Notes under the pieces: generated by a model | Databases searched by the model: none | The model's input: the letters and a program-made list of their open reading frames with translations, nothing else | Told to the model about the DNA's origin: nothing | Shown: one piece after another, positions 1-64,000 of the stretch | Layout of the letters: each line of letters starts with the position of its first letter | Position numbering within the stretch: position 1 is the first letter of the stretch | DNA from: an uncultured Muribaculaceae bacterium | Lineage (GTDB): Bacteria; Bacillota_I; Bacilli_A; RF39; UBA660 | DNA length: 64,000 bases | Direction of reading: 5' to 3' | NCBI GenBank assembly: GCA_964629735.1 | Contig: CAZVQX010000003.1 | Span: 6,387 to 70,386, forward strand | Program-made: the position numbers and the translations under genes

Positions 1-792
1 GTTTTAAAAAATAATAACGAGTATTTATATATGCCATATTTAAATTGCGGAAGTATGCATGTTACTACAGAATTAGCCAGAAAAATAAAAGAACAAGATA
101 TAGTAACTGAAGGTGAAGGTCTTTACGAAATGAATGGTGAATTTATATATCGTGGTGAAAATGTAAGAAATTATGTTTTATTTAATGATCGGAAATGGCG
201 TATTTTAAAAATTGATAAAGAAAATAATATAAAAATTTTTGATGAAACATATCGAGATTTATATTCAACTTGGGATGATCGATACAATCCAAACCGTGAA
301 TCAAATGATGGTTATAATAATTTTGAAAAGAGTAGAATTTATAATAAATTAAAAGAATTGTTTAATGACGAAAAATATTTAAGTTCAAAATCAAAAGCGT
401 TAGTTGTGCCAAAAGATTTATGTGTTGGTAAAAGGTCATTAAGTGCTAATGGTGTTGATGGTTCAATTGAATGTTCCGCTAAATTGGAAAATGAGCCATT
501 AGGTTTAATGCAAGTTAATGAATATTTAGTAGTAAGTTTAGAATCAAAGTGCAAAAAAGCCGAAGATAGGATTTGCCAAAATTATAATTATTTAAGTAAT
601 GTTAATGGCAACTGGGCGTCAATCACAGCAATTTTTGAAAACAATTATCAAGTTTATCAAATAACGCCGATAGGTATATTTATATCTACAGCTTCTAATG
701 AGTTAAATGTTCAACCAACTCTTTATCTAACATCAAATTTAATATATAAAGGTGGTATAGGGACATTTGATGACCCATATATAATTAAATAA
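1..792 (+). CDS. C-terminal part of a pilin-like surface protein, partial; paralog of the N-terminal globular domain of the giant prepilin protein at 60824
   Basis: The reading frame is open from base 1 with no stop before the first ATG at 31. Similar to the 60824 protein in the NYVLFNDRKWRILKID / NWVLFGRFDQ..LWRIVKTDDGG block and in the shared ending G(S)GT(F/I)DDPYI(I/L). Confidence 0.5.
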   Translation, partial: VLKNNNEYLYMPYLNCGSMHVTTELARKIKEQDIVTEGEGLYEMNGEFIYRGENVRNYVLFNDRKWRILKIDKENNIKIFDETYRDLYSTWDDRYNPNRESNDGYNNFEKSRIYNKLKELFNDEKYLSSKSKALVVPKDLCVGKRSLSANGVDGSIECSAKLENEPLGLMQVNEYLVVSLESKCKKAEDRICQNYNYLSNVNGNWASITAIFENNYQVYQITPIGIFISTASNELNVQPTLYLTSNLIYKGGIGTFDDPYIIK

Positions 793-811
793 AAGTAAAG
801 GGGTTGATTTT

Positions 812-1135
812 ATGTATCAAGATAGAATTGTTCTAACTGTAAAAGATATATTAGAAAAAGAATTTAAAATTGATACTAGAGGTTTTCGTCCTCAAGAAGT
901 TGATAAATTTCTGGATATTATTATTAGGGATTATGAAGAATTTATATCAATTATAAGAGAACAGGAATTAGAAAAAAAAGAATTAATCGATGATAATATT
1001 AGATTAAAACAAGAAATCCGTTCACTAAAAATGAAATTGGATATCGTTAAAGATAATACAACTGAAATTAGTAGTGCTGATTTACTAAAGAGATTATCTA
1101 ATTTAGAAAAAATAATTTATGGTCGAGATGAATAA
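812..1135 (+). CDS. gpsB: Cell cycle protein GpsB (DivIVA-domain)
   Basis: 107 aa with an N-terminal DivIVA motif (LTVKDILEKEFK..RGF..EVDKFLD) followed by a coiled coil. rnpB lies immediately downstream, as in Bacillus. Confidence 0.85.
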   Translation: MYQDRIVLTVKDILEKEFKIDTRGFRPQEVDKFLDIIIRDYEEFISIIREQELEKKELIDDNIRLKQEIRSLKMKLDIVKDNTTEISSADLLKRLSNLEKIIYGRDE

Positions 1136-1490
1136 TATTTTGACAAACGCTGCATTTTTATAATGTAGAGGAAAGTCCATGCTCGCACTGTCTGAAATGA
1201 CAGTAGTGTTCGTGCACAGGGAAAAAATAACCTGTGGTAGCATTTGCTAACGGCGCCAAAATAACCTAAGTCTTTGGATATGGTTAGATTTGGCATAAAG
1301 TGCCATAGTGACGATGTAGTTTAGAAATAAACTAAGTGGAACGGGTAAACCCCACGAGCGAGAAACCCAAATTATGGTAGGGGAACCTAATAAAGGGAAA
1401 AAACAACTCTTTATAGGATGGTTGAAAAATCATAGATAGATGTTTGTCGCCTAGTAATAGGAACAGAACATGGCTTATAAAATATTATTT
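1131..1490 (+). ncRNA. rnpB: RNase P RNA, type B
   Basis: AGAGGAAAGTCCATGCTCGCAC (P4 5' strand), CCTAAGTCTTTGGATATGG, AAAGTGCCATAGTGACGA and GTGGAACGGGTAAACCCCACGAGCGAGAAACCCAAATTATGGTAGGGGAACC all match Bacillus rnpB almost base for base. P1 pairs AATAATATTT (1131-1140) with AAATATTATT (1480-1489). Confidence 0.85.
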
Positions 1491-1511
1491 GTTTTGATAG
1501 AGAGGTGTTGC

Positions 1512-2000
1512 ATGAAGGAAATCGGTGAAAGGCTTAAAGAAGAACGCGAAAGTATTGGTATTTCAATCGAAGAAGCGGCAGAAGACTTAAAGTTAAGACC
1601 AAGTCAAATTTTAAATATTGAAGAAGGAAATATGGAAGCGTTTCAAGATGTTTTTTATTTAAAATATTTCATTAGGGACTATTCTAAATATCTCGGGTTG
1701 GATTATACGGAGATGGTTGATGAATTTAATGAATTCTTATTTGATTATACATCAAAAATATCATTAGATGATATTAAAGAGGCGCAAAAAAAATATAATA
1801 AAAAAGAGAAAATCAAAAAAATATCTTCTCCATATACATTAGAGAGAAGACAAATATTTAATGTGACACCCATTATTTTATATATTTTAATAATTATTTT
1901 AGTTATTGTATTATTATTTATCTTTTTTTCAAATGAAAAAGATGATTTTAATGAAGACAATATTGTATATAATATTGTTGAGGAGGAGAAAATAAAATGA
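1512..2000 (+). CDS. RodZ-like membrane protein (N-terminal XRE HTH plus one TM), YmfM-like
   Basis: The HTH (IGERLKEERESIGISIEEAAEDLKLRPSQILNIE) is followed by a TM segment. Start re-assigned to ATG 1512 (RBS AGAGGTG) because the track start at 1470 lies inside rnpB. Sits in the Bacillus ymfM-pgsA-recA position. Confidence 0.7.
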   Translation: MKEIGERLKEERESIGISIEEAAEDLKLRPSQILNIEEGNMEAFQDVFYLKYFIRDYSKYLGLDYTEMVDEFNEFLFDYTSKISLDDIKEAQKKYNKKEKIKKISSPYTLERRQIFNVTPIILYILIIILVIVLLFIFFSNEKDDFNEDNIVYNIVEEEKIK

Positions 2001-2611
2001 ATTTACCAAACAAACTAACAATGCTGCGTATATTTTTAACAATGATTATTGTAGCCATTTTAACAATCCCGTTTGATGCAACAGGAATTGTAATTCCGAA
2101 ACTATTTGTTAATGAAGCGATTGTAGTTGATATTAAGTATATTATAGCTGGCGTTTTGTTTATTATAGCATCGCTTACTGATTTTTTGGATGGTTATATT
2201 GCCCGAAAATATAATTTAATTACTGACTTTGGTAAGATGATCGATTCAATCGCTGATAAATTGTTAGTTAATTCTGTTTTAATTATACTAGCAGCTTCAG
2301 GATTTATTAGTGCTTTAATCCCAGTTGTGGTTATATCTAGAGATACTGTAGTTAATGCTATTAAAATGGTTGCAGGTAGCCATGGTAAAGTGGTGGCAGC
2401 TATTTGGATGGGGAAAGTAAAGGCCGCTTGTTTAATGGTTGGTATTTCGTTAACTTTATTTTATAATTTGCCTTTTGAATTATGGAATTTACGAGTAGCA
2501 GATTTTCTCTTAATGATTGCTACAATATTATCTGTAGTGTCAGCTATTCAATATTATAATATGAATAAAAAATATATTTTTTCAAAAGATGAAATTATTG
2601 AAATTGAATAA
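1997..2611 (+). CDS. pgsA: CDP-diacylglycerol--glycerol-3-phosphate 3-phosphatidyltransferase
   Basis: CDP-alcohol phosphatidyltransferase motif DFLDGYIARKYNLITDFGKMIDSIADKLL in a multi-TM protein. Confidence 0.92.
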   Translation: MNLPNKLTMLRIFLTMIIVAILTIPFDATGIVIPKLFVNEAIVVDIKYIIAGVLFIIASLTDFLDGYIARKYNLITDFGKMIDSIADKLLVNSVLIILAASGFISALIPVVVISRDTVVNAIKMVAGSHGKVVAAIWMGKVKAACLMVGISLTLFYNLPFELWNLRVADFLLMIATILSVVSAIQYYNMNKKYIFSKDEIIEIE

Positions 2612-2617
2612 GAAGAG

Positions 2618-2656
2618 AATAAAACCTGTAATAAATTATGGGTTTTTTTATTTTTT
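2618..2656 (+). terminator. Weak rho-independent terminator after pgsA
   Basis: AAAACC..GGGTTTT stem followed by a long T run. Confidence 0.45.
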
Positions 2657-2683
2657 TTGTAAAATTAATACGTTGAAAAAAAT

Positions 2684-2697
2684 CAAACAAATGTTCG
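2684..2697 (+). promoter_or_regulatory. Candidate LexA (Cheo-type) SOS box upstream of recA
   Basis: CAAACAAATGTTCG contains AAC-N4-GTTC, compared with the Gram-positive consensus CGAACATATGTTCG. It lies immediately upstream of the -35 element. Confidence 0.45.
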
Positions 2698-2706
2698 TTT
2701 TATGTA

Positions 2707-2735
2707 TTGACAATTACAAAAAAGTATTATAAAAT
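2707..2735 (+). promoter_or_regulatory. SigA-type promoter of recA
   Basis: TTGACA-N17-TAAAAT. Confidence 0.6.
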
Positions 2736-2762
2736 TAATATATATTGTTAGGAGGAAATATA

Positions 2763-3797
2763 ATGTCAAAAACAGCAAATGATAAAGCTTTAAAACAAGT
2801 ATTATTAGATATTGAAAAACAATTTGGAAAAGGTTCAGTAATGAGACTGGGTGATAATGAACAACTTGAGATTGATGTGACATCGAGCGGCTCTATCGCT
2901 TTGGATATTGCGTTAGGGGTAGGTGGGTATCCGAAAGGTCGAATTATTGAAATATATGGACCGGAATCAAGTGGTAAAACAACTTTCGCTCTCCACGCTA
3001 TAGCAGAGGCTCAAAAACGTGGTGGAACAGTCGCGTTTATTGATGCTGAACATTCACTTGATCCACAGTATGCTGCTAAATTAGGTGTTAATATTGATGA
3101 ATTATTATTATCTCAACCCGATAATGGTGAACAAGCCTTGGAAATTTGTGAGGCTTTGGTAAGAAGTGGGGCAATTAGTACTATTGTTATTGACTCAGTA
3201 GCAGCCCTAGTCCCTAAAGCCGAAATTGAAGGCGAAATGGGCGATTCACATGTAGGTTTACAAGCGCGTTTAATGAGTCAAGCACTACGTAAATTATCTG
3301 GTATAATTAATAAAACAAATACTACCGCCATTTTTATAAATCAACTAAGAGAAAAGGTTGGAATTATTTTTGGTAATCCGGAAGTAACGCCAGGTGGTCG
3401 TGCTCTAAAGTTTTATTCATCAATTAGATTGGAAATAAGAAGACAAGAACAAATAAAAAATGGTAGTGATATCGTTGGTAATAAAACAATTGTCAAGGTT
3501 GTTAAAAACAAGATGGCACCACCGTTTAAAAGTTGTAATGTTGATATAATGTATGGTACCGGAATATCTCGCGAAGGAGAAATTGTTGATTTAGCAAGTG
3601 AGGCGGGTGTTATTGAAAAGAGCGGTGCTTGGTATTCTTACAATGGTGAAAAATTAGGTCAAGGTAAAGAAAATGTTAAAGAGTTATTAAAAAACAATAT
3701 AGAGCTGAAGGAAGACTTAGAATTAAAAATTCGTAATTATTATGGGATTGACAATAAATCTAATAATAAGCCTGTAAATAATAGTGGAACAAAATAA
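2763..3797 (+). CDS. recA: Recombinase RecA
   Basis: Walker [10 protein letters not shown] and the canonical RecA core are present. Start moved to MSKTAND, downstream of RBS AGGAGG. Confidence 0.97.
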
Positions 3798-3832
3798 AAC
3801 ATGATTAAAATTTATTTATTCATGTTTTTTTC
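3798..3832 (+). terminator. Rho-independent terminator after recA
   Basis: AACATGA..TCATGTT hairpin followed by a T run. Confidence 0.75.
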
Positions 3833-3861
3833 TTGACTTATTTTCATATTTTCTTTAAAAT
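3833..3861 (+). promoter_or_regulatory. SigA-type promoter of rny
   Basis: TTGACT-N17-TAAAAT. Confidence 0.55.
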
Positions 3862-3917
3862 GGTATTAGAGTGGAATAGTATTATTTCATTTAATAAATT
3901 ATATGGGGAGGTCAAAT

Positions 3918-5471
3918 ATGGAAAATTTAACTTTCTCCGTATTACAAATCCTTGTAGGATTTTTTGTTGGAATTCTAGTAATGCTTTTTATAAATTATAT
4001 TAAAAATTTAATGTCTTCTCAAAAAAGTAAATCATTAATGGAAGAGGCTTTAAAAGAGGCTTCTAAAATAAAACGTGATTATTTATTAGAGGCAAAAGAA
4101 GAAGCGTATAAATTAAAAAGTGAAATAGAAAAAGAGATTAAAGAGAAAAAAAACGAGATGAAGGAAATGGAGGAACGCTTTATTGTTCGCGAAAACAATA
4201 TTGATAGGCGTGATCAAACACTTCAAAATCGTGAACAAATGTTGGAAGAGCGGGAAAATAATTTAATTGAAAAACAAAAAGAAATCCAAAAGGATTATAT
4301 GGAGATTGAAGAAATTAAAAATGAACAAGTTAAATTACTAGAAAAAATTTCGGGTTTTTCGAAATCCGAGGCAAAAGATTTAGTGTTAAAAAAGGTTGAA
4401 GAAATGATGAATTTGGAAACAGCTGCATATATTAAAGATCGTGAAGAAGAGGCCAAATTAAATGCTGATAAGATAGCTAAAAGCTTATTAGTGAGTTCGA
4501 TGGAGCGATACGCTAGTGACGTTTCTAACGAACAAACTGTTACCGTAGTTAATTTACCAAGTGATGATATGAAAGGACGTATAATAGGCCGTGAAGGGCG
4601 TAATATTAGAACAATTGAAGCTGTTACAGGGGTTGATCTTATTATTGATGATACACCTGAAGCCTTCGTACTGTCTAGCTTTGACCCATTAAGAAGAGAG
4701 ATTGCCCGTGTTACTGTTGAAACATTAATAAAAGATGGAAGAATTCATCCAGGTCGAATTGAAGAAGTTTATGACAAGACTTGTAAAGAGATGAAAGTTA
4801 AAATCAGAGAATATGGTGAATCAGCTTTATTTGAATTAGGGCTTACAAAAGTAAATAGTGAATTAGTAGAATTGCTAGGTAAATTACATTTCCGTACTAG
4901 TTATGGTCAAAATGTTTTAAAACATTCAATTGAGGTTGGACATTTAGCAGGAATATTAGCGGCTGAACTTGGTGAAAATGTTAATTTAGCGAAGAGAGCA
5001 GGATTATTCCATGATATAGGTAAATCTATTGATCATGAGGTAGAGGGAAGTCATGTTGAATTAGGTGCTGAAATTGCTCGTAGATATAATGAATCAGATG
5101 TTGTTATTGATGCTATATCATCTCATCATGGTGATGCTGAACCAAATTCAATTATAGCGGAGTTGGTTGCTATCGCTGATGCATTATCGGCATCTAGACC
5201 TGGCGCTAGAAATGATTCGTTAGAAAATTATATTAAACGTCTGAGTGATTTAGAAAATATCGCCAAAAAAATTGATGGTGTTGATAAATCATTTGCAATT
5301 CAAGCTGGTAGAGAATTAAGGGTAATTGTTAAACCAGAAATAATTGATGATCTAGGTAGTTATAAAATTGCTCGTGATATTAAAACAGAAATTGAAAATG
5401 AATTACAGTATCCAGGTACAATTAAAGTTACAGTAATTCGTGAAACAAGAGCAACAGAAGAGGCAAAATAG
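3918..5471 (+). CDS. rny: Ribonuclease Y
   Basis: N-terminal TM, then coiled coil, KH domain and an HD domain ([16 protein letters not shown]). RBS GGGGAGG; start at MENLTF. Confidence 0.95.
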
Positions 5472-5485
5472 CCTCTTTTTTCATA

Positions 5486-5511
5486 AAAAAAAGATAATGA
5501 ATTATCTTTTT
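5486..5511. terminator. Bidirectional terminator between rny and the convergent gene
   Basis: Perfect hairpin AAAAAGATAAT-GA-ATTATCTTTTT. Confidence 0.8.
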
Positions 5512-5736
5512 CTAATAATATCTACGGTAACCATAGTATGGTGTATATGTAGGATATGGGTATGGATAAGGGTATGGGGATGGATAGTAATATGGACGGT
5601 TAAAATATGGGGAAATTAATGCGCCGGTTAAACCACCTAATAAAAAAGGCCCAGCAAATCCAGCACCTAAAAAGATGCGGTCATCTTGATCATAGTAAGG
5701 TGATTTGGGATAATTTCCACTTAAATTATTATACAT
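5512..5736 (-). CDS. Small Tyr/Pro-rich low-complexity protein (candidate spore coat protein)
   Basis: 74 aa ending in the YPYPYPYPTYTPYYGYRRYY repeat, with a Gly-rich hydrophobic middle. RBS GAGGAG. Confidence 0.45.
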   Translation of the reverse strand: MYNNLSGNYPKSPYYDQDDRIFLGAGFAGPFLLGGLTGALISPYFNRPYYYPSPYPYPYPYPTYTPYYGYRRYY

Positions 5737-5826
5737 TATGACACTCCTCTCATTTCATATTATTCTATTTTTGTTAAAAGGTGAAATAAATGTGGGATAA
5801 AATCATATATTTATGTAGGTGATTAT

Positions 5827-6681
5827 GTGCAAAATATATTTCAAAAGATTGGAATTTTATCTTTGATTTGTTTGTCCTTTATCTATACTGAGAGAGCGGC
5901 TGTTTTATTAAGAGATAAAGACGAAATTATGGTTAAAATTAAAAGTGCTAATTCGATACATAGTGTTGAACCAGTAAGTGCTATTGTGAAGGACAATACA
6001 ATTATTCCGGGTATTGCTGGTCGAAAAATTAATGCACAGAAAAGTTATCAAAAATTAAAAAAAATTGGATACTTTGATTCGAGTTTTTTAGAATATGAAG
6101 ATGTGTTGCCACAAAATTCAATTAACCAAAGATATGATAAATACATAGTAGGTGCTAATGAGATTAGACAATCAGTAAGCTTTATTTTTATTGTAGAAAA
6201 AGATACAAAAATTGATAGCATTTTAAAAATAATTGATGAAACAAAAATAACGGTTAATTTTTTTGTAGATAGTATTTGGTTTGAAAAAAACAATGAATTA
6301 TTAATTGATCTAATAAAAAATGGGCATAACGTTGGTAATCTGAGTTATAATCGGGATTATGGACATGGTGATTTCATATGGATGAATACAGTTATTAAAA
6401 AAATAGGCGGCCAAAAAAAAGGTTATTGCTATAGTGAAAATATAAATGATAATACTTTAAAATTTTGTGCTTTAAATAAAAATTATACTATAATACCGAC
6501 TATAGCTGTTAAAAAAAGACCGTTTTTAGAAGTAAAAGAAAAGTTAAAAAGTGGTGATATAATATCTTTTCCAGTAAATAAAACGGTAGCTGATGAGTTG
6601 AAAGTTATTATTAATTATATTAAAAGTAAAGGATTAGAGATTGAAAACCTTAGTCAAATATTAGAAGAAAAAAAGAAGTGA
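5827..6681 (+). CDS. Polysaccharide-deacetylase (NodB)-like protein with degenerate catalytic motifs
   Basis: GTG start with RBS AGGTGA. N-terminal hydrophobic segment. NodB-like core TVNFFVDSIWF..GHNVGNLSYN lacks the D-D and second His of the canonical TFDDG/HxxxH motifs. Confidence 0.45.
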   Translation: MQNIFQKIGILSLICLSFIYTERAAVLLRDKDEIMVKIKSANSIHSVEPVSAIVKDNTIIPGIAGRKINAQKSYQKLKKIGYFDSSFLEYEDVLPQNSINQRYDKYIVGANEIRQSVSFIFIVEKDTKIDSILKIIDETKITVNFFVDSIWFEKNNELLIDLIKNGHNVGNLSYNRDYGHGDFIWMNTVIKKIGGQKKGYCYSENINDNTLKFCALNKNYTIIPTIAVKKRPFLEVKEKLKSGDIISFPVNKTVADELKVIINYIKSKGLEIENLSQILEEKKK

Positions 6682-6965
6682 TGTTTTGTTCGCTTTTTTT
6701 AATTGATAAATATTTTTTTAAAAAAACAGCAAAATAAAAAAACATTTATTTTGTGCAATAAAAATGTTGTTATTTACTAACTTGTGAGTATTTTACTATA
6801 AAAAATCCAATGCGTCTTATTCTAAAAAAATAAAAAAAATGCTTTAAACCATTGTATGTGTTGACTTAAACAATGCTGATTATGAAAATCAGTTGACTTT
6901 ATAGTTGGATTTTTTCTTTTAAAATTACATTTTCAATTTATTAATAACTCTAAAAAAACTTTTTT

Positions 6966-6983
6966 TTACAACTAATGTTGTAA
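6966..6983 (+). promoter_or_regulatory. Palindrome TTACAAC-TAAT-GTTGTAA in the nrdD leader (candidate NrdR box)
   Basis: Perfect 7-bp inverted repeat of the ACA...TGT AT-rich type. Confidence 0.35.
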
Positions 6984-7038
6984 TATAAGGGGTAACTCGA
7001 TTTTGATAAAAAAACTAAAAAAATGTTTGCTTTTCTGT

Positions 7039-7067
7039 TTGACTTTTACAAAAAAAACATCTATAAT
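7039..7067 (+). promoter_or_regulatory. SigA-type promoter of nrdDG
   Basis: TTGACT-N17-TATAAT. Confidence 0.6.
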
Positions 7068-7087
7068 GAATTTATAATTATAGATGT
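7057..7087 (+). promoter_or_regulatory. 31-bp palindrome overlapping the nrdD -10 (candidate NrdR operator)
   Basis: ACATCTATAAT-gaatttata-ATTATAGATGT, perfect 11-bp arms. Confidence 0.4.
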
Positions 7088-7100
7088 GGAGGATGTTAAA

Positions 7101-9479
7101 ATGGTGGTAGTAGATGATAAGACAATTAATTTAAGTGTTATTAAAAGAAATGGGAGAAGAGTCAATTTTGATGGTTCTAAAATTGCTATAGCTATAAAAA
7201 AAGGTTTTGATAGTGTTATTGGTAATGATGAAGATAATGATCATACTAATAAATATAGTATGGTTGATGTTGATAAAGTTTATTCGGGAGTTATTAAAAA
7301 AATAGAAAAGGAATACGTTAATGATACTAGAATTAAAATTGAGGAAATTCAAGATTTAATTGAAGAAGAATTGAAAAATAAAGGTTATGATGATGTTTAC
7401 CGTTCATTTTCAGAATATAGAATTAGGCGTGCACAGTCACGTGAAATGTTTTTTGATCATAAAAAACAGCACAAGTTTTTAAAAGTTATAGAAAGTCTAG
7501 GCTTAAAATCATCTGTAGAAGATGATACGAAACGTGAAAATGCCAATGTTAATGGTGATACAGCAATGGGAACCATGCTTCAATATGGTGGTACAATTTC
7601 TAAAGAGTTTGCCAAATCGTATTTGTTAAAAAATAAATTTGTTGATGCTCATGAAGATGGTGATATTCATATTCATGATTTAGATTTTTTGCCGATGGGA
7701 ACAACAACTTGTACCCAAATAGATTTAAATAAATTATTTAAAGATGGTTTTTCAACTGGCCATGGTTTCTTAAGGGAACCAAATGATATCATGTCATATG
7801 GTGCCTTAGCGGCAATTGCAATTCAATCAAATCAAAATGATCAACATGGTGGCCAAAGTATTCCAGCATTTGATTATTATATGGCACCAGGTGTTGTAAA
7901 AACATTTAAAAAGCAATTTAAGCAATCTATTTATGATTTATTAGAATTTACTGAGTTTAATAAATTTTTAAATATAGATAAATTAATGGATGAGATAGAT
8001 AAATTAAAAAGTATTGAATTTGATATAAATATTTTTGAAACGTATTTTGGTGAGACAAGTGCTGTTGAGAAAATTTTTAAGACATCATATGAAAAAGCTA
8101 TAGCTAAAACAAATAGAATTGTTTACCAAGCAATGGAGGCTTTTATTCACAATTTAAATACAATGCATTCAAGAGCAGGTGCTCAAGTTCCGTTTTCATC
8201 AATTAATTTTGGAACTGATATTTCACCAGAAGGGCGAATGGTTATTAAAAATTATTTACTTTCAGCAGAAGCTGGTTTGGGTAAAGGTGAAACTGCTATC
8301 TTTCCAATTTCAATTTTCAAAGTTAAAGAGGGGATTAATTACAATGAAGGAGATCCCAATTATGATTTATTAAAACTTGCTTGTAGAGTTTCGGCTAAAA
8401 GATTGTTCCCAAATTTCTCATTTATTGATGCACCATTCAACTTAGAATTTTATAAAGAAGGCGATTATAATACTGAGGTTGGTTATATGGGATGCCGTAC
8501 ACGTGTTTTAGCTAATGTTGTTGACCCTAATAAAGCAGTAACACCTGGTCGTGGCAATTTATCTTTTACATCTATCAATTTACCACGATTGGGAATTAAA
8601 CACGGTATTGTAAATAATGAAAAGGCTAATATGGAAGAATTTTATAAGGACTTAGAAGAAAAGATGGAATTAGTAAAAAATCAATTGTTAGACCGATTTG
8701 AATTACAATGTGATAAAAGAGTGTATAATTCACCTTTTGTTTTAGGGCAAGGTGTTTGGATTGATTCTGAAAAGTTAAAAAATACTGATAGATTAAGAAA
8801 AGTTTTAAAACATGGTAGTTTAAGCATTGGTTTTATTGGTCTTGCTGAATGTCTGACAGCTTTAATAGGAAAACATCATGGACAAAGTGAAGATGCACAA
8901 AAATTAGGACTTGAAATAATTGGTTTTATGAGGAAAAAAGTTGACGGTTTTGCAGAAAAACATAATCTAAACTTCACTTTATTAGCAACCCCGGCTGAAG
9001 GATTAAGTGGTAGATTTACAAGTATTGATCGCGCTATATATGGTAAGATTAAAGGAGTTACAGATAAAGAATATTACACTAATTCATTCCATATACCGGT
9101 TAACTTTAATATCTCAATTAGTAAAAAAATTAATTTAGAAGCACCTTATCATAGTTTTACTAATGCTGGTCATATAACATATATTGAATTAGATGGAGAT
9201 ACTACAAATAATGTTGAAGCATTTGAAAAAGTAGTACATTTAATGAAGGAAGCTGGAATAGGATATGGTGCAATTAATCATCCGGTTGATCGTGATCCTA
9301 TATGTGGATTTACAGGCGTAATTGGTGATCAATGTCCTGGGTGTGGTCGAACTGAAGATGATGGTGTTAAGTTTGATAGAATTAGAAGAATAACTGGCTA
9401 TTTAGTTGGAACGGTAGACCGTTTTAATAACAGTAAGAGAGCAGAAGAAAGAGATCGGGTTAAACATTATGAAAATTAG
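7101..9479 (+). CDS. nrdD: Anaerobic ribonucleoside-triphosphate reductase
   Basis: ATP-cone N-terminus, Zn-site cysteines CGFTGVIGDQCPGCG and C-terminal glycyl-radical motif RITGYLVG. Start moved to MVVVDDKT (RBS GGAGG). Confidence 0.95.
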   Translation: MVVVDDKTINLSVIKRNGRRVNFDGSKIAIAIKKGFDSVIGNDEDNDHTNKYSMVDVDKVYSGVIKKIEKEYVNDTRIKIEEIQDLIEEELKNKGYDDVYRSFSEYRIRRAQSREMFFDHKKQHKFLKVIESLGLKSSVEDDTKRENANVNGDTAMGTMLQYGGTISKEFAKSYLLKNKFVDAHEDGDIHIHDLDFLPMGTTTCTQIDLNKLFKDGFSTGHGFLREPNDIMSYGALAAIAIQSNQNDQHGGQSIPAFDYYMAPGVVKTFKKQFKQSIYDLLEFTEFNKFLNIDKLMDEIDKLKSIEFDINIFETYFGETSAVEKIFKTSYEKAIAKTNRIVYQAMEAFIHNLNTMHSRAGAQVPFSSINFGTDISPEGRMVIKNYLLSAEAGLGKGETAIFPISIFKVKEGINYNEGDPNYDLLKLACRVSAKRLFPNFSFIDAPFNLEFYKEGDYNTEVGYMGCRTRVLANVVDPNKAVTPGRGNLSFTSINLPRLGIKHGIVNNEKANMEEFYKDLEEKMELVKNQLLDRFELQCDKRVYNSPFVLGQGVWIDSEKLKNTDRLRKVLKHGSLSIGFIGLAECLTALIGKHHGQSEDAQKLGLEIIGFMRKKVDGFAEKHNLNFTLLATPAEGLSGRFTSIDRAIYGKIKGVTDKEYYTNSFHIPVNFNISISKKINLEAPYHSFTNAGHITYIELDGDTTNNVEAFEKVVHLMKEAGIGYGAINHPVDRDPICGFTGVIGDQCPGCGRTEDDGVKFDRIRRITGYLVGTVDRFNNSKRAEERDRVKHYEN

Positions 9480-10032
9480 ATTAGCCCGCCCTATTCAATC
9501 GGATAGTATTGTTGATGGTGAAGGGATAAGAACTGTGATTTGGACACAAGGTTGTTTACATAAATGTGCTGGTTGTCATAATCCGAGCACTCATAGCTTG
9601 GATGGCGGGTTTGAACAAGATATTGATGAATTAAAACATCAGCTACGTAATTTAAAAGCACAGGATGGTGTAACATTATCAGGTGGTGACCCATTCTTCC
9701 AACTAGAAGCTAGTTTAGAAATTGCTAAATATTGTCAAAGTATTAATTTAAATGTATGGTGCTATACAGGTTTTACATTTGAAAAATTAATGCAAATAGC
9801 CACTAAAAAGCCTAAAGTTATTGAATTTTTAGAAAATATTGATGTTTTAGTTGACGGACCATTTGAATTAGATAAAAGAAGTTTAGAGTGTCAATTTAGA
9901 GGTTCAAAAAATCAAAGAATTATAAATGTTCAAAAAAGTTTAGTTCAGAATAAAGTTGTTACAATTCAAAAATATAATAAACATAATCAGCATAACCACT
10001 TTTACAAACGCGAACGCCATATATATGTCTAA
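9469..10032 (+). CDS. nrdG: Anaerobic RNR-activating protein (radical SAM)
   Basis: CLHKCAGC (Cx3Cx2C) motif; overlaps the nrdD stop. Confidence 0.93.
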   Translation: MKIRLARPIQSDSIVDGEGIRTVIWTQGCLHKCAGCHNPSTHSLDGGFEQDIDELKHQLRNLKAQDGVTLSGGDPFFQLEASLEIAKYCQSINLNVWCYTGFTFEKLMQIATKKPKVIEFLENIDVLVDGPFELDKRSLECQFRGSKNQRIINVQKSLVQNKVVTIQKYNKHNQHNHFYKRERHIYV

Positions 10033-10100
10033 AATAAAAGGTTGACTTTTAGTAGCTATCTATTGTATTATTGAATATATAATAGTTTGGAATAGGTGAT

Positions 10101-10991
10101 ATGATGAAAAGAAACCCTAATGCATTTACTTTAGTTGAATTACTGGCGGTTATAATTATATTAGGTATGCTTGCACTTGTTATAGTACCAGTTGTGGATA
10201 GAGTAAATGAAAGAGCACGTGAGGAGTTATACACTGTTCAAAAGGGTAATATTGTAGAGGCCGCTAAAAATTGGGGCGCAAAAAATTTTATGTTGTTACC
10301 TGATAAAGAAGGAGAAATTATTACAATTACGATAGGACAATTAAAGTTGAGTAGTTTTTTAGATAAGGATATTACTAATCCCCGAACTAAAAAAAAATTT
10401 CCTAATGATATGGAACTAACGATAACTCGTCGTGGTAATAATTATGATTATGAATTATTAGAAAATACAGGCACTGATGAGGGGGATATATATCAGGATT
10501 CGCCAGTAATTATATTAAATGGTTTAGCACATGAGATATCGGAAATACATTCAACCTATGTTGATAAAGGGATAATTGCTAAAGCACCAACTGGTTCACT
10601 TTTAGATAATTATACAACTGTAATTAAGTCAAATAATATAATTGTTGATAAAGTCGACACCACAAAATTTGTACAGTATAAAATTACTTATACTGTAGAA
10701 TTTGAAGGAAAAACAACAGCTGCAATTAGAACTGTTACCGTAAAGGATACAATTCCACCTATATTAAATATACCAGGGAATATTGAGTTAACAGTTGATG
10801 AAGTTGCAACTTTTGATCCAATGTTAGGTGTTAGTATGTCGGATAATAGTTTAAAAATACCTAGTGTTTCAGTTTCTGGAACGATAAGCAAAATAAAAGG
10901 TGATTATACTTTAACATATACGGCAACTGATGAAAGTGGAAATTCTACTACCAAATCGAGAATTATCCATGTTTATAATTCACCACAATAA
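10101..10991 (+). CDS. Prepilin-type N-terminal domain protein with C-terminal DUF5011-like Ig domain(s)
   Basis: N-terminus NAFTLVELLAVIIILGMLALV is a type IV pilin cleavage/methylation motif, but with Ala at -1 instead of Gly. C-terminal repeats such as ITYTVEFEGKTTAAIRTVTV and GDYTLTYTATDESGNSTTKSRIIHV are of the same type as in the 60824 protein. Confidence 0.7.
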   Translation: MMKRNPNAFTLVELLAVIIILGMLALVIVPVVDRVNERAREELYTVQKGNIVEAAKNWGAKNFMLLPDKEGEIITITIGQLKLSSFLDKDITNPRTKKKFPNDMELTITRRGNNYDYELLENTGTDEGDIYQDSPVIILNGLAHEISEIHSTYVDKGIIAKAPTGSLLDNYTTVIKSNNIIVDKVDTTKFVQYKITYTVEFEGKTTAAIRTVTVKDTIPPILNIPGNIELTVDEVATFDPMLGVSMSDNSLKIPSVSVSGTISKIKGDYTLTYTATDESGNSTTKSRIIHVYNSPQ

Positions 10992-11003
10992 TTAAAATGA
11001 TCA

Positions 11004-11035
11004 AAAGATAGTTTTTATTAACTATCTTTTATTTT
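11004..11035 (+). terminator. Rho-independent terminator
   Basis: AAAGATAGTT..AACTATCTTT hairpin followed by a T run. Confidence 0.8.
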
Positions 11036-11123
11036 GGTTATAAATTAGTACTTAAATTGCAATTTTGCCTTTCTAGTGTTATTATATTATTATTAATTGA
11101 ATATAAAGATGTAGGTGGTAATT

Positions 11124-12635
11124 ATGAAGAGAAGTCACGCTTTATTTATTTTATTTGTATTTCAAATTTTATTAATCTATAATTTCCATTATTATATTTC
11201 TAATAATTATAAAGTGTTAGCCATCATTATTTCTAATTTAATATCATTAATTGTTTCTGTTACAATTTTATTAGGTAATAAAAAAATGGAATCTAAGATT
11301 GCATGGACAATTTTTGTTTTGTTTGTACCAATTGTTGGCTTTTTATTTTATATGATATTAGGTGTTGAATATAGTCGTTTTAGCAAATTTGATGATAAAT
11401 TAGATATGGATAATAATATTGAAAGAATGACACTTTCAGAACGTGAAGATATAAATAAAATTATAGCGAAACTAGGTGACCGTAAAGATATTGTTAAATT
11501 ATTACATAATATTAACGATGCGCCTGTCTCCATTAATAATAAAGTTCAAATCATGACCAACGGTGATATGAAATATAAACATTTATTAGAAGAATTAAAA
11601 AAATCTAAAGTCTTTATTAATTTCGAGTATTTTATAATAAAAGAAAGTGAAATTTTTGATGAAATAAAAAAGATATTAATTGAAAAATCTAAGGCTGGGG
11701 TTGAGGTAAGATTTTTATATGATGATTTTGGTTGTATGGATTTGCCCAAATCTATTTTTAAAGAATTAAGTCAAAATGGTATAAAAATAGGATGTTTTAA
11801 TAAAATTGATTTTAAATTATTTCGACCTAGCATTAATTATCGCAATCATCGAAAAATTGTGGTGATTGATAATAAAGTAGGGTTTCTTGGTGGTATAAAT
11901 ATAGGTGATGAATATAATCATAAAGATCCATATTATGGGTTTTGGCGCGATACTCATTTACTTATTAGAGGGATGGCTGTAAAAGATCTTAATGCGGTTT
12001 TTATTAAAGATTGGTTTCACACAACAGATGAGTTATTATTAGATTCTAAATACACAAAAGGTTATAAGGAGAAAAATAATAAAAGTGCGGTTCAAATTGT
12101 TGCTGATGGTCCAGATAACAATTTAGGAGTTATTCGTAATACTTTTTTTAAACTTATTAATGATGCTAATAAACGCGTTTGGATTGTTACGCCATATTTA
12201 ATATTAGATAGTGAATTATTAGTTTCTTTAAGAATTGCAGCATTATCTGGTGTTGATGTTAGAATAATTGTTCCCGGACTTCATGATAAAGGTAAAAAAA
12301 TGGTTTATAAGGCAACTGAGGCGTATTTTAATGATTTATTAGAGGCTGGTGTTAGAATATATAAATATAATAATCACTTTATTCATTCGAAAGTAATGAT
12401 TATTGATGATGATATAGCTAGTGTTGGTACAGTTAATTTTGATTATCGAAGTTTTGATCTTCATTTTGAAGCAACTGCTATTCTATATTTTGATCCGGCA
12501 ATTAAACAATTGATAGAAGAATATAATAATGATTTATTAAAAAGTACAGAAGTATTATATGATGATTGGAAACATAGGAGTTTTTATCAACGGATGATTG
12601 AATCCCTAGTAAAAATATTCTCGCCATTATTATAA
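11124..12635 (+). CDS. cls: Cardiolipin synthase
   Basis: Two N-terminal TMs and two HKD motifs (HRKIVVIDNKVGFLGGINIGD and HSKVMIIDDDIASVGTVNFD). Start at ATG 11124 after RBS AGGTGG. Confidence 0.93.
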   Translation: MKRSHALFILFVFQILLIYNFHYYISNNYKVLAIIISNLISLIVSVTILLGNKKMESKIAWTIFVLFVPIVGFLFYMILGVEYSRFSKFDDKLDMDNNIERMTLSEREDINKIIAKLGDRKDIVKLLHNINDAPVSINNKVQIMTNGDMKYKHLLEELKKSKVFINFEYFIIKESEIFDEIKKILIEKSKAGVEVRFLYDDFGCMDLPKSIFKELSQNGIKIGCFNKIDFKLFRPSINYRNHRKIVVIDNKVGFLGGINIGDEYNHKDPYYGFWRDTHLLIRGMAVKDLNAVFIKDWFHTTDELLLDSKYTKGYKEKNNKSAVQIVADGPDNNLGVIRNTFFKLINDANKRVWIVTPYLILDSELLVSLRIAALSGVDVRIIVPGLHDKGKKMVYKATEAYFNDLLEAGVRIYKYNNHFIHSKVMIIDDDIASVGTVNFDYRSFDLHFEATAILYFDPAIKQLIEEYNNDLLKSTEVLYDDWKHRSFYQRMIESLVKIFSPLL

Positions 12636-12639
12636 ATAA

Positions 12640-12672
12640 AAAAACATGATGTTTACGCATCATGTTTTTGTT
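12640..12672. terminator. Bidirectional terminator
   Basis: AAACATGATG..CATCATGTTT hairpin. Confidence 0.75.
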
Positions 12673-13159
12673 TAGTTAATTTTTTAATATCATTGCAAAT
12701 TATTTTATTATAGTCTCCCATTATAAAATCTTTATTTAATTCACGAGCAATATTTAATTCGTCACGAATTTCTTTTTTGGTTATTTCATTAATCTCACTA
12801 TGTGAAATAATTAAACAAGCATCACATTTGATAATTTCTTTACGGCTGTATTGTAATTTTTGTTTTAACCAATCTTTATAAGCTCTTCTTTTTGATTCAA
12901 TAATTCTTAAACTTTGTATTTGTTCTTTATCAAGTGTGTGATAATTTTTAATATTTCTAATATATTCATCACTTTCAATTAAAAAGTTTTGGGAATTATT
13001 ATCAATCATCATATTTAAATAGTTATACTTACTAAAATCATAAGGCATTACTAAATTTACACCATTTAATTTATATAATTTAATAATTTTGTCCAAATTA
13101 TTACTAATAAATTCATATGATTCTTTCGGCGCAACTATAAAAACATTGTTATATATCAT
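12653..13159 (-). CDS. Hypothetical protein
   Basis: Start taken at the internal Met (MIYNNVFIV) preceded by RBS GAGGGGG. No recognisable family. Confidence 0.5.
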   Translation of the reverse strand: MIYNNVFIVAPKESYEFISNNLDKIIKLYKLNGVNLVMPYDFSKYNYLNMMIDNNSQNFLIESDEYIRNIKNYHTLDKEQIQSLRIIESKRRAYKDWLKQKLQYSRKEIIKCDACLIISHSEINEITKKEIRDELNIARELNKDFIMGDYNKIICNDIKKLTKQKHDA

Positions 13160-13222
13160 ATATAATCCCCCTCTCTTATAAGATGTTTTATATATTAGCA
13201 CTCAATTATAATTTTGTCAAGA

Positions 13223-14353
13223 TTAATTTGTATATCTAAAACCTTCATTAGAAATATTAAATATAATCCCAGCCATTATCATATAACTTAATAAACTTGA
13301 ACCACCATAACTAATAAAGGGTAAAGTAATACCGGTAATTGGCAATAGGCCAAAAGTCATACCAATATTTTGGACCTGTTGATAAATAAGCATACCAACA
13401 ATTCCTGAAATAATATATTTGTTTATATTTTTATTAGTATTAATGGCTGCTAATATAAGGACGATATTAAACATTAAAATTAATCCTAGTAAGAATAACG
13501 AACCAATAAAACCAAAATTATTTGCATAAACTGCGAAAATAAAATCAGTTTGGGCTTCTGGAAAATAAACAGGAGTATTTCTAAAACCACTACCAAATAA
13601 TCCACCGGTTCCGATTGCACTTAAACCATTTTCTAATTGATATCCTGATTTACTTGACCAATCAAGTAAACGATCAATTCTTAAGAAAAAATTTGTTCCA
13701 AAGTATTTTATTAATAAATCTGTATTAATGAAGTAAAGTCCTAAAAGAATTATAACGATGATTGATATAATTCCAAATAATAACACAAACCAACGATATC
13801 TTATACCAGCCACAAAAAGCATTACAGTAGTAATTAATAAATATATTAAAACGACACCGGTATCTGGTTGTAAAAATGTCAGAAAACTAGGAATAAAAAC
13901 AACGATACCAACTTTCAATAGAAAATAAAATTCTTCTTTTACAGTAGGACTTGGATAATTTTCATTAAATTCATCAATTAATTTAGCGATAGTAATAATA
14001 AGTATAATTTTCATAAATTCACTAGGCTGTACGGTACCAATTTTTGGTATTTGATACCAGCATCTAGCATCATTAATTGGTGTAGCAAACAATAATAAAC
14101 CAAGTAATGATATTAAACCAATTATATAAAATAACCAAATATTCCGATATATATATTCGTTTCCAATAAACATTATAAAGTAGGCAATTATAAATCCAAT
14201 TATGTACCAAAGAATTTGTTTAATATATAAATTATTTAAATAACTTGGTAATAAACTTTGGGCACTATAAATAGTAATAATACTAATAATTGCAAATATA
14301 ATAATAGGGATTAAAATAAAATTATCTACTTTATATTTAGAAACATTTTTCAT
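13223..14353 (-). CDS. FtsW/RodA/SpoVE-family peptidoglycan glycosyltransferase
   Basis: Ten-TM SEDS protein with the conserved C-terminal motifs LPxTGxxLPFxSYGGSS. Confidence 0.9.
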   Translation of the reverse strand: MKNVSKYKVDNFILIPIIIFAIISIITIYSAQSLLPSYLNNLYIKQILWYIIGFIIAYFIMFIGNEYIYRNIWLFYIIGLISLLGLLLFATPINDARCWYQIPKIGTVQPSEFMKIILIITIAKLIDEFNENYPSPTVKEEFYFLLKVGIVVFIPSFLTFLQPDTGVVLIYLLITTVMLFVAGIRYRWFVLLFGIISIIVIILLGLYFINTDLLIKYFGTNFFLRIDRLLDWSSKSGYQLENGLSAIGTGGLFGSGFRNTPVYFPEAQTDFIFAVYANNFGFIGSLFLLGLILMFNIVLILAAINTNKNINKYIISGIVGMLIYQQVQNIGMTFGLLPITGITLPFISYGGSSLLSYMIMAGIIFNISNEGFRYTN

Positions 14354-14444
14354 AATACCACCTTGTTAATATATTACACTAAAAAAAATAATTATTCAAA
14401 TAAGTTTTGTAAAAATAAAAATATATAGTATAATGGAGGTGGTG

Positions 14445-14765
14445 ATGAAAATGGAATTTTTACAATATGTAATTATAACGATTATACTTATTATAATTGC
14501 AATTGCAATTGCCAATGCAAAAAAGAAAGATTTTAAAATAAAAACAAATAAATTAGTTGAGTATCTTGGTGGAAAAGATAATATAATTAATTATGAATTT
14601 ACCAAATCCAGATTTGTAGTTAATTTAAATGATGTTAATTTAGCTAATAAAGAAGCAATTCAAAAAATGGGTGCTAGTGGTATTGTTGAAATAGATAATC
14701 AACTTAAGATTGTTTTTAAAAATGATGCTAAGCAATTAAAAAAGAATATTGATGACTTGAAGTGA
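14445..14765 (+). CDS. Membrane-anchored PTS EIIB(Glc)-like domain protein lacking the phospho-cysteine
   Basis: One TM followed by LGGKDNIINYEFTKSRFVVNLND...MGASGIVEI, which aligns to EIIB(Glc) GGKENI..DACITRLR..LGAAGVV with Cys replaced by Thr. Confidence 0.6.
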   Translation: MKMEFLQYVIITIILIIIAIAIANAKKKDFKIKTNKLVEYLGGKDNIINYEFTKSRFVVNLNDVNLANKEAIQKMGASGIVEIDNQLKIVFKNDAKQLKKNIDDLK

Positions 14766-14841
14766 TAATAAATGTCACTTTTTTTCATTATTCGACAAAA
14801 CCAGACAATAGATTGTTATATAATGTTTTTGGGGTGAGAAA

Positions 14842-16077
14842 ATGAATATTTTTGATAGTATGGTTTTAAATATGATATTACTTATTTTTCCAACATTACT
14901 TTGGCTAATTTATTTGATTCATAATAAAAATGTTGGTGTTCAAGAAAGTGATTTGTTATTTAATTTTAGCAATGTAACAACAATTTATTTATTATCTAAA
15001 TTTGGAGTACCACTAATTGGTGATAAATTTTTACTTTTAATTAATATTCCATTAATTGTAGCTTATTTTAAAAAGAAAAAAGCAAGTATTATCATGTTAT
15101 CTATTATTATTGTTATATATTATTATCAAAATTTTAATTGCTTACTATTTTTTCTGATTTTCGAATATCTAATATATTATCTAATATATTATGTTACTAA
15201 AAATAATTCTACTAAAACAATAATTATAATAACATTATTAAAAGTTTTTGCTTTTACTATTTGTTATATTGATTTAGGGAATTTTAGTATAAATAACCAA
15301 CAAAAAGTAATTGATTTATTATTAATAAATGCTAACTTTATTTTTTTGCTCACTTTAATTATTTTTATTTATATTAAATTTGAAGATATAATAAAGTATC
15401 ATATGTCATTAAAAGAACTTGAACAAGAAAAACAATATAGAGCAAGCTTATTTAGAATAACACACGAAATTAAAAATCCAATTGCCGTTTGTAAGGGTTA
15501 TTTAGATATGTTTGATATTAATAATATTGAACATAGTAAAAGGTATATACCAATTTTAAAAAACGAAATAGAGCGAACGCTTATTTTACTGAAAGATTTT
15601 TTATATATGACAAAGATAAAGATTGATAAAGAAATAGTAGATGTTATTATGGTCTTAGAGGATGTTATTGATAACTTTGTCCCGATTTTAAAAGAAAATA
15701 ATATTGAGTATGACTTTAAATTAATAGATGATAGTGTCTACATTTATGGTGATTATAATCGCTTGATGCAAGTTTTTATTAATTTAATAAAAAATAGTGT
15801 TGAGGCTGTTGATTATGATAAACAAAGCAAATTAAAAATAACAACAAAATTGATAGATAGTAGTATATATATATATATTTATGATAATGGAATTGGGATT
15901 GATGAAGAGACATTAAAAAAAATTATGGAACCCTTTTTTACAACTAAGCCAAACGGGACCGGTCTCGGTGTTTCTCTTACTAATGAAATTATTAAAGCAC
16001 ATGGTGGTGAAATAAAATATACATCTTTAGAAAAAGTCGAAACATTAGTGGAAATAATTTTACCCTTAATTAACTAG
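14842..16077 (+). CDS. Orphan sensor histidine kinase (multi-TM sensor, HisKA, HATPase)
   Basis: Five or six N-terminal TMs. H-box ITHEIKNPIA, N-box LIKNSVEA, G1 DNGIGI, G2 GTGLGV. No response regulator gene nearby. Confidence 0.85.
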   Translation: MNIFDSMVLNMILLIFPTLLWLIYLIHNKNVGVQESDLLFNFSNVTTIYLLSKFGVPLIGDKFLLLINIPLIVAYFKKKKASIIMLSIIIVIYYYQNFNCLLFFLIFEYLIYYLIYYVTKNNSTKTIIIITLLKVFAFTICYIDLGNFSINNQQKVIDLLLINANFIFLLTLIIFIYIKFEDIIKYHMSLKELEQEKQYRASLFRITHEIKNPIAVCKGYLDMFDINNIEHSKRYIPILKNEIERTLILLKDFLYMTKIKIDKEIVDVIMVLEDVIDNFVPILKENNIEYDFKLIDDSVYIYGDYNRLMQVFINLIKNSVEAVDYDKQSKLKITTKLIDSSIYIYIYDNGIGIDEETLKKIMEPFFTTKPNGTGLGVSLTNEIIKAHGGEIKYTSLEKVETLVEIILPLIN

Positions 16078-16113
16078 TAAAAAATTTGAATAATTAAATT
16101 TTAATAAGGTATA

Positions 16114-16151
16114 AAAAATGATAAACTAAATAACTATAGTTTATCATTTTA
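16114..16151. terminator. Bidirectional terminator
   Basis: Perfect 12-bp stem AAATGATAAACT..AGTTTATCATTT. Confidence 0.85.
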
Positions 16152-16162
16152 AATTTAAAAAA

Positions 16163-17089
16163 TTATTGAATCGCTTCTACGTATATATCTTTTGAAAAAT
16201 GATGATTATTATTAATTTTTTTTAATTGTTGTCCATCTATTAAAAAATAATCATGCAATAATAAGTCTTCATTATTGATGGTAACGGGGTCATCCCAAGT
16301 TAAATCAAGATGGTACCATTTATTATCTAATTTGACTAAATTCCAAATATGGGTTTCGTTTGATATTCTTAAGTTTGGAATATTCAACTTAAACAAAAAC
16401 AAAGACATGGCATCACTATAACCGCCACAGATACCTTTATTTTGAAGAAGTGGTCCAACGGCTTTATGCGATTGATATAACGGTACGTAGTTTGCGTCAT
16501 TATTTACGATAGCTGCTGCCCGTTCTTGATCATAAGTTGTTGTATTAATTATATAGTCGTGAATTTTTAGTATTTTATCTTTATCATTCATTTCTGTTGT
16601 TATCAATTTGTTATATATTTCATTAACATTTTTGTTTAAAGTGTTAATTTCGTTTTCTTGATATAATTTTTCAAATTGAACAGTTATTTTTCCTAATTGA
16701 TTATAATCAATATATATAACATTATATGTATTAAATGGGTGAACAAAGTTATTTAAGGTTGATAGTAATTCTGTATCAGTTGAAATATTACTAATATCTT
16801 TAATACAATCATTATATTTAATATCACAAAAAAATGTAAATTCATCATAACCGTTATTTAAAATAGTATATAAAACATTAAATAAATCTGCTTTATTTTT
16901 AGGAAAGAAATTTTCTGTTTCCTTTAAATAATGAAAATTATAATCTAATTTATATATATTAGGGGTTTGCTCAACGATATCCTTTTTATATATATAGTTA
17001 ACAGTAATATGATGAATAATTTCATTACGGTATATAATAGATACAATAAGAATAAAAACTAAAATAATTCCTTTAATAATTTTTTTCAT
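16163..17089 (-). CDS. Transglutaminase-like (papain-fold) domain protein, membrane anchored
   Basis: N-terminal TM. Cys/His/Asp core GICGGYSDAMS..THIWNLVKLDNKWYHLDLTWDDP. Confidence 0.7.
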   Translation of the reverse strand: MKKIIKGIILVFILIVSIIYRNEIIHHITVNYIYKKDIVEQTPNIYKLDYNFHYLKETENFFPKNKADLFNVLYTILNNGYDEFTFFCDIKYNDCIKDISNISTDTELLSTLNNFVHPFNTYNVIYIDYNQLGKITVQFEKLYQENEINTLNKNVNEIYNKLITTEMNDKDKILKIHDYIINTTTYDQERAAAIVNNDANYVPLYQSHKAVGPLLQNKGICGGYSDAMSLFLFKLNIPNLRISNETHIWNLVKLDNKWYHLDLTWDDPVTINNEDLLLHDYFLIDGQQLKKINNNHHFSKDIYVEAIQ

Positions 17090-17129
17090 ATTAAGCCCCT
17101 TTATTATTCTTATAAAAAAAGAAGTATAA

Positions 17130-17393
17130 TTACTCCATACTATTTACTTTTTTTGTTAATTTTGATTTATCACGAGCACCTTTATTAGGATGAATTACTC
17201 CTTTTTTAGTTGCTTTATCAATTTTCTTAATGGCTGTGTTTAGATTTTCGTGAGCAACTTCTTTATCGTTGTTTAAAATTGCTTTTTCAACTTTTTTAAC
17301 TGCTGTACGCATACTTGATTTATACTCGTTATTCATTGTTTTCTTTTTATTATCTAAATTTACTTTTTTAATAGCGTTCTTTAAATTTGGCAT
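17130..17393 (-). CDS. rpsT: 30S ribosomal protein S20
   Basis: 87 aa basic protein MPNLKNAIKKV..., S20 family. Confidence 0.92.
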   Translation of the reverse strand: MPNLKNAIKKVNLDNKKKTMNNEYKSSMRTAVKKVEKAILNNDKEVAHENLNTAIKKIDKATKKGVIHPNKGARDKSKLTKKVNSME

Positions 17394-17493
17394 AATTTCA
17401 CCTCCTAAGTTGTCAATATATTAATATTAACAAAAAAATGAATAAAAATCAATAAAAACTGGAATTTTTGCCAAAATAAGTATAGGTGATATA

Positions 17494-18528
17494 ATGAAGC
17501 ATGAAATCGATTTAGAAAAATATAGTATAAGAACAGATTTAGCGCTTGAAGCAATTGAGCCTTTTCAGTCAGAAAGCGGTATTGAAAGTTCGTTTGAAAA
17601 AAAAGAAGATGTTACAATTACAACTGTTACATTAGATAAATTAGGTGGTAAAAAAATTAATAAAAAAGAAGGAACATATATAACAATCGAGTTTGATGAT
17701 GTAACTGATTATAATAACCAACAAAAAGTAATGCGAATTTTTAGTAGTAAATTAAAAGAAATGTTAACAAAATTTAAACTAGAAAAGGATAGTTTAATAT
17801 TAGTAATAGGTTTAGGTAATGAAAAATCAACCCCTGATTCTTTAGGACCGTTAGTTGTCAATAAAGTTATTGTCACAAATCATCTTTATACTTTAGAGGG
17901 ATTAGAATCGGGTTTTAGTAGAGTATGTGCAATGAGTCCAGGAGTGATGGGGACAACAGGAATGGAGACTAGTGATTTAATAGCTAGTATTATAAAAACA
18001 TCTTCGGCGGATTTGGTTTTGGTAATTGATGCGCTGGCTAGTCAGTCAATCGAACGATTAAATAAAACAATACAAATGACAGATACTGGTATTCACCCAG
18101 GAAGTGGAATTGGTAATTATCGTAAAGAAATAAGTTTAGAGGTTATGGGGGTCCCAGTTATTGCCATAGGTGTACCGACAGTAGTAGATGCAGTTACAAT
18201 TGTTAGTGATACTTTTAATTATATGCACAAACATTTCTCATACTCAAAAAATAATATTAACAATCCAATTAACAAATTAATTCCAATTACCAAAATTAAT
18301 TATTTAGAAAAAAGTTATGATATACAAATGCAAGATAAGGAAAAATTGTTAGGAATGGTGGGGAGTTTGAATGAGAATGAGGTAAAACAATTAGTATTTG
18401 AAGTTTTGACGCCGATAGGATATAACTTGATAGTGACACCTAAAGAGGTTGACTTTGTAATGCTAAAATTAAGCGAAATAATTGCAACTGGAATTAATGG
18501 AGCACTTCATACAAATGTAAAAAATTAA
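17494..18528 (+). CDS. gpr: Germination protease (SASP-degrading)
   Basis: N-terminus KYSIRTDLALEAIE matches GPR. Synteny rpsT/gpr/spoIIP as in Bacillus. Confidence 0.88.
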   Translation: MKHEIDLEKYSIRTDLALEAIEPFQSESGIESSFEKKEDVTITTVTLDKLGGKKINKKEGTYITIEFDDVTDYNNQQKVMRIFSSKLKEMLTKFKLEKDSLILVIGLGNEKSTPDSLGPLVVNKVIVTNHLYTLEGLESGFSRVCAMSPGVMGTTGMETSDLIASIIKTSSADLVLVIDALASQSIERLNKTIQMTDTGIHPGSGIGNYRKEISLEVMGVPVIAIGVPTVVDAVTIVSDTFNYMHKHFSYSKNNINNPINKLIPITKINYLEKSYDIQMQDKEKLLGMVGSLNENEVKQLVFEVLTPIGYNLIVTPKEVDFVMLKLSEIIATGINGALHTNVKN

Positions 18529-18623
18529 AATAATGTCTAAAATTGCTATTCTTTTTTTCACTAATCGACATAATGTTTACACATATTAAAATATAATGTG
18601 AATATATTAAAACAGGTGAAATT

Positions 18624-19604
18624 ATGAAAAAAAGATTTAGGTACAAAAAAAAGATGAATTTTTTAAAATATATAATATATGTTTTTATAATATATTTTTC
18701 ATATATGGTAATTACAAATTATAAAAATTATAATCTTGCTAATAATAATGCAGACTTTTTAAAAGCTATTATTAATAACTCTAACTATCATATGAAGTAT
18801 GAGAGAAAAAACCAAAAAATCATTACCACTTTTTTGAATTTTTTAAATAATTTTGATGTTAATAAACCATTAACTGTTTTTGAAAGGGGTTTTCTATTAA
18901 GTGCTCGCGGTGAAAATAATGTTGATAAAAAAAATTTTGATTTTAATATTGAGCAATTAAATCGGTATGCAAAAGTAGTCAATCAAAGCGATATAAAATC
19001 GCCCAAAGTATATATTTATAATTCTCATCAACATGAAACATATAGTGATAAAGGTTTTGAAGATTACAATATAAGTCCGAATGTTGTAATGGCTTCATAT
19101 TTATTAAAGGATAAATTAGATAAATTAAATATTCCAACTGTTGTTGAAGAGGCAAATTTAATTGAATTTATGAGAATAAATAATTGGGAACATGATGATA
19201 GTTATAAAGCTAGCCGCTTTTATATAATTGATGCATTAAGTAAATATCCTAATCTTGAATTAATAATTGATCTGCATCGTGACTCATTAACTAAAGAACA
19301 AGCAACTGTAGCTATAGATAATAAAAACTTTGCTAGAACTTTGTTTGTAGTAGGTACAAATCATCAAAAAGGCCAGGAAAATGTTGAATTTGCAAACAAA
19401 ATTAATGATATTTTCAGTAAAAAATACCCAACTTTAAGCCGTGGGGTTTACAAAAAACATATTCGAGAAATTTATAATCAAGATTTAAGTTCAAAAATGA
19501 TCTTATTAGAGGTTGGAGGGCAACATAGTACAATTGATGAGGTTTTAAATACAGTTGAAGCTGTATCATTAATAATAAAGGATTTGATTAATAATGAAAC
19601 CTAA
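18624..19604 (+). CDS. spoIIP: Stage II sporulation protein P
   Basis: N-terminal TM, SpoIIP core (IYNSHQHETY..DLHRDS..FVVGTNHQ). Confidence 0.8.
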   Translation: MKKRFRYKKKMNFLKYIIYVFIIYFSYMVITNYKNYNLANNNADFLKAIINNSNYHMKYERKNQKIITTFLNFLNNFDVNKPLTVFERGFLLSARGENNVDKKNFDFNIEQLNRYAKVVNQSDIKSPKVYIYNSHQHETYSDKGFEDYNISPNVVMASYLLKDKLDKLNIPTVVEEANLIEFMRINNWEHDDSYKASRFYIIDALSKYPNLELIIDLHRDSLTKEQATVAIDNKNFARTLFVVGTNHQKGQENVEFANKINDIFSKKYPTLSRGVYKKHIREIYNQDLSSKMILLEVGGQHSTIDEVLNTVEAVSLIIKDLINNET

Positions 19605-19938
19605 ATATGAAAAAGTATATTTGAAATTTTTAAAATTTATATTTTTGATATTCACAATAACCTTCTTTGCCTTATATATTTCGCAATCCACAGGTTACTA
19701 TGAATATGACCAACATAAAAAAGTTGTTTTAACAGAAGAAAAGATAAAACAATTTGAAAAAGATATAAAAGAAGGAAAAAACCTTACTCTTGAAAACTAT
19801 TTGGAAAACAGATCAGAAAATTATCAAAACAATGTTTCTCAAACTGGCTATAATCTTTCCTCTACAATTGGTAAATATGTTAGGTTAGGTATTAAAGAAA
19901 CATTTAATCTCTTAAATAAAATTATAGATGATGATTAA
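19594..19938 (+). CDS. YqxA-like small membrane protein (by position after spoIIP)
   Basis: 114 aa with an N-terminal TM. B. subtilis yqxA follows spoIIP. Confidence 0.4.
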   Translation: MKPKYEKVYLKFLKFIFLIFTITFFALYISQSTGYYEYDQHKKVVLTEEKIKQFEKDIKEGKNLTLENYLENRSENYQNNVSQTGYNLSSTIGKYVRLGIKETFNLLNKIIDDD

Positions 19939-20144
19939 ATATTAAAACTATTTTGTAATGTGTTTAAAATATATTCTTTCCCATTATCTTCGCTATGATT
20001 CCATAATTGTTCAAAAAAAACCCCTAAACCTGGTAATGTGATTTCATTTTGTGCTTGAATGCTGTAAATAATGGATTCTTTTATTTCTTCTGTTTTAGAA
20101 TTTTTAAAATTTGCAATAATACTTTTTCTTATATCTATATTCAT
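19935..20144 (-). CDS. sspI: Small acid-soluble spore protein I-like
   Basis: 69 aa with LPGLGVFFEQLW, the core typical of the SspI family. Confidence 0.6.
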   Translation of the reverse strand: MNIDIRKSIIANFKNSKTEEIKESIIYSIQAQNEITLPGLGVFFEQLWNHSEDNGKEYILNTLQNSFNI

Positions 20145-20246
20145 AAAACACCTCTTTAACTATATTGTGTAAATAAAACTAAAAAATATACAAAATACTT
20201 TCTTTTTAAAAAAATATAATATATAATATAAATAGGAGGTATGTAT

Positions 20247-20795
20247 ATGGGTTGGATAATTTTAGGTGTTCTTATTGTTTTAATCTTAATATTTATTGTT
20301 AGTACATATAATGGCTTAGTAAAATTAAGAAATTTAGTAAAGGATCAATGGTCACAGGTAGATGTTCTATTAAAAAGAAGGGCTGATCTTATACCGAATA
20401 TTGTTGAAACGGTAAAAGGATATGCTGGTCATGAAAAAGAAACTTTAGAAGCTGTTATTAATGCTCGTAATAAGGCAGTTAGTTCAACAACAACTGAAGA
20501 TGAAATTAAGGCTAATGGTGAATTAACGCAAGCCCTAGGGCGTTTGTTTGCACTGACAGAAGCCTATCCAGAATTAAAGGCTAATGCTAATTTTACACAA
20601 TTACAAAACAGTTTAAAAGAAACAGAAGATAAAATAGCATATGCTAGACAATTTTATAACGATGCTGTTTTAGGATACAAAAATAAATTAGAGATGTTTC
20701 CATCAAATATTGTAGCATCAATGTTTAACTTTAAACCTGAAGCTTTCTTTGAAGCAACAGAAGCTGAAAAAGAAGCTCCACAAGTTAAATTTTAG
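20247..20795 (+). CDS. lemA: LemA family protein
   Basis: N-terminal TM plus a LemA domain. RBS AGGAGG. Confidence 0.9.
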   Translation: MGWIILGVLIVLILIFIVSTYNGLVKLRNLVKDQWSQVDVLLKRRADLIPNIVETVKGYAGHEKETLEAVINARNKAVSSTTTEDEIKANGELTQALGRLFALTEAYPELKANANFTQLQNSLKETEDKIAYARQFYNDAVLGYKNKLEMFPSNIVASMFNFKPEAFFEATEAEKEAPQVKF

Positions 20796-20837
20796 GCTTA
20801 CAGTTGTAAGTCTTTTTTTACAAGGGAGTGAGATATA

Positions 20838-22772
20838 TTGAAAAAAATTATAAAAAAATTTCTTTTATTATTTTTAATTTCAATACCTTTAAACATAAAT
20901 GCTCAATTTGAGGGAATTAGTAATTACTATATTGAGACAACTGTTTTAGATAATGGAGATTTAAAAGTCAAAGAAATGTTTGTTTTAGAGGGGGATTTTA
21001 ACGGTTATGAAAGAGTAATAAATTTTAAAAACCTTAATGCAAAGATCTTTGATGGTAGCAATGAATCATTTAATGGGAATCATCTTCATAATGGTGATAG
21101 CATTAATGTATTAAATGTTAAAAGTATTGCTATTGATAATAATGTCAATTTTAAGTATTTATACAAAGATGGTGATGAGTTTACTAAGCATTATCCTAAT
21201 ACAGTTAATAAGGGTGAATATCAAAAATATATAGAAGAGGAGACTGCCGAAGGTGTTAAATTAAAAATATTTAATCCTAGTACTTTTAATAAACGCGGTT
21301 TCTATATTGAATATATTTTAAAAAATATGGCTATTCTTCATAATGATGTTGGTGAAGTTGGCTGGAATCTTTTTAGCAATTTACAACAAGAACCGATAAA
21401 AAAAATAGAGATGTATATTAATATACCACATAATCAGGATGAAGTTCGGGTTTGGGGGCATGGGCCTCTAAATGGTGAAGTTGACATTATTAATAAAAAC
21501 AAATTAAAGTATACATTAACTGATTTGCCATCACAAACGGCGATAGATATTCGTTTTGTTTTTGATAAAGATGTTATTGTTAATTCTAATAAGAAAAGTA
21601 ATGCTGAAGCGTTAGAAAAAATTATTCATGTTGAAACAGTTAAAGCTGATAAAGCTAACGAAGAACGTGAAGAAGCATTAAAAACAATTACTCGTCAAAT
21701 TAAAATTTCAAACATCGCCCGTATGATGTGGTTTATAGGTCTAATAGCTATTGTATATCATGTATATAAAAAATATGATAAAGAATACGATAGTGATTTT
21801 AAAACTAAATATTTTAGGGATTTTCCAAATGACTATAATCCGCCAATGGTTAGTTATTTAATGAATAAAAAAATTGGTACTAAAGAAATGTCTGCTACTA
21901 TTTTAAATTTTGTTGCTAATAAAAAAATTAAATATGAAGAGATTAAAAAAAATAAATTTGAATTTATTAAAAATATTAATGATGAAGAATTTGAAAATTT
22001 AAGTGAGTCAGAGCAAGCTTTAGTTACGATGTTGTTTAATAATATTGGTGATGGAACTAGAGTTTCAATCGACGATATAAATAAAACAGCTAAGAGAAAT
22101 TATAATAAATTTTTAAATGACTATAATCGCTGGAAAGATTTAACTATTTTAGAAGCAAAAAAAGAAGCTCTGTACGAAAAAAATAGTGGTATCAAAACTT
22201 TAACTATTATATATATATTATTAGGGTTAACATTTCACTTTAAATTGCCAAAATATGATTTTTTTGCAAATGTTGGTGTATTATATCAATTATTTTATAT
22301 TTTAATTGTATTATGTTCAGCAGCATCTTTGATTTATGTAATTTCGTTTACAAAGAGAACTAAGAAAGGGAATGAGTATTATCGAAGATGGAATGGTTTG
22401 AAAAATTTCTTAAATGATTTTGGAAAATTTGAAGCAAGAGATTTGCCACATATTGAATTGTGGGAAAAATATTTAGTATATGCTGTAGTTTTTGGTGTTG
22501 CTAAAAAATTATCAAAAACTATGGAAATTAAATTTAAAGAAATGCCAAAAGATAATTATACAGCTAGTGATTATATATTTGATACTTATTATTGGAGAAA
22601 TCTCAATAGAATTAATGAGTCAATTTCAACAGGGGTTTCTAATGCTGTTAATACCGCCCTTTCAACCAAAACATTAAGTGAGACCCGAACATCATCGGGT
22701 GGTGGTTTAGGTGGTGGATTCTCAGGCGGTGGTGGTTCATTTGGTGGCGGTGGCGGTGGCGGTCGCTTTTAG
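20838..22772 (+). CDS. DUF2207-family membrane protein with a Gly-rich C-terminal tail
   Basis: TTG start. Signal peptide, extracellular domain, two TMs and a GGGLGGGFSGGGGSFGGGGGGG tail. LemA/DUF2207 are commonly found as a pair. Confidence 0.8.
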   Translation: MKKIIKKFLLLFLISIPLNINAQFEGISNYYIETTVLDNGDLKVKEMFVLEGDFNGYERVINFKNLNAKIFDGSNESFNGNHLHNGDSINVLNVKSIAIDNNVNFKYLYKDGDEFTKHYPNTVNKGEYQKYIEEETAEGVKLKIFNPSTFNKRGFYIEYILKNMAILHNDVGEVGWNLFSNLQQEPIKKIEMYINIPHNQDEVRVWGHGPLNGEVDIINKNKLKYTLTDLPSQTAIDIRFVFDKDVIVNSNKKSNAEALEKIIHVETVKADKANEEREEALKTITRQIKISNIARMMWFIGLIAIVYHVYKKYDKEYDSDFKTKYFRDFPNDYNPPMVSYLMNKKIGTKEMSATILNFVANKKIKYEEIKKNKFEFIKNINDEEFENLSESEQALVTMLFNNIGDGTRVSIDDINKTAKRNYNKFLNDYNRWKDLTILEAKKEALYEKNSGIKTLTIIYILLGLTFHFKLPKYDFFANVGVLYQLFYILIVLCSAASLIYVISFTKRTKKGNEYYRRWNGLKNFLNDFGKFEARDLPHIELWEKYLVYAVVFGVAKKLSKTMEIKFKEMPKDNYTASDYIFDTYYWRNLNRINESISTGVSNAVNTALSTKTLSETRTSSGGGLGGGFSGGGGSFGGGGGGGRF

Positions 22773-22819
22773 AATAATTATAATGGAAAAAAAGATATTG
22801 GTTATCAATCAATATCTTT

Positions 22820-23149
22820 TTATATTATTTGAAAGTCTGAATTGTTAAAATTGTTTTTATAAGGTTGTTTTGTTGTATTCATCATATTTTCTAAACTATT
22901 AATACGCCTTTCAATATTTTCAAGACGACGATTTAGATTATTAACTTCTTGTTGTAACATATATAATTGATCATTTTTGGCAATAGACTGACTTGTTGTT
23001 TGTGGCCCCATCATCTGTTGCCCGGGCATCATTGTTTGTGGCCCCATCATCGGTTGCCCGGTTATCATTGGCTGCGTTCCCATCATCGGTTGCCCCATTC
23101 CTTGATATATTGGATATGGTGGCATTCCATAGTTTCGATCATTTTTCAA
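22820..23149 (-). CDS. Met/Gln/Pro-rich repeat protein with a C-terminal coiled coil
   Basis: Four or five GQPMMG(P/T)Q(T/P)M repeats followed by a heptad region NNLNRRLENIERRINSLEN. Confidence 0.45.
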   Translation of the reverse strand: MKNDRNYGMPPYPIYQGMGQPMMGTQPMITGQPMMGPQTMMPGQQMMGPQTTSQSIAKNDQLYMLQQEVNNLNRRLENIERRINSLENMMNTTKQPYKNNFNNSDFQII

Positions 23150-23262
23150 GTAAACTCACTCCTTTATACTTCCATTATATATATATGCTTTTTTTGTTAA
23201 GATGTGCTTATAACTATTTATCAATTTTTAAATTCATGATATAATTACAATGAGGGGATGAA

Positions 23263-23901
23263 ATGAGACTTCGTAGAGTAAAAAATGCTGAAAAAATAAT
23301 AAATGATAATAAATATGTTGTTAAAGATCCGCTATTATATTGCGGGGAGTATAAACAATTGTTTGCTAATAATAATCCAATAAGATTAGAAATAGGTATG
23401 GGAAAAGGTCAATTTTTAATTAATATGGCAATAAAATATCCGAATATTAATTTCATTGGAATTGAAAAACAAGCAAGTGTTTTAGTTCGCGCTGTTGAAA
23501 AAGTAGAAAATTTAGAGTTAAATAATTTATTATTTATTAATAGTGATGCGAATAAAATTAATGAGATTTTTGTTAAAGAAATTGAATTAATTTATTTGAA
23601 TTTTTCAGATCCATGGCCTAAAAAGAAGCACGCTAAGAGACGATTAACTAGCATAAATTTTTTAAAAAAATATGATAATATCTTTTTAGAAGATAAAATT
23701 ATTATTATGAAAACTGATAATCGTCATTTGTTTGAGGGTTCTATTGTTAGTTTAAATAATTATGAATATTTAATTGAAGAAATTTGTTTAGATTTACATC
23801 AGGATCAAGATATCAATAATATTATGACTGAATATGAAGAAAAATTTATAAGTCTTGGTTTTCCTATATACAAATTAGTAGCTAAAAAGACAAAATCTTG
23901 A
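23263..23901 (+). CDS. trmB: tRNA (guanine-N7)-methyltransferase
   Basis: IGMGKGQFL SAM motif and FSDPWPKKKH. Confidence 0.92.
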   Translation: MRLRRVKNAEKIINDNKYVVKDPLLYCGEYKQLFANNNPIRLEIGMGKGQFLINMAIKYPNINFIGIEKQASVLVRAVEKVENLELNNLLFINSDANKINEIFVKEIELIYLNFSDPWPKKKHAKRRLTSINFLKKYDNIFLEDKIIIMKTDNRHLFEGSIVSLNNYEYLIEEICLDLHQDQDINNIMTEYEEKFISLGFPIYKLVAKKTKS

Positions 23902-23968
23902 CAGATTATAATTTAATAAATTTAAACTTTTGAAAATATGGTGTATAATATAGATAGAGTGGTGTAAA

Positions 23969-24580
23969 ATGAAAAAAATAGTTATCATGTTTATGCTATT
24001 GTTTTTAGTAACAGGTTGTACTGTTGTTAGAATAGATACAAAAGATATTGATAATATCATTAGTGTTGTGTTATCGAAAGATAACAAGCTATTTAATCGA
24101 GTAGGAAAGGGTTATAAATATTATATTCCACGTGGTGTTAATTATATTGACACTAATGAATTAAATGACAAACTATATTCTAATGGTAATTATTATTATT
24201 TATATGTTGATGTTATAAGTTATTATTATGAAAAGGAAAATAATTATCAAATAAATAAAGATTCTTTTTATTCAAAAGCAATTGATGTTAAGGGGAAAAA
24301 AGGATATTTAGAAATTAATAAAGTAAAAAACAAATATTTTATTGAATTTATGTATAATTATGCTAAAATAGAAGCACTAGTAGATAAAAAAGATATTGAG
24401 AAGGTTGTTTTAGATTCTTCGTATATTTTATCAACTATTAAATTTAATAATAACGTTGTTAAATTGATGTTAAATAATGGCTATTTTATAAATAAAGAGG
24501 AAAAATACGATATTTTCACCTCTAAAAAGCCAAATGATAATTTTTTACCGTATGATGATAGTGAAAATATTGATGAATGA
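23969..24580 (+). CDS. Lipoprotein, hypothetical
   Basis: Lipobox LVTGC after a signal peptide. Confidence 0.6.
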   Translation: MKKIVIMFMLLFLVTGCTVVRIDTKDIDNIISVVLSKDNKLFNRVGKGYKYYIPRGVNYIDTNELNDKLYSNGNYYYLYVDVISYYYEKENNYQINKDSFYSKAIDVKGKKGYLEINKVKNKYFIEFMYNYAKIEALVDKKDIEKVVLDSSYILSTIKFNNNVVKLMLNNGYFINKEEKYDIFTSKKPNDNFLPYDDSENIDE

Positions 24581-24590
24581 GGTGGATTAA

Positions 24591-25310
24591 ATGGGTTTTT
24601 TTGATAAAATTAAAAATTTATTTACTGATGAACCAGAAGAGCCAATAAAAAAAGAATTTATTCCAGTTGAAATTGCTTCCCCTAAAATAGAAGAATCTAA
24701 AACTGACATAAATATAAGTGATTCAACAGTTATTCAAAAGGTTGAAAAAATACAATCACCTGTGTTTTTTAGTGATAAAGATTTTGAGGATCTTAATAAT
24801 AGATCTTTTCATCGTCATAGTCGGATGGATTTTCCAAAAGACAAAAAAGAAGAAAAAAAGGAAGAAACTCGTGTTTTTAAACCATCTCCGATTATCTCGC
24901 CAGTATATGGTGTTTTAGATAAAAATTATCGTAAAGATGATATTATAAAGAATAAACCTATCAATATAAATAATTCACAAGTGACAAAAGAAATATCAAT
25001 TGATGATGTTCGTAAAAAGGCATATGGAACTTTAGAAGAAGAATTAGAAAAAGAAATGTTTGGTGGCACTTCAATGTTGTTTAAGGAAGATTTAATTATT
25101 GAGGAAGAGCCTGATTTGTTTGAAGAGCTGAAGAATAAAGATGAAATATTAATCCATAATATAGATGAAATAAATGAAGATAGTATTGATACGTTCGTTG
25201 AGGATGAAATAGTAAATATGTTTGATAATGATGACGATCAATTAACGGAAGGTGATTTATTTGATTTAGTTAATTCGATGTATGAAAAAGGAGATGAAAT
25301 AAATGAATAA
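24591..25310 (+). CDS. Acidic hypothetical protein
   Basis: N-terminal MGFFDKIKNLF, an SPIISPVYG motif and a Glu/Asp-rich C-terminus. Confidence 0.45.
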   Translation: MGFFDKIKNLFTDEPEEPIKKEFIPVEIASPKIEESKTDINISDSTVIQKVEKIQSPVFFSDKDFEDLNNRSFHRHSRMDFPKDKKEEKKEETRVFKPSPIISPVYGVLDKNYRKDDIIKNKPININNSQVTKEISIDDVRKKAYGTLEEELEKEMFGGTSMLFKEDLIIEEEPDLFEELKNKDEILIHNIDEINEDSIDTFVEDEIVNMFDNDDDQLTEGDLFDLVNSMYEKGDEINE

Positions 25311-25605
25311 TTGTGTTAATGGTGTTAATAGTGTTTTTCCTAGCATAATCTATATATTATTAGCAATATTATTAGTAGTATTGATTATACTAGTATTAAG
25401 ATTAATTAAGACTTTAGGGAAAGTTGATCGGGTAGTTGAAGACGTTAATTATAAAGTCAATAAATTAAATGGTGTTTTTGAAATAATTGATACAACAACA
25501 GATGCCTTTGTATCATTTAATGATCGAATAGTTAATTTTTTAACTAATGGTATTGTTAAAATTTTTAAAAAAAACAAAAAGAAAGAGAGGAAATATGATG
25601 AGTAA
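25303..25605 (+). CDS. DUF948 (YtxG-like) membrane protein
   Basis: N-terminal TM followed by a helical domain. Precedes a YtxH-like gene. Confidence 0.55.
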   Translation: MNNCVNGVNSVFPSIIYILLAILLVVLIILVLRLIKTLGKVDRVVEDVNYKVNKLNGVFEIIDTTTDAFVSFNDRIVNFLTNGIVKIFKKNKKKERKYDE

Positions 25606-26014
25606 AAAGAAAAAAGGATTTTGTAGATTTTTAACTGGCATGTTTGTAGGAGCAGGTCTTGGTGTTCTATTTGCACCTAAAAAAGGTAGTGAAACAAGAA
25701 AAGAATTAAAAATGAAATTTGATGAGTTTATGGATGAGATAAAGCAAATAGATGTTGATGAAGTACGCGAAAATATCGAAACTAAAATTTTTGAAATAAA
25801 GATGGAATTAGAAGATTTAGACAAAGAAAAGATTTTAAAAATTGCCAAGAAAAAAGCAAATGACATTAAAAATATGACAGAAGATTTAGTTGAATATGCA
25901 GTAGAAAAAGGAACTCCAGTTTTAGAAGATATGGCTAACTCTATTCGTGAAAAAGCTATTCAAGTTACAAAAGAAGTACTAGAAAAATTAGAAACAAATG
26001 AAAAAGAAGCTTAA
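25595..26014 (+). CDS. YtxH-like protein
   Basis: Hydrophobic N-terminus FLTGMFVGAGLGVLFAPKKG followed by a coiled coil. RBS GAGAGG. Confidence 0.55.
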   Translation: MMSKKKKGFCRFLTGMFVGAGLGVLFAPKKGSETRKELKMKFDEFMDEIKQIDVDEVRENIETKIFEIKMELEDLDKEKILKIAKKKANDIKNMTEDLVEYAVEKGTPVLEDMANSIREKAIQVTKEVLEKLETNEKEA

Positions 26015-26026
26015 TTGCTTCTTTTT

Positions 26027-26536
26027 TTATAAATAAAACTCATTAATGTTTGTTGTGAAATAATCACTATTGTTGGTTATTTCATATATTTTTTTAAAAT
26101 TTTCAATAATCAATTTGTCGTTCTCATAATTATTAATAATATCTGATAGTGAAATAATACCTTTAACCTTTTTATTATTAGTTACAATTAACCTTTTTAT
26201 TTTTTTCTCTCCCATCAATTTAATAGCATCTTCAATTTTTTTATTTATATCAATATTTATTATATTTTTTGTAATATAACTTTTTATTGAATTGCTACTT
26301 GTTTCATTATTGCTTAAACAATTAATAACAATATCACGGTCGGTAATTACTCCAACTATTTTATTATTTTCAACAATAGGAATAAAACCAATATTATAGT
26401 CTTGCATTAATTTACTAATTTCAAAAATGTTATTATTAATATTTCCTACAATAATATTTTTAGTCATTATATTTTCTAGCATCATATTATCACCCTTAAT
26501 ATTGTTCTCTAAAAATAAATTACTATACATATTCAT
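26027..26536 (-). CDS. CBS domain pair protein
   Basis: Two CBS domains (GFIPIVENNKIVGVITDRD and KRLIVTNNKKVKGIISLSD). Confidence 0.8.
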   Translation of the reverse strand: MNMYSNLFLENNIKGDNMMLENIMTKNIIVGNINNNIFEISKLMQDYNIGFIPIVENNKIVGVITDRDIVINCLSNNETSSNSIKSYITKNIINIDINKKIEDAIKLMGEKKIKRLIVTNNKKVKGIISLSDIINNYENDKLIIENFKKIYEITNNSDYFTTNINEFYL

Positions 26537-26556
26537 ATAATTTTATAGGTGGTATT

Positions 26557-27309
26557 ATGAGAAAAATAAGATTAAGAAAAAAATACAAAATGAAAAAAAG
26601 TAATATAATAATAATAATAATAACTTTATTAATCATAACTATTTTTTATACTTTTAAATATTTAAATAATATTGTAAGTCCGATTTTAATTAATTATGCT
26701 GAAGTTGAAATAAAACGATTTTCAAATTTAATTGTTAATAAAGCTATTAGTAATTATATTAATGATGATATTAATGTTGACAATTTATTTATTATAACAA
26801 GGGATGGCCAAGATGAAATAAAAACAATTGATTTTAATCCTATTATAGTAAATAAATTATTAACAACAATTACTGATTCAGTTCATGTTAATTTAAAAAA
26901 TATTATAAGAGGGAATGTTGATAAAATCGATATAATTGATGATTTAGCAGATTATGATGAAAAAAAATTAAAAGATGGTATTATTTTTGAAATACCAGCC
27001 GGTGTTGTTTTCAAAAATCCACTCTTATCTAATATCGGCCCTAAAATACCAGTCCGTTTAAATTTAAATGGCGAAGTAATTAGTAATATAAACACAAAAG
27101 TAACAAATTATGGAATTAATAATGCTTTAATGGAAGTAAGTGTTAACATTGAATTAAGTGAGCAAGTAATCCTTCCTTTTTTATCAAAAAAAATTGATTA
27201 TAATTTAAATGTTCCAATTGCCATTAAAATGATTCAAGGAACGGTCCCTAATTATTTCTTTAATGGGATAACGAAAAGTTCACCAAATATCTCTCTTCCT
27301 ATAGAATAA
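26557..27309 (+). CDS. yunB: Sporulation protein YunB-like
   Basis: N-terminal TM; family-level resemblance to YunB only. Confidence 0.5.
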   Translation: MRKIRLRKKYKMKKSNIIIIIITLLIITIFYTFKYLNNIVSPILINYAEVEIKRFSNLIVNKAISNYINDDINVDNLFIITRDGQDEIKTIDFNPIIVNKLLTTITDSVHVNLKNIIRGNVDKIDIIDDLADYDEKKLKDGIIFEIPAGVVFKNPLLSNIGPKIPVRLNLNGEVISNINTKVTNYGINNALMEVSVNIELSEQVILPFLSKKIDYNLNVPIAIKMIQGTVPNYFFNGITKSSPNISLPIE

Positions 27310-27354
27310 TAGCAATAAATATGTTATACTAATCGAGTAAAAGGTGATAAAAAT

Positions 27355-29061
27355 ATGATAAAAAGCCAGAGAAAATTAAATGTAAAAAGATTCGCTATAT
27401 TGATTTTATTTATCATTGTATTACTTGTCGCTGTTCCTGCATGTGTGAAAAAAACAGGATCAATAATAAATGAAAAAAACGACAAATTTATTGCTAGCAG
27501 TGACATTGAAGTTAAACTTTATAATGAAAATTTTCAAGAATTAGGAACTGTTGCTAGGGGGATGAAAGTGACTAGTTATAACAGAGTGATAAAAGGGAAT
27601 GATAAAAGAATTTTCAGGAAAATTAAATTTAATAAAAAAATATATTTAATTGATGAAAGAAACTTAGTTGATAAACAAAAAGATATTGTTTTAGAAAAAG
27701 AGATGTATGTTAGGACACCTGCAACCATTTATAAGAGCGAAAAAGATAGCATTATTTTGTCAATGGTAAAAAAAGGTGAAAAATTAGAAATTATCGACTT
27801 TGATAAAATAGATAATAAAGGCTATGTACACAAGTATAAAATAAAATATAATGATGTTGTGGGTTATGTTTACGGTAAATATTTAGTAAATAATAAAGAA
27901 ATAAGCCTTAAGCATTATGATGAAGAAAAAACATATTTAATACATAAAAATAGAGGTAATACTTTAGGTGGTGGCTCAGCTGCTAATTTAGATTTTTATC
28001 CAAATGTTAAACCTCAATTTTCTCAAAATGTTATGCCAAAAGAAGTTCGTAGTTTATATTTAAATACAGGTGTTATAAATAAAATTGACGAATATATTAA
28101 ATTAGCTAAAGAATCAAATATTAATGCATTTGTAGTTGATATTAAAGATAATATGTCACCAGGTTATGATTCACAAGTTATGAAAAAATATTCGCCAACT
28201 AATTATAAATATGCTAATAATAGTTTTGATAGTTACAAAGTAGGTATAAAAAAATTAAAGGATGCCGGATTTTATGTAATTGGTAGGATCACCGTTTTTA
28301 AAGATTCATATTTTGTAAAAGATCATCCTGAGAGTGCTATTTCTGATAATAAAACAGGTCAACCATTTCTTCATAACAACTCTTATTGGCCAAGTGCATA
28401 TGATCGTAAAGTTTGGGAATTTAATGTAGAGTTAGCAAAGGAAGCGGTTTTAGAAATGGGATTTAATGAAATTCAATTTGATTATGTGCGTTTTCCAGAT
28501 CGAGTTTATAAATTAGAATTAGACGGATTGATAAATATGAAAAATAAGTATAATGAAGAAAAAGCCCAGGCTATTCAAGGATTTTTAATGTACGCTACTG
28601 ATGAGATTCATCAATTAAATGCATATGTATCTGCGGATGTCTTTGGTGAATCAGCACATAATTATGTTACTGGTTATGGTCAATATTGGGGGGCAATATC
28701 TAATGTAGTTGATGTTATAAGTGGTATGCCTTATCCTGATCATTTTAATGCATATGAGTACGGTTTTAAAGAAGTTGTTTGGACTGTTCCATATAAACTG
28801 CTAAATTTTTGGGGGATGAATTACGTTGTAAAACGTCAACAAGAAATACCAACGCCAGCAATTGTCAGAACTTGGATTCAAACATATGATACTGGTAAAC
28901 GTCCTGCTGTTGAATACAATAGTGATCGAATTTATGATCAAATTAAGGGATTATACAATGCTGGTTTAACTGGTGGTTTTATGACCTGGAACTCTAGTTC
29001 AAGTCTAGCTAAATATAAAAGCGTATCACCTGCTTTTTTGAAAATAAGTAGGGAGGAATAA
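27355..29061 (+). CDS. Putative TIM-barrel glycoside hydrolase (DUF4015-like) with N-terminal SH3-like domains
   Basis: Signal/TM, two SH3b-like segments, then NINAFVVDIKD..FDYVRFPD. Confidence 0.5.
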   Translation: MIKSQRKLNVKRFAILILFIIVLLVAVPACVKKTGSIINEKNDKFIASSDIEVKLYNENFQELGTVARGMKVTSYNRVIKGNDKRIFRKIKFNKKIYLIDERNLVDKQKDIVLEKEMYVRTPATIYKSEKDSIILSMVKKGEKLEIIDFDKIDNKGYVHKYKIKYNDVVGYVYGKYLVNNKEISLKHYDEEKTYLIHKNRGNTLGGGSAANLDFYPNVKPQFSQNVMPKEVRSLYLNTGVINKIDEYIKLAKESNINAFVVDIKDNMSPGYDSQVMKKYSPTNYKYANNSFDSYKVGIKKLKDAGFYVIGRITVFKDSYFVKDHPESAISDNKTGQPFLHNNSYWPSAYDRKVWEFNVELAKEAVLEMGFNEIQFDYVRFPDRVYKLELDGLINMKNKYNEEKAQAIQGFLMYATDEIHQLNAYVSADVFGESAHNYVTGYGQYWGAISNVVDVISGMPYPDHFNAYEYGFKEVVWTVPYKLLNFWGMNYVVKRQQEIPTPAIVRTWIQTYDTGKRPAVEYNSDRIYDQIKGLYNAGLTGGFMTWNSSSSLAKYKSVSPAFLKISREE

Positions 29062-29062
29062 A

Positions 29063-29356
29063 ATGAAAAAATATACTATAAATAATTTTATTTATCAATT
29101 AATTGAAGATTATGATAATGGTTTTGATTATAATGTTGTTTTAGAAAAAATGACTGATTATTTTAATGATTTTGATTATATTATTGGTGATTGGTCATAT
29201 GGTAAATTAAGATTAAAAGGTTTTTGTGATAAAGATAATAAACTATATAAATCAATTAATGATATAAAAAGTAAGGATAAGTATATTCGGGAAATGTGTG
29301 CATATAATTCTAAATATTTTGTTTTAAAAAAGGAAAAAGATAATAAGAAAAAATAA
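29063..29356 (+). CDS. DUF1027 (YutD-like) protein
   Basis: FDYIIGDWSYGKLRLKGF core. Confidence 0.65.
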   Translation: MKKYTINNFIYQLIEDYDNGFDYNVVLEKMTDYFNDFDYIIGDWSYGKLRLKGFCDKDNKLYKSINDIKSKDKYIREMCAYNSKYFVLKKEKDNKKK

Positions 29357-29418
29357 TTCAAAGTTATTGTCTAAATAATGGCGAATTAAAATATAGAGAT
29401 AAATAACTTTGTGTTAAG

Positions 29419-29450
29419 ATAATCAAAATGAAAATTTTGATTATTTTTTT
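29419..29450 (+). terminator. Strong rho-independent terminator
   Basis: ATAATCAAAAT-GAAA-ATTTTGATTAT followed by T7. Confidence 0.85.
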
Positions 29451-29587
29451 GAAGTATTAATAATATACTCATGTATGTGTACTTTACGTTAGCTTGCATT
29501 AATTTTATATCAAAAAAAATAAAACAATGATATACTGTTGTCATAATAGGCAAATATTATTTTTTTGAATAAGGGTGGTATTATAAT

Positions 29588-30925
29588 ATGGATATAGATT
29601 ATTGTCGATTATCTAAAGATATAAATGAGTTTGGAAAAGATATATTGCAATTAATTAAAGCACAATATGAAAGTTCAATGTCAATTTCGCAACAACAATT
29701 TTTGGAAAAATTAACAACTTCAGATAATTTTATAGTGATAAATAAACCAAACAGTGAAGATGTTGAGAGGTTTGGTAAATTAAATGATAGTAACCATAAT
29801 ATTCCAAATGCTCCATCAGCGCATGGTGGTAGGGCCAAAGGCGATGGTAAGATACACATATATCCATATTCACAATCATTTAACAATTGCAATACATATG
29901 ATGATTATTTAAACTTATGTAAAAATCATCTTGTAGTTCACGAAATTTTCCATTATTTTATTAGACCAGATGCGGTGGAAATAAAAAACTCTGAAATATA
30001 TAATGAATTCAAACATTTTTTAACTGAAGGATTAGTTCAATATTACACTGAGACATTTTCAAAAGAACATAATTTAGTAATACCTAATTCAAACTATAAT
30101 TGGAATGTTAAAACAGCAAAAGACATTTTAAGTGTTTTTCCAAAAGGAACCGATTTGGATAAAATTGTTTTTCAAAAGAATTTTGTTGAAATAATTAATC
30201 TGGCCTATAACTATTCAGGAATAAACTTTGTTAACAATTATATTCAAGAGAAACAAAAATATAATTATTTAGAAACTATTATAATTGAGGCGGGAAGAGA
30301 AGCTAATCTAAATGAAATTTATGTAAATAAAATTGTCGATTCTAAGATGAGAGCTTACAAGAGTATGTCTAATCATGAACAAATTATTGAAGATTATCAA
30401 TATCAGATAAGTAAATTATTTAAAGATGAAAAATTACTAGCTAAATATAATGAAAAAGTAAAGCAATATAATCCAAAAGCATTTGAAAATTTGCAGAATA
30501 AAAAAAAGAAGGTTAAATCAGATTTAAATATAAAAGCTAAACAAACCAACACAAATGTAAATTTACACAGAGGGCCACTAAAAAGTGAGTTGCATCTTGT
30601 TAAAAAATCAGTTAAGGTGATTAATGATAAAAAAAATAAAGTAATTATGAAAAAAGAACCTCAAATTTCTAAAAATCAATCGGCAATCACTCATTTAAAA
30701 CTATATAGAGAAAAATTAAAAAATACTGAAAAACAAATTAATAATGTAAACAGCAAAAACAATATTATAAAAAAAGAAACGCCCAAAATATTAAAATTAA
30801 CTAATAATCCCAATAGTACAAATAAGGGATTTGTAGATATACTTATTTTAGCAGTTGTAACCGGTTTTGGTTGTGGAATAGGGATTGGTATAGGTTACTT
30901 TTTCTATAAAATATGTATATGGTAA
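29588..30925 (+). CDS. Tail-anchored protein with HExxH motif and a long Lys-rich linker
   Basis: VVHEIFHYF at about residue 118, a K/N-rich region from residue 280 to 400, and a C-terminal TM ILILAVVTGFGCGIGIGIGYFFY. Confidence 0.55.
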   Translation: MDIDYCRLSKDINEFGKDILQLIKAQYESSMSISQQQFLEKLTTSDNFIVINKPNSEDVERFGKLNDSNHNIPNAPSAHGGRAKGDGKIHIYPYSQSFNNCNTYDDYLNLCKNHLVVHEIFHYFIRPDAVEIKNSEIYNEFKHFLTEGLVQYYTETFSKEHNLVIPNSNYNWNVKTAKDILSVFPKGTDLDKIVFQKNFVEIINLAYNYSGINFVNNYIQEKQKYNYLETIIIEAGREANLNEIYVNKIVDSKMRAYKSMSNHEQIIEDYQYQISKLFKDEKLLAKYNEKVKQYNPKAFENLQNKKKKVKSDLNIKAKQTNTNVNLHRGPLKSELHLVKKSVKVINDKKNKVIMKKEPQISKNQSAITHLKLYREKLKNTEKQINNVNSKNNIIKKETPKILKLTNNPNSTNKGFVDILILAVVTGFGCGIGIGIGYFFYKICIW

Positions 30926-30984
30926 AGCGAAAACTTGATTCAATGAAATATTGAAAGTTTAATAATAAATGATTTTATTAATAG

Positions 30985-31016
30985 ATAAGCAAGACTCAAA
31001 AATTGCTTATTTTTTA
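30985..31016 (+). terminator. Rho-independent terminator
   Basis: ATAAGCAA..TTGCTTAT followed by T5. Confidence 0.7.
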
Positions 31017-31081
31017 TTAGTAATATTATAGAAATATAATTATAAAGATGTTATAATTATAATGATTGGAGTAGTGATAGA

Positions 31082-32186
31082 TTGGAATTCCATGAACTAA
31101 GAAATATTTATCATAATTATTTAATAAGAATTCAAGAGTTATGGAGGGCTCTTTGACTTAGATAACAAGAATGTTGAGTTAAAACAATTAGAAGAAAAGA
31201 TTAATCAACCTGATTTCTGGTTAGATAAAAGTAAGAGTGAAAAAATAATAAATAAATTTAATAATCTAAAAAAAACAATTAACTTAGTTTCGTCTTTAAA
31301 AGAAATAATTAATAACAATTATGAATTGGTTGAGCTTTTAAAAAATGAATATGATAACGAAATAAAAATAATGCTTGAGAGTGATATATTAAAAATTAAT
31401 AATAATCTAATTGAGATAGAAAATCTTTTATTACTAGATGGTCCATATGATAAATATGGTGCAATTTTTGAAATCCATTCAGGAGCAGGTGGGACTGAGG
31501 CTAATGATTGGGTGGCGATGTTGTATCGTATGTATGTGCGATATTTTGAGTCTAAAGGCTATGAAATTGAAATTTTAAATGAACAAAAAGGTGATGAGGC
31601 TGGCTTTAAGAATATTTCATTATTAGTAAGTGGTGAAAATGTTTATGGTTTTTTAAAAAATGAAGTTGGTGTACACCGATTAATTCGTATTTCTCCTTTT
31701 GATTCTAGTAAAAGACGTCATACTTCTTTTGCGTCTGTTGAAGTTCTCCCTTATTTTAATGAAACGATTAACGTTGAAATTAAAGATAGTGATTTAGTAA
31801 TTGATGTTTTTAGAAGTAGCGGTGCCGGTGGGCAATCGGTTAACACAACAGACAGTGCCGTTAGAATTACTCATTTACCAACCAAAATTACAGTAACATG
31901 CCAAAATGAGAGAAGTCAAATTCAAAACAAAGAACGAGCATTAGAAGTTTTGAAAAATAAATTATATAGTTTAGAAAAAGAAAAACAACAAAAAGAGTTA
32001 GATAATATTAAAGGTGGTATTGTTGCTATAAATTTTGGTTCTCAAATAAGGAGTTATATATTACACCCATATCAAATGGTTAAAGATCACCGTACTAATA
32101 CAGAAGTTAGTAATGCGTCAAAGGTATTAGATGGGGATATTGAAGTATTTATTCACGATAACTTAAAGCAAAGGAGTGGTAATTAG
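31082..32186 (+). CDS. prfB: Peptide chain release factor 2, join(31082..31153,31155..32186) with programmed +1 frameshift
   Basis: Frame 0 reads TTG-EFHELRNIYHNYLIRIQELWRAL followed by TGA. The internal SD GGAGGG sits upstream of CTT TGA C. The +1 frame continues DLDNKNVELKQLEEKINQPDFW...GAGGTEA..SPFDSS..GGQSVN. Confidence 0.85.
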
Positions 32187-32881
32187 TGGATTTAATAAAG
32201 TTAAAAGGCGTTAAAAAGCAGTATAAAACAGGGGTTACTGCTATCTATGATTTAAATCTTAGCATTAAAAAAGGTGAATTTGTTTTTGTAATAGGTCCGA
32301 CTGGTTGTGGTAAGTCAACTTTGATAAAAATGCTATACCGTGAGGAAAAACCAACATCTGGTAAAATAATTGTTGGTGGTATTGATGTTGCTAAATTAAA
32401 AAATAATAAAGTATATAAATTAAGAAGACAAATTGGGGTTGTTTTTCAGGACTTTAAGTTGTTAGAAAGATCAAATGTATATGAAAACGTAGCCTTTGCC
32501 TTAGAAATATTTGGTTTACCTAAGGATGAAATTCATGAAAAGGTTTTAAAGGTTTTAGATTTGGTGGGGCTTAAAAATAAAATTAAAAATTATCCGGATC
32601 AATTATCTGGTGGTGAACAACAAAGAGTTGCCATCGCTAGAGCTATTGTCAATGGCCCTAAATTATTAATTTGTGATGAGCCAACCGGAAATTTAGATAA
32701 AGAAACAAGTATGGAAATTATGGAAGTGTTGAAGGCGATTAATGATTTAGGAACAACTATTATTATGGTAACCCATGATCGTGAAATTGTTGAAAAAATG
32801 AAAAAACGAGTGATATTATTGGATGCTGGTCGTTTACTTAAAGATTATGAGAAAGGAAAGTATATAAATGAAGCTGTTTAG
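32186..32881 (+). CDS. ftsE: Cell division ABC ATPase FtsE
   Basis: GTG start. Walker A GPTGCGKST, signature LSGGEQQR. Confidence 0.92.
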   Translation: MDLIKLKGVKKQYKTGVTAIYDLNLSIKKGEFVFVIGPTGCGKSTLIKMLYREEKPTSGKIIVGGIDVAKLKNNKVYKLRRQIGVVFQDFKLLERSNVYENVAFALEIFGLPKDEIHEKVLKVLDLVGLKNKIKNYPDQLSGGEQQRVAIARAIVNGPKLLICDEPTGNLDKETSMEIMEVLKAINDLGTTIIMVTHDREIVEKMKKRVILLDAGRLLKDYEKGKYINEAV

Positions 32882-33767
32882 AATTTTAGGTAGGAATATA
32901 AGAGATTCATTTAAAAGTGTTTTCAGAAACTTTGCATTATCTATGGCCTCAATATCCTCAATAACTATCACATTAATTGTTGTTGCAATTTCATTAGCGC
33001 TATCATATAATGTAAATAATTTTGCCACACTAGTTGAAAAGGATGTAACAATAGTTACTTTTATTGAAAACACTGCTACTGATGAAGATTTAGAAAGTTT
33101 AGAAGAACAAATTAATAAATTAAAATATGTTGAGTCATACGAATTTCAATCGAAAGAAGATATTACGAAAGAAATGATGAAAACTTCTGATATTTTTCAA
33201 AAAGTAATGGGGGATTGGTCACTTGATGAAAATCCTATCCAAAATACATTTTTAGTAAAGGTATCAGAAATTGAAAAAATAGGTGAAGTTGCTAACGAAC
33301 TAAAACAATTAGATAATGTATCAGTTGTTAAATATGGTGAAGGAATGGTAGAACAACTAATTAAAGTATTTGGGGTTGTTGAAAGAGTAAGTATAATAAT
33401 GGTTGTATCTTTGATACTAGTAACAGCGTTTTTAATTTCAAATACTATTAAAATAGCAATTTTTTCAAGAAGAAGAGAGATTGAAATTATGAGATTAGTA
33501 GGGGCTTCAAATTTAAATATAAAAATACCATTCATATTTGAAGGATTATTTTTAGGTTTGTTAGGTTCGATAATACCAGTTATTTTAACTACATATGGTT
33601 ATGTAGCTTTATATAATAATTTTAACGGTCAATTATTTTCCCCATTTATTAAGTTAATAACACCGACACCGTTTATTTATTATATATCGATTATTCTTAT
33701 TTTAATTGGTGGAATTGTTGGAATGTTCGGAAGTTGGAGGGCTGTCCGTAAACATCTAAAAATATAA
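32868..33767 (+). CDS. ftsX: Cell division permease FtsX
   Basis: Four-TM FtsX topology following ftsE. Confidence 0.9.
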   Translation: MKLFRILGRNIRDSFKSVFRNFALSMASISSITITLIVVAISLALSYNVNNFATLVEKDVTIVTFIENTATDEDLESLEEQINKLKYVESYEFQSKEDITKEMMKTSDIFQKVMGDWSLDENPIQNTFLVKVSEIEKIGEVANELKQLDNVSVVKYGEGMVEQLIKVFGVVERVSIIMVVSLILVTAFLISNTIKIAIFSRRREIEIMRLVGASNLNIKIPFIFEGLFLGLLGSIIPVILTTYGYVALYNNFNGQLFSPFIKLITPTPFIYYISIILILIGGIVGMFGSWRAVRKHLKI

Positions 33768-33797
33768 CAATCAGATTTATATTTGATTGTTTTTTTA
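33766..33797 (+). terminator. Rho-independent terminator
   Basis: AACAATC..GATTGTT followed by T7. Confidence 0.75.
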
Positions 33798-33847
33798 TTG
33801 TAATAGTAAATTATAGATGTTATAATAATGATGATAGGGGTCATGGT

Positions 33848-36178
33848 ATGATTAAAGTTGATATGAACAAAGGACTTTGTCAACAAGAAGTAGAAGTGAG
33901 AATTTCAAAAGGTCAGGTCAATCGTGATTCAACGGTTCCAACTAAAAGTGTAATGGGTATTATAAATAGCCATCTTTTTACATTATTCAACTTTTTAAAT
34001 TTTGGACTAGCGTTTGCTGTTGTTTTGGTAGATTCATATAAAAATTTAACATTTTTAGGAATTGTTATAATTAATACTTTAATTGGTATTTTACAAGAAT
34101 TAAATGCAAAGCGTATAATTGATAAACTTTCTCTTTTAAATGATAATAGGGTGCTTGTTATTAGAGATGGGCAAAAGAAATATATTGAACCAAATGAAAT
34201 TGTTGTTGATGACTTAATAATATTAAAATTAGGTGACCAAGTTATTTGTGATTCGGTTATTTTAGATGGTGATTGTGAAGTTAATGAATCTTTCGTAACG
34301 GGCGAGGCACGTTCATTATATAAAAGTAAAGGCGATAATCTTTTATCTGGAAGTTTTATTGTTAGTGGGGAAATAAAAACTCAGGTTAAACACGTTGCTA
34401 CTGATAATTATACTTCAAAAATAATAGATGAAATTAAAGTAATAAAAAAACCAAACTCTGAACTAATGCATTCCTTGAAAAAAATTATTAAGTATATATC
34501 AATTACAATTGTTCCGTTAGGTATATTGTTATTTACTAAACAAATGTCTTTACCTAATAACAATATTAGACGTGCTGTTTTAAGTACTGTCGCTGCGATG
34601 ATTGGTATGATTCCAGAGGGCTTAATTTTATTAACAAGTACGGTTTTAGCTGTTAGTGTTATAAGATTAGCTAGATATAAGGTATTAATTCAACAATTAT
34701 ATAGTGTTGAGACTTTGGCTAGGATTGACACTATTTGTTTAGATAAAACAGGAACATTGACAGATGGTTTAGTAGAATTTATTAATTTTATACCAATAGA
34801 AGAAATTCACAATATTGACGAAATAATATCTTCTCTAGCATTTAATTTAGATGAAAACAATACTGTAATAGCTCTTAAAACAAGATTTCCATTAACAGTT
34901 AATTGGGATGTTGTTGATAAGAGGATGTTTTCGTCGCAAACTAAATGGTCAGGTATTAATTTTGCTAGACAAGGAACATATGTTATGGGGGCACCTGAAT
35001 TTGTTATGAAAGAAGATTATGAATTGATTAAACCTATTGTTAATCAATATGTTGAAGAATATCGTGTTTTATTATTAGCGCATAGTAACTATTCTTTTAA
35101 TAAGATTGGGTTACCCAAAAATTTAAAACCGATTGGTTTAATATTACTAAGAGATAAAATACGCGAGGAAGCAATTAATACTTTGAATTTTTTCGAAAAA
35201 CAAGGAGTCAATATAAAAATAATATCAGGAGACAACGTTTTAACTGTTAAATCAATCGCAAAGAGAGTAGGGATGGAAGTCTACAATAAATATATTGATA
35301 CTTCACTTATTGAAGATGAACAGCAATTGAGGGAGGCTGCTATAAAATATTCCATATTTGGACGTGTTAGTCCTAATCAAAAAAAGATTATAGTTAATGA
35401 ATTAAAAAAACAAAATCATGTTGTGGGATTTGTTGGTGATGGGGTTAACGATACACTAGCACTTCGCGAGGCAGATTGTGGGGTTGCTATGGCTTCTGGT
35501 AGTGAAGCAGCGCGGAATGTTTCAGAATTAATTTTGTTAGATTCTAATTTTGAAGCAATGCCATATGTTGTTAATGAAGGACGTCGTACAATTAATAATA
35601 TTGAGAGATCAGCCACTTTGTTTTTAGCAAAAACAATATTTGCTACAGTTTTAGCAATTGTTTTCCTTTTTATAAGTGTTCCATATCCTTTTGAACCAAT
35701 TCAATTAAGCTTAACAAGCGTATTTACGATTGGTATTCCATCGTTTATATTAGCAATTGAACCAAATAATGAAAAAATAAGTGGTAACTTTTTAACAAAT
35801 GTTATTAGTAAATCAATGCCTACCGCTCTTACAAATATAATTAATATTATATTAATTATGATTTTAGGTGCAATTTTCAAATTGTCATTTAGTGAAACAT
35901 CAACAATGTCAGTTATATTAATGGCATTTACAGGTTTTATGTTGTTAGCTAAAATATCAACGCCTTTTAATACAATTAGAATGGGGTTAATGGTATTTGG
36001 TATATCTGGTTTCTTAATTGGTGTATTAGGTTTACCTAGTTTATTTTCGTTGACTTCTATTAGTCCACTTTTATGGTTGATGATTATATCTTTAATATTT
36101 ATTTCGGTTAATAATTTTAAGAAATTTACCAATTTATACTATAAAATAAAGAAAAAGTATCCAAAAATTTTTGATTAG
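33848..36178 (+). CDS. P-type cation-transporting ATPase (P2-like)
   Basis: DKTGTLT, PEGL and GDGVNDTLAL motifs. Confidence 0.9.
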   Translation: MIKVDMNKGLCQQEVEVRISKGQVNRDSTVPTKSVMGIINSHLFTLFNFLNFGLAFAVVLVDSYKNLTFLGIVIINTLIGILQELNAKRIIDKLSLLNDNRVLVIRDGQKKYIEPNEIVVDDLIILKLGDQVICDSVILDGDCEVNESFVTGEARSLYKSKGDNLLSGSFIVSGEIKTQVKHVATDNYTSKIIDEIKVIKKPNSELMHSLKKIIKYISITIVPLGILLFTKQMSLPNNNIRRAVLSTVAAMIGMIPEGLILLTSTVLAVSVIRLARYKVLIQQLYSVETLARIDTICLDKTGTLTDGLVEFINFIPIEEIHNIDEIISSLAFNLDENNTVIALKTRFPLTVNWDVVDKRMFSSQTKWSGINFARQGTYVMGAPEFVMKEDYELIKPIVNQYVEEYRVLLLAHSNYSFNKIGLPKNLKPIGLILLRDKIREEAINTLNFFEKQGVNIKIISGDNVLTVKSIAKRVGMEVYNKYIDTSLIEDEQQLREAAIKYSIFGRVSPNQKKIIVNELKKQNHVVGFVGDGVNDTLALREADCGVAMASGSEAARNVSELILLDSNFEAMPYVVNEGRRTINNIERSATLFLAKTIFATVLAIVFLFISVPYPFEPIQLSLTSVFTIGIPSFILAIEPNNEKISGNFLTNVISKSMPTALTNIINIILIMILGAIFKLSFSETSTMSVILMAFTGFMLLAKISTPFNTIRMGLMVFGISGFLIGVLGLPSLFSLTSISPLLWLMIISLIFISVNNFKKFTNLYYKIKKKYPKIFD

Positions 36179-36188
36179 GAGGAATATA

Positions 36189-36944
36189 GTGAACAATTTA
36201 ATTAGTCTATTATTAACAATTTTTGTTGGTTTATTTATTTTATTAGGTGTTGCTATTGTTAAAATATTTAAAAATAATGATCGTGTTATTAATTTTTCAA
36301 TAAGTGCGGCAATAGGTGTTGTTTTCTCCTTGGTTATATTTGAATTGATACCGGAGTCTATTGATTTAATTTCGGAAGGATATAATAATATTATTACTTT
36401 TCTATTAGTTATAGGTTTTGGCCTTTTTGGAATAATAATTTTAAAAATAATTGATGAATTTATTCCACATCATCATTGCGATGAGCCTAGATGCCAGGAT
36501 AAATTAAACCATCTCGGTTTTATATCAAGTATTGGAATTATACTACATAATATAATTGAAGGTATGGTTGTTTATAGTAGTTCACTTAATTCATTTTCAC
36601 TGGGTGTTTTATTGTGTATTGGTGTTGGTTTACATAATATTCCACTGGGAATGGTTATTAGTTCAACATTGACTAAAGATAATAAAAAAGCAACAACATT
36701 ACTAGTAATATTTCTTATAACTATCTCATCTTTTTTGGGCGGATTAATTATGTTTTTATTACCGGGCTTATTTGCGAATGAAATATTTTTAGGAATAATT
36801 TTAAGTATTACAACAGGAATGCTTAGTTATATTGTTGTATTTGAATTGATACCAGAAGTTAAACGAATTGATTATAAAAAAAATACAATTATTGGTATTG
36901 TTACAGGATTATGTTTGTTTTTTATTAGTTTAATCTTTCATTAA
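36189..36944 (+). CDS. zupT: ZIP-family zinc transporter (ZupT-like)
   Basis: His-rich loop HHHCDEPRC and ZIP motifs ILHNIIEGM/GLHNIPLGM. GTG start after RBS AGGAGG. Confidence 0.85.
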   Translation: MNNLISLLLTIFVGLFILLGVAIVKIFKNNDRVINFSISAAIGVVFSLVIFELIPESIDLISEGYNNIITFLLVIGFGLFGIIILKIIDEFIPHHHCDEPRCQDKLNHLGFISSIGIILHNIIEGMVVYSSSLNSFSLGVLLCIGVGLHNIPLGMVISSTLTKDNKKATTLLVIFLITISSFLGGLIMFLLPGLFANEIFLGIILSITTGMLSYIVVFELIPEVKRIDYKKNTIIGIVTGLCLFFISLIFH

Positions 36945-36965
36945 ATAATTTAATATATTAATTTA

Positions 36966-36995
36966 AAAAAACATCTTTTACGATGTTTTTTAATT
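36966..36995 (+). terminator. Rho-independent terminator
   Basis: AAACATC..GATGTTT followed by a T run. Confidence 0.7.
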
Positions 36996-37014
36996 ATGTT
37001 ATTTGTATATACAC

Positions 37015-37043
37015 TTTACCCGAACATATGTTTTTGATATAAT
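37015..37043 (+). promoter_or_regulatory. dinB promoter with embedded LexA/Cheo box (37021-37034)
   Basis: TTTACC-N17-TATAAT. Spacer CGAACATATGTTTT matches the consensus CGAACATATGTTCG at 12 of 14 positions. Confidence 0.6.
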
Positions 37044-37058
37044 ATAAATGGTGGTATA

Positions 37059-38255
37059 ATGAAAAGAATTATAATGCATATAGATGTTAATAATGCTTTT
37101 TTATCGTGGACAGCTGTATCATTGTTAGAAAAAGGATTAAAGTATGATATTAGGGAAGGTTATACCGTTATTGGTGGTGGCCGTGGTAAAAGATCTGGAG
37201 TAGTACTGGCCCGTTCTAATTCCAGTAAAAAAATAGGTATCAAAACAGGCGAAACAATATATCAAGCCCATAAAAAATGCTCAGTATTAAGGGTATATCC
37301 ACCTGATTTCTCGTTATATGATGAAATGTCTAATAAGTTGTTTTCTTTTTTAAAAGAGTACTCCCCAGATATTGAAATAATGTCAATTGATGAGTGTTTT
37401 TTAGATTATAGTAAAGTAAGAAATTTATATGGTGATGTATTAACATTTGCCCACGACCTAAAAAATCAAATAAAAAAAGAATTAGGTTTTACAGTAAATA
37501 TTGGTATTGGTAATAATAAATTGTTAGCAAAAATGGCTTCTGATTTTTCTAAGCCGGATAAAGTACATACATTATTTGATTATGAAGTCAAGAGTAAAAT
37601 GTGGATTTTACCTGTTAATAAATTATATGGTGTTGGAAAAAAAACAAGTGAAAAATTAGCAAAATTAGGTGTGAATACAATCAGCGATCTTGCCCAATTT
37701 GATATTAATATATTATATAAACATTTTAAAAACCAAGCTTTTAAATTAATTGAGAGCGCTAATGGAATTGATAATTCGCCGGTTAATAGTGAGTATGAGT
37801 CACCTAAAGGGATAAGTAGTTCGGTGACGTTAGATTACGATTATATTAAAAAAAGTGAGATTTATAATGTTATAAATTTATTATCTGAGAGGGTAAGTTG
37901 TAATCTTCGTAAAGAAAAAAAATATGCTAGAGTTGTGGCTATTATTATTCGTGATAGTAAGTTTAAAACAAAAAGTCATCAAATTAAATTAAAAAATGCA
38001 ACTAATATTAGTAGTGAAATTAACCGTATTGCAAAAAAATTATTTGATGATTTTTGGGATGGCAATCCAGTTCGATTAATAGGCGTTAAATTAGATAGTT
38101 TAGTTGATAAAGTAAACTATCAGACCTCATTGTTTGAGTCAATAGAAAAAATTGATGATAAGACTAAATTAACAGAAATAATTGATGATATTAACAACAA
38201 ATATGGTGGTATGGCTATTAAATTGGCAGCAATAATAGATAAAAAAAAGATATAA
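37059..38255 (+). CDS. dinB: DNA polymerase IV
   Basis: MHIDVNNAF...SIDECFLD Y-family motifs. Confidence 0.9.
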   Translation: MKRIIMHIDVNNAFLSWTAVSLLEKGLKYDIREGYTVIGGGRGKRSGVVLARSNSSKKIGIKTGETIYQAHKKCSVLRVYPPDFSLYDEMSNKLFSFLKEYSPDIEIMSIDECFLDYSKVRNLYGDVLTFAHDLKNQIKKELGFTVNIGIGNNKLLAKMASDFSKPDKVHTLFDYEVKSKMWILPVNKLYGVGKKTSEKLAKLGVNTISDLAQFDINILYKHFKNQAFKLIESANGIDNSPVNSEYESPKGISSSVTLDYDYIKKSEIYNVINLLSERVSCNLRKEKKYARVVAIIIRDSKFKTKSHQIKLKNATNISSEINRIAKKLFDDFWDGNPVRLIGVKLDSLVDKVNYQTSLFESIEKIDDKTKLTEIIDDINNKYGGMAIKLAAIIDKKKI

Positions 38256-38299
38256 AATAAATATTTTTTATGTTATAATAAAAATGGAGGATAAGCAAA

Positions 38300-40453
38300 A
38301 TGAATAAAGACATCGTTAGAGAAATAAGTAATAATTTAAAAATAAGAGTTGAACAAGTTGAAGCTACTTTAAAACTATTAAGTGAAGGTAATACTATACC
38401 ATTTATTGCGAGGTATCGAAAAGAACAAACCCGTAATTTAGATGAAGAACAAATTCGTGCAATTAATGAAGTATATGATTATCAAGTTAATTTATTAAAT
38501 CGTAAAGAGGATGTAATTCGATTAATTGATGAAAAGGGTATGTTAAATGAAGAGTTAAAAAAAGAAATTATGGAAGCTACAAAATTAGTAGAAGTCGAAG
38601 ATTTGTATCGTCCATATAAAGAAAAGAAAAAAACAAAGGCGACAGAGGCTATTAAGTTAGGACTTGAACCTTTAGCCGAAAAGATTATGGAATTTCCTTT
38701 GGATAGTTCATATGATCAAATGGCTTCTAAATTTTTAAATGAAAAAGTAAAAACAGTAGAGGAAGCGATTACACAAGCGGGTTATATTATTGCAGAAGAA
38801 ATAAGTGATAATGCTCATTATCGGAAATGGATTAGAATAAATACTTATTTATTTGGTCAATTAACAAGCGTTATAAAAAAGGATGCGGTTGATGATGGTA
38901 AAGTATATGAGATGTATTATGACTATCAAGAAAGTGTTAAACTTATAAAACCCCACCGTGTATTAGCTATTAATCGTGGTGAAAAAGAAAAAGTATTAAC
39001 CGTAAAAATAGTAGTTGATGAGGAACGAATTTTAAGTTATTTAGAATCAAAAATAATTAAAAATGAAAATTCATTTGTTATACCTTTTGTGAAGGAAGTA
39101 ATTAAGGATAGTTATAAAAGACTAATTGCACCGTCGGTTGAAAGAGAAATAAGAGCCGAATTAAAGGAAAAAGCAGAAGAGGTAGCTATTAAAAATTTTG
39201 GCCAGAATCTTGAAAAATTATTATTACAACCACCGCTAAAAGATAAAACAATTTTAGCCCTTGATCCGGCTTTCCGTACCGGTTGTAAATTAGCTGTCAT
39301 TGATAATTTAGGACAAAAGTTAGCAATAGAGGTAATTTATCCACATGCTCCGCATAATGAGTATGAAAAAAGCAAAAATAAGATATTGGAACTGATTTAT
39401 AAATACAATATTGATATAATTGCGATAGGTAATGGGACAGCATCCCGAGAGAGTGAATTTTTGGTTGCCGATATAATTAAAACGTCACCTAGAAAGATAG
39501 AATATATTATAGTTAACGAAGCAGGTGCAAGTGTATATTCAGCTAGTCAAATTGCAATTGAAGAATTTCCAGATTTGCATGTTGAAGAGCGCAGTGCTAT
39601 AAGTATTGGTCGAAGATTACAAGATCCATTATCTGAATTAGTAAAAATAGATCCAAAAAGTATCGGTGTTGGTTTATATCAACATGATGTTACAAATAAA
39701 AATTTAACGGAATCCCTAGATTTTGTGGTAACAAAAGTCGTTAATCAAGTTGGTGTTAATATTAATACTGCAAGTCCATCACTTTTAAAATATGTTTCAG
39801 GCATTAATAAGCGTAATATAACCAAAATTATTGATTATAGGAATAAGTTTGGAAAAATTAAATCGCGTGATGAAATTAAAAAATCTAATCTACTAAGTGA
39901 CAAGGTATTTGAACAAGCAATTGGCTTTTTAAGAGTTATTGATGGGGATAATCCGTTGGATGTGACCGATATTCACCCAGAGAGTTATGAGGTTGCTAAA
40001 CAACTACTTAGTGATATAGGTATGGATGAAACTGAAATAGGCGGTAACAATCTAATTGATAAATTAAATAAAGTAGATATCAACCAATATGTGACAAAAT
40101 TAAAAACAGACAAATATACGTTAGAAGATATTATAAAATCATTACAGAAGCCTAATCGTGATCCGCGTGATATGATGGATAAACCAATTTTAAAAAGTGA
40201 TGTGTTAAATATAGATGATTTAAAAATAGGAATGAAGTTACAAGGAACAGTTCGTAATGTCGTTGATTTTGGTGCTTTTATTGATATTGGTCTTGATAAT
40301 GATGGATTAGCGCATATATCAAAATTAAGTAATCAATATATTAAACACCCAAGCGATGTTGTAAATGTTGGCGATATTGTTGAATGTTATGTTGATGAAA
40401 TTCTAAAAGAAAAAAATAAAGTTTCATTGACATTTATAAAGAAGGAGGATTAA
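38300..40453 (+). CDS. tex: Transcription accessory protein Tex
   Basis: 717 aa with YqgF/HhH and a C-terminal S1 domain. Confidence 0.92.
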   Translation: MNKDIVREISNNLKIRVEQVEATLKLLSEGNTIPFIARYRKEQTRNLDEEQIRAINEVYDYQVNLLNRKEDVIRLIDEKGMLNEELKKEIMEATKLVEVEDLYRPYKEKKKTKATEAIKLGLEPLAEKIMEFPLDSSYDQMASKFLNEKVKTVEEAITQAGYIIAEEISDNAHYRKWIRINTYLFGQLTSVIKKDAVDDGKVYEMYYDYQESVKLIKPHRVLAINRGEKEKVLTVKIVVDEERILSYLESKIIKNENSFVIPFVKEVIKDSYKRLIAPSVEREIRAELKEKAEEVAIKNFGQNLEKLLLQPPLKDKTILALDPAFRTGCKLAVIDNLGQKLAIEVIYPHAPHNEYEKSKNKILELIYKYNIDIIAIGNGTASRESEFLVADIIKTSPRKIEYIIVNEAGASVYSASQIAIEEFPDLHVEERSAISIGRRLQDPLSELVKIDPKSIGVGLYQHDVTNKNLTESLDFVVTKVVNQVGVNINTASPSLLKYVSGINKRNITKIIDYRNKFGKIKSRDEIKKSNLLSDKVFEQAIGFLRVIDGDNPLDVTDIHPESYEVAKQLLSDIGMDETEIGGNNLIDKLNKVDINQYVTKLKTDKYTLEDIIKSLQKPNRDPRDMMDKPILKSDVLNIDDLKIGMKLQGTVRNVVDFGAFIDIGLDNDGLAHISKLSNQYIKHPSDVVNVGDIVECYVDEILKEKNKVSLTFIKKED

Positions 40454-40457
40454 TATT

Positions 40458-41006
40458 ATGAATGAAAAAAAATTGATGATGATTGCAATAGGAATATTAT
40501 CATTATTATTAATTATTGTTTTATTTAGTACTGATTTTAAACAATTAAAGAGGGATAGAGTGGCAAAAAAAATAGCAACAGAACAATTTGATAAATTGTT
40601 ATCTATTCATACTTTTAATAATGTTTTTAAAATTGATGAGGAACAAATAGAGATTGATGATTTATGGTATAAAAAGATATTAAACTATGAAGAAGTATTA
40701 AATGAAAATTTTACGGAAAATGGTAAAAAAATCTTAAATGAAAATTTTAAAAAATATATATTACAAATTGGCAATAATTATTATATAAAATTAGATGAAT
40801 TAAATTTTGAAACAGAATATAACAAAAGTCAATTTAAAAAAGTTGAAGTGACAGAAAACAGAATAGATTATAACATTAAAACGTCGATAAAATTTATCGA
40901 TCAAAAAGGTACTTTAGATAATAAAATTATTTTAATAAAAGAAAAAGATAAATGGTTAATTGATAATTATAAAATTGAAAAATATAATTATGTTTATAAA
41001 GATTAA
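40458..41006 (+). CDS. Hypothetical membrane-anchored protein
   Basis: N-terminal TM, no recognised motifs. Confidence 0.5.
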   Translation: MNEKKLMMIAIGILSLLLIIVLFSTDFKQLKRDRVAKKIATEQFDKLLSIHTFNNVFKIDEEQIEIDDLWYKKILNYEEVLNENFTENGKKILNENFKKYILQIGNNYYIKLDELNFETEYNKSQFKKVEVTENRIDYNIKTSIKFIDQKGTLDNKIILIKEKDKWLIDNYKIEKYNYVYKD

Positions 41007-41038
41007 TTATTTATATTCAATAAAGAGGGATGTATTAT

Positions 41039-41773
41039 ATGAAAAATAAAAAAATAATTTTAACAATAATAATTATATTAGTTGTAATAATTTCGTTTAT
41101 TGGGTATAAGTTCATTAAAGATAAAGAACATATATTACCAAATAATAATATTGATAATAATACTCCTAAGCCTGTGATTAAGCGAATTAAAAGCAAAGTT
41201 GATTTTAATAATAATGGAATTGATGATTATAGTGATTTTGTAATTGGTGCTAGAAAGCAAACTGAACTTAATCCTAGATATGATGGCAGTATAATATATC
41301 ATGGTGGATACCCACCTGATGGTGAGGGTGTATGTACCGATTTAATATGGAAAGCTTTTAAGGAGGCGGGTTATTCATTAAAAGATATGGTTGATTATGA
41401 TATAAAAAACAATAATGAGTTTTATCCATCAACTCATCGTTTTGGACCGGAACCAAATATTGACTTTCGTCGTGTTCAAAATTTAGAAGTTTTCTTCGAC
41501 CGATTTGCTAAACAATTAACTTTAGATCCATATAAAGTTGAAGAATGGCAACCTGGCGATATTGTAATTTTTGGTGACCAAGGTCATATTGCTATGATAT
41601 CAGATAAAAGAAATAATGAAGGAATCCCTTGGATTCTTCATACATCTGATGAAATTACCGGTGAAGAAGAAGGTTTAATAAGAAGGCATACCGATGAAAA
41701 CGGACCAATAACAAGACATTATCGCTTTGAGTATGACCCAAACGAGTTGAAATTATTTGAATGGGTTGATTAA
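41039..41773 (+). CDS. DUF1287-like (NlpC/P60-like Cys/His) protein
   Basis: N-terminal TM; GVCTDLIWKAF...PGDIVIFGDQGHIAMI. Confidence 0.55.
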   Translation: MKNKKIILTIIIILVVIISFIGYKFIKDKEHILPNNNIDNNTPKPVIKRIKSKVDFNNNGIDDYSDFVIGARKQTELNPRYDGSIIYHGGYPPDGEGVCTDLIWKAFKEAGYSLKDMVDYDIKNNNEFYPSTHRFGPEPNIDFRRVQNLEVFFDRFAKQLTLDPYKVEEWQPGDIVIFGDQGHIAMISDKRNNEGIPWILHTSDEITGEEEGLIRRHTDENGPITRHYRFEYDPNELKLFEWVD

Positions 41774-41792
41774 AATCAAATATATTTTAAAA

Positions 41793-41818
41793 AAAGAAGG
41801 AAACTTCTTTTTTTAATT
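41793..41818 (+). terminator. Rho-independent terminator
   Basis: AAGAAG-GAAA-CTTCTT followed by T7. Confidence 0.7.
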
Positions 41819-41926
41819 GTAAAATACATTCTATGATAACTAATAAAATGAAATTAAAAACTTTTACAGATGTTTTTTTAAATAAAAAATGTTATAATCG
41901 TAGTTATGTTATAAAAGAGGTGTTTT

Positions 41927-43546
41927 ATGCTAGAAGTAAATAATTTAAGTTTAGTTTTTCCTGATAAAAAATTATTTGAAGATGTAAATGTTAAATTTAC
42001 ATCAGGTAACTGTTATGGAATAATAGGTGCGAATGGGGCTGGGAAGTCGACGCTTTTAAAGATTTTATCTGGAGATATAGATTCGACAACAGGTAATGTT
42101 TATATTGAGCCAAATTGTAGAATGGCCGTTTTAAAACAAAATCATTATGAATTTGATAATTTTAATGTAATAGACACAATTATAATGGGACATAAAAGGT
42201 TATATGAAATTCGTGATGAAAAAGATTTAATATATAGTAAAACCGATTTTACAGAAGCAGACGGAATTCGAGCTGGTGAATTAGAGATGGAATTTGCCGA
42301 TTTAGATGGTTGGGAGGCTGAAGCTAATGCCTCTAAATTACTAAGTGATTTAGGTGTCAAAACTGATTTATTTGATAAAAAAATGAAAGAAATATCAGCT
42401 AAGGATAAAGTAAAGGTGTTACTAGCCCAAGCTTTGTTTGGGAATCCTGATATTTTATTAATGGATGAACCGACCAATGGTTTAGATTTTAAAGCTATAT
42501 CCTGGTTGGAAAATTTTTTAATTGATTATGATAAGATAGTTATTGTTGTCTCTCATGATCGACATTTTTTAAACAAAGTATGTACTCATATGTTAGATAT
42601 TGATTATGGTACAGCAAAATTATATCCTGGTAATTATGATTTTTGGTATCAATCAAGTCAATTAGCTTTACTCTTATCAAAAGAGGCTAATAAAAAGAAG
42701 GAAAGACAAATAAAAGAATTAGAAAATTTTATTGCACGTTTTAGCGCGAATGCTTCAAAGTCAAAACAAGCAACTTCACGTAAAAAAAGCCTTGAGAAAA
42801 TTGTTCTAGAAGATATAAAACCTTCTAATCGAAAATATCCTTATATTGGTTTTAATTTAAATCGGGAATTAGGTAAAGATATATTAGTGGTTGAAAATGT
42901 GTGTAAGACAATCAATGGTGAGGTTATTTTAAATAATATTTCTTTTACAATTAATAAAGGTGACAAAGTAGCTATTTTGGGTGAAAATGACTTAGCTAAA
43001 ACCGTTTTGTTTAAAATTTTATCTGGTGAAATAGAGGCTGATTCTGGCAACTTTAAATGGGGACAAACTGTAGAATATGATTATTTGCCACAGGATAATT
43101 CGTCCTATTTTGAAAATAATAATTTAAATTTAATAGAATGGTTAAGTCAATATTCTAGAGAACAATCAGAAAATTATATTCGTGGTTTTTTAGGTAGAAT
43201 GTTATTTTCTGGTGATCAACCTTTAAAGCAAGTTAAATTTTTATCAGGTGGTGAAAAGGTTCGTTGTATGTTTTCAAAATTAATGGTACAAGGTTCTAAT
43301 TTCTTAATATTAGATCAACCTACTAATCACCTTGATTTAGAATCAATACAAGCGGTTAATGATGGTTTAGTTAATTATCGTGGTTGTATTTTATTTACTT
43401 CTAATGATCATAGTTTTATTGATAGTGTAGCTAATGTATTAGTAGAAATTACACCAAATGGTTCATATGTTAAAAGAATGAAGTTTAACGAATATTTAAA
43501 TGATGAAAAAATTCAAAATAAAATTGCTAAAATGTATAATTTATAA
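41927..43546 (+). CDS. ABC-F family ATPase (two ABC domains, no TMD)
   Basis: Two Walker A sites (GANGAGKST and the second domain) and two LSGGEK signatures. Short leader, so housekeeping type. Confidence 0.9.
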   Translation: MLEVNNLSLVFPDKKLFEDVNVKFTSGNCYGIIGANGAGKSTLLKILSGDIDSTTGNVYIEPNCRMAVLKQNHYEFDNFNVIDTIIMGHKRLYEIRDEKDLIYSKTDFTEADGIRAGELEMEFADLDGWEAEANASKLLSDLGVKTDLFDKKMKEISAKDKVKVLLAQALFGNPDILLMDEPTNGLDFKAISWLENFLIDYDKIVIVVSHDRHFLNKVCTHMLDIDYGTAKLYPGNYDFWYQSSQLALLLSKEANKKKERQIKELENFIARFSANASKSKQATSRKKSLEKIVLEDIKPSNRKYPYIGFNLNRELGKDILVVENVCKTINGEVILNNISFTINKGDKVAILGENDLAKTVLFKILSGEIEADSGNFKWGQTVEYDYLPQDNSSYFENNNLNLIEWLSQYSREQSENYIRGFLGRMLFSGDQPLKQVKFLSGGEKVRCMFSKLMVQGSNFLILDQPTNHLDLESIQAVNDGLVNYRGCILFTSNDHSFIDSVANVLVEITPNGSYVKRMKFNEYLNDEKIQNKIAKMYNL

Positions 43547-43563
43547 TTAATGTGTAAACGAAT

Positions 43564-43593
43564 GGGGTTATAACGAAAAACCCCTTTTTTTTT
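43564..43593 (+). terminator. Strong rho-independent terminator
   Basis: GGGGTT..AACCCC followed by T9. Confidence 0.85.
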
Positions 43594-43635
43594 ATGTGTA
43601 AACATTGTATAATAATATTAGAATGGAGGGGCTTT

Positions 43636-44901
43636 ATGGCGAGAGGTTTAAAGATACCAAAGCGCAAAAAAGATTCAATTACAGAAAAAATCAAAAAATA
43701 TGATAAACCAAAATATGTTTATATTCCCCTTATTTGTCAAAATGATACGAATATAACAGTTTTAGTAAAACAAGGTGATTATGTTTGTAAAGGAGATGTT
43801 ATTGCTAGAAGAAGAGGACATTTTAAAGTTCCTATTCATGCCAGTGTTAGTGGTAAAGTAATATCATTTGAAGAAAAATTATATATAACTGGGCAAGAAG
43901 TAAAATGTGTTGTTATTGAGAATGATTTTAAAGAACTTGTATCAACCAATTTTGAAGTTCCTAAACAAATTAATCATTATACGAAAGAAGAGTTTATAAA
44001 TATAATTAAAGATTCTGGGATTGTTGGTTTGGGCGGTGGTGGATTTCCAACATATGCTAAATATGAAACTAATGACAAAATTAATACATTAATTATTAAT
44101 GCCCTTGAATGTGAACCATATATAACTGCTGATTATATGTTGATTAAAGAAAAGTGCGAAGAAATATTAGAGGCAATAGACGCTGTTTTGAATATTAATG
44201 ATATTCCTGAAGCTATTATTGCTGTTAATAAAAAAAACACAGAAGTTATTGAAATTTTTAATACTTTTATTGGTACTTATATTAAAATTAAATTAGTCCC
44301 TGTCCCTAATATTTATCCAATGGGGTGGGAGAGATCATTAATAAAACAGGTGAAAGGTGTAACTTATAATAAAATACCGATTGAAAAGGGAATTGTTGTT
44401 AATAATGTTTCGACAATGTATGCGATATATGAAGCACTAAAATATGGTAAACCAATGATTGAACGAATTATGACAATTACTGGCGATATGATCAAAGAAC
44501 CACAAAATATTTTAATAAAGGTTGGAACACCGGTTAAAGAAATAATTAATTCAATTGGTGGTTATCAAGAGGGTGACGTAATTAGTCTTATTGCTGGCGG
44601 CCCCATGATGGGGGTTGCAGTTCCTTCGGATGAATTAATTACAAGTTCAAATTTGTTAGGAATTGTATTAATGTCATATGTAAGCGATGAACCGCCGACA
44701 GAATGTTTACGATGTGGTAAATGTGTTGAAGTATGTCCGGCTAAACTTTCTCCAGTTTTAATAATGGACAATTTTCAAGATAGTGACAAATTAACTGATC
44801 TTCGGCCTAAAAATTGTGTTGAATGTGGTCTCTGTTCGTATATTTGCCCAGCCAAAATAAGAGTTAGAGAATTTGTTATTCGCGCTAAAGAAAAGGTGTA
44901 A
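43636..44901 (+). CDS. rnfC: Rnf complex subunit C
   Basis: Two 4Fe-4S motifs (CLRCGKCVEVCP and CVECGLCSYICP). Start at MARGLK after RBS GGAGGGG. Confidence 0.9.
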   Translation: MARGLKIPKRKKDSITEKIKKYDKPKYVYIPLICQNDTNITVLVKQGDYVCKGDVIARRRGHFKVPIHASVSGKVISFEEKLYITGQEVKCVVIENDFKELVSTNFEVPKQINHYTKEEFINIIKDSGIVGLGGGGFPTYAKYETNDKINTLIINALECEPYITADYMLIKEKCEEILEAIDAVLNINDIPEAIIAVNKKNTEVIEIFNTFIGTYIKIKLVPVPNIYPMGWERSLIKQVKGVTYNKIPIEKGIVVNNVSTMYAIYEALKYGKPMIERIMTITGDMIKEPQNILIKVGTPVKEIINSIGGYQEGDVISLIAGGPMMGVAVPSDELITSSNLLGIVLMSYVSDEPPTECLRCGKCVEVCPAKLSPVLIMDNFQDSDKLTDLRPKNCVECGLCSYICPAKIRVREFVIRAKEKV

Positions 44902-44912
44902 AAAGGAGGCAT

Positions 44913-46346
44913 ATGATGAAAATTATGAAAGTTGAAGTAGGTCCTTATATAAAAGATAAAAATAATACTAATAAAATAATGAAACATTTACTAATCTCAT
45001 TATTACCTATTATTGTATTTAGTTTTATAAAAAATGGTGTTATTCCTTATAATAAAGGTTATATCAGTTTTTTTGAAATGTTTTATCCATTAATTTTTAT
45101 TATTACTGGTACAATTTCTACATTCTTAATTGAACTGTTGTATGCAAGATTTATTCTTTCTAAACAAAAAGCTCAATTAAAAAAATATATGATGTCATCT
45201 CACTCTATTTTTCCCGGACTTTTTCTTTCTTTGATTTTACCAATAAATACACCAATATTAGTTTTAATAATGGGCTCATTTATTGCCATTGTAGTTGGTA
45301 AAATGTTGTTTGGCGGATTTGGTAATAATGTATTTAATCCGGCTTTAATTGGATGTTTGTTTATATTATTAATATATGGTCCAATGATTGCTGGTCATGG
45401 TGGCTATTTAAATAAAATGGAAATTTCAACAACTAGTGCAACACCACTATCTAATATTTCATCAGTTGAAGGAATTGGTAGTTATGATAGTTTAGTAAAA
45501 CCGTATGGTAGTTTGTTAAATTTTGGGGTTGGAACAATCCCAGGTGCAATTGGTGAAACTAGTGCAATATTATGCTTAATTAGTTTAATATATCTTTTAA
45601 TTTTTCAAGTTATAAAATGGCCTATTCCAATAATTTATATTGGTACCGTTTTTGGAATGACTTATATGATTGGTAGCTTAAATGGATTATCGATTTGGTA
45701 TCCACTTTTTCAAGTTATGAGTGGTGGTTTGATGTTTGGGGCGGTTTTTATGGCAACCGATCCGGTAACAAGTCCTACAACTCCAATTGGTCAAATATTA
45801 TATGGCTTATTTTTAGGAATATTAACGGTGACAATAAGATATTTGACTTCATATCCAGAAGGCGTTTTAACTAGTATCTTAACTTTGAATATGTTTGTTT
45901 TTATTTTTGATAAGATTGGTTCAAAAGCTAGATTTAATTTTAATAAAGCAGTATTGCATTTTATTGTAGCATGGGTTTTAATTTTAGGCCTTAGTATATA
46001 TATCGGTAATAGTTATAAGAAAAATAATAATCAAAATGATAATAACTTTAAACTTGTATCGGTTGATGAAATAAATAAACAAACAGTATATGTTGTGCAA
46101 CAAAAAGCTTTTAGTGGTAATATTGAGGCTAGAATAATTTTTGAAAATAATAATATTCAAAGTATTGATATTATAAATGTTAATGATGATTATTATCCCA
46201 AAATTGCAAAAGTTAATTTTATAGATATTTTACTTAATAATCAAAAAGAAATTGAAGACGTTGATACCGTTAGTGGTGCTACAATTACATCGTCAGCTAT
46301 TAAAAATATGATCATTAATACAATGAGAGAACACGGAGTGCGATAA
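44913..46346 (+). CDS. rnfD: RnfD fused to an RnfG-like FMN-binding domain
   Basis: RnfD core with FMATDPVTSP. An extra TM is followed by VDTVSGATITSSAI, the FMN_bind covalent-flavin motif of RnfG. 477 aa versus about 320 for RnfD alone. Confidence 0.85.
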   Translation: MMKIMKVEVGPYIKDKNNTNKIMKHLLISLLPIIVFSFIKNGVIPYNKGYISFFEMFYPLIFIITGTISTFLIELLYARFILSKQKAQLKKYMMSSHSIFPGLFLSLILPINTPILVLIMGSFIAIVVGKMLFGGFGNNVFNPALIGCLFILLIYGPMIAGHGGYLNKMEISTTSATPLSNISSVEGIGSYDSLVKPYGSLLNFGVGTIPGAIGETSAILCLISLIYLLIFQVIKWPIPIIYIGTVFGMTYMIGSLNGLSIWYPLFQVMSGGLMFGAVFMATDPVTSPTTPIGQILYGLFLGILTVTIRYLTSYPEGVLTSILTLNMFVFIFDKIGSKARFNFNKAVLHFIVAWVLILGLSIYIGNSYKKNNNQNDNNFKLVSVDEINKQTVYVVQQKAFSGNIEARIIFENNNIQSIDIINVNDDYYPKIAKVNFIDILLNNQKEIEDVDTVSGATITSSAIKNMIINTMREHGVR

Positions 46347-46347
46347 T

Positions 46348-46440
46348 ATGAAAAGTAAAATAAAAAGTATCTTAGTGCTTACTTTAACAGCTTTAATATG
46401 TGCAATAATAATATATTATGTGTTTAAAATAATTAGTTAG
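46348..46440 (+). CDS. Unannotated 30-aa single-TM micro-ORF between rnfD/G and rnfE
   Basis: MKSKIKSILVLTLTALICAIIIYYVFKIIS. RBS GGAG 9 nt upstream. Could be a remnant of the rnfG N-terminal anchor. Confidence 0.35.
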   Translation: MKSKIKSILVLTLTALICAIIIYYVFKIIS

Positions 46441-46452
46441 AGGGGAGTAAAA

Positions 46453-47088
46453 ATGAAGACAATAAAAAATGGAATAATAGATGAAAATCCAACCTTAGTT
46501 TTAATGTTAGGTTTATGTCCAACATTAGCGGTTACTAACAACTTTGAGAGTGCATATATTATGGGAATATGTGTTTTATTAGTTTTATTATTTTCTAACT
46601 TCACTGTTTCTATTATAAAAAAATTAATCCCAGAAAATGTTAGAATACCGGTTTACATAATAATAATTGCTACTTTTGTAACAAGTGTCGAAATGTTATT
46701 ACAAAAATATGCTCCACCAATTCATGAGATATTAGGTATATATTTACCACTCATTACTGTTAATTGTATTGTTTTGGGAAGAGCGATTGCTGTTGCATCA
46801 AAAGAAAAGATTGGAAAAAGTATATTAGATGCAATAGGTATTGGGTTAGGGTTTACCCTTTCATTATCAATGATTGGTTTAGTGCGAGAAGTCCTTGGTA
46901 ATAATACTATTACTTTAATGAATGGTATCAGCCCATTAACTGGATATAAGGCTGTTTATCAAATATTTCCTACTACTGATTATTTTCCAATTGATTTTTT
47001 TCTAAAACCAGCTGGTGCATTTTTAACCCTTGGTTTATTCCTAGCTTTATTTAATTTTATTAAAGAAAAAAGGGGTGAACGAAAATGA
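46453..47088 (+). CDS. rnfE: Rnf complex subunit E
   Basis: NPTLVLMLGLCPTLAVT N-terminus, six TMs. Confidence 0.9.
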   Translation: MKTIKNGIIDENPTLVLMLGLCPTLAVTNNFESAYIMGICVLLVLLFSNFTVSIIKKLIPENVRIPVYIIIIATFVTSVEMLLQKYAPPIHEILGIYLPLITVNCIVLGRAIAVASKEKIGKSILDAIGIGLGFTLSLSMIGLVREVLGNNTITLMNGISPLTGYKAVYQIFPTTDYFPIDFFLKPAGAFLTLGLFLALFNFIKEKRGERK

Positions 47089-47651
47089 ATTTATTTAATT
47101 TATTTATAACTAGTGTTTTAACTAATAATATTATTTTAACTAAATTTTTAGGTATTTGTCCTTTTATTGGCGTTTCTAAAAAAGAAGAAAGTGCGATTGG
47201 GATGGGGTTAGCAGTAACAACTGTTTTAGCTATATCAAGTATTATTAATTATTTAATTTATCATTATATTTTAGAACCAACGAATACGACCTATTTACGT
47301 ACCTTAATATTTATTTTAGTAATTGCCTCATTAACACAAATAATAGAAATAATTGTAAAAAGTAAATTTCCAAAAATTCATCAGGCCTTAGGTATATTTT
47401 TACCATTAATAGCTACTAATTGTGCTATTTTAGGAATTAATTTATTGAACATAAATAATAGTTATAACTTTTTAGAGATGATTACTTTTACATTAGGTAG
47501 TGGAATCGGCTTTGCGCTAGTAATCTATATATTTTCAACGATTCGTGAAAGATTGGAAAAAATAAATATTCCAAAATGTTTTAAAGGAACACCAATTGCA
47601 CTAATAACAGCCGCTATCATGGCGCTTGTATTTGGTAGGTATTTTGGCTAA
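47085..47651 (+). CDS. rnfA: Rnf complex subunit A
   Basis: GICPFIGVS motif, six TMs. Confidence 0.9.
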   Translation: MNLFNLFITSVLTNNIILTKFLGICPFIGVSKKEESAIGMGLAVTTVLAISSIINYLIYHYILEPTNTTYLRTLIFILVIASLTQIIEIIVKSKFPKIHQALGIFLPLIATNCAILGINLLNINNSYNFLEMITFTLGSGIGFALVIYIFSTIRERLEKINIPKCFKGTPIALITAAIMALVFGRYFG

Positions 47652-47758
47652 TGGCTTATATTATATTAATAATTTTGATAGTTTTAACTATATATTTATA
47701 TAGTAAAAATAATAATTATAAAAATTGTGGTTCTTGTAAGGGGTGTAATAAATGTTAG
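47651..47758 (+). CDS. Unannotated 35-aa TM plus Cys4 micro-ORF, translationally coupled to rnfA
   Basis: MAYIILIILIVLTIYLYSKNNNYKNCGSCKGCNKC. ATG overlaps the rnfA stop (TAATG). Confidence 0.3.
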   Translation: MAYIILIILIVLTIYLYSKNNNYKNCGSCKGCNKC

Positions 47759-48024
47759 ATATATTAATAGTTACAGCTATTGCTTTCTTTTTAAGTGTTT
47801 TATTAGTAATAGTGGAATCTAAATTTAAAAGTGATGATAAACAAGAAATCGATTATGAAAAATATTTACCTGGCTATAATTGTGGTACTTGTGGTTTTAA
47901 TACTTGTCGAGGGATGAGTGACGCAATGTTAAAAAATCCTTTAAATTATAAAAAATGCCGACCACTACGGGGAGATAAATTAAAAGAGATGGAAGCTTAT
48001 TTAAGACTAAAAAAAATCATTTAA
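47752..48024 (+). CDS. rnfB: Rnf complex subunit B, N-terminal domain only (no ferredoxin domains)
   Basis: TM followed by NCGTCGFNTC, but only 90 aa; the usual C-terminal 2x[4Fe-4S] region is absent. Confidence 0.7.
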   Translation: MLDILIVTAIAFFLSVLLVIVESKFKSDDKQEIDYEKYLPGYNCGTCGFNTCRGMSDAMLKNPLNYKKCRPLRGDKLKEMEAYLRLKKII

Positions 48025-48059
48025 AAAATTATTTTATGTGTTTAGTAAAGGAGTATGAA

Positions 48060-48764
48060 ATGAAGAAGTTCAAAGTTTTAATAACAATTTGGGGAATGGC
48101 ATTATTACTAACCGGATGTGTTGGTGCAACTATAGATATAAATATTAAAAATGATGATACCGGTAAAATGATATTTATGGTTGGATATGAAGAAGAGTAT
48201 TTAAAAACACTTGAAAAGCAAGAAGATAGTGAAGGTATTGATTTTAATTCAAATACAGAGTTAACAATTCCTTTTAAAGATGTTGAGAGTGATAAAATAA
48301 CTTTCAATAAAAATGATTATACTTATGTGGGTGAAAAAGTAGAAATCGATTTTAATTCCCTTGATGAATTAAATGAGAGACTTTATGAAATTTTCAACTC
48401 TGATGAAGATACTGAAAATAATATGGAAACAATAACTTTTAATCGCGATGGTAATGAGGTTAATGTTTTTCAAAAAGGAAATGAAAATAATTATGAACAG
48501 AGTAAAATGTTTTTAAATTATGTAGATTATACTATAAGTTTTAAAATAGATGGTAAAATAATATCTAATAATGCTGATAAATATGACGAAAAAACCAATA
48601 CATTAGAGTGGAATATAAAAACAATCTTAAAAGAAGGTATTCAATTTAAATATAAAACTTCTAATAATTTAGAAGTTAAACCAACATATATAATTATTGC
48701 TTCAATTCTCATAGTTGCTTCAGGTATTGGTTTTGTTTTATATTTAAAAAGAAAACATGATTAA
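48060..48764 (+). CDS. Lipoprotein with C-terminal TM, hypothetical
   Basis: Lipobox LLLTGC; C-terminal TM. Start at MKKFKVL after RBS AAGGAG. Confidence 0.6.
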   Translation: MKKFKVLITIWGMALLLTGCVGATIDINIKNDDTGKMIFMVGYEEEYLKTLEKQEDSEGIDFNSNTELTIPFKDVESDKITFNKNDYTYVGEKVEIDFNSLDELNERLYEIFNSDEDTENNMETITFNRDGNEVNVFQKGNENNYEQSKMFLNYVDYTISFKIDGKIISNNADKYDEKTNTLEWNIKTILKEGIQFKYKTSNNLEVKPTYIIIASILIVASGIGFVLYLKRKHD

Positions 48765-48819
48765 TAAATATATTTGTTTTTTATCAAATAATTTGTTATA
48801 ATTTACTTAATATTAAAAA

Positions 48820-49030
48820 ACGGTGACGAAAGATTAGTAACAAAAGTAATTATTTATAGAGAGTTAGTGTATGGTGAAAACTAATAATAATCTTTTGCGA
48901 ATTCACTTTCTAGTTTTATATTATATATAACGGTAACGCGTTTTAGTTATTTGAGAGTATAGACATTCTATAAATTAAGGTGGTAACGCGATCATTCGTC
49001 CTTAAGCTAAGAATGTTTTTTTATTAGGAG
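48820..49030 (+). promoter_or_regulatory. T-box riboswitch leader (Phe specifier UUC) of pheST
   Basis: T-box sequence AATTAAGGTGGTAACGCG. Stem I has an AGAGAG/AGTGTATGGTG distal platform and GAATTCA in the specifier loop. Confidence 0.8.
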
Positions 49031-49037
49031 GGAAAAT

Positions 49038-50099
49038 ATGAAAGAAGAAATAAGGAAAATTCATGAAAAAATTGTTGCTCATTTAGATGAAATAAAAGAT
49101 TTAAAAGAGTTCAATGAAGCTCGTATAAATTATTTAGGTAAGAAGGGAATAATACAAGGAATAGCAAGCAAAATATCTAGTTTACCAACTGATGAAAAAA
49201 GGGAAATTGGCATTCTAGTAAATCAATTAAAAAATGATGTTAATCACCTTTTTGAAGCTGTTAAAGAAAAACTTGAGCAACGTGCTCTTGAAGAAAAACT
49301 AGCTGCTGAGAAGATTGATATTTCACTGCCAGCAACTAAAATTAAGGTTGGTTCGTCTCATCCCTTAACTAGAATAATAGATGAGATTGAAGAATTATTT
49401 GTAAGTATGGGATATGATGTTGTTGAAGGACCGGAAATTGAGAGCGATTTATATAATTTTGAAAAATTAAATTTAGCTAAAGATCATCCAGCCCGTGATA
49501 TGCAAGATAGTTTTTATATTACAGAAGAAATGTTATTGAGAACCCAAACATCACCAGTTCAAGCTAGAGTTATGGAGGCCAATGTTGAGAAAGGACCAAT
49601 TAGAATTATTTGTCCTGGGAAAGTTTATCGTAAAGATGATGATGATGCCACACATTCACACCAATTTACCCAAATTGAGGGGTTGGTTATAGATGAGAAT
49701 ATAAATATTTCTCATTTAAAAGGTACATTAGAAGTATTGGCGCGCTATTTATTTGGTGAGGATCGAACAGTTCGTTTTCGCCCAAGTTTTTTCCCTTTTA
49801 CAGAACCAAGTTTAGAGGTTGATGTTTCTTGTTTTAAATGTAATGGTGCTGGTTGCTCTATTTGTAAAGGGACGGGTTGGATTGAAATATTAGGTGCTGG
49901 AATGGTTCATCCAGAAGTTTTAAAAGCTGGTGGCTATGATCCAGAAAAGTATAGTGGATTTGCCTTTGGAATGGGTCCTGAAAGAATTGCAATGTTAAAA
50001 TATGGAATTAATGATATAAGACATTTTTATGTTAACAATATTAATTTTCTAAATAATTTTAATCGACTAGAGAAGGAGGACTCAAATGAAAGTAAGTAA
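49038..50099 (+). CDS. pheS: Phenylalanine--tRNA ligase alpha subunit
   Basis: Class II aaRS motifs ([25 protein letters not shown]). Confidence 0.95.
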
Positions 50100-52476
50100 A
50101 AGTTTTTTGAACGATTATATAGATATAAAAGATATTGATTATAAAGAAATTGCTGAAAAAATGGTGTTTTTAGGTAATGAGTATGATAGTATATCTAAAA
50201 TTAGTGAGGCTACAAATTTAGTAATTGGTTATGTTAAAGATGCAAAGAAGCATCCTAATGCGGATAGTTTAAAAGTTTGTCTAGTTGATATTGGCGAGCA
50301 AGAACCGTATCAAATTGTATGCGGTGCCCCTAATGTTGATAAGGGTCAAAAGGTAATTGTTGCTAAGGTAGGTGCGGTTTTACCTGGTGATTTCATTATT
50401 AAAAAATCTAATATAAGGGGCGAAGAATCAAATGGTATGATTTGTTCTTTAGCTGAAATTGGATTAGAATCAAAATTTTTAACACCAGATGATATTGATG
50501 GAATTCATGTTTTAGATGATAATGCTCCGGTTGGTAATGATGCAATAAAATATATTGGTTTTGACGATGAAGTAATTGATTTTGATTTAACGGCAGATCG
50601 TAGCGATTTGTTAAGTTTAATGGGAATGGCTTATGAAATTGGTGCTATATATGATTTAGAAGTTAAAGAACCAGAAACAAATTTCTTAGAAACAGGTAAT
50701 AGTATTAAAGAAGATTATAAAGTAACTGTTGATACTCCTAATTGCCCTTTTTATGCGATTCGTTTAGTTCGTAATGTTAAAGTAGGAGAAACACCCTCAT
50801 TTATTAAACAACGCTTAATGGCTAGTGGAATTAGAAGTATTAATAACGTTGTTGATATAAGTAATTATGTTATGTTAGAAACAGGTCAACCATTACATTT
50901 TTTCGATGCTGATAAAATGAATAAAGAGATTAAAGTAAGAATGGCTAATGATGAAGAAAAATTAGTTACTCTTGATGATAAAGAAAGAATTTTAAATGAA
51001 GATGACATTGTTATAACAGATGATCGAGAAATTATTGCTTTAGGTGGAGTAATGGGGGGGGATAATACAGAAGTTACAAATAATACTAAAAATATTATAA
51101 TTGAGAGTGCAATATTTAATTCTAAAAACATACGTAATACAGCAAAACGTATTTTAAGAAGTGAAGCAAGTAGTCGTTTTGAAAAAGGAGTTAGTTATGA
51201 TCGAAGTATTTTAGCTTTAAATCGTGCTTGTTATTTATTGAATAAATATGCCAATGGTGAAGTCGCGCCAGATTATTTAAAACATGATATTATTGATAAA
51301 ACAAAAAACACAATTTCAATTTCTTTAAATAAAATTAATTCTATTTTAGGTATGTGTTTAACTAAGGAAGATGTAGAACAAGTATTTGAAAAACTTAAAT
51401 TTGAATTCACTGAAAAAAATAATGAATTTTTAGTAATAATTCCAACAAGAAGAATGGATTTAAACATACCAGAAGATTTAATTGAAGAAGTAGGTCGAAT
51501 TATTGGATATGATAATGTTGTTGGTCAATTACCAATTGTATCAATTAAAAGAGGTAGTTATACTCTAAAAAGAAAATTTGTTAAACAAATAAAGCAAAGA
51601 CTTTTTGCTTTAGGTTTAAATGAAGTTATTACATACTCATTAGTTGGAGAGGATGAAATTAACATATTTAATAACGATGATATTGAACTTGTTAAATTAA
51701 GAGAACCCCAGAGTATAGAACACTCAATTATGAGAACTAGTTTAATACCATCTTTACTTAACGTTTATAAGTATAATAAGGCTAGAAATATAAAGGAAGT
51801 AACCATTTTTGAAATAGGTTCAATCTATAGTGTAGATAATAAAAATTATGTTGAAAATTTAAGACTTTCAGGTTTGTTAAGTGATATCTATATTCAAAAT
51901 AAATGGCAAAATAAAAATGTTGAAGTTGATTTTTATGTTGTAAAAGGATTGATTGAAAGTTTATTAGATTATATTGGATTAGAAAACCGTTATACATTTA
52001 TTGAGGATAAAAAATTAAAAGATATGCACCCGGGAAGAAGTGCTAAAATAAAGGTTGGTCTTGATGAAGTTGGTTTTTTTGGCCAAGTTCACCCAAGTGT
52101 TAGTAAAAACCCGGTATATATTTTTGATATTGATTTAGAAATATTATTTAAAATAAAAACAAGAAATATTAAGTTCAAAGAATTAAGCAAATATCCATCA
52201 GTAAAAAAAGATGTTGCTTTTGTAATTGATAAAGAAATTAATTCGTCAGAAATAGAAAAAATTATTAAAAAAGCAGGTGGACGCCTACTTGTTGATATTG
52301 ATGTTTTTGACGTTTATGAAGGGGATAACATTGAAAATAATAAAAAATCAATTGCATACTCTTTAGAATTTCAAGATTTAAATAAAACTCTAACCGATGA
52401 AGAAATAACAGTTATATTTAACAAAATAATTGATGAGGTTGAAAGTAAATTAGGTGCTATTTTAAGGGACAAATAA
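50086..52476 (+). CDS. pheT: Phenylalanine--tRNA ligase beta subunit
   Basis: 796 aa with tRNA-binding, B3/B4, B5 and FDX-ACB domains. Confidence 0.95.
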
Positions 52477-52480
52477 AAAA

Positions 52481-52512
52481 ACAGATGTTATATTACATCT
52501 GCTTTTTTATTA
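52481..52512. terminator. Bidirectional terminator
   Basis: CAGATGT..ACATCTG followed by T6. Confidence 0.75.
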
Positions 52513-53232
52513 ATTTAAATCAGGATAGAAGGTATTAATGAAGTGGTTATGTGCTTTAATTTCTAAATCTAAATCAAATTCTTTAAAGTTAAATTTTTTA
52601 TCTTTACTCAAAACTAAATCTTTAATAATATGTTTTAGAATATGAGGATTTCTAACTAAAAAAGGCCCGATTAAATAAGTTCCATAAAAATTGTTATAAT
52701 GAATTCCTTCGGCTTTTTCATCTAAATTACTACCAATACCTTTAATTACAGTAAAAATTGGTTCATTATTATTTTTAATAATTTTGCTTTGATTTTGAAA
52801 TCCAATAATTAATTCATTGAAATGTCTAGAACTAAAAACAGATTCATCAATTAATCTTTTATTTGCTGTAATTGAATAATAATCAAAAATTTCTAAAGCA
52901 TCATTTTTTTCTTCATTATCTAATATATATTTTCCAAAAAGTTCTATCGAGTTACCTGTTGCTAAAAAGAATTTATTGTTCATTATTTCTTGTTTTATTT
53001 CTTCTTTATAGCTTAATAAATGGTTGAGAGCAATTTTTTGGTTATGTTCTGTTCCAGAACCAATATATACAAAATCGTAATCATCAAAGTTTAATTCATC
53101 ACCTATTGTTAAAAGTTTAATATTTACTTTTATATCTTGATTTTCTAATTGATGCTTAAGTATTTTAATATTCCCACTTTCACCATATAGATTTAGCAAA
53201 TCATAATACAAATATGCAATTGTTATTTTCAT
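52510..53232 (-). CDS. gatD: GatD-like GATase3 protein paired with MurT; contains no cysteine
   Basis: LNLYGESGNI, FVYIGSGTEHNQ and GIHYNN blocks match the GatD/CobQ-type family. The product has zero Cys, with the nucleophile region reading LATGNSIELFG. Start at MKITIA after RBS AGAGGG. Confidence 0.7.
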   Translation of the reverse strand: MKITIAYLYYDLLNLYGESGNIKILKHQLENQDIKVNIKLLTIGDELNFDDYDFVYIGSGTEHNQKIALNHLLSYKEEIKQEIMNNKFFLATGNSIELFGKYILDNEEKNDALEIFDYYSITANKRLIDESVFSSRHFNELIIGFQNQSKIIKNNNEPIFTVIKGIGSNLDEKAEGIHYNNFYGTYLIGPFLVRNPHILKHIIKDLVLSKDKKFNFKEFDLDLEIKAHNHFINTFYPDLN

Positions 53233-53233
53233 T

Positions 53234-54550
53234 TTAAACACCCTCTATACTATTTTTAAAAATTTTTTCTAAATCAAAGTAAAAGACGCAATATACAAAT
53301 TCATTTCCGTGTTGTTTTATAGCATCTATAACAACGTTAGGATCGGTATATGTAATTATTTTTTCTTTGGGAATTTTACTGTTTTTTAATCGAACGGCAA
53401 TATCATATGCAAAATTACCAAGACATATAATATTTTCAACATTATCATCATTTAATAGTTCAAAATTAATATCCCATAACCACGATAAATCCTTTAAGTT
53501 GTAGCGACCACTTACATTTTTAAAGCCAATAACAACTGTTTTTTTATGATTTTGTTTACTTATGTATTCAAGTGATTGATTATATGATATTGGTGTTTCA
53601 TTTTTACTAAGGAGTAAAGTGCATTTTTTATCATCTATTATAAATGTGTCAAATCTTTTAATTTTTAATGATAAATTATTAATTGCTTTTCCGACTTTAT
53701 CTTTATCAACACCGTCGGTTATTGAAACCGCATAACTAGCACTTAAGTTATAAACATTATATAAGGCTGTGTTATTCATTTTAATAGTTATATCATCAAT
53801 TTTAAAATGATCGTTGTCAATCAATTCAGCTTCAAATTTAGTGATTGGTCTTTTAAAATCGCATTTAGAACATTTGTAATCTCCTAGATTACCGTAATGG
53901 AAATAATCAAATTTTAATTTATTATTACAAATTGGGCAGTAAGCCGTATCTAAATTAAAAATTTTGTTTTCTTTAATTGATAATGATGTTTCTTTTAAAC
54001 CATAATAGGTGACTAATCCCTTATGGTTTAAAGCAAATTTAACGACTGTTGGATCATCAGCATTTAAGATTAGATGAATATCATCAGTAATATATTCATT
54101 AATATCTTTCCAAACAATGTCAGGATGGCCATTCCTAGCTAGTTGATCACGTGATAAATTATTAATAATAAAGAAATTAGGCTTAATGTCTTGAATTGTT
54201 TTTTTTACATATCGCTCATCAACTTCTAAAACTAAAACATCACTTTTAATTTTTCCAAATATATTAGCATTATTTATTAAACAAGTTAATACACCAGTAT
54301 CTAAGTTTGAACCTTTATTATTAATTCCTACTTTATAACCTGACTGTTCATATATATTATTTAAAATACCGGCAATTGAAGTTTTACCAGTTGTTCCAGT
54401 AATAAAAATAGTTGTTTTAGGTAATTTAAAATGTTTAAAAATATTTTGATTTAATTTCAGCGCTATTTCGCCTGGAAAGGCAGAACCGCGACCCATTTTT
54501 TTTAATATAAAGCTAATTGTTTTAGCCACAATCATTGTTAAAATTTTCAT
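53234..54550 (-). CDS. murT: Lipid II isoglutaminyl synthase subunit MurT (Mur-ligase domain plus DUF1727)
   Basis: Mur ligase P-loop ITGTTGKTS and Cys4 ribbon CPICNN..CSKCDF. Confidence 0.85.
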   Translation of the reverse strand: MKILTMIVAKTISFILKKMGRGSAFPGEIALKLNQNIFKHFKLPKTTIFITGTTGKTSIAGILNNIYEQSGYKVGINNKGSNLDTGVLTCLINNANIFGKIKSDVLVLEVDERYVKKTIQDIKPNFFIINNLSRDQLARNGHPDIVWKDINEYITDDIHLILNADDPTVVKFALNHKGLVTYYGLKETSLSIKENKIFNLDTAYCPICNNKLKFDYFHYGNLGDYKCSKCDFKRPITKFEAELIDNDHFKIDDITIKMNNTALYNVYNLSASYAVSITDGVDKDKVGKAINNLSLKIKRFDTFIIDDKKCTLLLSKNETPISYNQSLEYISKQNHKKTVVIGFKNVSGRYNLKDLSWLWDINFELLNDDNVENIICLGNFAYDIAVRLKNSKIPKEKIITYTDPNVVIDAIKQHGNEFVYCVFYFDLEKIFKNSIEGV

Positions 54551-54691
54551 AAATAACCTCTTATCTAGTATTAAAAAATATTCTCTAACAATATATCTTA
54601 ACCATATAAATTATATCACAAATAAGCTGCAAAATAAATTAAGAAAAATAATTTTTTCTAGTTTTGTCGAAAATTAAAAAAACATTTATAA

Positions 54692-54955
54692 ATGTGTTAT
54701 AGTGATAATGGTGATGGTATGATAAATACAAAATATTCTAATTATATAATTTATTTTCATTTAAACAGTAATATTAATGTAGATAATTTAAATTTGTTGA
54801 GAGAAAAAATAAAATATATTGTTGATAATTATAATAATTATCAAATAAGAATAAATATATGTGAATGTGTTTATGTAGATTACAGTGCGTTACAATCATT
54901 TTTGGAAGATTATAATATAAATTATAAAAACAACTTAATTTTAATAAATAAATAG
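54692..54955 (+). CDS. Hypothetical small protein
   Basis: Complete ORF with no recognised family; start uncertain (GTG at 54692 or the internal ATG). Confidence 0.35.
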   Translation: MCYSDNGDGMINTKYSNYIIYFHLNSNINVDNLNLLREKIKYIVDNYNNYQIRINICECVYVDYSALQSFLEDYNINYKNNLILINK

Positions 54956-55010
54956 TAAATTGTAACTCATAAACGAGTTACTTTTTTAATAAGCTTAAAC
55001 AGGTGATAGT

Positions 55011-55250
55011 GTGGAAATAATAAATCAATTTCGCTCCTATCTATTGGAAGAAGAGTTCAAAATTAATATTTTTAAAAATAAGATTAATATAATAAACTAT
55101 AAAAATATAGTTCATTTTGACGTTAATAAAGTAATAGTAAATTATGATGAAGGAATGATTATAGTTCAGGGTGAGAATTTGGTTGTTTCCAAGTTATTAA
55201 ATGATGAAGTTTTAATAACAGGAATTATCAAAAAAATAGAACTGAGGTAA
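55011..55250 (+). CDS. yqfC: Sporulation protein YqfC (YabP family)
   Basis: 79 aa YabP-like beta protein; followed by a yqfD-like gene. Confidence 0.7.
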   Translation: MEIINQFRSYLLEEEFKINIFKNKINIINYKNIVHFDVNKVIVNYDEGMIIVQGENLVVSKLLNDEVLITGIIKKIELR

Positions 55251-55253
55251 TTT

Positions 55254-56435
55254 ATGAAAAATAATTTTATAAATAAATTACAACATAAACTTTTAATTCA
55301 TGTGAAAGGAAAAAATATTAATCGATTTATTAAGCGGTTATCTGATAATAAAATTGAATTGTTAAACATAAATATAATAAATAAAAACGAAGTAAATATT
55401 ATCGTTAAAGAAAAAGATTTTAATAAAATAAAGGATTTAAAAACTGTTTATGATATATCTATAATAGAAGTCCTTGGTATGCTTCAAGTAAAAAAAATAA
55501 TTAACCAAAATAAAATAATGTTAACTATTTTTGTATTGGGAATATTTTTATTAATATTTCTAACAAATATTGTTTTTGATGTAGAAGTAGTTCATACTAA
55601 TAGGGAACTTCGTGAATATCTTATTTATGAACTTTCTCAAGAAAATATAAAACCATTTCAATTCAAACTAAATTATCAACAACTTCAAAAAATAAAAGAA
55701 AAAATTATTAATGAAAATAAAGATCGGATTGAATGGTTAGAAATTGAAAATGTAGGGACTAAGTATATTGTAAGGGTTGAAGAAAGGCGGTTACCAACCC
55801 CGAAGATCAAACCTCAGAACCGTCATATTGTTTCAAAGAAAAGTGCTATTATAAAAAAAATTGAGGCTAAATCGGGCGAAGTTATTAGAGAGGTTAATGA
55901 TTATGTTAAACCGGGTGATATTATCATTTCTGGGCAAATAAAATTATACGATAACATAAAAAGTATTATTCCGGCTGAGGGGCAGGTATACGGTGAGGTT
56001 TGGTACGAGACAAAAGTTACATATCCATTATTTAAAAAAGAAGAAAAAGTTTTGCCTTCTAATAAAAAAGTGTTGGTTTTACAATTTTTAAATAAAAAAA
56101 TTGAGTTTTTTAATTTAAAGCCTTATAAAAATAAAAAAAGTAATGAGAAAATAATAATAAAAAGTAATTTATTACCATTGATATTATACATGGATAATCA
56201 ACAAGAAACTGAAATAGTTGAAGAAATAATTACATTTGATGAAGCAATATCTCGAGCTGTTGAGGTTGGACGAAGAAAAATAGAAGAAAAATTAAAGCGA
56301 GAAGAATATATAATTAGTCAAAAAAGTTTGAAAATTGACGCTAAAAGTAGTAAAATGATAGTAGATATATTCTTTGTTGTTTATGAAGATATAACCAATT
56401 ACCAAGAAATCAAAGAAGAAACAGAAGAATCTTAG
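55254..56435 (+). CDS. yqfD: Sporulation protein YqfD
   Basis: 393 aa with a central TM; in the Bacillus yqfC-yqfD...ybeY-dgkA-cdd-era-recO context. Confidence 0.7.
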   Translation: MKNNFINKLQHKLLIHVKGKNINRFIKRLSDNKIELLNINIINKNEVNIIVKEKDFNKIKDLKTVYDISIIEVLGMLQVKKIINQNKIMLTIFVLGIFLLIFLTNIVFDVEVVHTNRELREYLIYELSQENIKPFQFKLNYQQLQKIKEKIINENKDRIEWLEIENVGTKYIVRVEERRLPTPKIKPQNRHIVSKKSAIIKKIEAKSGEVIREVNDYVKPGDIIISGQIKLYDNIKSIIPAEGQVYGEVWYETKVTYPLFKKEEKVLPSNKKVLVLQFLNKKIEFFNLKPYKNKKSNEKIIIKSNLLPLILYMDNQQETEIVEEIITFDEAISRAVEVGRRKIEEKLKREEYIISQKSLKIDAKSSKMIVDIFFVVYEDITNYQEIKEETEES

Positions 56436-56437
56436 AA

Positions 56438-57043
56438 TTGAGGAATAAAATGAAGTCGACAATAACAATGCTATTTAATGAAATATGGCCGATGATCTTG
56501 ATTTTTAGTGTAGTATTAGTAACTTTAAGAATTACTTATGTTTTAAAGAATAAAGTGAAATTTGTATTATATAAAGAACTAATTTATTTAGGCTTTATTA
56601 TTTATATAATGTTATTGTTTAATACTGTTACATTTAAAGATGTAACTTGGTCAACAGCTAATTATACTCCGTTCAAAGAAATTTTCCGTTATTCAATTGG
56701 TAGTGCAAAGTTTTATAGAAACGTTATTGGCAATATGATAATGTTTATGCCATATGGTTTTTTTATTTCTTACTTTCTAAAATTAAAGAAGCCTTATTTA
56801 GTTTTTTTGTTATCATTAATAGTTTCAATTACGATTGAAACTACCCAGTTAGTAATTGGACGAGTCTTTGATGTCGATGATATATTGTTAAATGTCTTTG
56901 GCGCTCTTTTAGGTTATTTTATTTATAAAGTTATGGATTATTTTTATGGGAAAGCCCCGTCATTCTTGAAAAAAGATTATATATATAATATAATTACAGT
57001 GCTCGCGCTTTTCTTTTTAGCATATTTGTTATGGGGTGTTTAA
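56438..57043 (+). CDS. VanZ-like family membrane protein
   Basis: IGRVFDVDDILLNVFGALLGY. Confidence 0.7.
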   Translation: MRNKMKSTITMLFNEIWPMILIFSVVLVTLRITYVLKNKVKFVLYKELIYLGFIIYIMLLFNTVTFKDVTWSTANYTPFKEIFRYSIGSAKFYRNVIGNMIMFMPYGFFISYFLKLKKPYLVFLLSLIVSITIETTQLVIGRVFDVDDILLNVFGALLGYFIYKVMDYFYGKAPSFLKKDYIYNIITVLALFFLAYLLWGV

Positions 57044-57491
57044 TTTGAATAATTTTAGTATTTTTAATGAAAGCGGACAAACTATTAATGAATTAATAGA
57101 AATTGAAAAATTAATTGAATATTATTTGAAACAAGAAAATTTAAAAAACATTATTTTTAATGTTATAATTGTCGATGATAGTAAAATAAAAGAAATAAAT
57201 AAAACATACCGCCATATTAATAATGTTACTGATGTTATTAGTTTTGCGTTAGAAGATAATCAAGATATTAAATATGATGACTTTCGCTTATTAGGTGATA
57301 TTTATATATCAATAGATACAGCTAAAAGACAGGCAATAGAATATAATCACAGTTTATTAAGAGAACTATCATTTTTGACAATACATGGAATATTACATTT
57401 GTTAGGATATGATCATATGGAACCAGAAGAAGAAAAAATAATGTTTGAGAAACAGGAGTTGATTTTAAATGGATATGGAATTGAGAAATAA
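57036..57491 (+). CDS. ybeY: Endoribonuclease YbeY
   Basis: HGILHLLGYDH zinc motif. Confidence 0.92.
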   Translation: MFNLNNFSIFNESGQTINELIEIEKLIEYYLKQENLKNIIFNVIIVDDSKIKEINKTYRHINNVTDVISFALEDNQDIKYDDFRLLGDIYISIDTAKRQAIEYNHSLLRELSFLTIHGILHLLGYDHMEPEEEKIMFEKQELILNGYGIEK

Positions 57492-57873
57492 ACAAAAAAA
57501 AAGAGGTTGGAAAAGATTTGTAAATAGTTTTAAATATTCTTTTCAAGGATTACAATATGCTTATAAAGCAGAACAGAGTTTAATGATTCATGGAATGGCT
57601 GTAATATTAGTAATAATCGCTGGGTTTGTTTTAAAAATAACATTAATAGAATGGTTAATATGTTTTATTTTAATGGGAATAGTTTTAGCGACTGAACTTA
57701 TAAATACTTCAATTGAGGCTGTTATTGACTTAGCTTGTCCTGAGATTCATCCTTTAGCAAAAATAGCTAAGGATACAGCTTCTGCTGCCGTTTTTGTATT
57801 TTCAACTGTTGCCTTTGTAAGTGGTTTAATTATTTTTTTACCTAAGATTATGGAATTTTTAACTTTGTTATAA
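57469..57873 (+). CDS. dgkA: Diacylglycerol/undecaprenol kinase
   Basis: Three-TM DgkA family. Confidence 0.85.
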   Translation: MDMELRNKQKKRGWKRFVNSFKYSFQGLQYAYKAEQSLMIHGMAVILVIIAGFVLKITLIEWLICFILMGIVLATELINTSIEAVIDLACPEIHPLAKIAKDTASAAVFVFSTVAFVSGLIIFLPKIMEFLTLL

Positions 57874-57882
57874 GGAGGGGCT

Positions 57883-58266
57883 ATGAGAGAAAAATTATTG
57901 AAATTATTAGATAACGCTTATGCACCATATTCTAATTATCATGTAGCTGCTATTGTTGTTACTAATGATTTAGCTGAATTTAGTGGTGTAAACGTCGAAA
58001 ATGCATCTTTTGGTGGAACAATATGTGCTGAGAGGAATGCGATTAATAATGCGGTTACCCACGGTTATAAAAAAGGTGACTTTAAAGAATTATATGTAAT
58101 GGTTGCTAGTGATAAAATTGCGTTTCCTTGCAATATTTGTAGACAGACAATTGTTGAATTTTTTGATATGGATGCTAAATTATATTTAATGAATAAAACT
58201 GAAATGAAAGAATATAAAATGTGTGATATTATTGTTTACCCTTTTGGTGAAGGTGATTTAAGATGA
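57883..58266 (+). CDS. cdd: Cytidine deaminase
   Basis: CAERNAI and PCNICRQ zinc motifs. Confidence 0.92.
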   Translation: MREKLLKLLDNAYAPYSNYHVAAIVVTNDLAEFSGVNVENASFGGTICAERNAINNAVTHGYKKGDFKELYVMVASDKIAFPCNICRQTIVEFFDMDAKLYLMNKTEMKEYKMCDIIVYPFGEGDLR

Positions 58267-59147
58267 AATCTGGTTTTGTTGCACTCGTTGGTCGTCCTAA
58301 TGTTGGTAAATCAACTTTACTCAATAATATAATTGGTCGTAAAGTTGCAATTACATCGACCAAACCGCAAACAACAAGGAATAATATTCAAGGTATATAT
58401 AATGAAGATGGTACTCAAATTGTTTTCATTGATACCCCTGGTATTCATCGGCCACTACATAAATTAGGAGAATTTTTAAATAAGCAAGCTTACTATAGTA
58501 TTAATGATGTTGATGTAATATTATTTTTAATTGATGCGAGCGATGATATTGGACCTGGTGATAAATTTATTATTAAAACATTTGAGAAGGTAGAAAAACC
58601 GGTGATTTTAATAATGAATAAAATTGACAGAATAACAAAAGAAGAAATTTTATTTAAAATAGATCAATATAAAGATTTATATAACTTTTCTGAGATTATT
58701 CCAATAAGTGCTTTAAAAAAAGATGATTCACAAATATTAATAAAAACGTTAAAAAATTATTTGCCTGATACTATACAATATTATCCTGAAGATCAAATAA
58801 CTAATAAATCAACTGAATTTTTAGTAACAGAGATTGTTCGCGAAAAGGTATTTAATTTAACTGAGGAAGAAATACCACATTCTACAACATGCGTAATTGA
58901 ACAATTTAAGAAAACTAAGAAAGGTTATATAATTAATGTCCTAATAATTGTTGATCGTGATTCATTGAAAAAAATTATAATTGGTAAAAACGGCCAAAAA
59001 GTTAAAAAAATAGGAATTGAGGCTAGACGTGATATTGAACAACTATTAGGTGAAAAGGTATATTTAGAATTGTTTGTTAAGACAGTTAAAAAGTGGCGAG
59101 AAAAACAAAGATATTTGACAGAATTTGGATATAGTGATTTTGAATAA
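58263..59147 (+). CDS. era: GTPase Era
   Basis: G1 GRPNVGKST, DTPG, NKID and a C-terminal KH domain. Confidence 0.95.
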   Translation: MKSGFVALVGRPNVGKSTLLNNIIGRKVAITSTKPQTTRNNIQGIYNEDGTQIVFIDTPGIHRPLHKLGEFLNKQAYYSINDVDVILFLIDASDDIGPGDKFIIKTFEKVEKPVILIMNKIDRITKEEILFKIDQYKDLYNFSEIIPISALKKDDSQILIKTLKNYLPDTIQYYPEDQITNKSTEFLVTEIVREKVFNLTEEEIPHSTTCVIEQFKKTKKGYIINVLIIVDRDSLKKIIIGKNGQKVKKIGIEARRDIEQLLGEKVYLELFVKTVKKWREKQRYLTEFGYSDFE

Positions 59148-59192
59148 AAAAAAATATAGTCATCACCATATTATTAAGGGGTGATTATTATA

Positions 59193-59294
59193 TGAAAAAG
59201 GAATTACTATGGGGTTTATTTAAGAAGACGGGAAAGATTGAGTATTATTTAAAATATAAGGAGGAAATAAGCGGTGGTAAAATTAGATGAAGTA
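59193..59294 (+). CDS. YqzL-like micro-protein (33 aa), unannotated
   Basis: [44 protein letters not shown]. Bacillus has yqzL between era and recO. Confidence 0.4.
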
Positions 59295-59534
59295 GTAAAA
59301 GGTGGTATTTATCGCCATTTTAAAGGGAATTTATATAAAGTAATTGAAATTGCTTATGATACCGAGGAAACAGATCGAAAATTAGTAATTTATCAATCTT
59401 TATATGGTGATAAAATTGTATGGGCAAGAGATTATGAAATGTTTATATCGAGGGTTGATAATATTAAATATCCAGAGGTAACTCAAACTTACCGCTTTGA
59501 ACTAGTTGAACAAGGTGGTAATTTATTTGATTGA
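59274..59534 (+). CDS. DUF1653-like small protein
   Basis: GTG start after RBS AAGGAGG; [13 protein letters not shown]...VIYQ...W.R core. Confidence 0.5.
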
Positions 59535-60261
59535 AAAAGTCGAAGGTATTATTATAAGTGAAATTAATTACAGTGAAACAAGTAAAATACTAAATGTTTT
59601 AACTAAAGAACATGGAATTATTGGTGTTATTTCTAAAGGTTGTCGTACTTTAAAAAGTGATCTTCGTAGTGTTAGCGAGAAATTAGTATATGGGAATTTT
59701 AATATTTATTATAAAAAGGACAAGCTATCAACATTAGTAAGTGTTGATGTTATTAATCCATTTAAACAAATAAAAAAAGATATAACTAAAATTAGTTATG
59801 CACTTTTTTTATTGGAATTAACAGAACAAGTATACAAGCAAAATAATAATGTTGAAATATATTATATATTGATAAATGGTTTAATAAAAATAGATGAAGG
59901 ATTAGATCCGTTAGTTATAACTAATATAATTGAGTTGAAATTTTTAGATTATTTAGGAGTTACTCCAGTTATGGATAGTTGTGCTAATTGTGGTAGCTTA
60001 GAATCAATAATATCTTTATCAGTTTTAAGAGGTGGTTATATTTGTAATAATTGTCGAACAACTGAAAGAATATTAGATAAAAAAACAATAAAAATGATTA
60101 GAATGTTTTATTACGTTGATATATCAAAAATATCACAAATTGATATAAGTGATGAAGTAAAAAAAGAAGTGAATAAATTTTTAAACGATTATTATGATGA
60201 GTATACCGGTCTATATTTGAAAAGTAAATCATTTTTAGATAATTTAATAAAAATAAATTAG
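59527..60261 (+). CDS. recO: DNA repair protein RecO
   Basis: Aligns with Bacillus RecO from [11 protein letters not shown]. Cys4 CANCGS...CNNC. TTG start after RBS AAGGTGG. Confidence 0.88.
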
Positions 60262-60270
60262 AGGTGATGT

Positions 60271-60711
60271 ATGCAAGAATATAAATATTTAATTGTTCCA
60301 ATAATAACGTTAGTAATTGCCCAATTAATAAAATTCGTTATTGAATCAATAATTAATAAAAGGTTTAATTGGGGGCGTTTAGTTAATGGTGCAGGTGGTA
60401 TGCCTAGTTCTCATAGTTCTTTTTCTTTTTCCTTAACAATGATGATTGGTTTAAATGAAGGTTTTAATACACCATTATTTGCAATCGCATTAGTCTTTTC
60501 ATTAATTGTTGCATATGATGCTATGGGATTAAGGATGGAAAGTGGTAAACATGCTCAGGCCTTAAATAGAATAGGAAATGAAATATTTTCTAAAAATTAT
60601 AAATCAGGTATTGCTAAATTAAAAGAAGAACTTGGTCATAATCCACTTGAAGTTTTAGGTGGTATTATATTAGCGATTATTGTATCCATAATTTTAAATA
60701 GATTAATATAA
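60271..60711 (+). CDS. Divergent PAP2-family (YuiD-like) membrane protein
   Basis: GGMPSSHS motif. Confidence 0.85.
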   Translation: MQEYKYLIVPIITLVIAQLIKFVIESIINKRFNWGRLVNGAGGMPSSHSSFSFSLTMMIGLNEGFNTPLFAIALVFSLIVAYDAMGLRMESGKHAQALNRIGNEIFSKNYKSGIAKLKEELGHNPLEVLGGIILAIIVSIILNRLI

Positions 60712-60713
60712 TA

Positions 60714-60740
60714 AGAGTTTAACAACTCTTTTTTTCATTG
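60714..60740 (+). terminator. Rho-independent terminator
   Basis: AGAGTT-TAAC-AACTCT followed by T7. Confidence 0.75.
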
Positions 60741-60823
60741 GATATTATGTAAATTATTGATTTAAAACGTGTCGTGTGATAATATATATATAATATTGCA
60801 GTTGGTAGTTGGAGGGTGTTTTA

Positions 60824-63800
60824 ATGGCTATGAATAAAAAAGGTTTTACACTAGTTGAATTGTTGGCAATAATAATAATTATTGGTATTATATTAATAAT
60901 TGCATTTCCATTAATTAATAATGTAATAGGAACAGTAAGAAAAAGAACATGTTTTTTAAACACTAAATCAATGGAAAAAGCAGCATTAAATTATGTTGTT
61001 TTTGAAAATAAAAAACTTCCAGAATCAAGTTCAATAAATATACCTTTACAAGAGTTAAGAAATAGAAGATATTTAACCCCTGTATTAGACCCAACCGATT
61101 TAAAAACAGAATGTGATGGATATGTAAAAATCACAGAAGATAATGGTGATTATAAAACAGAAGGACATTTAGTATGTCCAACTTATTGTAATGCCGAAGA
61201 ATTTGAAGATGATACCAAAGAGAAAAATGATGCTTATTATTTTGATGGTGCTGATCCAAATAACTGGGTTTTATTTGGACGTTTTGATCAATCATCAGTA
61301 TATGGCCTTTTATGGCGAATTGTCAAAACCGATGATGGTGGTCGCAAATTAGTATTTGAGGGATTAGAAAATGGAGGTAATAATCCGCTTGAAGATGGTC
61401 GAGCATCATTGGGTGGTACAACAGGAATTCCTTATGATGTATTAGGTAATAATAAATATAAGAAAAGCAGCTTAAATGAAGCTTTACAAACGTGGTTAAA
61501 TAATATATATGTAATTAATAAAGATAGATATATTAAAAAGACAAATTGGCGAATCGGTGGAATACCATTTAACAACCCGACTAGTTTAGATACTTTTATT
61601 GAATTAGAAGGAAAGGATACGGAAACAGAATTTGGTCAATTCGATGGTTTAAGTGACTTAAGTGGTGTCGGTTTATTAAACCCAAGTGATTATATGTTAA
61701 CGTCATCAAATCCGGGCTGTGTAAGTAGTTATCAATTAGGAGGTTCTTTTAATCCATGTATTTATACAGAGACGGAATTGAATAACTTTTTATATAAAGA
61801 TAAATATCATTATTGGACGATGAATGCAAGTAGTGACACCGGAAATAAAGCATGGTATATAAATAATATAGGCCATATAACAACAACTTTAGCTAATTCA
61901 TCAATTATATCAGTACGTCCAGTAATTAATCTTGAAAAAACCTTACCATTTTTAGCGGGAAGCGGAACGATAGATGATCCATATATATTAGAAGATTATA
62001 TGATAAATATTAAAAACGCACCGATAATTACATTAATAGGTGATGGATCTGTTGTTGTTCGAGAAGGTGATATGTATTACGAAGAAGGAGCAACAGCATA
62101 TGACCCAGAAGATGGAGATATAACAGATAAAATTCAAATAACAAGTAATGTTAATGTTAATATACCTGGAGAATATCAAGTAGAATATAATGTAATAGAT
62201 AGTGATGGTAATAAAGCCCCAACTGTTGTTCGTCATGTAATAGTTTCCAAAAAAGAAAATCCAGTAATTAAATTATTGGGAGGTAATCCACTTAAACTAA
62301 CTTTAAAACATGAATATGTTGAACCAGGTGCGACGGCTATTGATCCATATTATGGTGATATAAGTGATGATATAAAAATAACCGGCCAAGTAAACACCAA
62401 CGAATTAGGTGTATATGAGATAACTTATAACGTAACAAACAAAGATGGAAAAAAAGCTGTTACAGTCGTTAGAAAAGTAATAGTAGAACCGCCACGCCCA
62501 GTTATAACCTTAAATGGAGACAATCCGACAAATGTATATGTAGGTGGTATTTATACTGAATTAGGTGCCACCGCCATTGATGAGATTGATGGTGATTTAA
62601 CCAGCCAATTAAAGAAAACAATAAGAAAAATAGAAATTGGTAAATCGCCAAAAGTAGAAGTAAATGAAGTAGTAGTAGATAAAAAATATAGATATGAAAT
62701 AACATATAGTGTAACTAATAGTTTTGGTGTTACAACAAGTGAAATAAGACGTGTATATATATTACCAGATGATGGTCCTAAAATAGAGTTTGTACCGAAT
62801 GGTTCAAATATTTCAAAGCAAAAGCATGAAGTACAAATAAATGTAACGAAAACTAAATATGATATAGATAATGACAGTTTAAAATATATGTGGGTTTCAC
62901 AATATTGGAGATTGCCATATAAATCAACCTTAGAAGATGTAATAAGAACGAAATTTACTAATAATAGTACAGTAAGTAAGTTAGGGACAACTGGTTTATA
63001 TAGGTTATATGCGATAGCAAAAGATATATATGGAAATACCACAATAAAAGCAACTAGTTATTATCGAGTTGATAATTCGAAACCGCAATTATGGTTAAAT
63101 GGATCTAATCCTCAAAGAATATTAATAGGAACCCCATATGTTGAACAGGGTGCTAGAGCATACGATAAATATTATAGTGGTAATATAACTAATCGTATTA
63201 AAATTACTGGCGATATTGATATAAATAATCCAGGTAATTATAGCGTGTTTTATTCAGTAAGTGATGATGCAGGTAATACAACCACAAGAACTAGGAAAGT
63301 AATAGTATATTTATCCCAACCCAAAATAACTCTAAAAGGTTCCAAAACTGAGAAAGTAATATTAGGACAAGATTATGTAGAACCGGGTTATGTAGCAACT
63401 GATGAAAAAGATGGTAACATAACAAATAAAGTTGTGGTAAGTGGAACAGTAAACCGAGATAAGGTTGGAACATATCCAATAACATATACAGTAACAAATA
63501 GTTTAGGAGAAACCACGACGGTTACAAGAGATGTAATGGTATATATACCTGAACCAGTTATTACGATAACAGGTAGTAACCCTTTAAATCATAAAGTGCT
63601 AGAAGCATATACTGATTTAGGAGCCACCGCTTATGATTTAATAGATGGAGATTTAACATCACGAATTCAAGTAAGTAGTAATATAAATACAAAAATAAAA
63701 GGTAAATATGAAGTTACATATAAAGTTACCAATAATAATGGAAAAACAACAACGTCTAAACGAGTAGTGAATGTATATGCACCAAAACCAGTATTAAAAT

Positions 63801-64000
63801 TGAATGGTGATTCATTTATAAAAATGTTTATAAATGATATCTATGAAGAAAAAGGTGCAACAGCAATTGATGAAATAGATGGAGATATAACTAATGATAT
63901 TAAAATAATAGGCTCAGTTAATCCATCTAAGGTTGGAACATATCAATTAAAATATGAAGTAACAAATAGTTTTGGTGAAATAAGTTATAAAATAAGAACG
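60824..64000 (+). CDS. Giant type-IV-prepilin-headed surface protein with at least 9 tandem DUF5011-like Ig repeats (3' partial)
   Basis: RBS GGAGGG. N-terminus MAMNKKGFTLVELLAIIIIIGIILIIAF is a canonical prepilin motif with Gly-1, Phe+1 and Glu+5. A globular N-domain of about 350 aa follows, then repeats of the form PxITLxGxNP..V..G..Y.E.GATA.D..DGD(I/L)T..I...G.V(N/D)....G.Y.(I/L).Y.V.(D/N)..GN. No stop occurs before base 64000 (more than 1058 aa). Confidence 0.8.
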   Translation, partial: MAMNKKGFTLVELLAIIIIIGIILIIAFPLINNVIGTVRKRTCFLNTKSMEKAALNYVVFENKKLPESSSINIPLQELRNRRYLTPVLDPTDLKTECDGYVKITEDNGDYKTEGHLVCPTYCNAEEFEDDTKEKNDAYYFDGADPNNWVLFGRFDQSSVYGLLWRIVKTDDGGRKLVFEGLENGGNNPLEDGRASLGGTTGIPYDVLGNNKYKKSSLNEALQTWLNNIYVINKDRYIKKTNWRIGGIPFNNPTSLDTFIELEGKDTETEFGQFDGLSDLSGVGLLNPSDYMLTSSNPGCVSSYQLGGSFNPCIYTETELNNFLYKDKYHYWTMNASSDTGNKAWYINNIGHITTTLANSSIISVRPVINLEKTLPFLAGSGTIDDPYILEDYMINIKNAPIITLIGDGSVVVREGDMYYEEGATAYDPEDGDITDKIQITSNVNVNIPGEYQVEYNVIDSDGNKAPTVVRHVIVSKKENPVIKLLGGNPLKLTLKHEYVEPGATAIDPYYGDISDDIKITGQVNTNELGVYEITYNVTNKDGKKAVTVVRKVIVEPPRPVITLNGDNPTNVYVGGIYTELGATAIDEIDGDLTSQLKKTIRKIEIGKSPKVEVNEVVVDKKYRYEITYSVTNSFGVTTSEIRRVYILPDDGPKIEFVPNGSNISKQKHEVQINVTKTKYDIDNDSLKYMWVSQYWRLPYKSTLEDVIRTKFTNNSTVSKLGTTGLYRLYAIAKDIYGNTTIKATSYYRVDNSKPQLWLNGSNPQRILIGTPYVEQGARAYDKYYSGNITNRIKITGDIDINNPGNYSVFYSVSDDAGNTTTRTRKVIVYLSQPKITLKGSKTEKVILGQDYVEPGYVATDEKDGNITNKVVVSGTVNRDKVGTYPITYTVTNSLGETTTVTRDVMVYIPEPVITITGSNPLNHKVLEAYTDLGATAYDLIDGDLTSRIQVSSNINTKIKGKYEVTYKVTNNNGKTTTSKRVVNVYAPKPVLKLNGDSFIKMFINDIYEEKGATAIDEIDGDITNDIKIIGSVNPSKVGTYQLKYEVTNSFGEISYKIRT

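Follow-up and report, generated by a model that had tools for sequence, protein, structure and literature searches.

A conserved Cys-less EIIB(Glc)-like membrane protein and an orphan histidine kinase with a tandem Spo0A-box-like promoter element in the order RF39

The locus lies in a window of 64,000 nucleotides (the whole stretch of DNA that was analysed) from a member of RF39, a widespread, uncultured gut order with small genomes. [quoted passage not shown] An orphan histidine kinase gene (14842..16077; 411 amino acids) follows on the forward strand. The two forward-strand frames are confirmed at the coordinates originally given. The ATG at 14451 may be the true start of the EIIB-like frame and would give a protein of 104 amino acids, the modal length in the family. 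The single hydrophobic helix spans residues 5-23 (nt 14457-14513, forward strand) and the EIIB fold residues ~36-104 (nt 14550-14756, forward strand). Directly after the helix comes the stretch KKKDFKIK, which under the positive-inside rule puts the EIIB-like domain on the cytoplasmic side. The SEDS product matches the Pfam profile FTSW_RODA_SPOVE (E 1.8e-71) and scores 264 bits against the NCBIfam model of RodA, 223 against FtsW and 170 against SpoVE, each under the equivalog cut-off. This score order (RodA > FtsW > SpoVE) rules out an assignment as SpoVE.

The original prediction described the small protein as one TM helix joined to an EIIB(Glc) domain devoid of its phosphorylatable Cys, and both profile and structure comparisons bear this out. 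A match to PF00367 exists (20.5 bits; E 3.3e-4), and homology is significant at the profile level, though the score lies under the gathering score of 27; many relatives carry a precomputed PF00367 match. The NCBIfam model for PtsG IIBC gives a local match (E 3.3e-10), and a profile of the family aligns with PtsG-IIB chains from the PDB over ~70 residues without gaps (E 4e-10; ~30% identity). The AlphaFold2 (AF2) model (pLDDT 87) displays four strands and the helices in the correct order, and its top Foldseek matches are 3bp8_C (the best), 3bp3_A and 1o2f_B, with TM(target) scores of 0.69-0.75. [quoted passage not shown] Cys421 of PtsG corresponds to Thr53, Arg424 to Arg56 and Arg426 to Val58. 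The Arg424 equivalent is invariant in the family, and Val or Ile stands in place of Arg426. From its sequence, the protein resembles a PtsG-type IICB that has been stripped of IIC and the phospho-Cys and retains the final helix, the linker and the IIB domain. With Cys421 replaced by Asn or Thr it has no phospho-switch, and it is predicted to be catalytically dead, i.e., unable to carry phosphate.

The protein belongs to a large, unnamed family that occurs in RF39 and in other, related Bacilli that are uncultured; the family has 4276 clusters at E ≤ 1e-3, with one species in 2896 index blocks. A Cys at the position equivalent to 421 occurs in none of 80 species-level genomes (Asn in 76, Gln in two, Leu in one; no residue could be called at locus L080, where the scan hit the TM segment), in none of the 120 closest proteins and in none of 20 distant members (29-45% identity). 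One of the 120 closest proteins (P0010) carries a Cys one residue upstream, with Asn at the position itself. The relatives mostly hold Asn here, others having Gln, Leu, Ser, Lys, Asp, Ala or His, and the protein of the window Thr. Public annotation by PGAP names some members 'PTS transporter subunit EIIB' and leaves others hypothetical; the label of a PTS transporter subunit is wrong for this family.

Loss of the Cys is accompanied by strong constraint, with 27 invariant columns in an alignment of 43 sequences (A1) and 28 zero-entropy columns over 119 proteins. Such purifying selection excludes decay. In the conservation profile, E82, K88, R56 and S55 are invariant and N53 is near-invariant, and the conserved residues fall on the surface with which PtsG touches Mlc (R424, V450, Q456). 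Within the TM helix, a stripe comprising Y8, I11, L15, I18/A19 and A21/I22 is conserved, while the remaining helix faces vary. A near-invariant face of the old active-site sheet combined with a TM stripe suggests a non-catalytic docking module. Distant members retain only GG-x-x-N-I and S-R, and the conserved surface may therefore be clade-specific.

Among known systems, IIB(Glc) of Escherichia coli PtsG offers the best functional analogy. Both have the same fold, placed C-terminally after a TM helix and linker and tethered to the membrane, both have the Arg424 equivalent, and the conserved surface of the RF39 family is the beta-sheet face (beta2-beta4) that contacts Mlc in PtsG. Unlike PtsG IICB-Glc, the protein has no IIC and only one TM helix, Cys421 has become Asn or Thr, and Arg426 is lost. 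R424, V450 and Q456 are the Mlc-contact residues of PtsG (PMC13482132), and membrane tethering inactivates Mlc according to Tanaka 2004, as cited in that article. Of these contacts the Arg is kept, whereas V450 is replaced by E82 and Q456 by K88, and no Mlc or ROK partner gene is seen among the annotated loci. As the contact residues have changed, the partner must differ from Mlc. The proposal of an Mlc-type docking surface thus stands as an analogy supported by the conserved face, but not in its contact residues. In contrast to E. coli, the host lineage reportedly has a PTS in only a minority of cases, most RF39/RFN20 genomes being described as devoid of one (PMC7301438). The EIIB-like protein also shares the loss of a phosphorylation role with the EIIB-type domains of other regulators. 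In the PRD virulence regulators AtxA, Mga and MafR, such domains have no role in phosphorylation and are used for protein-protein contacts. Those domains are of the EIIB(Gat/Lac) type and form the C-terminus of soluble transcription factors, whereas the RF39 protein is of the EIIB(Glc) type, stand-alone and membrane-anchored.

The genomic surroundings of the family were compared in windows of at most 12 kb around the EIIB-like gene. The RodA-like SEDS gene is its most constant neighbour, being divergent and within 300 bp in 50 of 73 loci and within 4 kb in 65 of 73. The pair survives rearrangement of both outer flanks, e.g., in L016. Five distant members with readable neighbourhoods have neither a SEDS gene nor a kinase gene nearby, and the setting of distant members is a housekeeping block (spx-CYTH-ppnK...maf-rnj). 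One distant member has a VanY carboxypeptidase gene 16 nt downstream; another observation concerns a distant member directly followed by ptsH (HPr), which may point to a residual PTS link. Neither the window nor any of the annotated loci examined contains an EIIC or EIIA gene.

The EIIB-like gene has its own transcription signals. Its -10 region TATAGTATAAT (14424..14434, forward strand) lies directly 5' of a GGAGGTG/GGTGAT ribosome-binding site and is nearly invariant across ~50 orthologous RodA-EIIB spacers; a consensus scan places TTGTAA-16-TATAAT at 14407-14434. A generic scan for promoters and terminators is uninformative in such AT-rich DNA, as it returned 27 sites versus 32.5 expected and missed the AT-rich terminator. 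The weak hairpin that had been noted between the two genes is present (14760..14785, forward strand): an AAGTGA/TCACTT stem at 14760-14780 overlaps the EIIB stop codon and is followed by seven T residues, resembling an intrinsic terminator. Relatives show it to be a conserved terminator, with a hairpin of at least 6 bp plus a T tail in 37 of 38 kinase-positive and 25 of 38 kinase-negative loci, compared with 18% of shuffles. The hairpins comprise 61 distinct sequences, indicating that the stems are upheld by compensatory change. A search of 12500-17600 against Rfam returned no RNA family. The kinase also has a -10 of its own, as anticipated: TATAAT at 14819..14824 (forward strand) is a conserved column in an alignment of 37 promoters. 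The terminator and the separate promoters rule out an operon of the EIIB-like and kinase genes.

Nonetheless, the two genes are old neighbours. They co-occur, as the original prediction would require, in 37 of 75 evaluable species-level genomes with a gap of 69-140 nt across deep divergence. Kinase orthologues always lie downstream (3') of the EIIB-like gene, and two look-ups that set out from homologues of the kinase or from members of the family likewise placed the EIIB-like gene immediately 5' of the kinase gene. One loss of the kinase affects a clade of ~27 species and there were at least three more, the EIIB-like gene being kept each time. Without the kinase, identity amounts to 0.81 for the EIIB-like protein versus 0.73 for RodA; with the kinase, it amounts to 0.71 versus 0.66. 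The EIIB-like gene is thus under unrelaxed constraint where the kinase has been lost.

The kinase carries HisKA and HATPase_c domains. Its AF2 model (pLDDT 83) contains 6-7 membrane helices, the last of which is continuous with the DHp helix bearing His208. This residue lies within an invariant THEIKNP motif, and Glu108-Tyr109 in the membrane region are invariant as well. No HAMP or PAS domain was found in the protein. In every locus, its gene is flanked by the EIIB-like gene and a convergent transglutaminase-like gene, and no response-regulator gene adjoins it, in agreement with the prediction of an orphan multi-TM kinase without a cognate regulator. The kinase is lineage-specific, being found only within RF39 at 44-69% identity, and its gene sits among sporulation genes (gpr, spoIIP, sspI). 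The best NCBIfam matches include KinD; a weak match to SpoIIE_N (E 0.45) was treated as noise. RF39 is reported to have no recognisable sporulation kinases of the Bacillus type. The order is predicted to sporulate, and no sporulation sensor kinase of that type was detected in Erysipelotrichales, a related reference order (PMC10868615). The supplement of that article has no entry for CAG-822, kinA or spo0A. Like KinA-E of Bacillus subtilis, clostridial orphan kinases and PtpA-C of Clostridioides difficile, the protein is an orphan with HisKA and HATPase_c domains and a HEIKNP H-box (PMC11210211), and like KinB, KinC and KinD it is membrane-bound. Unlike KinA-E and PtpA-C, it has neither PAS nor Cache domains but a sensor made of a 6-7 helix bundle fused to DHp; furthermore, it is specific for RF39 and has its own promoter with a consensus tandem 0A site.

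This tandem Spo0A-box-like element (14791..14807, forward strand) consists of box 1, TTCGACA (14791-14797), a spacer AAA, and box 2, CCAGACA (14801-14807), and ends 11 nt before the -10, so that box 1 and the -10 are about 21-22 nt apart. The pattern TTCGACA-N3-nnYGACA is present in 37 of 37 kinase promoters compared, at a fixed position relative to the -10; in all of these orthologous promoters box 1 matches the 0A core at 7/7 positions, and box 2 reads nnYGACA. Each kinase-positive locus has it once, kinase-negative loci lack it save for a remnant in L012, and in ~1 Mb of RF39 DNA it is nearly unique to this site. The single heptamer TTCGACA is not enriched in the window (six found, 4.3 expected), hence only the tandem arrangement and its conservation among orthologues carry weight. 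A 0A box has the core TGTCGAA, and a dimer of Spo0A~P protects a pair of boxes with a 3-bp gap (PMC3485338, PMC2731898). In reverse complement the element corresponds to boxes of the TGTCGAA type at a 3-bp distance, and it reads as two Spo0A boxes and hence as a putative Spo0A-dimer site. Its placement over the -35 and spacer could point to repression instead of activation. In three loci (L059, L077, L079), a 0A-like element is also found 5' of the EIIB-like gene. No spo0A gene lies within the 64-kb window. The abrB, spoIIG and phage phi29/Nf A2c promoters likewise display the core TGTCGAA, paired boxes 3 bp apart and overlap with core promoter elements, and the distance from box 1 to the -10 recalls the 22-bp spacer of spoIIG. 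Unlike in these promoters, the putative 0A site fronts a kinase gene of an uncultured order and is known here from sequence alone. The conserved tandem 0A-box-like element of the kinase promoters is newly reported here, and it supports a role of the kinase as a putative Spo0A-linked sporulation kinase under feedback. The earlier suggestion that the kinase feeds Spo0A thereby gains strong, if indirect, support, while phosphotransfer to Spo0A is a step that we only infer.

The reading that we favour, with confidence about midway between doubt and assurance, is that of two transcription units, ancestrally adjacent in RF39 and independent of each other: a dead EIIB docking module and a Spo0A-linked orphan kinase. 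In the first unit, the EIIB-like gene would be monocistronic, with a promoter and a terminator of its own. The N-terminal TM helix of its product would hold the dead EIIB(Glc) domain at the inner face of the membrane as a constitutive docking module, modelled on the binding of Mlc by membrane-tethered PtsG-IIB. One or more partners would dock on the old active-site sheet face (E51, N/T53, S55, R56, E82, Q86, K88) and on the single TM stripe; on genomic grounds, the RodA-like SEDS protein appears the best candidate and the kinase the second. In the second unit, the orphan kinase would sense within the membrane and act as the sporulation-initiation kinase of the lineage, phosphorylating Spo0A or a relay to Spo0A. 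Its gene, with the putative Spo0A-dimer site over the -35 and spacer of its promoter, would be under direct feedback by Spo0A~P.

Other readings assign the partners or the regulator differently. The membrane-anchored pseudo-EIIB might modulate the neighbouring kinase, as an accessory subunit or as a decoy; without an extramembrane sensing domain, the kinase would need such input. The ancestral adjacency, including its recovery by look-ups from either side, fits this idea, as do the architecture of the kinase, in which a membrane bundle alone precedes the DHp helix and is fused to it, the packing stripe of the EIIB TM helix and the 0A-like element 5' of the EIIB-like gene in three loci. Yet a conserved terminator and separate promoters divide the genes, at least four independent losses of the kinase have left the EIIB-like gene in place and no less conserved, and distant EIIB homologues have no kinase nearby. 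These points speak against the modulator or decoy of the original prediction, which we consider unlikely. Similarly, the pseudo-EIIB could be a cytoplasmic-face partner or regulator of the divergent RodA-like polymerase. This would account for a pairing that persists despite rearranged flanks, a polytopic membrane protein could be what the TM stripe packs against, and the VanY carboxypeptidase gene beside one distant member is in line with it. However, the five distant members reside in their housekeeping block away from any SEDS gene, and divergent pairs may persist merely through promoters that share one spacer. To our knowledge, there is no precedent for an EIIB-type partner of a SEDS polymerase, and we regard this reading, too, as improbable.

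Rather less probable still is that the tandem repeat serves another response regulator, e.g., a cognate of the kinase of the OmpR/WalR/PhoP type, and that the kinase is unrelated to sporulation. Many response regulators typically use tandem direct repeats with a period of ~10-11 bp, kinase genes are commonly autoregulated, and the window is devoid of spo0A. Against this, box 1 matches the 0A core perfectly throughout, the 3-bp spacing is exactly that of footprinted Spo0A sites, and the kinase gene sits among sporulation genes. The repeats of WalR (TGTWAH-N5) and PhoP (TTAACA-N5) have other cores and an 11-bp periodicity. It is hardly credible that the small protein continues to function as an EIIB subunit of a PTS or is the degenerating remnant of such a subunit, even though PGAP names some members accordingly and ptsH adjoins one distant member. 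The phospho-Cys is missing in every family sequence inspected, which effectively refutes a catalytic phosphocarrier, the Arg426 equivalent is lost, EIIC and EIIA genes are absent from the loci examined and the lineage is largely reported without a PTS, while the purifying selection on the family contradicts a relic.

Under the favoured reading of two independent units, a conserved, seemingly dead and membrane-tethered EIIB(Glc) clearly exemplifies how a transport phosphocarrier has been put to new use as a non-enzymatic module, and the kinase with its conserved paired 0A-box promoter is a concrete candidate for a sporulation trigger and feedback in RF39. A bolder extension, which we deem a long shot, would make the pseudo-EIIB a membrane adaptor of PTS origin, shared by all of RF39, that couples physically to the RodA-type polymerase and, where present, to the Spo0A-linked kinase. 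If true, this adaptor would tie envelope or sugar-precursor status to growth and the decision to sporulate, and it would represent a new class of SEDS/kinase regulator derived from a dead phosphocarrier.

The EIIB-like ORF (14445-14765, +) encodes a single hydrophobic helix (residues 5-23) followed by KKKDFKIK, so that the C-terminal domain should face the cytoplasm. Pfam PF00367 matches this domain below threshold (20.5 bits against a gathering score of 27; E 3.3e-4), while the PtsG-type IIBC models of NCBIfam align locally at E 3.3e-10, pairing residues 24-104 with PtsG 392-472. A family profile built from 43 sequences matched the E. coli PtsG-IIB chains in the PDB gaplessly at E 4e-10. The AF2 model (pLDDT 87) combines a long N-terminal helix with a four-strand, three-helix IIB fold, for which Foldseek returned 3bp8_C (Mlc/EIIB complex), 3bp3_A and 1o2f_B as top matches. 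With a numbering offset of 368, PtsG Cys421 becomes Thr53, Thr423 becomes Ser55, Arg424 remains arginine (Arg56), Arg426 becomes Val58, Val450 becomes Glu82 and Gln456 becomes Lys88. The original prediction of a transmembrane helix joined to an EIIB(Glc) domain without the phosphorylatable cysteine is thus borne out by the profiles, the model and the structural search. Alignments across the family point to ATG 14451 as the likely true start (104 aa); the public call of 106 aa may be two codons too long.

A word-indexed search with this protein yielded 4276 protein clusters (E ≤ 1e-3), of which the top 120 all comprise 102-113 residues (one has 139), share the same architecture and originate from metagenome-assembled genomes labelled 'Bacilli', 'Mollicutes' or 'Tenericutes'; the protein of one species is present in 2896 index blocks. 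An exhaustive representative search gave only 421 clusters at 50% identity. Scanning species-representative genomes revealed 80 EIIB loci, including those of Firmicutes bacterium CAG:822, Candidatus Coprosoma (GTDB genus CAG-822, order RF39; PMC8035907) and closed genomes of 1.3-1.5 Mb. None carries a cysteine at the position equivalent to Cys421, which is Asn in 76, Gln in two and Leu in one, with no read for the last. Around 20 distant proteins with a transmembrane helix and an EIIB domain among the 421 clusters (29-45% identity) also lack it, having N, T, S, K, D, A or H instead, and retain GG-x-x-N-I and S-R. Family members are publicly named either 'hypothetical protein' or 'PTS transporter subunit EIIB', and our literature search found no published description of such a membrane-anchored Cys-less EIIB protein. 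The representative search also returned another unusual use of the domain, i.e., soluble proteins with three to five tandem EIIB(Glc) repeats (P0312, P0329, P0367 and P0373), in which the cysteine is mostly kept and several repeats are degenerate (e.g., WCSTR, SRYTTR).

Across 119 close members, 28 columns are invariant. The (nearly) invariant strand residues E51, N53, S55, R56, E82, Q86 and K88 lie on a predicted exposed face, equivalent to the sheet face that holds the active site in PtsG and that touches Mlc via R424, V450 and Q456 in a 2026 Mlc:IICB structure (PMC13482132). In the transmembrane helix, positions 8, 11, 15, 18/19 and 21/22 have an entropy below 0.6 and positions 9, 12-14, 16, 17, 20 and 23 vary freely, a stripe as would be expected for specific helix-helix packing. 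The invariant face and this stripe together argue for a binding module rather than a relic or an enzyme.

The window has a G+C content of about 26%. Around the EIIB gene, the order runs from a cardiolipin synthase gene (cls, +) over an ORF of unassigned type (12653-13201, -; 182 aa, or 168 aa in the public call), the RodA-like SEDS gene (13223-14353, -), the EIIB gene and the histidine kinase gene (14842-16077, +) to a transglutaminase-like gene (-), rpsT (-), gpr (+), spoIIP (+) and sspI (-). The 182-aa ORF matches nothing in Pfam or NCBIfam and is kept only in the closest relatives (37-54% identity). More sporulation genes (yunB, yqfC/yqfD) occur elsewhere in the window. By eye, a GpsB/DivIVA-like 107-aa protein and a RodZ-like HTH-plus-TM protein are encoded at 812-2000, ahead of pgsA, recA and rny; together with rodA, murT/gatD and ftsEX, they indicate an organism clearly equipped with the full cell-wall growth machinery. 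The translations at 43594-47651 similarly resemble an Rnf-type ion-translocating complex (RnfC, fused RnfD/G, RnfE, RnfA). The prfB gene (release factor 2; 31082-32186) carries a classic programmed +1 frameshift site, in which 24 codons from the TTG start at 31082 lead to GGAGGGCT CTT TGA C at about 31143-31157 and the +1 frame continues.

Based on tblastn of the window's proteins against the 80 loci, the pairing of EIIB gene and kinase recurs in other genomes: of 75 loci that could be evaluated, 37 have an orthologous kinase gene 69-140 nt downstream. In 50 of 73 loci, the RodA-like gene is oriented divergently at a distance of at most 300 bp, and in 65 it is at most 4 kb away. On the RodA tree, the kinase is ancestral; it disappeared once from the CAG-822/Coprosoma group, a derived clade of about 27 species, and no fewer than three times elsewhere. 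L012 (3796-4327) shows a recent loss, with the terminator and the pair of promoter boxes intact but only an 84-aa kinase remnant. Kinase-less loci have unrelated genes downstream, e.g., pyruvate kinase and a GH31 enzyme in L016. The EIIB-like protein shows no relaxation in loci that have lost the kinase: within the same bin of RodA identity, kinase-less loci have an identity of 0.81 for EIIB against 0.73 for RodA, and kinase-positive loci 0.71 against 0.66. Look-ups from a kinase homologue or another family member (n = 2) again gave the order RodA, EIIB, kinase. Five distant members instead share the block spx, CYTH, ppnK, rluD, GNAT, EIIB gene, maf, rnj, with neither a SEDS gene nor a kinase in these neighbourhoods; ptsH follows the EIIB gene at 69 nt in one of the five and vanY at 16 nt in one.

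Across orthologous loci, a nearly invariant TATAGTATAAT precedes the EIIB gene, 8-12 nt before the ribosome-binding site. In the window (14424-14453) it abuts GGAGG, which places the probable transcript start near 14441; the start codon would then be ATG 14451, with GGTGA as ribosome-binding site. The hairpin behind the gene, originally considered weak, proves to be a real terminator (14760-14785, overlapping the stop codon): a stem of 6 bp or more followed by a T-rich tail is found in 37 of 38 kinase-positive and 25 of 38 kinase-negative loci, versus 18% of shuffled sequences, and 61 different stem sequences imply that pairing is kept by compensatory change. With its own promoter signal and terminator, the EIIB gene would be a monocistronic unit.

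The kinase comprises HisKA and HATPase_c domains with an invariant H-box (THEIKNP), and its best local NCBIfam matches (AtoS, ZraS, WalK, KinD) all fall far below the cut-offs. Its AF2 model (pLDDT 83) is a bundle of six to seven helices (2-27, 33-54, 66-76, 80-98, 102-118, 123-144, 153-223), the last running on into the DHp helix, without a HAMP or PAS domain. Glu108-Tyr109, within the membrane region, is invariant. Homologues occur only in the same lineage (43-69% identity), and no response regulator was recognised among the translations read from the 64-kb window (about 100-140 residues or more).

Directly after the terminator, all 37 kinase promoters, the window's included, contain TTCGACA-N3-nn(C/T)GACA, followed after 11-12 nt by a TATAAT-like -10 (window: boxes at 14791-14797 and 14801-14807, -10 at 14819-14824). 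The exact TTCGACA-N6-GACA occurs once per kinase-positive locus and in no kinase-negative locus except L012. TTCGACA is the reverse complement of the 0A-box core TGTCGAA bound by Spo0A (PMC3485338), and Spo0A~P dimers protect box pairs 3 bp apart (PMC2731898). In the kinase promoter, box 1 lies at about -41 to -35 and box 2 at about -31 to -25. Box 1 is separated from the -10 by 21-22 nt, similar to the Spo0A-activated spoIIG promoter. However, boxes that cover core promoter elements may also act in repression, as in phage A2c (PMC2731898). WalR- or PhoP-type repeats have other cores and an 11-bp periodicity. This putative tandem 0A element is the most informative new result of the analysis.

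Elsewhere in the about 1 Mb of RF39 DNA examined, a relaxed form of the element appears only before the EIIB gene (L077, L079) and before murT in the window. The latter copy, TTCGACAAAACTAGAAA (54655-54671, -), equals the kinase-promoter element at 15 of 17 positions and sits about 105 nt upstream of murT (53234-54550, -), some 36 nt before the TGATATAAT extended -10 of the operon for lipid II amidation (murT-gatD). This copy may have arisen by chance (0.44 expected with up to one mismatch) or may link Spo0A to wall synthesis. In one subclade (L077, 5925-5941; L079, 5036-5052; L059, in the RodA-EIIB spacer), the same element, TTCGACAAAATTAGAA(A/C), precedes the -10 of the EIIB gene itself, a hint at Spo0A control of the pseudo-EIIB (or of RodA) in these genomes as well.

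RF39 is predicted to sporulate with an unusual gene set, and in Erysipelotrichales, a related order used as reference, no sporulation sensor kinase of the Bacillus type was found (PMC10868615). This gap, the location among sporulation genes and the predicted Spo0A-dimer site make the orphan kinase a good candidate for the missing sporulation kinase of RF39, which would then be under Spo0A feedback through its own promoter. The original prediction that it feeds Spo0A is strengthened by the paired 0A-like boxes and these surroundings.

The most likely origin of the EIIB-like protein is the C-terminus of a PtsG/NagE-type IICB (last transmembrane helix, linker and IIB domain), which would have become a membrane-fixed module without catalytic function. 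A phosphotransfer role is unlikely given that the PTS is reported absent from most RF39/RFN20 genomes (PMC7301438). Without the cysteine, it is also chemically impossible. To our knowledge, the only non-catalytic job of IIB(Glc) is the capture of Mlc, for which the domain must be tethered to the membrane. Here, conservation falls on the same face but its residues differ, so the partner would have to be another one. Genomic context points to the RodA-like SEDS protein as first candidate and to the kinase as second. Specific coupling to the kinase, as originally proposed, is weakened by the separate, terminated transcription unit, the retention of the EIIB gene after kinase losses and the distant members without a kinase. 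Since both the RodA and the kinase links are absent in distant relatives, a general docking module at the membrane ranks above both specific models.

The pseudo-EIIB(Glc) family would thus be a variant of a known domain type, and the orphan kinase a new example of sporulation kinases. The former is abundant and mis-annotated, and the putative 0A-box promoter of the latter allows a concrete experiment.

Follow-up and report, generated by a model that had tools for sequence, protein, structure and literature searches.

Since the Rnf operon in this DNA encodes an RnfD extended by an FMN-binding domain and an RnfB of only 90 residues, we wondered whether it could still specify a working complex and, if so, where electrons would enter it. 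The window, meaning the whole 64-kb stretch of DNA that was analysed, contains the operon on its forward strand.

Operon layout and the fate of rnfG

The first-pass annotation had given the gene order as rnfC-D-E-A-B. These five genes are as described, but two micro-genes within the operon, here named orfX and orfY, had been overlooked. The features are as follows:

43636..44901, + strand: rnfC, 421 aa, NADH/FMN module, [4Fe-4S] motifs at C357-C367 and C394-C404
44913..46346, + strand: rnfD::FMN_bind fusion, 477 aa, PF03116 plus PF04205
46348..46440, + strand: orfX, 30 aa, MKSKIKSILVLTLTALICAIIIYYVFKIIS, single-pass membrane micro-protein between the fusion gene (rnfDG) and rnfE
46453..47088, + strand: rnfE, 211 aa, with two ligands of the intramembrane [2Fe-2S] (Cys22, Cys105)
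47085..47651, + strand: rnfA, 188 aa, with two ligands of the intramembrane [2Fe-2S] (Cys25, Cys113)
47651..47758, + strand: orfY, 35 aa, MAYIILIILIVLTIYLYSKNNNYKNCGSCKGCNKC, membrane helix and cytoplasmic Cys-rich tail
47752..48024, + strand: mini-rnfB, 90 aa, membrane helix, single PF04060 [4Fe-4S] domain and conserved basic tail CRPLRGDKLKEME

The conserved core resembled the canonical RnfCDGEAB complexes of solved structure (Clostridium tetanomorphum 7ZC6, Azotobacter vinelandii 8AHX and Acetobacterium woodii 9ERI): RnfC, the RnfD core, RnfE and RnfA were clear homologues with all cofactor ligands, and the C-D-(G)-E-A-B order is of the clostridial type. RnfC scored 361.8 bits against TIGR01945 (cut-off 245.95) and contained the Pfam domains RnfC_N, Complex1_51K, SLBB and Fer4_7, with two CxxCxxCxxxC motifs; RnfE scored 219.2 against TIGR01948 (cut-off 213.4) and RnfA 241.7 against TIGR01943 (cut-off 229.3). 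No cofactor site of this core was missing: RnfC has its NADH/FMN and two [4Fe-4S] sites, RnfD has Thr177, the FMN_bind domain Thr457, RnfA and RnfE their four cysteines to ligate the intramembrane [2Fe-2S], and the RnfB shuttle domain its own four cysteines.

Unlike in canonical Rnf, where RnfG is a separate protein, FMN_bind is attached to RnfD through a new helix. Within the fusion protein, PF03116 covered residues 7-341 (E 5e-74) and PF04205 residues 400-469 (E 2e-8); between them lie an extra membrane helix (aa 343-367, nt 45939-46013) and a disordered linker (aa 368-378). The AF2 model (pLDDT 76.8) contained the helix at 343-367 and, as the FMN_bind domain, a beta/alpha fold spanning 379-474. 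The flavinylation motif of the FMN_bind domain is DTVSGAT(457)ITSS, with Thr457 encoded at nt 46281-46283, and PF03116 and PF04205 occurred together in all 120 database matches listed for the fusion protein. The proposed RnfD-RnfG fusion through an extra transmembrane segment proved genuine, conserved and under purifying selection. The flavin site had been assigned to FMATDPVTSP; these residues (279-288) form a conserved RnfD motif, and by alignment the covalent-FMN threonine of the RnfD core is T177 (nt 45441-45443), which lies in TSAT and aligns with T236, in SGAT, of V. cholerae NqrB, the FMN site of that protein. An aspartate six residues before the flavinylated threonine, present in at least 90% of relatives, is missing from the window RnfD. 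Two or three tandem FMN_bind domains were seen on the RnfD of relatives, and the window protein has one. These tandem domains, on the outer face, recall the multi-flavinylated RnfG variants in the passages searched of Meheust et al. 2021 (PMC8238504); there, however, the multi-domain protein is RnfG. Those passages contain no RnfD fusion, remnant anchor micro-ORF or reduced RnfB.

The earlier statement that there is no separate rnfG holds only in part: a conserved 30-aa ORF resembling the RnfG membrane anchor, orfX, follows the fusion. It was present in every fused locus without a separate rnfG and missing from all loci with rnfG. The N-terminal helix of an RnfG HMM aligned with orfX over its whole length, and hhalign matched orfX to RnfG N-termini with a probability of 93%, the RnfB helix being an equally good match (92%). 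orfX is probably a retained RnfG anchor helix, of ambiguous origin because the RnfB anchor helix matches as well. Since orfX and a separate rnfG exclude each other, and since orfX resembles the RnfG anchor helix, rnfG looks split and not simply fused. The linker helix of the fusion did not match the RnfG N-terminus.

A reduced RnfB and the micro-gene before it

PF04060, at residues 39-71, was the sole domain of the mini-RnfB, with cysteines C44, C47, C52 and C69. By alignment to solved RnfB chains (8AHX_B 6-74, 7ZC6_B 10-67 and 9ERI_B 9-75, hence within residues 6-75), the protein corresponds exactly to their membrane helix and small [4Fe-4S] domain. What it lacks is the entire C-terminal domain, which in all characterised RnfB carries two to seven [4Fe-4S] clusters and accepts electrons from ferredoxin (2025 RNF review, PMC12174285). 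The AF2 model (pLDDT 91.2) had the PF04060 [4Fe-4S] fold, and the best structural match of the soluble part was 2YCL_A (prob 0.99, with about 50 columns aligned at an rmsd of 1.8 A), the N-terminal [4Fe-4S] domain of the corrinoid iron-sulfur protein. That domain shares fold and PF04060 with mini-RnfB but belongs to a 442-aa soluble methyl-transfer protein with no membrane anchor and no ion pump.

All 61 homologues of mini-RnfB found by word index were 52-95 aa long (60 of them 80-95 aa), and their four cysteines and tail were invariant or nearly so. The description of RnfB as a 90-aa protein with one transmembrane segment and one cluster was accurate, and so was the statement that no remnant of the ferredoxin domains lies downstream: a six-frame scan of the whole window for ferredoxin-type CxxCxxCxxxC motifs found none beyond the two in RnfC. 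In 15 related loci, too, sequence up to about 5 kb from the operon contained no such motif outside RnfC. At the fourth cysteine, every mini-RnfB has a basic C(R/K)P(L/I)(R/K) motif in place of the canonical CP(V/P)GG, and the net charge of the 12 residues that follow this cysteine was +1.38 in 143 mini-RnfB versus -0.12 in 58 long RnfB.

Canonical Rnf also differs in having neither orfX nor orfY. The latter shares 1 nt with the rnfA stop and 7 nt with the rnfB start, which indicates translational coupling with both genes. It recurred in at least 14 diverged fused loci, always overlapping the rnfA stop by 1 or 4 nt, and its tail reads CxxCxxC(xxC) with an invariant CxxCxx(x)C core. Neither micro-gene had an in-frame stop (orfX in 13 loci), and pN/pS was 0.54 for orfX and 0.57 for orfY, compared with 0.65 for rnfB; the other frames contained 26-80 stops across 12-13 diverged loci. 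By these sequence patterns, and by start and stop overlaps that point to translational coupling, orfX and orfY are conserved and have the behaviour of coding sequence. Twelve database clusters matched orfY, and both of the two inspected sit between rnfA and mini-rnfB. A separate lineage (L111) has an analogous ORF, and orfY is not obligatory, as it is missing from the mini-RnfB operons L014, L018 and L113.

In its N-terminal membrane helix and short Cys-rich tail orfY resembles the PF12669 family (PMC8749426), to which nine of 13 copies and the L111 analogue gave weak matches below threshold (best E 0.0011; 11-18 bits versus a gathering score of 27). It differs in its rnfA/rnfB context, which is not that of feoB, and in its CxxCxxCxxC spacing as opposed to Cx3-5Cx2-3Cx6-8C. 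NqrM (DUF539) is a small membrane protein that serves Fe-S maturation of the homologous cluster in Na+-NQR (2025 RNF review). orfY is likewise very small and single-helix with conserved cysteines, and its gene lies in the operon of the homologous complex, beside those of the subunits holding the intramembrane [2Fe-2S]. The likeness is one of analogy only, as orfY is half the size and no similarity to NqrM was detected (no DUF539 match at E up to 10).

Conservation and alternative readings

The operon layout was identical in four independent Logan assemblies and recurred in about 16 diverged loci, down to 42% identity and with differing flanking genes, so that the fusion and truncation for which sister genomes were to be checked were both found there. 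RnfB measured 81-110 aa in all of these roughly 16 distinct fused-RnfD loci except L101, whose ORF of 224 aa arises only from read-through into a downstream pilin gene; in 58 unfused loci it had at least 250 aa. Mini-RnfB is widespread: among the 150 best representatives of 50%-identity clusters, 105 had at most 120 aa. Intermediate architectures exist, namely mini-RnfB with unfused RnfD and RnfG (L018, L113) and fused RnfD with intact RnfG (L019, L111), of which L111 has mini-RnfB and L019 yielded no RnfB because its contig ends. A frameshift or assembly error, named earlier as a possible refutation, or a decaying pseudo-operon, would explain both fusion and truncated rnfB. Nothing specific favours such a reading besides the failed NCBIfam curated cut-offs (rnfD 185 vs 207, rnfB 39 vs 68.7, rnfG 19.6 vs 102), and against the assemblies, the diverged loci, the uniformly short homologues with their cysteines, and the pN/pS and open-frame evidence its probability is negligible; we consider it ruled out. 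The variant is real, conserved in uncultured gut and rumen Bacilli and under purifying selection; all relatives carry only labels such as 'Bacilli bacterium' MAG, leaving the earlier assignment to Erysipelotrichia tentative, and neither a cultured representative nor a published description of such an Rnf was found.

Two further readings concern electron flow. The complex might be mainly an NADH-fed outward conduit, from RnfC through RnfD and the fused FMN_bind domain or domains to external acceptors such as extracytosolic flavinylated reductases, RnfB being reduced because the ferredoxin arm is de-emphasised. The tandem domains of relatives speak for this, as do the alternative extracytosolic acceptors proposed for multi-flavinylated RNF complexes by Meheust et al. 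2021 (PMC8238504), and the L111 mini-RnfB operon, which adjoins an 849-aa protein with two FMN_bind domains and FAD_binding_2, and a MerR regulator. We nevertheless regard it as unlikely, given the single FMN_bind domain of the window protein, a 64-kb window that lacks further flavinylation motifs and any FAD_binding_2 reductase, other fused loci with no adjoining reductase, and cluster ligands of RnfA, RnfE and mini-RnfB that are all kept under purifying selection, which is unexpected for a dispensable arm. Slightly more doubtful is the idea that the ferredoxin-acceptor module was moved and not lost, so that a polyferredoxin or 2x[4Fe-4S] protein encoded elsewhere binds mini-RnfB, possibly via orfY, and makes the canonical chain of clusters complete again. 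The window covers just 64 kb of the genome, the basic patch could equally serve a dedicated partner, and the CxxCxxC core of orfY is a classic three-ligand [4Fe-4S] motif; against this stand the ferredoxin-motif scans of the window and the related operons, around which the flanking genes vary, leaving no conserved neighbour.

Proposed working of the pump

The absence of the ferredoxin-accepting domain from RnfB implies that electron entry is changed, one of the options (altered entry or exit, or a different donor) that the first-pass annotation had named. In the arrangement that we favour, ferredoxin or flavodoxin, as a soluble, acidic carrier of low potential, would dock straight onto mini-RnfB, aided by the basic C(R/K)P(L/I)(R/K) patch, whose link with the short form is a correlation only. 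Mini-RnfB would then act as a flexible single-cluster domain passing electrons to the RnfA/E [2Fe-2S], the small domain of RnfB being regarded as a flexible shuttle to RnfA/E (PMC12174285). On the outer side, the RnfG-type FMN shuttle would be tethered by its flexible linker to the new C-terminal helix of RnfD, and the original RnfG anchor helix would be kept as the separate 30-aa orfX, which we attribute to a need for this helix in the packing of the complex. orfY would place three to five cysteines at the cytoplasmic membrane face beside RnfA and RnfB, and may be an accessory for iron or Fe-S: it could help to insert the intramembrane cluster, in the manner of NqrM, or provide a small additional site for a cluster. 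Altogether, we give somewhat better than even credence to the view that the seven products (RnfC, RnfD::FMN_bind, orfX, RnfE, RnfA, orfY and mini-RnfB) form a predicted functional, lineage-specific variant of the ion-translocating Rnf ferredoxin:NAD+ oxidoreductase, whose donor would dock on mini-RnfB.

Gene content of the rnf operon

ORF and domain searches placed five annotated rnf genes, all in the same direction, at positions 43636-48024 of the window. The gaps of about 100 nt after the rnfD-type gene (rnfDG, encoding the fusion) and after rnfA each hold one small ORF, here called orfX and orfY, respectively.

43636-44901 (+): rnfC; RnfC_N, Complex1_51K (E 6e-38) and SLBB domains, two CxxCxxCxxxC motifs
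44913-46346 (+): 477-aa fusion ORF; PF03116 (RnfD/NqrB) at residues 7-341, PF04205 (FMN_bind) at residues 400-469
46348-46440 (+): orfX, 30 aa, MKSKIKSILVLTLTALICAIIIYYVFKIIS; single membrane helix
46453-47088 (+): rnfE; TIGR01948 above cut-off
47085-47651 (+): rnfA; TIGR01943 above cut-off
47651-47758 (+): orfY, 35 aa, MAYIILIILIVLTIYLYSKNNNYKNCGSCKGCNKC; helix, then Cys-rich tail
47752-48024 (+): mini-rnfB, 90 aa; PF04060 (residues 39-71) as sole domain

The rnfC product combines an NADH/FMN domain like that of NuoF with the motifs for two [4Fe-4S] clusters, as an RnfC should (TIGR01945, 361.8 against a cut-off of 245.95). The fusion contains a membrane subunit of the RnfD type with a Thr for covalent FMN (PF03116, 249.8 bits; T177 present), and it scored 185.1 with the RnfD model TIGR01946, under the cut-off of 207.05. 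The four Cys of the intramembrane [2Fe-2S] cluster are present in RnfE (C22 and C105) and RnfA (C25 and C113), where they sit in conserved LGxCP and NC contexts. No RnfG was found that stands as its own subunit, with an N-terminal anchor helix joined to an extracytoplasmic FMN_bind domain (TIGR01947, 19.6 versus a cut-off of 102); an FMN_bind domain with SGAT Thr457 is present, but as part of RnfD. RnfB consists of a helix and a [4Fe-4S] domain and has no acceptor domain (TIGR01944, 39 versus a cut-off of 68.7). Since the RnfD, RnfG and RnfB models are all under their NCBIfam cut-offs, relatives are publicly named 'FMN-binding protein' and '(Fe-S)-binding protein'. The operon does not encode a Na+-NQR, which has an NqrF input and a cofactor-less NqrA: the RnfC-type subunit retains its FMN/NADH domain and clusters, and searches with NCBIfam models found no NqrF-like gene and left the nqrA and nqrB models far under their cut-offs. 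It also differs from a two-subunit NQR/RNF-like system in which NqrB/RnfD (PMC8238504) is fused to a cytosolic PF00175 domain and the membrane domain is without the flavinylated Thr; in the window the fused domain is FMN_bind and not PF00175, T177 is kept, and RnfC, RnfE, RnfA and RnfB are all present.

For the micro-ORFs, ungapped pN/pS was uninformative, with copies out of register and synonymous sites saturated, and pN/pS was determined, with off-frame controls, from codon alignments that followed the protein alignment of 12-13 diverged loci. In their annotated frames orfX and orfY had 0 in-frame stops and a pN/pS of 0.54-0.57, compared with 26-80 in-frame stops and a pN/pS of 0.8-1.45 in the other two frames; the annotated frame of mini-rnfB had 0 in-frame stops and a pN/pS of 0.65. 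Given these open frames, the low pN/pS and the database clusters described below, orfX and orfY behave as genes. Annotation pipelines called orfX in L005/L006 and orfY in L108-L110 (L-numbers denote rnf loci of relatives), but skipped the two in most of the loci examined.

Layout across relatives and surroundings of the operon

The first-pass annotation had suggested looking in sister genomes for the RnfD-RnfG fusion and the shortened RnfB, and both recur there in the same layout across diverged loci. It had also raised an assembly frameshift as a possible cause of the fusion. This explanation fails, and an assembly artefact is excluded for the operon as a whole, since the exact fusion protein with the same neighbours occurs on four independently assembled contigs, and diverged relatives with unrelated flanks have the same gene order with an RnfB of 82-97 aa. 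Both Pfam domains were found in all 120 fusion matches listed (53-100% identity). Loci were annotated by profile search, namely 90 genome loci among the matches listed and 17 metagenome loci. Among the matches listed, the RnfB ORF measured 81-110 aa in all fused loci with rnfB recovered, except L101, and 250-360 aa in 58 unfused loci, in which RnfD (310-340 aa) is without FMN_bind. In L101 the mini-rnfB frame (2617-3291, +) stays open into the prepilin gene downstream, which gives an ORF of 224 aa; the extra length is read-through into the pilin gene and not a ferredoxin domain, and is due to a sequencing error or to a genuine read-through fusion. Every relative among the matches listed was an uncultured MAG with the label Bacilli or Firmicutes, from samples of gut, rumen or the like, and no cultured relative was among the matches that the genome-collection scan listed.

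Individual loci showed further variation. The complete 1.49-Mb chromosome OW818670.1 (L011) carries, at 3716-10276, rnfC, a 612-aa rnfD::2xFMN_bind and then two large pilin-like genes; orfX, rnfE, rnfA and rnfB did not lie within 5 kb of rnfC-rnfD, and this rnf operon could be split or partly lost. In one rumen MAG (L012) an extra 189-aa ORF (6504-7073, +) is found between orfX and rnfE, with an overlap of a few nt with each. Beside the mini-RnfB operon of L111 lies a gene for an 849-aa protein of the extracytosolic flavin-reductase type (7651-10200, +; 2x FMN_bind and FAD_binding_2), with a MerR regulator (6530-7270, -) between the two.

The window is AT-rich (G+C 27%) and almost wholly plus-strand coding apart from two small low-complexity ORFs. 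Reading the ORF translations, we take it to encode an anaerobic ribonucleotide reductase and sporulation genes. Features around the operon were the following:

1135-1482 (+): class B bacterial RNase P RNA, Bacillota type, 310 bits; partial overlap with an ORF at 1470-2000
5512-5736 (-) and 22820-23149 (-): low-complexity ORFs, one Tyr/Pro-rich (PYPYPYPYPTYTPYYGY), the other Met/Gln/Pro-rich with GQPMMG-like repeats
10101-10991 (+): prepilin-type gene, 296 aa
48057-48764 (+): lipoprotein gene, lipobox LLLTGC
48814-49006 (+): T-box leader, 98 bits, above the gathering score; immediately 5' of pheS/pheT
60824-64000 (+): pilin-like ORF running off the end, >1050 aa; repeated Ig-like modules, N-terminus of the type IV prepilin kind (KGFTLVELLAIIIIIG)

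The next gene past rnfB encodes a lipoprotein, as had been read at first pass. In the window and the closest assemblies it starts 33 nt past the rnfB stop (12 nt for a longer ORF, 48036), and its product has a weak LppM match (25 bits versus a cut-off of 27). It probably does not belong to the complex, because more distant loci (L005, L007, L009, L108 and L110) have unrelated genes after rnfB. On the downstream side the rnf-lipoprotein gene block ends at the T-box. A scan for promoters and terminators gave counts equal to shuffled expectation, and the operon limits therefore rest on gene spacing and this T-box. Prepilin-type genes lay within 5 kb of rnf in 7 of 16 fused loci versus 0 of 73 unfused loci. 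Because the window alone holds two such genes in 64 kb, we regard the association as probably a lineage effect, which may reflect a high density of these genes.

The RnfD fusion and the origin of orfX

The motif FMATDPVTSP (residues 279-288) had been taken for the covalent flavin site of RnfD. The motif is conserved, but it is T177 (TSAT) that aligns with T236 (SGAT) of V. cholerae NqrB, the FMN attachment residue of that protein, and the earlier assignment does not hold. T177 was invariant in 33 relatives. At least 90% of relatives carry an Asp six positions ahead of the flavinylated residue; it is missing from the window RnfD, where positions 45420-45445 (RnfD residues 170-178) read MEI-STTSAT compared with E(L/I)D(A/T)xT(S/T)AT in the relatives. 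The fusion protein was modelled with AF2 (pLDDT 76.8) as a helix at 343-367, a disordered stretch over residues 368-378 and then a folded FMN_bind domain (379-474), a predicted geometry that would suit a flexible tether at the outer face. An HMM of 29 ordinary RnfG proteins matched the fused proteins over FMN_bind only (HMM positions about 65-200); the linker helix was never matched by this full-length RnfG HMM, and hhalign gave it a probability of 0.8% against RnfG N-termini.

The statement that there is no separate rnfG was right for the FMN_bind domain, which is fused to RnfD, but an anchor-like helix appears to persist as orfX in the position of rnfG. An orfX HMM, built from the first copies, found this ORF in every fused locus without a separate rnfG, and HMM searches found orfX and orfY in none of about 70 unfused loci. 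The anchor helix of the RnfG HMM (positions 6-40) aligned end to end with orfX (E 0.005-0.05, 6127 ORFs), and the best match of the orfX HMM outside its own family was a genuine RnfG N-terminus (L066, E 1.5e-4). With hhalign, orfX gave probabilities of 93% against RnfG N-termini and 92% against the anchor helix of mini-RnfB. As these likenesses are equal, sequence homology cannot decide the origin of orfX. The micro-ORF occupies the rnfG position, and orfX and a separate rnfG are mutually exclusive: L018 and L113 have an unfused RnfD with RnfG and no orfX, and L019 and L111 have a fused RnfD with an intact RnfG and no orfX. It is this synteny and mutual exclusivity that tips the balance towards orfX being an RnfG-derived anchor helix. 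RnfG function is probably kept in split form, with FMN_bind on RnfD and the anchor-like helix as a 30-aa ORF. The RnfD of L018 already has the extra C-terminal helix and no FMN_bind domain. In the simplest history, RnfD would have gained a C-terminal helix, to which one or more FMN_bind domains were added, after which RnfG shed its own FMN_bind and the anchor helix stayed.

Mini-RnfB, orfY and electron entry

The mini-RnfB profile aligned with residues 6-74 of A. vinelandii RnfB (174 aa), 10-67 of C. tetanomorphum RnfB (274 aa) and 9-75 of A. woodii RnfB (333 aa), so that the region shared with these solved chains is the membrane helix and the small [4Fe-4S] domain. This small domain is a flexibly tethered shuttle that reduces the [2Fe-2S] cluster of RnfA/E, and ferredoxin is accepted by a variable domain at the C-terminus that holds 2-7 [4Fe-4S] clusters (PMC12174285). 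That the ferredoxin half has left no remnant was confirmed, as the six frames of the window hold no CxxCxxCxxxC motif save the two in RnfC. The AF2 model of mini-RnfB (pLDDT 91.2) matches 2YCL_A, the corrinoid iron-sulfur protein, over that protein's single-cluster N-terminal domain (prob 0.99, rmsd 1.8 A), and the four Cys and the tail CRPLRGDKLKEMExY are invariant or near-invariant in about 60 homologues. An exhaustive search of 1.84 billion cluster representatives returned 1991 matches to the mini-RnfB profile, and 105 of the best 150 of these were at most 120 aa long and matched over their full length. Mini-RnfB of other lineages was found in Rnf operons with unfused RnfD and RnfG (L113) and with fused RnfD and intact RnfG (L111). 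Since short forms dominate the best matches and also occur in other operon types, mini-RnfB is a broad and recurrent form of RnfB, not peculiar to this operon. The mini form (n=143) continues after its fourth Cys as C-(R/K)-P-(L/I)-(R/K)-G-(D/E)-K, with a mean of 3.66 K/R in the next 12 aa and a mean net charge of +1.38, compared with C-P-V-G-G, 0.88 and -0.12 for full-length RnfB (n=58).

The ATG of orfY shares a nucleotide with the rnfA stop (TAATG), and the 3' end of orfY reaches 7 nt into rnfB; in the equivalents from diverged loci the rnfA-stop overlap was always 1 or 4 nt. HMM searches recovered orfY in at least 14 fused loci. Its invariant core is CxxCxx(x)C, to which most copies add a fourth Cys up- or downstream (3-5 Cys in total), and by the positive-inside rule the tail would lie on the cytoplasmic side. 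A profile headed by a 43-aa copy retrieved 12 orfY-type clusters of 36-43 aa from a 5.8-billion-protein collection, and the two with context examined both lie between rnfA and mini-rnfB in fused operons. L111, a separate lineage, has an analogous 57-aa ORF with a helix and 4 Cys in the same gap. As L014, L018 and L113 are without orfY, it is accessory and not obligatory. The PF12669 family, thought to bind iron (PMC8749426), has the same architecture as orfY. Membership would call for a score above the gathering threshold and a place next to feoB; orfY gave weak matches in 9 of 13 copies, at best 18.3 bits against a cut-off of 27, and its context was rnfA/rnfB in all cases examined. NqrM, a small membrane Fe-S maturation protein (PMC12174285), is encoded within the nqr operon; its resemblance to orfY is one of functional analogy with no sequence similarity detected, and orfY had no DUF539 match in Pfam or NCBIfam at E up to 10. 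A match of orfY to the mini-RnfB N-terminus (prob 76%) hints at derivation from RnfB but is too weak to claim it. Tentatively, and with more doubt than confidence, we propose that orfY is a hitherto unrecognised Fe-S micro-subunit or cluster-insertion factor specific to Rnf complexes with mini-RnfB. It would either correspond to NqrM or replace the lost ferredoxin domain with a single cluster. With the basic patch on mini-RnfB it would define a new entry module, at which the shuttle domain takes electrons straight from soluble ferredoxin or flavodoxin and the multi-cluster RnfB arm is dispensable.

Cofactor ligands along the path of RnfC, RnfD, the G-domain, RnfA/E and the RnfB shuttle are all present and conserved, and from the sequences we infer that the complex would still be a ferredoxin (or flavodoxin):NAD+ oxidoreductase ion pump. 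A soluble donor would reduce the shuttle domain directly, assisted by the basic patch, and the FMN shuttle would operate from its new tether; orfX would take the structural place of the RnfG helix, and orfY would help in building the Fe-S path where RnfA meets RnfB, or in extending it. A rival to direct reduction is that the ferredoxin-acceptor module has been relocated, as a polyferredoxin encoded elsewhere. Another is that the complex serves NADH-fed export to extracytosolic acceptors, for which the reductase with 2xFMN_bind and FAD_binding_2 next to the L111 mini-RnfB operon speaks; the window operon, however, is single-domain, and the 64 kb hold no other flavinylation motif. Export is accordingly more plausible for L111 and for relatives with two or three domains than for this operon. 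Multi-flavinylated RnfG is already described in the literature (PMC8238504).

Full-text searches of the literature gave no account of the RnfD fusion, of the presumed anchor remnant (orfX), of the Cys-rich orfY or of a single-domain RnfB. Rnf is a central energy-conserving pump of many anaerobes, and to our knowledge all structural and biochemical work on it so far has dealt with an RnfB that has a multi-cluster ferredoxin-acceptor domain. If the mini-RnfB form is active, the acceptor domain is not required, and the complex would offer a minimal system for ferredoxin docking. The split RnfG, with its flavin domain on RnfD and its helix as a micro-protein, would help to tell the structural parts of RnfG from the catalytic ones, and orfY is a candidate for a factor handling the intramembrane [2Fe-2S] cluster in Rnf. 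With generic protein names and skipped micro-ORFs, metabolic reconstructions of Bacilli from gut and rumen may call Rnf too seldom.

Follow-up and report, generated by a model that had tools for sequence, protein, structure and literature searches.

A MurT/GatD-like pair with a predicted pseudo-glutaminase subunit represents a conserved T-G-N sister subfamily in gut and rumen Firmicutes

The window, which is the whole stretch of 64,000 nucleotides that was analysed, encodes a MurT-like ligase followed directly by a GatD-like protein in which both residues of the glutaminase dyad are replaced. The alignments support the assignment of the GatD-like protein as a pseudo-glutaminase in which hydrolysis of glutamine would no longer be possible. 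Gut and rumen Firmicutes contain a large sister subfamily of MurT/GatD to which the pair belongs and which is under family-wide purifying selection; this subfamily is designated here the T-G-N type, from the motif found in place of I-C-G-G. The favored reading, to which a probability of ~0.45 is attached on the basis of conserved residues and of analogy with characterized enzymes, is that the two proteins may form an ammonia-dependent complex for the amidation of lipid II in which GatD is obligatory but non-catalytic.

Both genes are located on the minus strand, at the positions at which the sequence-only reading had placed them, and in the two-gene operon order of known MurT/GatD. The murT-like gene (53,234–54,550) specifies an ATP-dependent ligase of 438 amino acids in which a Mur ligase central domain is combined with a Cys4 ribbon and with MurT_C. 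The gatD-like gene (52,510–53,232) specifies a protein of 240 amino acids with a GATase_3 fold, as judged by Pfam, PDB and model matches. The start codon of the latter is the ATG at 53,232, which is preceded by GAGGG, and not the GTG at 53,241; translation from this ATG yields the protein described earlier, which is identical to P0001. The murT stop codon TAA (53,234–53,236) and the gatD-like ATG (53,230–53,232) are separated by a 1-nt spacer, a spacing that also is found in loci L001–L003, and the ribosome binding site of gatD-like, GAGGG (53,241–53,245, minus strand), was read within the 3′ end of murT. These positions therefore imply that murT and gatD-like are translationally coupled. The ribosome binding site read for the murT-like gene, AAGAGG (54,557–54,562, minus strand), is 6 nt ahead of the ATG. 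Further upstream, a pattern match alone detected a promoter-like extended −10 element, TGaTATAAT (54,610–54,618, minus strand), which is weak evidence because promoter-like sites are numerous in this AT-rich region (31 found in a consensus scan against 26 expected). A G+C-containing hairpin between gatD-like and the convergent pheT gene (52,482–52,501, no strand assigned) emerged from a terminator scan in which four terminator-like sites were found in the region compared to 0.4 expected from shuffled sequences, and is likely to be a bidirectional terminator. The GatD-like protein is identical in five independent assemblies that derive from different sequencing runs. A pseudogene or an assembly artefact was ruled out by these five assemblies, by the 32 columns that are invariant among the closest 31 homologues (52–67% identity), and by the confident structural model described below.

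The catalytic positions of the GatD-like protein were assigned by HMMER alignment to solved GatD chains and by MAFFT, using as references the proteins of S. pyogenes (9sq9_C, E = 3.6e-35), S. aureus (5n9m/6gs2) and S. pneumoniae (6fqb_E). Matches to GatD entries in the PDB ranged from E = 1e-29 to 1e-35. Gly93 is at the position of Cys94 of S. aureus GatD, Asn94 is at that of Gly95, and Ile188 is at that of His189. The nucleophile elbow I-C-G-G is replaced by T-G-N-S (residues 92–95; 52,948–52,959, minus strand), in which the Gly93 codon is GGT (52,954–52,956, minus strand). The segment G-T-Y-L-I-G-P (residues 184–190; 52,663–52,683, minus strand) occupies the catalytic histidine region, with the Ile188 codon ATC at 52,669–52,671. 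The His189 position is Ile, Leu, Val or Phe in all 120 close homologues. The oxyanion glycines Gly60 and Gly95, as defined for S. aureus GatD (PMC5871853), are Ser and Asn, respectively. The sequence blocks by which the protein had been recognized earlier (LNLYGESGNI, YIGSGTE, GIHYNN, LATGNSIELFG and YLIGP) all are present, and comparison with the three solved proteins confirmed both the active-site positions and the replacement of the residues that occupy them. Because both dyad residues and both oxyanion glycines are replaced and there is no cysteine elsewhere that might take over, the protein is predicted to be a pseudo-glutaminase, as had been proposed originally.

The complete lack of cysteine, which also had been remarked on before, was borne out by a count of zero in the 240 residues. 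Cysteine accounts for 0.69% of the residues in the long open reading frames of the window, for which the probability of finding none in 240 residues is ~0.19; 10 of the 44 long open reading frames have none, and 89 of the 120 closest GatD-like homologues possess cysteine elsewhere in the protein. The zero count is not significant by itself, and the position-specific replacement is the non-chance signal. Misalignment that conceals the catalytic residues also was ruled out, as the protein contains no cysteine at all and HMMER, MAFFT and Foldseek each match it to GatD from end to end.

The GatD fold of the protein is intact in the AlphaFold model, which has a pLDDT of 95.7, includes the C-terminal helices, and superimposes on GatD structures in Foldseek with TM scores of 0.87–0.90. 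Pfam assigned GATase_3 (PF07685), and the NCBIfam GatD equivalog model NF045636 returned 131 bits against a cutoff of 400 bits. The architecture of the CobQ/CobB cobyric or cobyrinic acid amidotransferases, with an N-terminal CbiA/AAA_26 ATPase domain and catalytic Cys and His, was not found: true CobQ/CbiA proteins, as seen in locus L025, combine CbiA with GATase_3, whereas the window protein is a stand-alone GATase_3 of 240 amino acids that has neither a CbiA domain nor cysteine. The segment L-N-L-Y-G (residues 13–17; 53,182–53,196, minus strand) is retained and aligns with the Asn28-Thr29-Tyr30 plug of S. pneumoniae GatD and with Tyr17 of S. aureus. The role of this plug in the ammonia channel has been described for the S. 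pneumoniae protein (PMC6085368). Residues N14, L15, Y16 and G17 show no variation in alignment A1 and are conserved in canonical and T-G-N GatD alike. Canonical and T-G-N GatD share the N-L-Y-G plug, G59/G61, GP190–191 and N196, whereas C94, G95 and H189 change en bloc between the two. The shared plug and interface residues, together with the block switch, fit an interface and channel that are retained and hydrolysis that is lost.

The MurT-like protein contains the Pfam domains Mur_ligase_M (PF08245) and MurT_C (PF08353, DUF1727) and matches S. aureus MurT (7q8e_A) with E = 1.3e-48. The MurT equivalog model NF045635 of NCBIfam scored 216 bits against a cutoff of 800 bits. The P-loop GTTGKTS (residues 52–58; 54,377–54,397, minus strand) and the Cys4 zinc-ribbon insertion CPIC...CSKC (residues 205–230; 53,861–53,938, minus strand), both of which had been noted in the initial reading, are evident in the sequence. 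The two glycines and the lysine of the P-loop are invariant in 120 of 120 homologues. The first three cysteines of the ribbon are invariant, and the fourth is present in only 25 of the 120. The segment K-G-S-N (residues 79–82; 54,305–54,316, minus strand), the final Asn of which is conserved in all 120, is equivalent to the Gly83-Ala84-Asn85 loop that holds the acceptor carboxylate in S. pneumoniae, where the N85A enzyme is inactive (PMC6085368). Similarly, the loop SRDQLARNGH (residues 133–142; 54,125–54,154, minus strand) matches S. pneumoniae loop 135–143, which is situated at the interface with GatD and at the putative ammonia channel; its R, D, Q, R and G do not vary among the 120 homologues, and the D136A and R140A changes lower the activity of the S. 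pneumoniae enzyme (PMC6085368). Within KDLSW (residues 353–357; 53,480–53,494, minus strand), Asp354 corresponds to S. aureus MurT Asp349, as evidenced by the HMMER pairing of 'kdlsw' with 'rdtsw'. A residue count in the alignment identified Asp349 as the Asp of G-R-D-T-S-W, and the S. pneumoniae counterpart is Asp355. This aspartate, which faces the GatD site, is present in all 120 homologues and is not conserved in the Anaerovoracaceae-like subclade. The D-E site for Mg and the NADDP motif also are invariant in the 120 proteins. As the P-loop Lys, GxN Asn, Mg site, RDQxxR, NADDP and Asp349 equivalent are all invariant, the ligase half is predicted to be catalytically competent and selected for activity. 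The DNAAD motif is absent: the window protein has K-N-V-S-G-R-Y-N at this site, and the loop NVSGRYN (residues 345–351; 53,498–53,518, minus strand) is two residues longer in the alignment, with Ser, Arg and Tyr conserved in 120, 115 and 120 of 120 members of the clade, respectively.

The replacements extend throughout the T-G-N subfamily. T-G-N occupies the Cys site in all 120 closest GatD-like homologues, with the Gly and Asn invariant; among the best 150 representative clusters, formed at 50% identity, 134 have this motif. All 120 relatives of the Mogibacterium copy likewise possess Gly at the nucleophile position and invariant Gly and Asn. Carriers comprise uncultured Bacilli/'Mollicutes' genomes and Clostridia (Mogibacterium, Baileyella and Ruminococcus-like), spanning Bacilli, Anaerovoracaceae, Ruminococcus-like and Lachnospiraceae genomes. 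The source genomes are from rabbit, horse and human gut. Examples of carriers are GCA_942493215.1 (OW818670.1, 1.49 Mb), Mogibacterium timidum ATCC 33093 and Baileyella intestinalis. Relatives of the window protein itself are confined to metagenome-assembled genomes designated 'Bacilli / Mollicutes / Tenericutes bacterium'. The murT gene is directly upstream of gatD-like in every locus examined, and the genes adjoin or overlap in 13 of 13 genome loci. The gene contexts are housekeeping in nature, as expected for the principal MurT/GatD of the organism, and neither the Bacilli clade nor two Clostridia contexts showed a conserved neighborhood.

How such a pair might operate is suggested by experiments with the S. 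aureus enzyme. When the GatD subunit carried the C94G mutation, glutamine-dependent activity was lost and NH3-dependent amidation of lipid II at pH 8.5 was unaffected, whereas MurT alone was inactive with any donor (PMC3266927). Because the C94G complex is active with NH3, MurT is inactive alone, and the gate and interface residues are kept in the T-G-N family, the ammonia reading was judged to be the best. MurT would phosphorylate the α-carboxyl group of lipid II D-iso-Glu using ATP, as does canonical MurT, and the acyl-phosphate would be attacked by free ammonia instead of by ammonia derived from glutamine. The GatD-like protein would be an obligatory partner that stabilizes or activates the C-terminal domain of MurT and that forms a gated entry to the ammonia path. 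That the two proteins form a complex, that lipid II is the acceptor and that ammonia is the nucleophile are inferred. The gut habitats of T-G-N carriers are rich in ammonia. No prior description of an ammonia-dependent MurT or of a pseudo-glutaminase GatD was found in the literature searched. Several observations run against the ammonia reading. Among them are the replaced DNAAD motif of MurT and the two neighboring pairs of L018, both of which are taken up below. The activity of the S. aureus enzyme with NH3 was restricted to pH 8.5 and was not seen at pH 7.5 (PMC3266927). Moreover, the replacement residues G94, N95 and E98 are invariant over deep divergence, down to 33–39% identity. This invariance exceeds the needs of a passive scaffold and hints at a new ligand site.

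The strongest of the alternatives, which is itself unlikely, is that the pair attaches an amine other than ammonia, either an amino acid or a diamine, to the D-Glu α-carboxyl of the peptidoglycan precursor, the former glutamine pocket of the GatD-like protein having been reshaped to bind or present the amine. The replacement of C-G-G-x-Q by an invariant G-N-x-x-E instead of by drift favors this proposal, as does the longer loop that stands in place of DNAAD and in which Ser, Arg and Tyr are invariant. An ATP-grasp amidoligase (PF14397) adjoins the pair in six loci, all confined to a Mogibacterium-like subclade, and a MurJ-like flippase is close by in two. In one genome (L018), two paralogous non-canonical pairs are adjacent to each other and are accompanied by an ATP-grasp ligase and an NlpC/P60 peptidase, an arrangement that suggests, and would be expected from, diversified specificities. 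To our knowledge, substituents of the D-Glu α-carboxyl for which no enzyme has been assigned include glycine in Micrococcus, those of type B cross-bridges, and cadaverine or putrescine in Negativicutes. However, retention of the N-L-Y-G plug is more in keeping with a small gas-like substrate than with an amino acid, the family occurs across far more taxa than do the rare chemotypes in which D-Glu is substituted, the ATP-grasp neighbor is absent from the window and from the Bacilli clade, and no link was found in the literature searched. A bolder version, which we regard as speculative and improbable, is that T-G-N complexes are not amidotransferases but the missing ligases of amino acids or diamines onto the lipid II D-Glu α-carboxyl, in which the G-N-x-x-E pocket and the MurT S-G-R-Y loop would constitute the amine site and ATP-grasp neighbors and duplicated pairs would extend the side chain in some Clostridia. 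A correlation with type B peptidoglycan also was considered and was not supported, as searches on MurT/GatD and the Mogibacterium wall yielded no usable literature match and the family is far broader than type B walls.

ATP-dependent amidation with ammonia might be directed instead at a different acceptor, such as another stem-peptide carboxyl group, for example that of meso-diaminopimelate, or another envelope polymer. The DNAAD motif is a proposed contact with the stem peptide, and its replacement means that recognition of the acceptor may differ; further, both equivalog scores are far below the cutoffs, and the two adjacent pairs in L018 could serve two carboxyl groups. Nevertheless, the acceptor-carboxylate Asn of GxN and the remainder of the MurT active site are invariant, the MurT-specific ribbon and MurT_C domain are present, and the closest solved relatives by far are MurT proteins (1e-48 compared to 1e-22 for the next Mur ligase family protein), which leaves a change of acceptor with a small probability. 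It is less probable still that the GatD-like protein continues to liberate ammonia from glutamine or another amide by a non-canonical apparatus, for example with Thr92 or Glu97. T93, N95 and E98 (S. aureus numbering) hardly vary, Arg128, which sequesters glutamine, is retained in 116 of 120 members of the window clade, and the MurT Asp349 equivalent is kept. However, the nucleophile-elbow position is Gly, and in class I amidotransferases the residue that precedes the elbow points away from the pocket. Furthermore, the S. aureus C94G, C94S, C94A and H189A proteins all are inactive with glutamine, Arg128 is not conserved in the Mogibacterium-type subclade, and no precedent was found. Finally, although the inspection covered only 64 kb of the genome, the notion that MurT partners a canonical GatD encoded elsewhere, with the local protein as a relic, is the most improbable of all, as tblastn searches of the window with S. 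aureus and S. pyogenes GatD and S. aureus MurT recovered only this operon, the strict coupling and adjacency of murT and gatD-like in all loci and a natural single-chain MurT-GatD fusion of the T-G-N type (P0236) argue against a remote partner, and a relic would not be as conserved as the 32 invariant columns across 31 homologues attest.

Staphylococci, pneumococci and mycobacteria cannot do without MurT/GatD, which is being explored as a drug target and the glutaminase dyad of which is treated as universally conserved. The T-G-N family departs from that view: in gut and rumen Firmicutes, including the cultured Mogibacterium and Baileyella, the glutaminase half systematically lacks its catalytic residues and nonetheless is highly conserved. 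If free ammonia is used, amidation of the wall would be tied directly to ammonia availability in the gut, the pair would be a natural case of an amidotransferase glutaminase subunit turned pseudoenzyme partner, and automatic annotation as 'glutamine-hydrolysing' or 'glutamine amidotransferase' would be wrong for hundreds of sequence clusters. If another nucleophile is used, the family could account for peptidoglycan modifications that lack assigned enzymes. Amidation of D-iso-Glu alters the recognition of peptidoglycan fragments by host NOD receptors, as outlined in PMC11132681, and the chemistry is therefore relevant to host–microbiota signalling.

Among known systems, the pair most resembles MurT/GatD of S. 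aureus, S. pneumoniae and S. pyogenes (PDB 6gs2, 6h5e, 6fqb and 9sq9; EC 6.3.5.13) in operon order, in the combination of a Mur ligase central domain, Cys-rich ribbon and MurT_C with a GATase_3 subunit that has an extra C-terminal helix, and in the ligase catalytic residues, RDQxxR interface loop, channel-plug Tyr and MurT Asp349 equivalent. It differs in possessing G, I, S and N at Cys94, His189, G60 and G95, respectively, and in the longer S-G-R-Y loop of MurT in place of DNAAD, with identity of about 30%. Carbamoyl phosphate synthetase I is an ammonia-dependent amidotransferase that keeps the class I glutaminase fold without the nucleophile. Human CPS1 (5dou_B) was a distant fold match of the GatD-like model, at rank 49 in Foldseek; as the synthetase and pathway are unrelated, the analogy is one of evolutionary route and not of homology of the system. 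The Cys-to-Gly replacement at the nucleophile is identical to that in S. aureus GatD_C94G (Munch et al., 2012; PMC3266927). The latter was made in the laboratory by a single substitution, retains His189 and the remaining pocket, and is active only at pH 8.5, whereas the natural family has a co-adapted T-G-N-x-x-E pocket, a hydrophobic residue at position 189 and an altered MurT loop. Archaeal 'MurT-like' ligases without any GatD partner have been described (Lupo et al., 2025; PMC11915815) and, like the pair predicted here, represent a MurT-family lineage that gave up glutamine hydrolysis. In contrast to the archaeal ligases, for which the gatD gene is absent, the gatD-like gene here is kept, conserved and coupled to murT.

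The 240-aa GatD-like protein (52510-53232, minus strand) contains no cysteine, as the sequence-only reading had claimed and a residue count confirmed. The protein aligned end to end with solved GatD from S. pyogenes (9sq9_C, E = 3.6e-35), S. aureus (5n9m and 6gs2, E about 3e-30) and S. pneumoniae (6fqb_E, E = 3.8e-29). Active-site positions were read from this alignment and a MAFFT alignment. The nucleophile Cys94 of S. aureus GatD corresponds to Gly93, the catalytic His189 to Ile188, and the oxyanion hole residues Gly60 and Gly95 to Ser and Asn94, respectively. The prediction of a pseudo-glutaminase in the same reading is thereby supported, as all four positions are replaced. The lack of cysteine by itself is not significant: the residue comprises 0.69% of the long ORFs in the window, 10 of 44 of which have none, and the probability of none in 240 aa at this rate is about 0.19. 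Instead, the signal is the position-specific substitution. An AlphaFold model built with the family alignment as input (pLDDT 95.7, pTM 0.92) matched GatD structures best (TM 0.87-0.90, rmsd about 2 Å), which indicates that the predicted fold is intact and the chemistry alone is gone.

The gene is the downstream member of a minus-strand pair of ORFs in overlapping frames flanked by pheT and the yqfC/yqfD sporulation pair. The upstream gene encodes a 438-aa MurT-like protein (53234-54550; Pfam Mur_ligase_M and MurT_C), and the GatD-like product matches GATase_3. As listed, the ORF for the latter begins at GTG 53241 within murT. The sequence reads GAGGG, the murT stop codon TAA (53234-53236), a single base, and then ATG at 53232; as this ATG behind GAGGG is the start, the product is 240 aa, and is identical to a database protein (P0001). 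Upstream of murT are a ribosome-binding site, AAGAGG, and the sequence TGaTATAAT, which resembles an extended -10 element. Between the operon and the convergent pheT lies a hairpin (52482-52501). Divergent from the operon (54692-56435) are an 87-aa ORF to which no family was assigned, yqfC-like (79 aa), yqfD (393 aa; PF06898 in identical loci) and VanZ-like genes.

The window (G+C about 27%) also carries genes for the GPR spore protease (17494-18528), a SpoIIP-like protein (18624-19604) and an anaerobic ribonucleotide reductase, as well as RnfC-, RnfD/G-, RnfE- and RnfA-like genes (43594-47651). The Rnf and, except for yqfD and VanZ, sporulation assignments were made by eye from translations. 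The Rnf-type genes indicate anaerobic energy metabolism. Together these genes mark the host as a walled, spore-forming anaerobic Firmicute, the spore genes doing so despite the 'Mollicutes/Tenericutes' labels of relatives. Directly after nrdD/nrdG (7023-10032) lies a gene for a 296-aa protein (10101-10991) whose N-terminus (FTLVELLAVIIILG), by eye, resembles that of a type IV prepilin and whose C-terminal region resembles a repeated surface domain. The prfB gene for release factor 2 (31100-32186) has the classical site of a known phenomenon, programmed +1 frameshifting, with GGAGGG followed by CTT TGA C (31151-31157), beyond which the shifted frame runs into a 286-aa ORF listed from 31326.

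The Gly-for-Cys protein is one of a family and not an accident, judging by its homologs. Each of the 120 closest (52-67% identity; genomes labeled Bacilli, Mollicutes or Tenericutes bacterium) has T-G-N-[S/A] in place of I-C-G-G, hence T-G-N type, and I, L, V or F at the His189 position; 89 have cysteine at other sites. A scan of species-representative genomes yielded 13 GatD-like loci, including Mogibacterium timidum ATCC 33093, Baileyella intestinalis and a Clostridia metagenome-assembled genome (33-39% identity), all without cysteine at the nucleophile position. Among 120 relatives of the Mogibacterium copy, Gly and Asn at 94/95 are universal and Glu98 is present in 119. Searching 1.84 billion representative proteins with a profile gave 373 matches at E<=1e-30. 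When the 150 top-scoring clusters (50% identity) were typed, 134 were T-G-N and five canonical Cys/His, the latter solely below about 170 bits. Named carriers include Candidatus Pseudoruminococcus/Ruminococcus sp. and Clostridiales, Peptostreptococcaceae and Lachnospiraceae genomes. Seven canonical sequences formed an exclusive clade in a neighbor-joining tree, which is consistent with one ancient split between the types, although canonical sampling was thin. A few profile-search clusters have other degenerate forms. P0268 retains His but carries Ser as the nucleophile-position residue; P0255 has G-G-G, with Gln at the His position, and P0250 has S-S, with Leu there. Independent losses could account for these forms, or a variant with a Ser nucleophile. 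Public labels of T-G-N members are 'hypothetical protein', 'glutamine amidotransferase' or 'CobQ-like glutamine amidotransferase family enzyme'.

Asp12, Leu16-Tyr17, Gly21-Asn22, Asp54, Gly59, Gly61, Arg128, Asn148, Gly190-Pro191 and Asn196 are conserved both in the seven canonical sequences and in the 134 T-G-N representatives compared with them. The plug Tyr of the S. pneumoniae GatD ammonia channel falls within Leu16-Tyr17 (PMC6085368). Switched positions are Cys94 to Gly, Gly95 to Asn, Phe57 to Tyr and His189 to a hydrophobic residue. The MurT-contacting and channel-gating parts are preserved, and the hydrolytic machinery is replaced as a block. The glutamine-sequestering Arg128 is kept in 116 of 120 members of the window clade and is not conserved in the Mogibacterium-type subclade.

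The MurT-like gene abuts or overlaps the GatD-like start in all 13 genome loci and in all further contexts fetched, and in P0236 (793 aa), of T-G-N type, MurT and GatD are fused into one chain. A second fusion, P0240 (726 aa), is canonical Cys/His, and P0241 resembles a fragment of one. In 120 homologs of the window MurT, the P-loop G-x-x-G-K, the acceptor-carboxylate Asn of G-S-N (S. pneumoniae Asn85), the magnesium site E-x-D-E, the interface/channel loop R-D-Q-x-x-R (S. pneumoniae Asp136 and Arg140) and N-A-D-D-P are invariant or nearly so; the functional weight of these residues has been described (PMC6085368, PMC6113224). The DNAAD motif gives way to x-x-[I/V]-S-G-R-Y-[D/N], which adds two residues and in which Ser, Arg and Tyr hardly vary. 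Loss of S. aureus MurT Asp349, a member of the proposed triad, was ruled out: by residue counting in the alignment it is the Asp of G-R-D-T-S-W and equates to Asp354 (K-D-L-S-W) of the window protein, retained in 120/120 homologs. In the Mogibacterium-like subclade, the replacement loop is acidic and the equivalent Asp is not conserved. All four zinc-ribbon cysteines are present in the window MurT; among homologs P0315-P0433 the fourth is kept in 25 of 120 and is Asn in 63, such that the ribbon may lack bound zinc in most of the clade.

In S. aureus, GatD_C94G, which bears the same Cys94-to-Gly substitution as the window protein, abolished glutamine-dependent lipid II amidation, whereas NH3-dependent amidation by its complex at pH 8.5 was unaffected and MurT without GatD was inactive whatever the nitrogen donor (PMC3266927). 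Thus, MurT using free ammonia would still require GatD, which would explain why strong selection retains a dead glutaminase and its coupling to MurT. Apart from loss of the dyad, every step of the mechanism is inferred: the GatD-like protein would be a non-hydrolyzing, obligatory subunit of MurT, and the complex would amidate D-iso-Glu of lipid II with free ammonia. A probability of roughly 0.45 is assigned to this pseudoenzyme reading. The carriers inhabit guts, which are ammonia-rich and fit ammonia dependence. Confidence is lowered by the G-N-x-x-E replacement motif, whose invariance over very deep divergence exceeds scaffold needs, and by the changed stem-peptide-facing DNAAD loop. Confidence is lowered further by neighboring genes in the Mogibacterium-like subclade. 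There, six loci have a 'sugar-transfer associated ATP-grasp' amidoligase gene (PF14397, with E-values as low as 1e-52) next to or near the pair (L014:9273-10280, L015:7524-8558, L016:8473-9480, L017:10880-11887, L018:11540-12541 and L024:7485-8450); this gene is absent from the window and the Bacilli clade. A MurJ/Polysacc_synt-type flippase is nearby in L016 and L017. L018 (8622-14756), from a horse-faeces Clostridia metagenome-assembled genome, has two non-canonical pairs 2 kb apart, one T-G-N and one T-S-N, both without the catalytic His, with NlpC/P60 peptidase and PF14397 genes between them. The motif invariance, loop change, ATP-grasp neighbors, flippase and paired copies lend some probability, though a lower one, to another amine nucleophile and slightly less to another acceptor carboxyl. 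A cryptic glutaminase is unlikely. So is a canonical GatD encoded remotely; the search of the 64-kb window found no second gatD.

Full-text literature searches returned no description of a Cys-less GatD, a natural ammonia-dependent MurT or such MurT/GatD paralogs, and the sole 'MurT-like' lineage discussed is archaeal and altogether lacks GatD (PMC11915815). The finding would surprise the peptidoglycan amidation field and is open to direct test by existing lipid II assays, although the most likely outcome, ammonia in place of glutamine, is an incremental mechanistic change. The pair scored well below the curated equivalog cutoffs (GatD 131 versus 400 bits; MurT 216 versus 800 bits). The T-G-N pair is clearly homologous to MurT/GatD and is taken to work alike, but differs from the glutamine-hydrolyzing enzymes in lacking the catalytic Cys and His, both oxyanion glycines and the DNAAD motif; on these grounds and on the scores it is filed as a sister variant of MurT/GatD and not a member.

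Follow-up and report, generated by a model that had tools for sequence, protein, structure and literature searches.

An intact gene in an uncultivated low-GC Firmicute that probably encodes a giant modular type IV pilin

What kind of surface protein results when a type IV prepilin signal heads a long chain of immunoglobulin (Ig)-like modules, and is such a protein still part of a pilus? This question is raised by the gene at the end of a 64,000-nucleotide stretch of DNA (hereafter the window; all features given below lie on its forward strand). The frame runs from the ATG at 60824 to base 64000, comprising 1,059 codons without a stop in DNA of 27–30% G+C, and goes on collinearly for about 120 codons beyond the edge in the related contig L008. 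The gene is intact and, with an overall dN/dS of 0.19, under purifying selection; we consider that it probably encodes a giant modular type IV pilin, with its 5′ half lying in the window. A ribosome-binding site recognizable in the sequence, GGAGGG (60811..60816), is followed by the ATG 7 nt further on. Upstream lies a candidate promoter of the gene's own, read by eye and below the threshold of the consensus scan (60757..60785), with the elements TTGATT, a 17-nt spacing and an extended -10, TG-n-TAATAT. Direct reading of the sequence also reveals a terminator-like hairpin, AAGAGTT-TAAC-AACTCTT with a T-run, at the end of the upstream DUF212 gene (60713..60735), which is absent from the consensus-scan list because it has only two G-C pairs. 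Four independent Logan contigs stop at 60744, 9 nt past this hairpin and just upstream of the gene, and in an exact look-up via the neighboring genes all contigs ended at 60744 or stopped short of the gene. A homology search with the C-terminal half of the ortholog from L002, a related genome, returned only more distant relatives and no contig of the window species.

The protein begins with a class III (prepilin) leader peptide, MAMNKKG (60824..60844), assigned from the sequence, Pfam and relatives, with predicted cleavage after Gly7 and ahead of FTLVELLAIIIIIGIILIIAFP. The short basic leader ending in Gly (Gly-1), Phe+1, Glu+5 and about 20 hydrophobic residues are those of a class III signal peptide, and Gly+14 and Pro+22 are also present. 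The initial annotation, made from the sequence alone, had recognized a canonical type IV pilin N-terminus, and the Pfam profile N_methyl (PF07963) agrees, scoring 22.8 bits against a cut-off of 21.2; the NCBIfam domain model TIGR02532 scores 14.8, slightly under its cut-off of 16.3. The pilin module that follows (aa 8–125; 60845..61198) comprises a hydrophobic alpha1-N segment, a long alpha1 helix, a small beta-sheet and four conserved Cys. AlphaFold predicts a 51-residue alpha1 helix and beta-sheet, a low-confidence linker at aa 120–128 and then a second module, and the modeled head accordingly has the form of a pilin fold, in which an alpha1 helix of around 50 residues lies on a small antiparallel beta-sheet. 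The single globular domain of ~350 aa proposed initially is thus replaced by a pilin module and a separate lectin-like module of 270 aa. The family profile matches solved filament-forming pilins. Among 42 relatives sharing only 23–36% identity, Phe+1, Thr+2, Leu+3 and Glu+5 are invariant and Gly-1 and Pro+22 nearly so; Gly-1, Phe+1, Glu+5 and Pro+22 are kept in every giant homolog described below. In pilins, Glu+5 serves assembly, not cleavage. The head retains all residues required for both prepilin processing and filament packing. Of all parts of the protein, the pilin module is under the weakest constraint (dN/dS 0.33).

The second module (CTLD1; aa 129–398, 270 aa; 61208..62017) is an enlarged C-type-lectin-like domain of the DUF6273 type and, at a dN/dS of 0.11, is conserved more strongly than any other part of the protein. 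It agrees in a fold test with the only solved DUF6273 member, the N-terminal domain of the IgA peptidase IgAse (PDB 9qa6). The DUF6273 profile PF19789 gives no match in the N-terminal 399 aa of the window protein, even at E<=10; it is present in many homologs, and the second lectin-like domain (CTLD2) of the L002 ortholog falls just short of the cut-off of 23.5 bits, at 23.2. A protease domain was found neither in the window protein nor in its orthologs.

The remainder of the window-encoded protein is a stalk of Ig-like modules. DUF5011 repeats 1–3 (aa 400–479, 480–559 and 560–651; 62021..62776), delimited by Pfam, DNA and HMM analyses, are separated from repeats 4–7 (aa 754–833, 834–911, 912–989 and 990–1059, the last cut by the window edge; 63083..64000) by a distinct 102-aa Ig-like "insert" module (aa 652–753; 62777..63082). 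This insert has the motif SLKYMW...LYAIAKDIYGN, is not DUF5011 and has no significant match in Pfam; it occurs in three copies in L002 orthologs and alternates with DUF5011 in the relatives P0124 and P0129. The proposed DUF5011-type array is borne out by PF16403 (DUF5011, Bact_surface_Ig-like; a 71-position profile), which matches seven stretches with E 5.4e-122; a purpose-built HMM recovers the same seven copies, and the GATA.D..DGD(I/L)T core that had been described is recognizable in all seven. As noted at the outset, the array is still open at the window edge, where the frame continues to base 64000. The count of at least nine repeats, by contrast, gives way in the DNA and HMM analyses to seven DUF5011 copies plus the one different module. 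Nor are the repeats near-identical in places, as had been stated: they share 29–51% protein identity and 60–74% DNA identity, and the longest exact DNA repeat is 17 nt. Because they are old and diverged, the suggested phase or size variation through internal repeats is unsupported.

Collinear orthologs of 2,025–4,608 aa (221–489 kDa) show how the protein may continue, and place it, as the initial annotation held, far outside the size of normal pilins. Orthologs at 73% identity have 2,025 aa and are collinear with one gap, and five more giants (2,047–4,608 aa) align collinearly with the full 1,059 aa at 44–58% identity. Beyond the part equivalent to the window, the orthologs have more Ig modules, for a count of 11–14 DUF5011 modules in each of five giants, a second lectin-like domain and a variable distal tip, which is either an ALK/LTK-type glycine-rich domain or GLUG repeats. 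The glycine-rich domain (PF12810) forms the C-terminal tip of L002A/B, P0177, P0180 and P0190 (E 6.8e-43 to 8.4e-97) and was found at the tip of orthologs only, the window protein's own tip lying beyond base 64000; what that tip may be, we infer from these orthologs. The nine relatives whose C-terminus is complete, a set that leaves out P0175 (cut) and the window protein (C-terminus outside the window), have neither a sortase motif nor a C-terminal hydrophobic stretch within their final 120 residues, and on this sequence evidence the pilin head is the sole anchoring device in these proteins. The family is large: 3,588 cluster representatives match it at E<=1e-30. Relatives also have tandem paralogs that end in alternative tips. 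The sole substrate for recombination that came to light lies at the level of whole tandem paralogs, those of L002 sharing 5 kb at 99.86% identity.

The window gene is part of a dispersed family of pilin-headed surface proteins, three of which fall within the 64 kb. A second modular pilin of 296 aa (10101..10991), found by Pfam and a relaxed motif scan in which Gly at -1 was not required, starts with MMKRNPNA ahead of FTLVELLAVIIILG, with Ala at -1, and combines a pilin module with two DUF5011-like modules (N_methyl, 25.3 bits; PF16403, 5.9e-16; family profile positions 4–122, E 3.4e-28). Only the 3′ part of a third family gene (1..792) is present, and it matches family profile positions 109–371 with E 2.5e-40; in full, this gene combines a degenerate pilin head with a pilin-like module and a CTLD. 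A full-length copy in L018 (5561–6652) encodes 363 aa starting MNLSQLNKKMLTLIGIVVAV, in which Gly-1, Phe+1 and Glu+5 are all replaced while the helix and domains are kept; the architecture can therefore work as a plain membrane-anchored protein. Neither of these two genes nor the lectin-like module had been recognized in the initial annotation. A conserved small accessory gene downstream of pilin-headed genes was considered and rejected, the small ORFs there being mutually unrelated.

Turning to the assembly machinery, the reported absence of pilB, pilC and pilD from the window stands: a Pfam survey of the sizeable ORFs, Pfam tables for 50–60.7 kb and motif scans contain no PilB/ComGA-, PilC- or PilD-type gene. 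Across the window and 10 related loci (~243 kb in total) there is no prepilin peptidase, assembly ATPase, platform protein or small major pilin, and no motif or Pfam match to an A24 prepilin peptidase, a result that covers genome fragments and says nothing about the whole genome. In these loci the family genes invariably occur as single or tandem copies surrounded by housekeeping genes, away from any pilus operon; the window gene itself has era, recO, DUF212, pheST and similar genes as neighbors, none of them phage-type. A metagenome scan resting on the head pattern GFTLVELLA alone returned generic pilins with no match past residue 170; an ATPase motif in one of the 80 loci from that scan is uninformative as a linkage baseline.

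In our best reading, which we hold to be somewhat more probable than its competitors together, the protein is a giant, modular minor pilin exposed on a type IV filament, and the genes for the filament machinery lie elsewhere. A prepilin peptidase, likewise encoded elsewhere, would cleave after Gly7, and the hydrophobic alpha1-N segment would then leave the membrane and pack via Glu+5 into the filament, which could be a pilus or else a short pseudopilus of the Com/T2SS kind. Its bulk would confine the subunit to the filament tip; the initially suggested display at the tip of a pilus or pseudopilus is plausible but unproven. From there a flexible rod of Ig modules, by our own estimate tens of nm long, could present the lectin-like domains and tip domain to a ligand, probably a glycan or surface polymer. 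Several observations count against this reading: a pilus already gives reach, so that a long Ig stalk is not obviously needed at its tip; the pilin module is the least constrained; no assembly genes are seen in the ~243 kb of family loci; and a degenerate-head paralog (1..792) lies in the same window. We also know of no filament machine shown to handle a subunit of 220–490 kDa.

The main rival to this reading is a membrane-anchored fibrillar adhesin that is never polymerized, in which the prepilin-type N-terminus, whether or not a prepilin peptidase cleaves it, is an export signal and anchor only and the Ig stalk takes the lectin-like and tip domains through the peptidoglycan; it would be a bacterial counterpart of the archaeal non-pilus proteins with class III signal peptides. 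An N-terminal anchor, long Ig stalk and variable C-terminal tip is the layout of a wall-spanning adhesin, and dispersal of the genes among housekeeping genes, the lack of pilus genes in 243 kb of family loci, the three members in 64 kb and the very large family (3,588 cluster representatives) all fit it, as does the degenerate-head paralog, which has clearly turned into a signal-anchor protein with the same downstream modules. However, a plain anchor has no need of Gly-1, Phe+1, Glu+5 and Pro+22, which are invariant or nearly so at ~25% identity and present in every giant, and the full pilin beta-sheet module is retained with its four Cys. The paralog is itself a picture of relaxed selection on the head, and the giants are unlike it. 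We regard an unpolymerized fibril as the less probable of the two.

Two further explanations are largely refuted. That the protein is a phage receptor-binding or tail-fiber protein, or the target of a diversity-generating retroelement (DGR), is suggested by the combination of DUF6273 and Ig-like domains, which is the architecture of phage "tentaclins" (PMC10743442), and by the JGI label "tail formation protein" on one DUF5011-rich match. Yet no relative occurs in a viral contig collection, the neighbors are housekeeping genes without phage genes among them, the Pfam survey of the window's sizeable ORFs contains no reverse transcriptase, none of the CTLD-coding regions overlaps a template/variable repeat pair, CTLD1 is more conserved than the rest of the protein rather than hypervariable, and a prepilin head is foreign to phage tails, making this origin very improbable. 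Even less credible is the idea that this repeat-rich ORF is decaying or chimeric, as a pseudogene or an artefact of assembly, and does not yield a single protein. In L008 the gene is indeed broken into fragments and differs from the window by 35 indels, the four Logan assemblies break just upstream, and the L002 paralogs are suspiciously identical over 5 kb; but L008 is a low-coverage ENA contig, and its indels are consistent with 1.26x coverage. The 1,059 open codons in low-G+C DNA, the dN/dS of 0.19 and independent orthologs open for 1,751, 2,025, 2,376, 2,312 and 4,608 codons argue against decay. Misassembly through internal repeats is unlikely because the repeats are too diverged, and the frame disruption that could have marked a pseudogene just downstream is absent, L008 extending the frame past the edge and the orthologs running to 2,025–4,608 aa.

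Modular pilins are themselves known. They are defined by an N-terminal pilin module with the IPR012902 motif, a short linker and at least one domain that is not pilus-specific (PMC8179133), which corresponds here to the pilin module (aa 8–125), the linker (120–128) and the lectin-like and DUF5011 modules. The Streptococcus sanguinis minor pilins PilB, with a vWA module, and PilC, with a lectin module, are of this kind (Raynaud et al. 2021, PMC8179133; PMC9934059), and the window protein resembles them in its class III signal peptide, small pilin module, short linker, ligand-binding-type module and monoderm setting. A survey of modular pilins already contains N_methyl + IPR032179 (DUF5011) and N_methyl + PF12810 architectures (PMC8179133); PF12810 is found also on PilY1-type tip adhesins. 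PilB and PilC, however, are products of the pil locus, have a single extra module and weigh ~50 kDa, and the largest case in the survey has 860 residues (PMC8179133), whereas the orthologs here span 221–489 kDa and have two lectin-like domains and a swappable tip, with 11–14 DUF5011 modules in the five giants for which these were counted. The family is several times larger in size than any modular pilin described; its genes are found apart from pilus loci, and a place in a filament is its candidate role. A pilin head with extra domains that force a tip position is shared with CofB of ETEC, TcpB of V. cholerae and GspK of type II secretion (PMC8179133). These proteins differ from the present family in that the extra domains number one or two and the genes accompany those of the machinery. 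GspK lacks Glu+5, which the window protein keeps.

Gram-positive fibrillar Ig-repeat adhesins have a C-terminal LPXTG/sortase anchor and an N-terminal binding domain. In them, as in the proteins described here, a long Ig-repeat rod projects binding domains outward and the distal tips vary, but the family of the window gene has the opposite polarity, with a prepilin head as its anchor, and no sortase motif occurs in the relatives checked. IgAse (ThomasA) of Thomasclavelia ramosa, whose DUF6273 N-terminal domain is not required for catalysis and is not known to bind any ligand (PDB 9qa6; PMC12237041, PMC12402451), carries a Sec signal, a sortase motif and an M64 protease, in contrast to the window protein and its orthologs with no detected protease domain. 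The tentaclins likewise place Ig-like domains after a DUF6273-type lectin fold and use these for binding (PMC10743442); unlike those DGR targets, the proteins here show no DGR, phage context or hypervariability, and they are anchored through a pilin head.

The way in which simple type IV filaments acquire additional binding functions is currently explained by modular pilins, and those described have one extra domain and genes alongside the machinery. A conserved family of pilin-headed proteins of 220–490 kDa, bearing two lectin-like domains, a long Ig stalk and exchangeable tips and encoded apart from pilus loci, raises the question of the size limit of a filament subunit and whether prepilin signals in bacteria, as in archaea, also serve surface proteins that are never polymerized. 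As a tentative extension, the prepilin signal may be a general display route for a large dispersed family of surface proteins of ~300 to 4,600 aa, with tip cassettes exchanged between tandem paralogs. Such a family, in an uncultivated low-GC Firmicute lineage, would draw on lectin-like, Ig, glycine-rich or GLUG modules. If so, the giants would be either the largest filament-machine subunits ever or a new kind of pilin-anchored surface fibril, processed as pilins are but functioning in the absence of a pilus. The family also gives new contexts for the poorly understood DUF6273, DUF5011 and bacterial ALK-type glycine-rich domains, and the three head states found in one window (canonical Gly-1, Ala-1 and degenerate) form a natural test series.

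The open reading frame beginning at ATG 60824 (+) runs stop-free for 1,059 codons to base 64000, where the window edge cuts it; chance does not explain a frame of this length in DNA of 28–30% G+C. The ATG is preceded at 7 nt by a GGAGGG ribosome-binding site, and because a hairpin and T-run (60713–60735) close the preceding DUF212 gene, the giant gene appears to form a separate transcription unit. The encoded N-terminus, MAMNKKG/FTLVELLAIIIIIGIILIIAFP, passes the Pfam N_methyl cut-off (22.8 versus 21.2 bits), and the protein matches PF16403 (DUF5011, now Bact_surface_Ig-like) at E 5.4e-122, confirming both assignments of the initial annotation. NCBIfam models for ComGC, GspG and related pilins match weakly, below threshold only. 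Among solved structures, filament-forming pilins match the family profile, S. sanguinis PilE1 best (E 1.9e-10).

The array itself required revision. In place of at least nine repeats, DNA repeat analysis identified seven DUF5011 copies, in register at 234–240 nt spacing with one 585-nt gap, and an HMM made from these copies recovers the identical seven in the protein. The gap encodes a different, 102-aa Ig-like module (aa 652–753; insert Ig) with no significant match in Pfam. The DUF5011 copies, previously described as near-identical, share pairwise only 29–51% protein and 60–74% DNA identity, with a longest exact DNA repeat of 17 nt; they are old and therefore give slippage or recombination nothing to act on, so that the proposed size variation through internal repeats is not supported. 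The N-terminal region was aligned across 42 relatives, and the structure predicted for residues 1–409 (mean pLDDT 79) divides what had been read as a single globular domain into two modules. Residues 10–60 form one long helix and residues 70–117 a small sheet, together a predicted pilin fold, followed by a low-confidence linker (120–128) and a confident second domain (131–390).

Orthologs at approximately 73% identity occur in two MAG loci, L001 and L002. The L002 ortholog (2,025 aa) aligns collinearly with residues 1–1057 of the window protein, with a single gap, and is ordered pilin, first DUF6273-type C-type-lectin-like domain (CTLD1), three DUF5011, insert Ig, five DUF5011, insert Ig, DUF5011, second lectin-like domain (CTLD2), insert Ig, DUF5011 and an ALK/LTK-type glycine-rich domain (PF12810, E 6.8e-43). 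The L001 ortholog stays open through 1,751 codons to its contig end, and in L008, a low-coverage ENA contig with 97.7% identity to the window gene, the frame runs about 120 codons past the window edge in the L002 module order. Searching 1.84 billion representatives with a profile yielded 3,588 members of the family at E≤1e-30, including five more giants (2,047–4,608 aa) with the pilin–CTLD unit at the extreme N-terminus. These are collinear with the window protein across all 1,059 residues (44–58% identity), carry 11–14 DUF5011 modules each, and have tips consisting of one or two glycine-rich domains or long GLUG/Peptidase_M26_N-type repeat arrays. A basic leader of 5–11 residues, Gly-1, Phe+1, Glu+5 and Pro+22 are kept in all giants' heads. 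No sortase motif or C-terminal hydrophobic segment is present in any giant; the pilin head is thus their only anchor, and the variable end lies distally. Comparison of the window gene with L002 gives a dN/dS of 0.19 overall (CTLD1, 0.11; Ig array, 0.20; pilin module, 0.33), which indicates that the gene is functional.

Two smaller family members share the window. The first (10101–10991, +), recognized by Pfam and the family profile, has nrdDG on one side and a cardiolipin synthase gene on the other. Its 296-aa product is a modular pilin whose head, MMKRNPNA/FTLVELLAVIIILG (FTLVELLAV after the junction), has Ala in place of Gly at -1 and precedes two DUF5011-like modules. The second, detected by the family profile, is the 3′ part (1–792, +) of a 363-aa gene that is complete in a Logan contig (L018, 5561–6652). 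Its degenerate head, MNLSQLNKKMLTLIGIVV (NKKMLTLIG), has Gly-1, Phe+1 and Glu+5 all replaced while the pilin-like module and a DUF6273-type lectin domain are retained; it is apparently a pilin-derived signal-anchor protein. Three head states thus occur together within 64 kb. Separately, the distant matches include P0103, whose 657 aa combine a pilin head with a GH18 chitinase domain (PF00704); among related sequences, pilin heads therefore seem to carry enzymes as well.

The window is an ordinary chromosomal stretch from a spore-forming, low-GC Firmicute. It encodes recA, rny, nrdDG, gpr, spoIIP, yunB, prfB, ftsEX, an Rnf operon, pheST, murT/gatD, yqfD, ybeY, dgkA, cdd, era and recO, together with a class B RNase P RNA (1135–1482, 310 bits) and, ahead of pheS, a T-box leader (48814–49006, 98 bits). 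Its nearest RecA matches are all from MAGs of Bacilli, Mollicutes or Firmicutes bacteria, and one sample containing an identical RecA carries a food-metagenome label. The release factor 2 ORF (31326–32186) lacks its N-terminal part in frame, and a classical +1 programmed frameshift site, CTTTGAC, lies at 31151 behind a Shine-Dalgarno-like GGAGGG. Within the Rnf operon (43594–48024), a 477-aa RnfD-like ORF (44913–46346) ends in what by eye resembles an FMN-binding RnfG-type domain (TVSGATITSSAIKNMI), suggesting a possible RnfD–RnfG fusion. Other family relatives neighbor polA, leuS, dnaE, truB or frr. In another MAG (L006, 10001–11221), a 406-aa relative comprising only pilin and CTLD follows recO immediately, in the order yabP-yqfD-vanZ-ybeY-dgkA-era-recO-X-glyS, the same neighborhood as that of the giant gene; this equivalent position suggests that C-terminal accretion produced the giant gene at a site conserved between genomes.

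The giant gene encodes an intact, selected, pilin-headed multidomain protein with the head as sole anchor. A pseudogene or artefact is largely excluded by the intact frame and the dN/dS of 0.19, and a phage or diversity-generating retroelement origin is likewise largely excluded. We slightly favor a model in which a prepilin peptidase would process the head and the protein would be incorporated at the tip of a type IV filament. Its strongest support is that the cleavage and helix-packing residues are invariant or nearly so in relatives of about 25% identity and in every giant, in contrast to the degenerate 363-aa paralog, which shows how a head looks once constraint is lost. The same invariance weighs against the main rival, a membrane-anchored fibril using the prepilin signal for export and anchoring only, which we regard as possible but less probable. 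Several observations count against the filament: no PilB-, PilC- or PilD-type gene in the 64-kb window and no filament assembly gene across approximately 243 kb of family loci, a dispersed and expanded family, a long stalk that seems redundant on a pilus, and a pilin module that is the least constrained part.

Our literature search found no paper linking DUF5011 with pilins; the catalogue of modular pilins already includes examples with DUF5011 or PF12810 modules (PMC8179133), and PF12810 is also present on PilY1-type tip adhesins. The giant protein falls within that study's modular-pilin definition and by analogy may work like one. However, the orthologs, at 2,025–4,608 aa, exceed the largest cited example (860), and differ from described modular pilins in module number and order, with one lectin-like domain proximal and a second, plus a swappable tip, farther out; unlike those pilins, they also belong to a dispersed multigene family encoded outside any pilus locus.

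Giant genes can occur in tandem. In L002, paralogs at 2748–9878 (2,376 aa) and 10001–16078 (2,025 aa) share 99.86% DNA identity across 5,044 nt, with zero mismatches over nt 60–5000. Divergence sets in abruptly at about codon 1676, and the final 83 nt are again common to both; one tip has one glycine-rich domain and the other two. This looks like tip-cassette exchange or very recent duplication, although it could be an assembly artefact. The L016 pair, downstream of ileS, rpmB, dnaE and frr, comprises genes at 10001–23827 (4,608 aa, GLUG/M26_N-type repeat tip) and 24961–31893 (2,310 aa, glycine-rich tip), with two small lipoprotein-like ORFs between them and no extended DNA identity. Four independent Logan assemblies (SRR20818732, SRR25722605, SRR8925798 and SRR8925797) end exactly at window position 60744, and this break (60744/60745), 80 nt ahead of the giant-gene start, suggests that a repeat boundary or structural polymorphism lies there. 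Upstream of the gene, L008 (1–84 against window 60745–60828) is unrelated to the window and resembles the promoter region of L002 paralog A; its ORF starts MNKKG, versus MAMNKKG in the window. The contig represents either a second copy or a strain that carries the gene elsewhere. Together, the tandem pairs, the breaks and the L008 upstream region point to structural polymorphism or a second copy of the giant gene in the window species.
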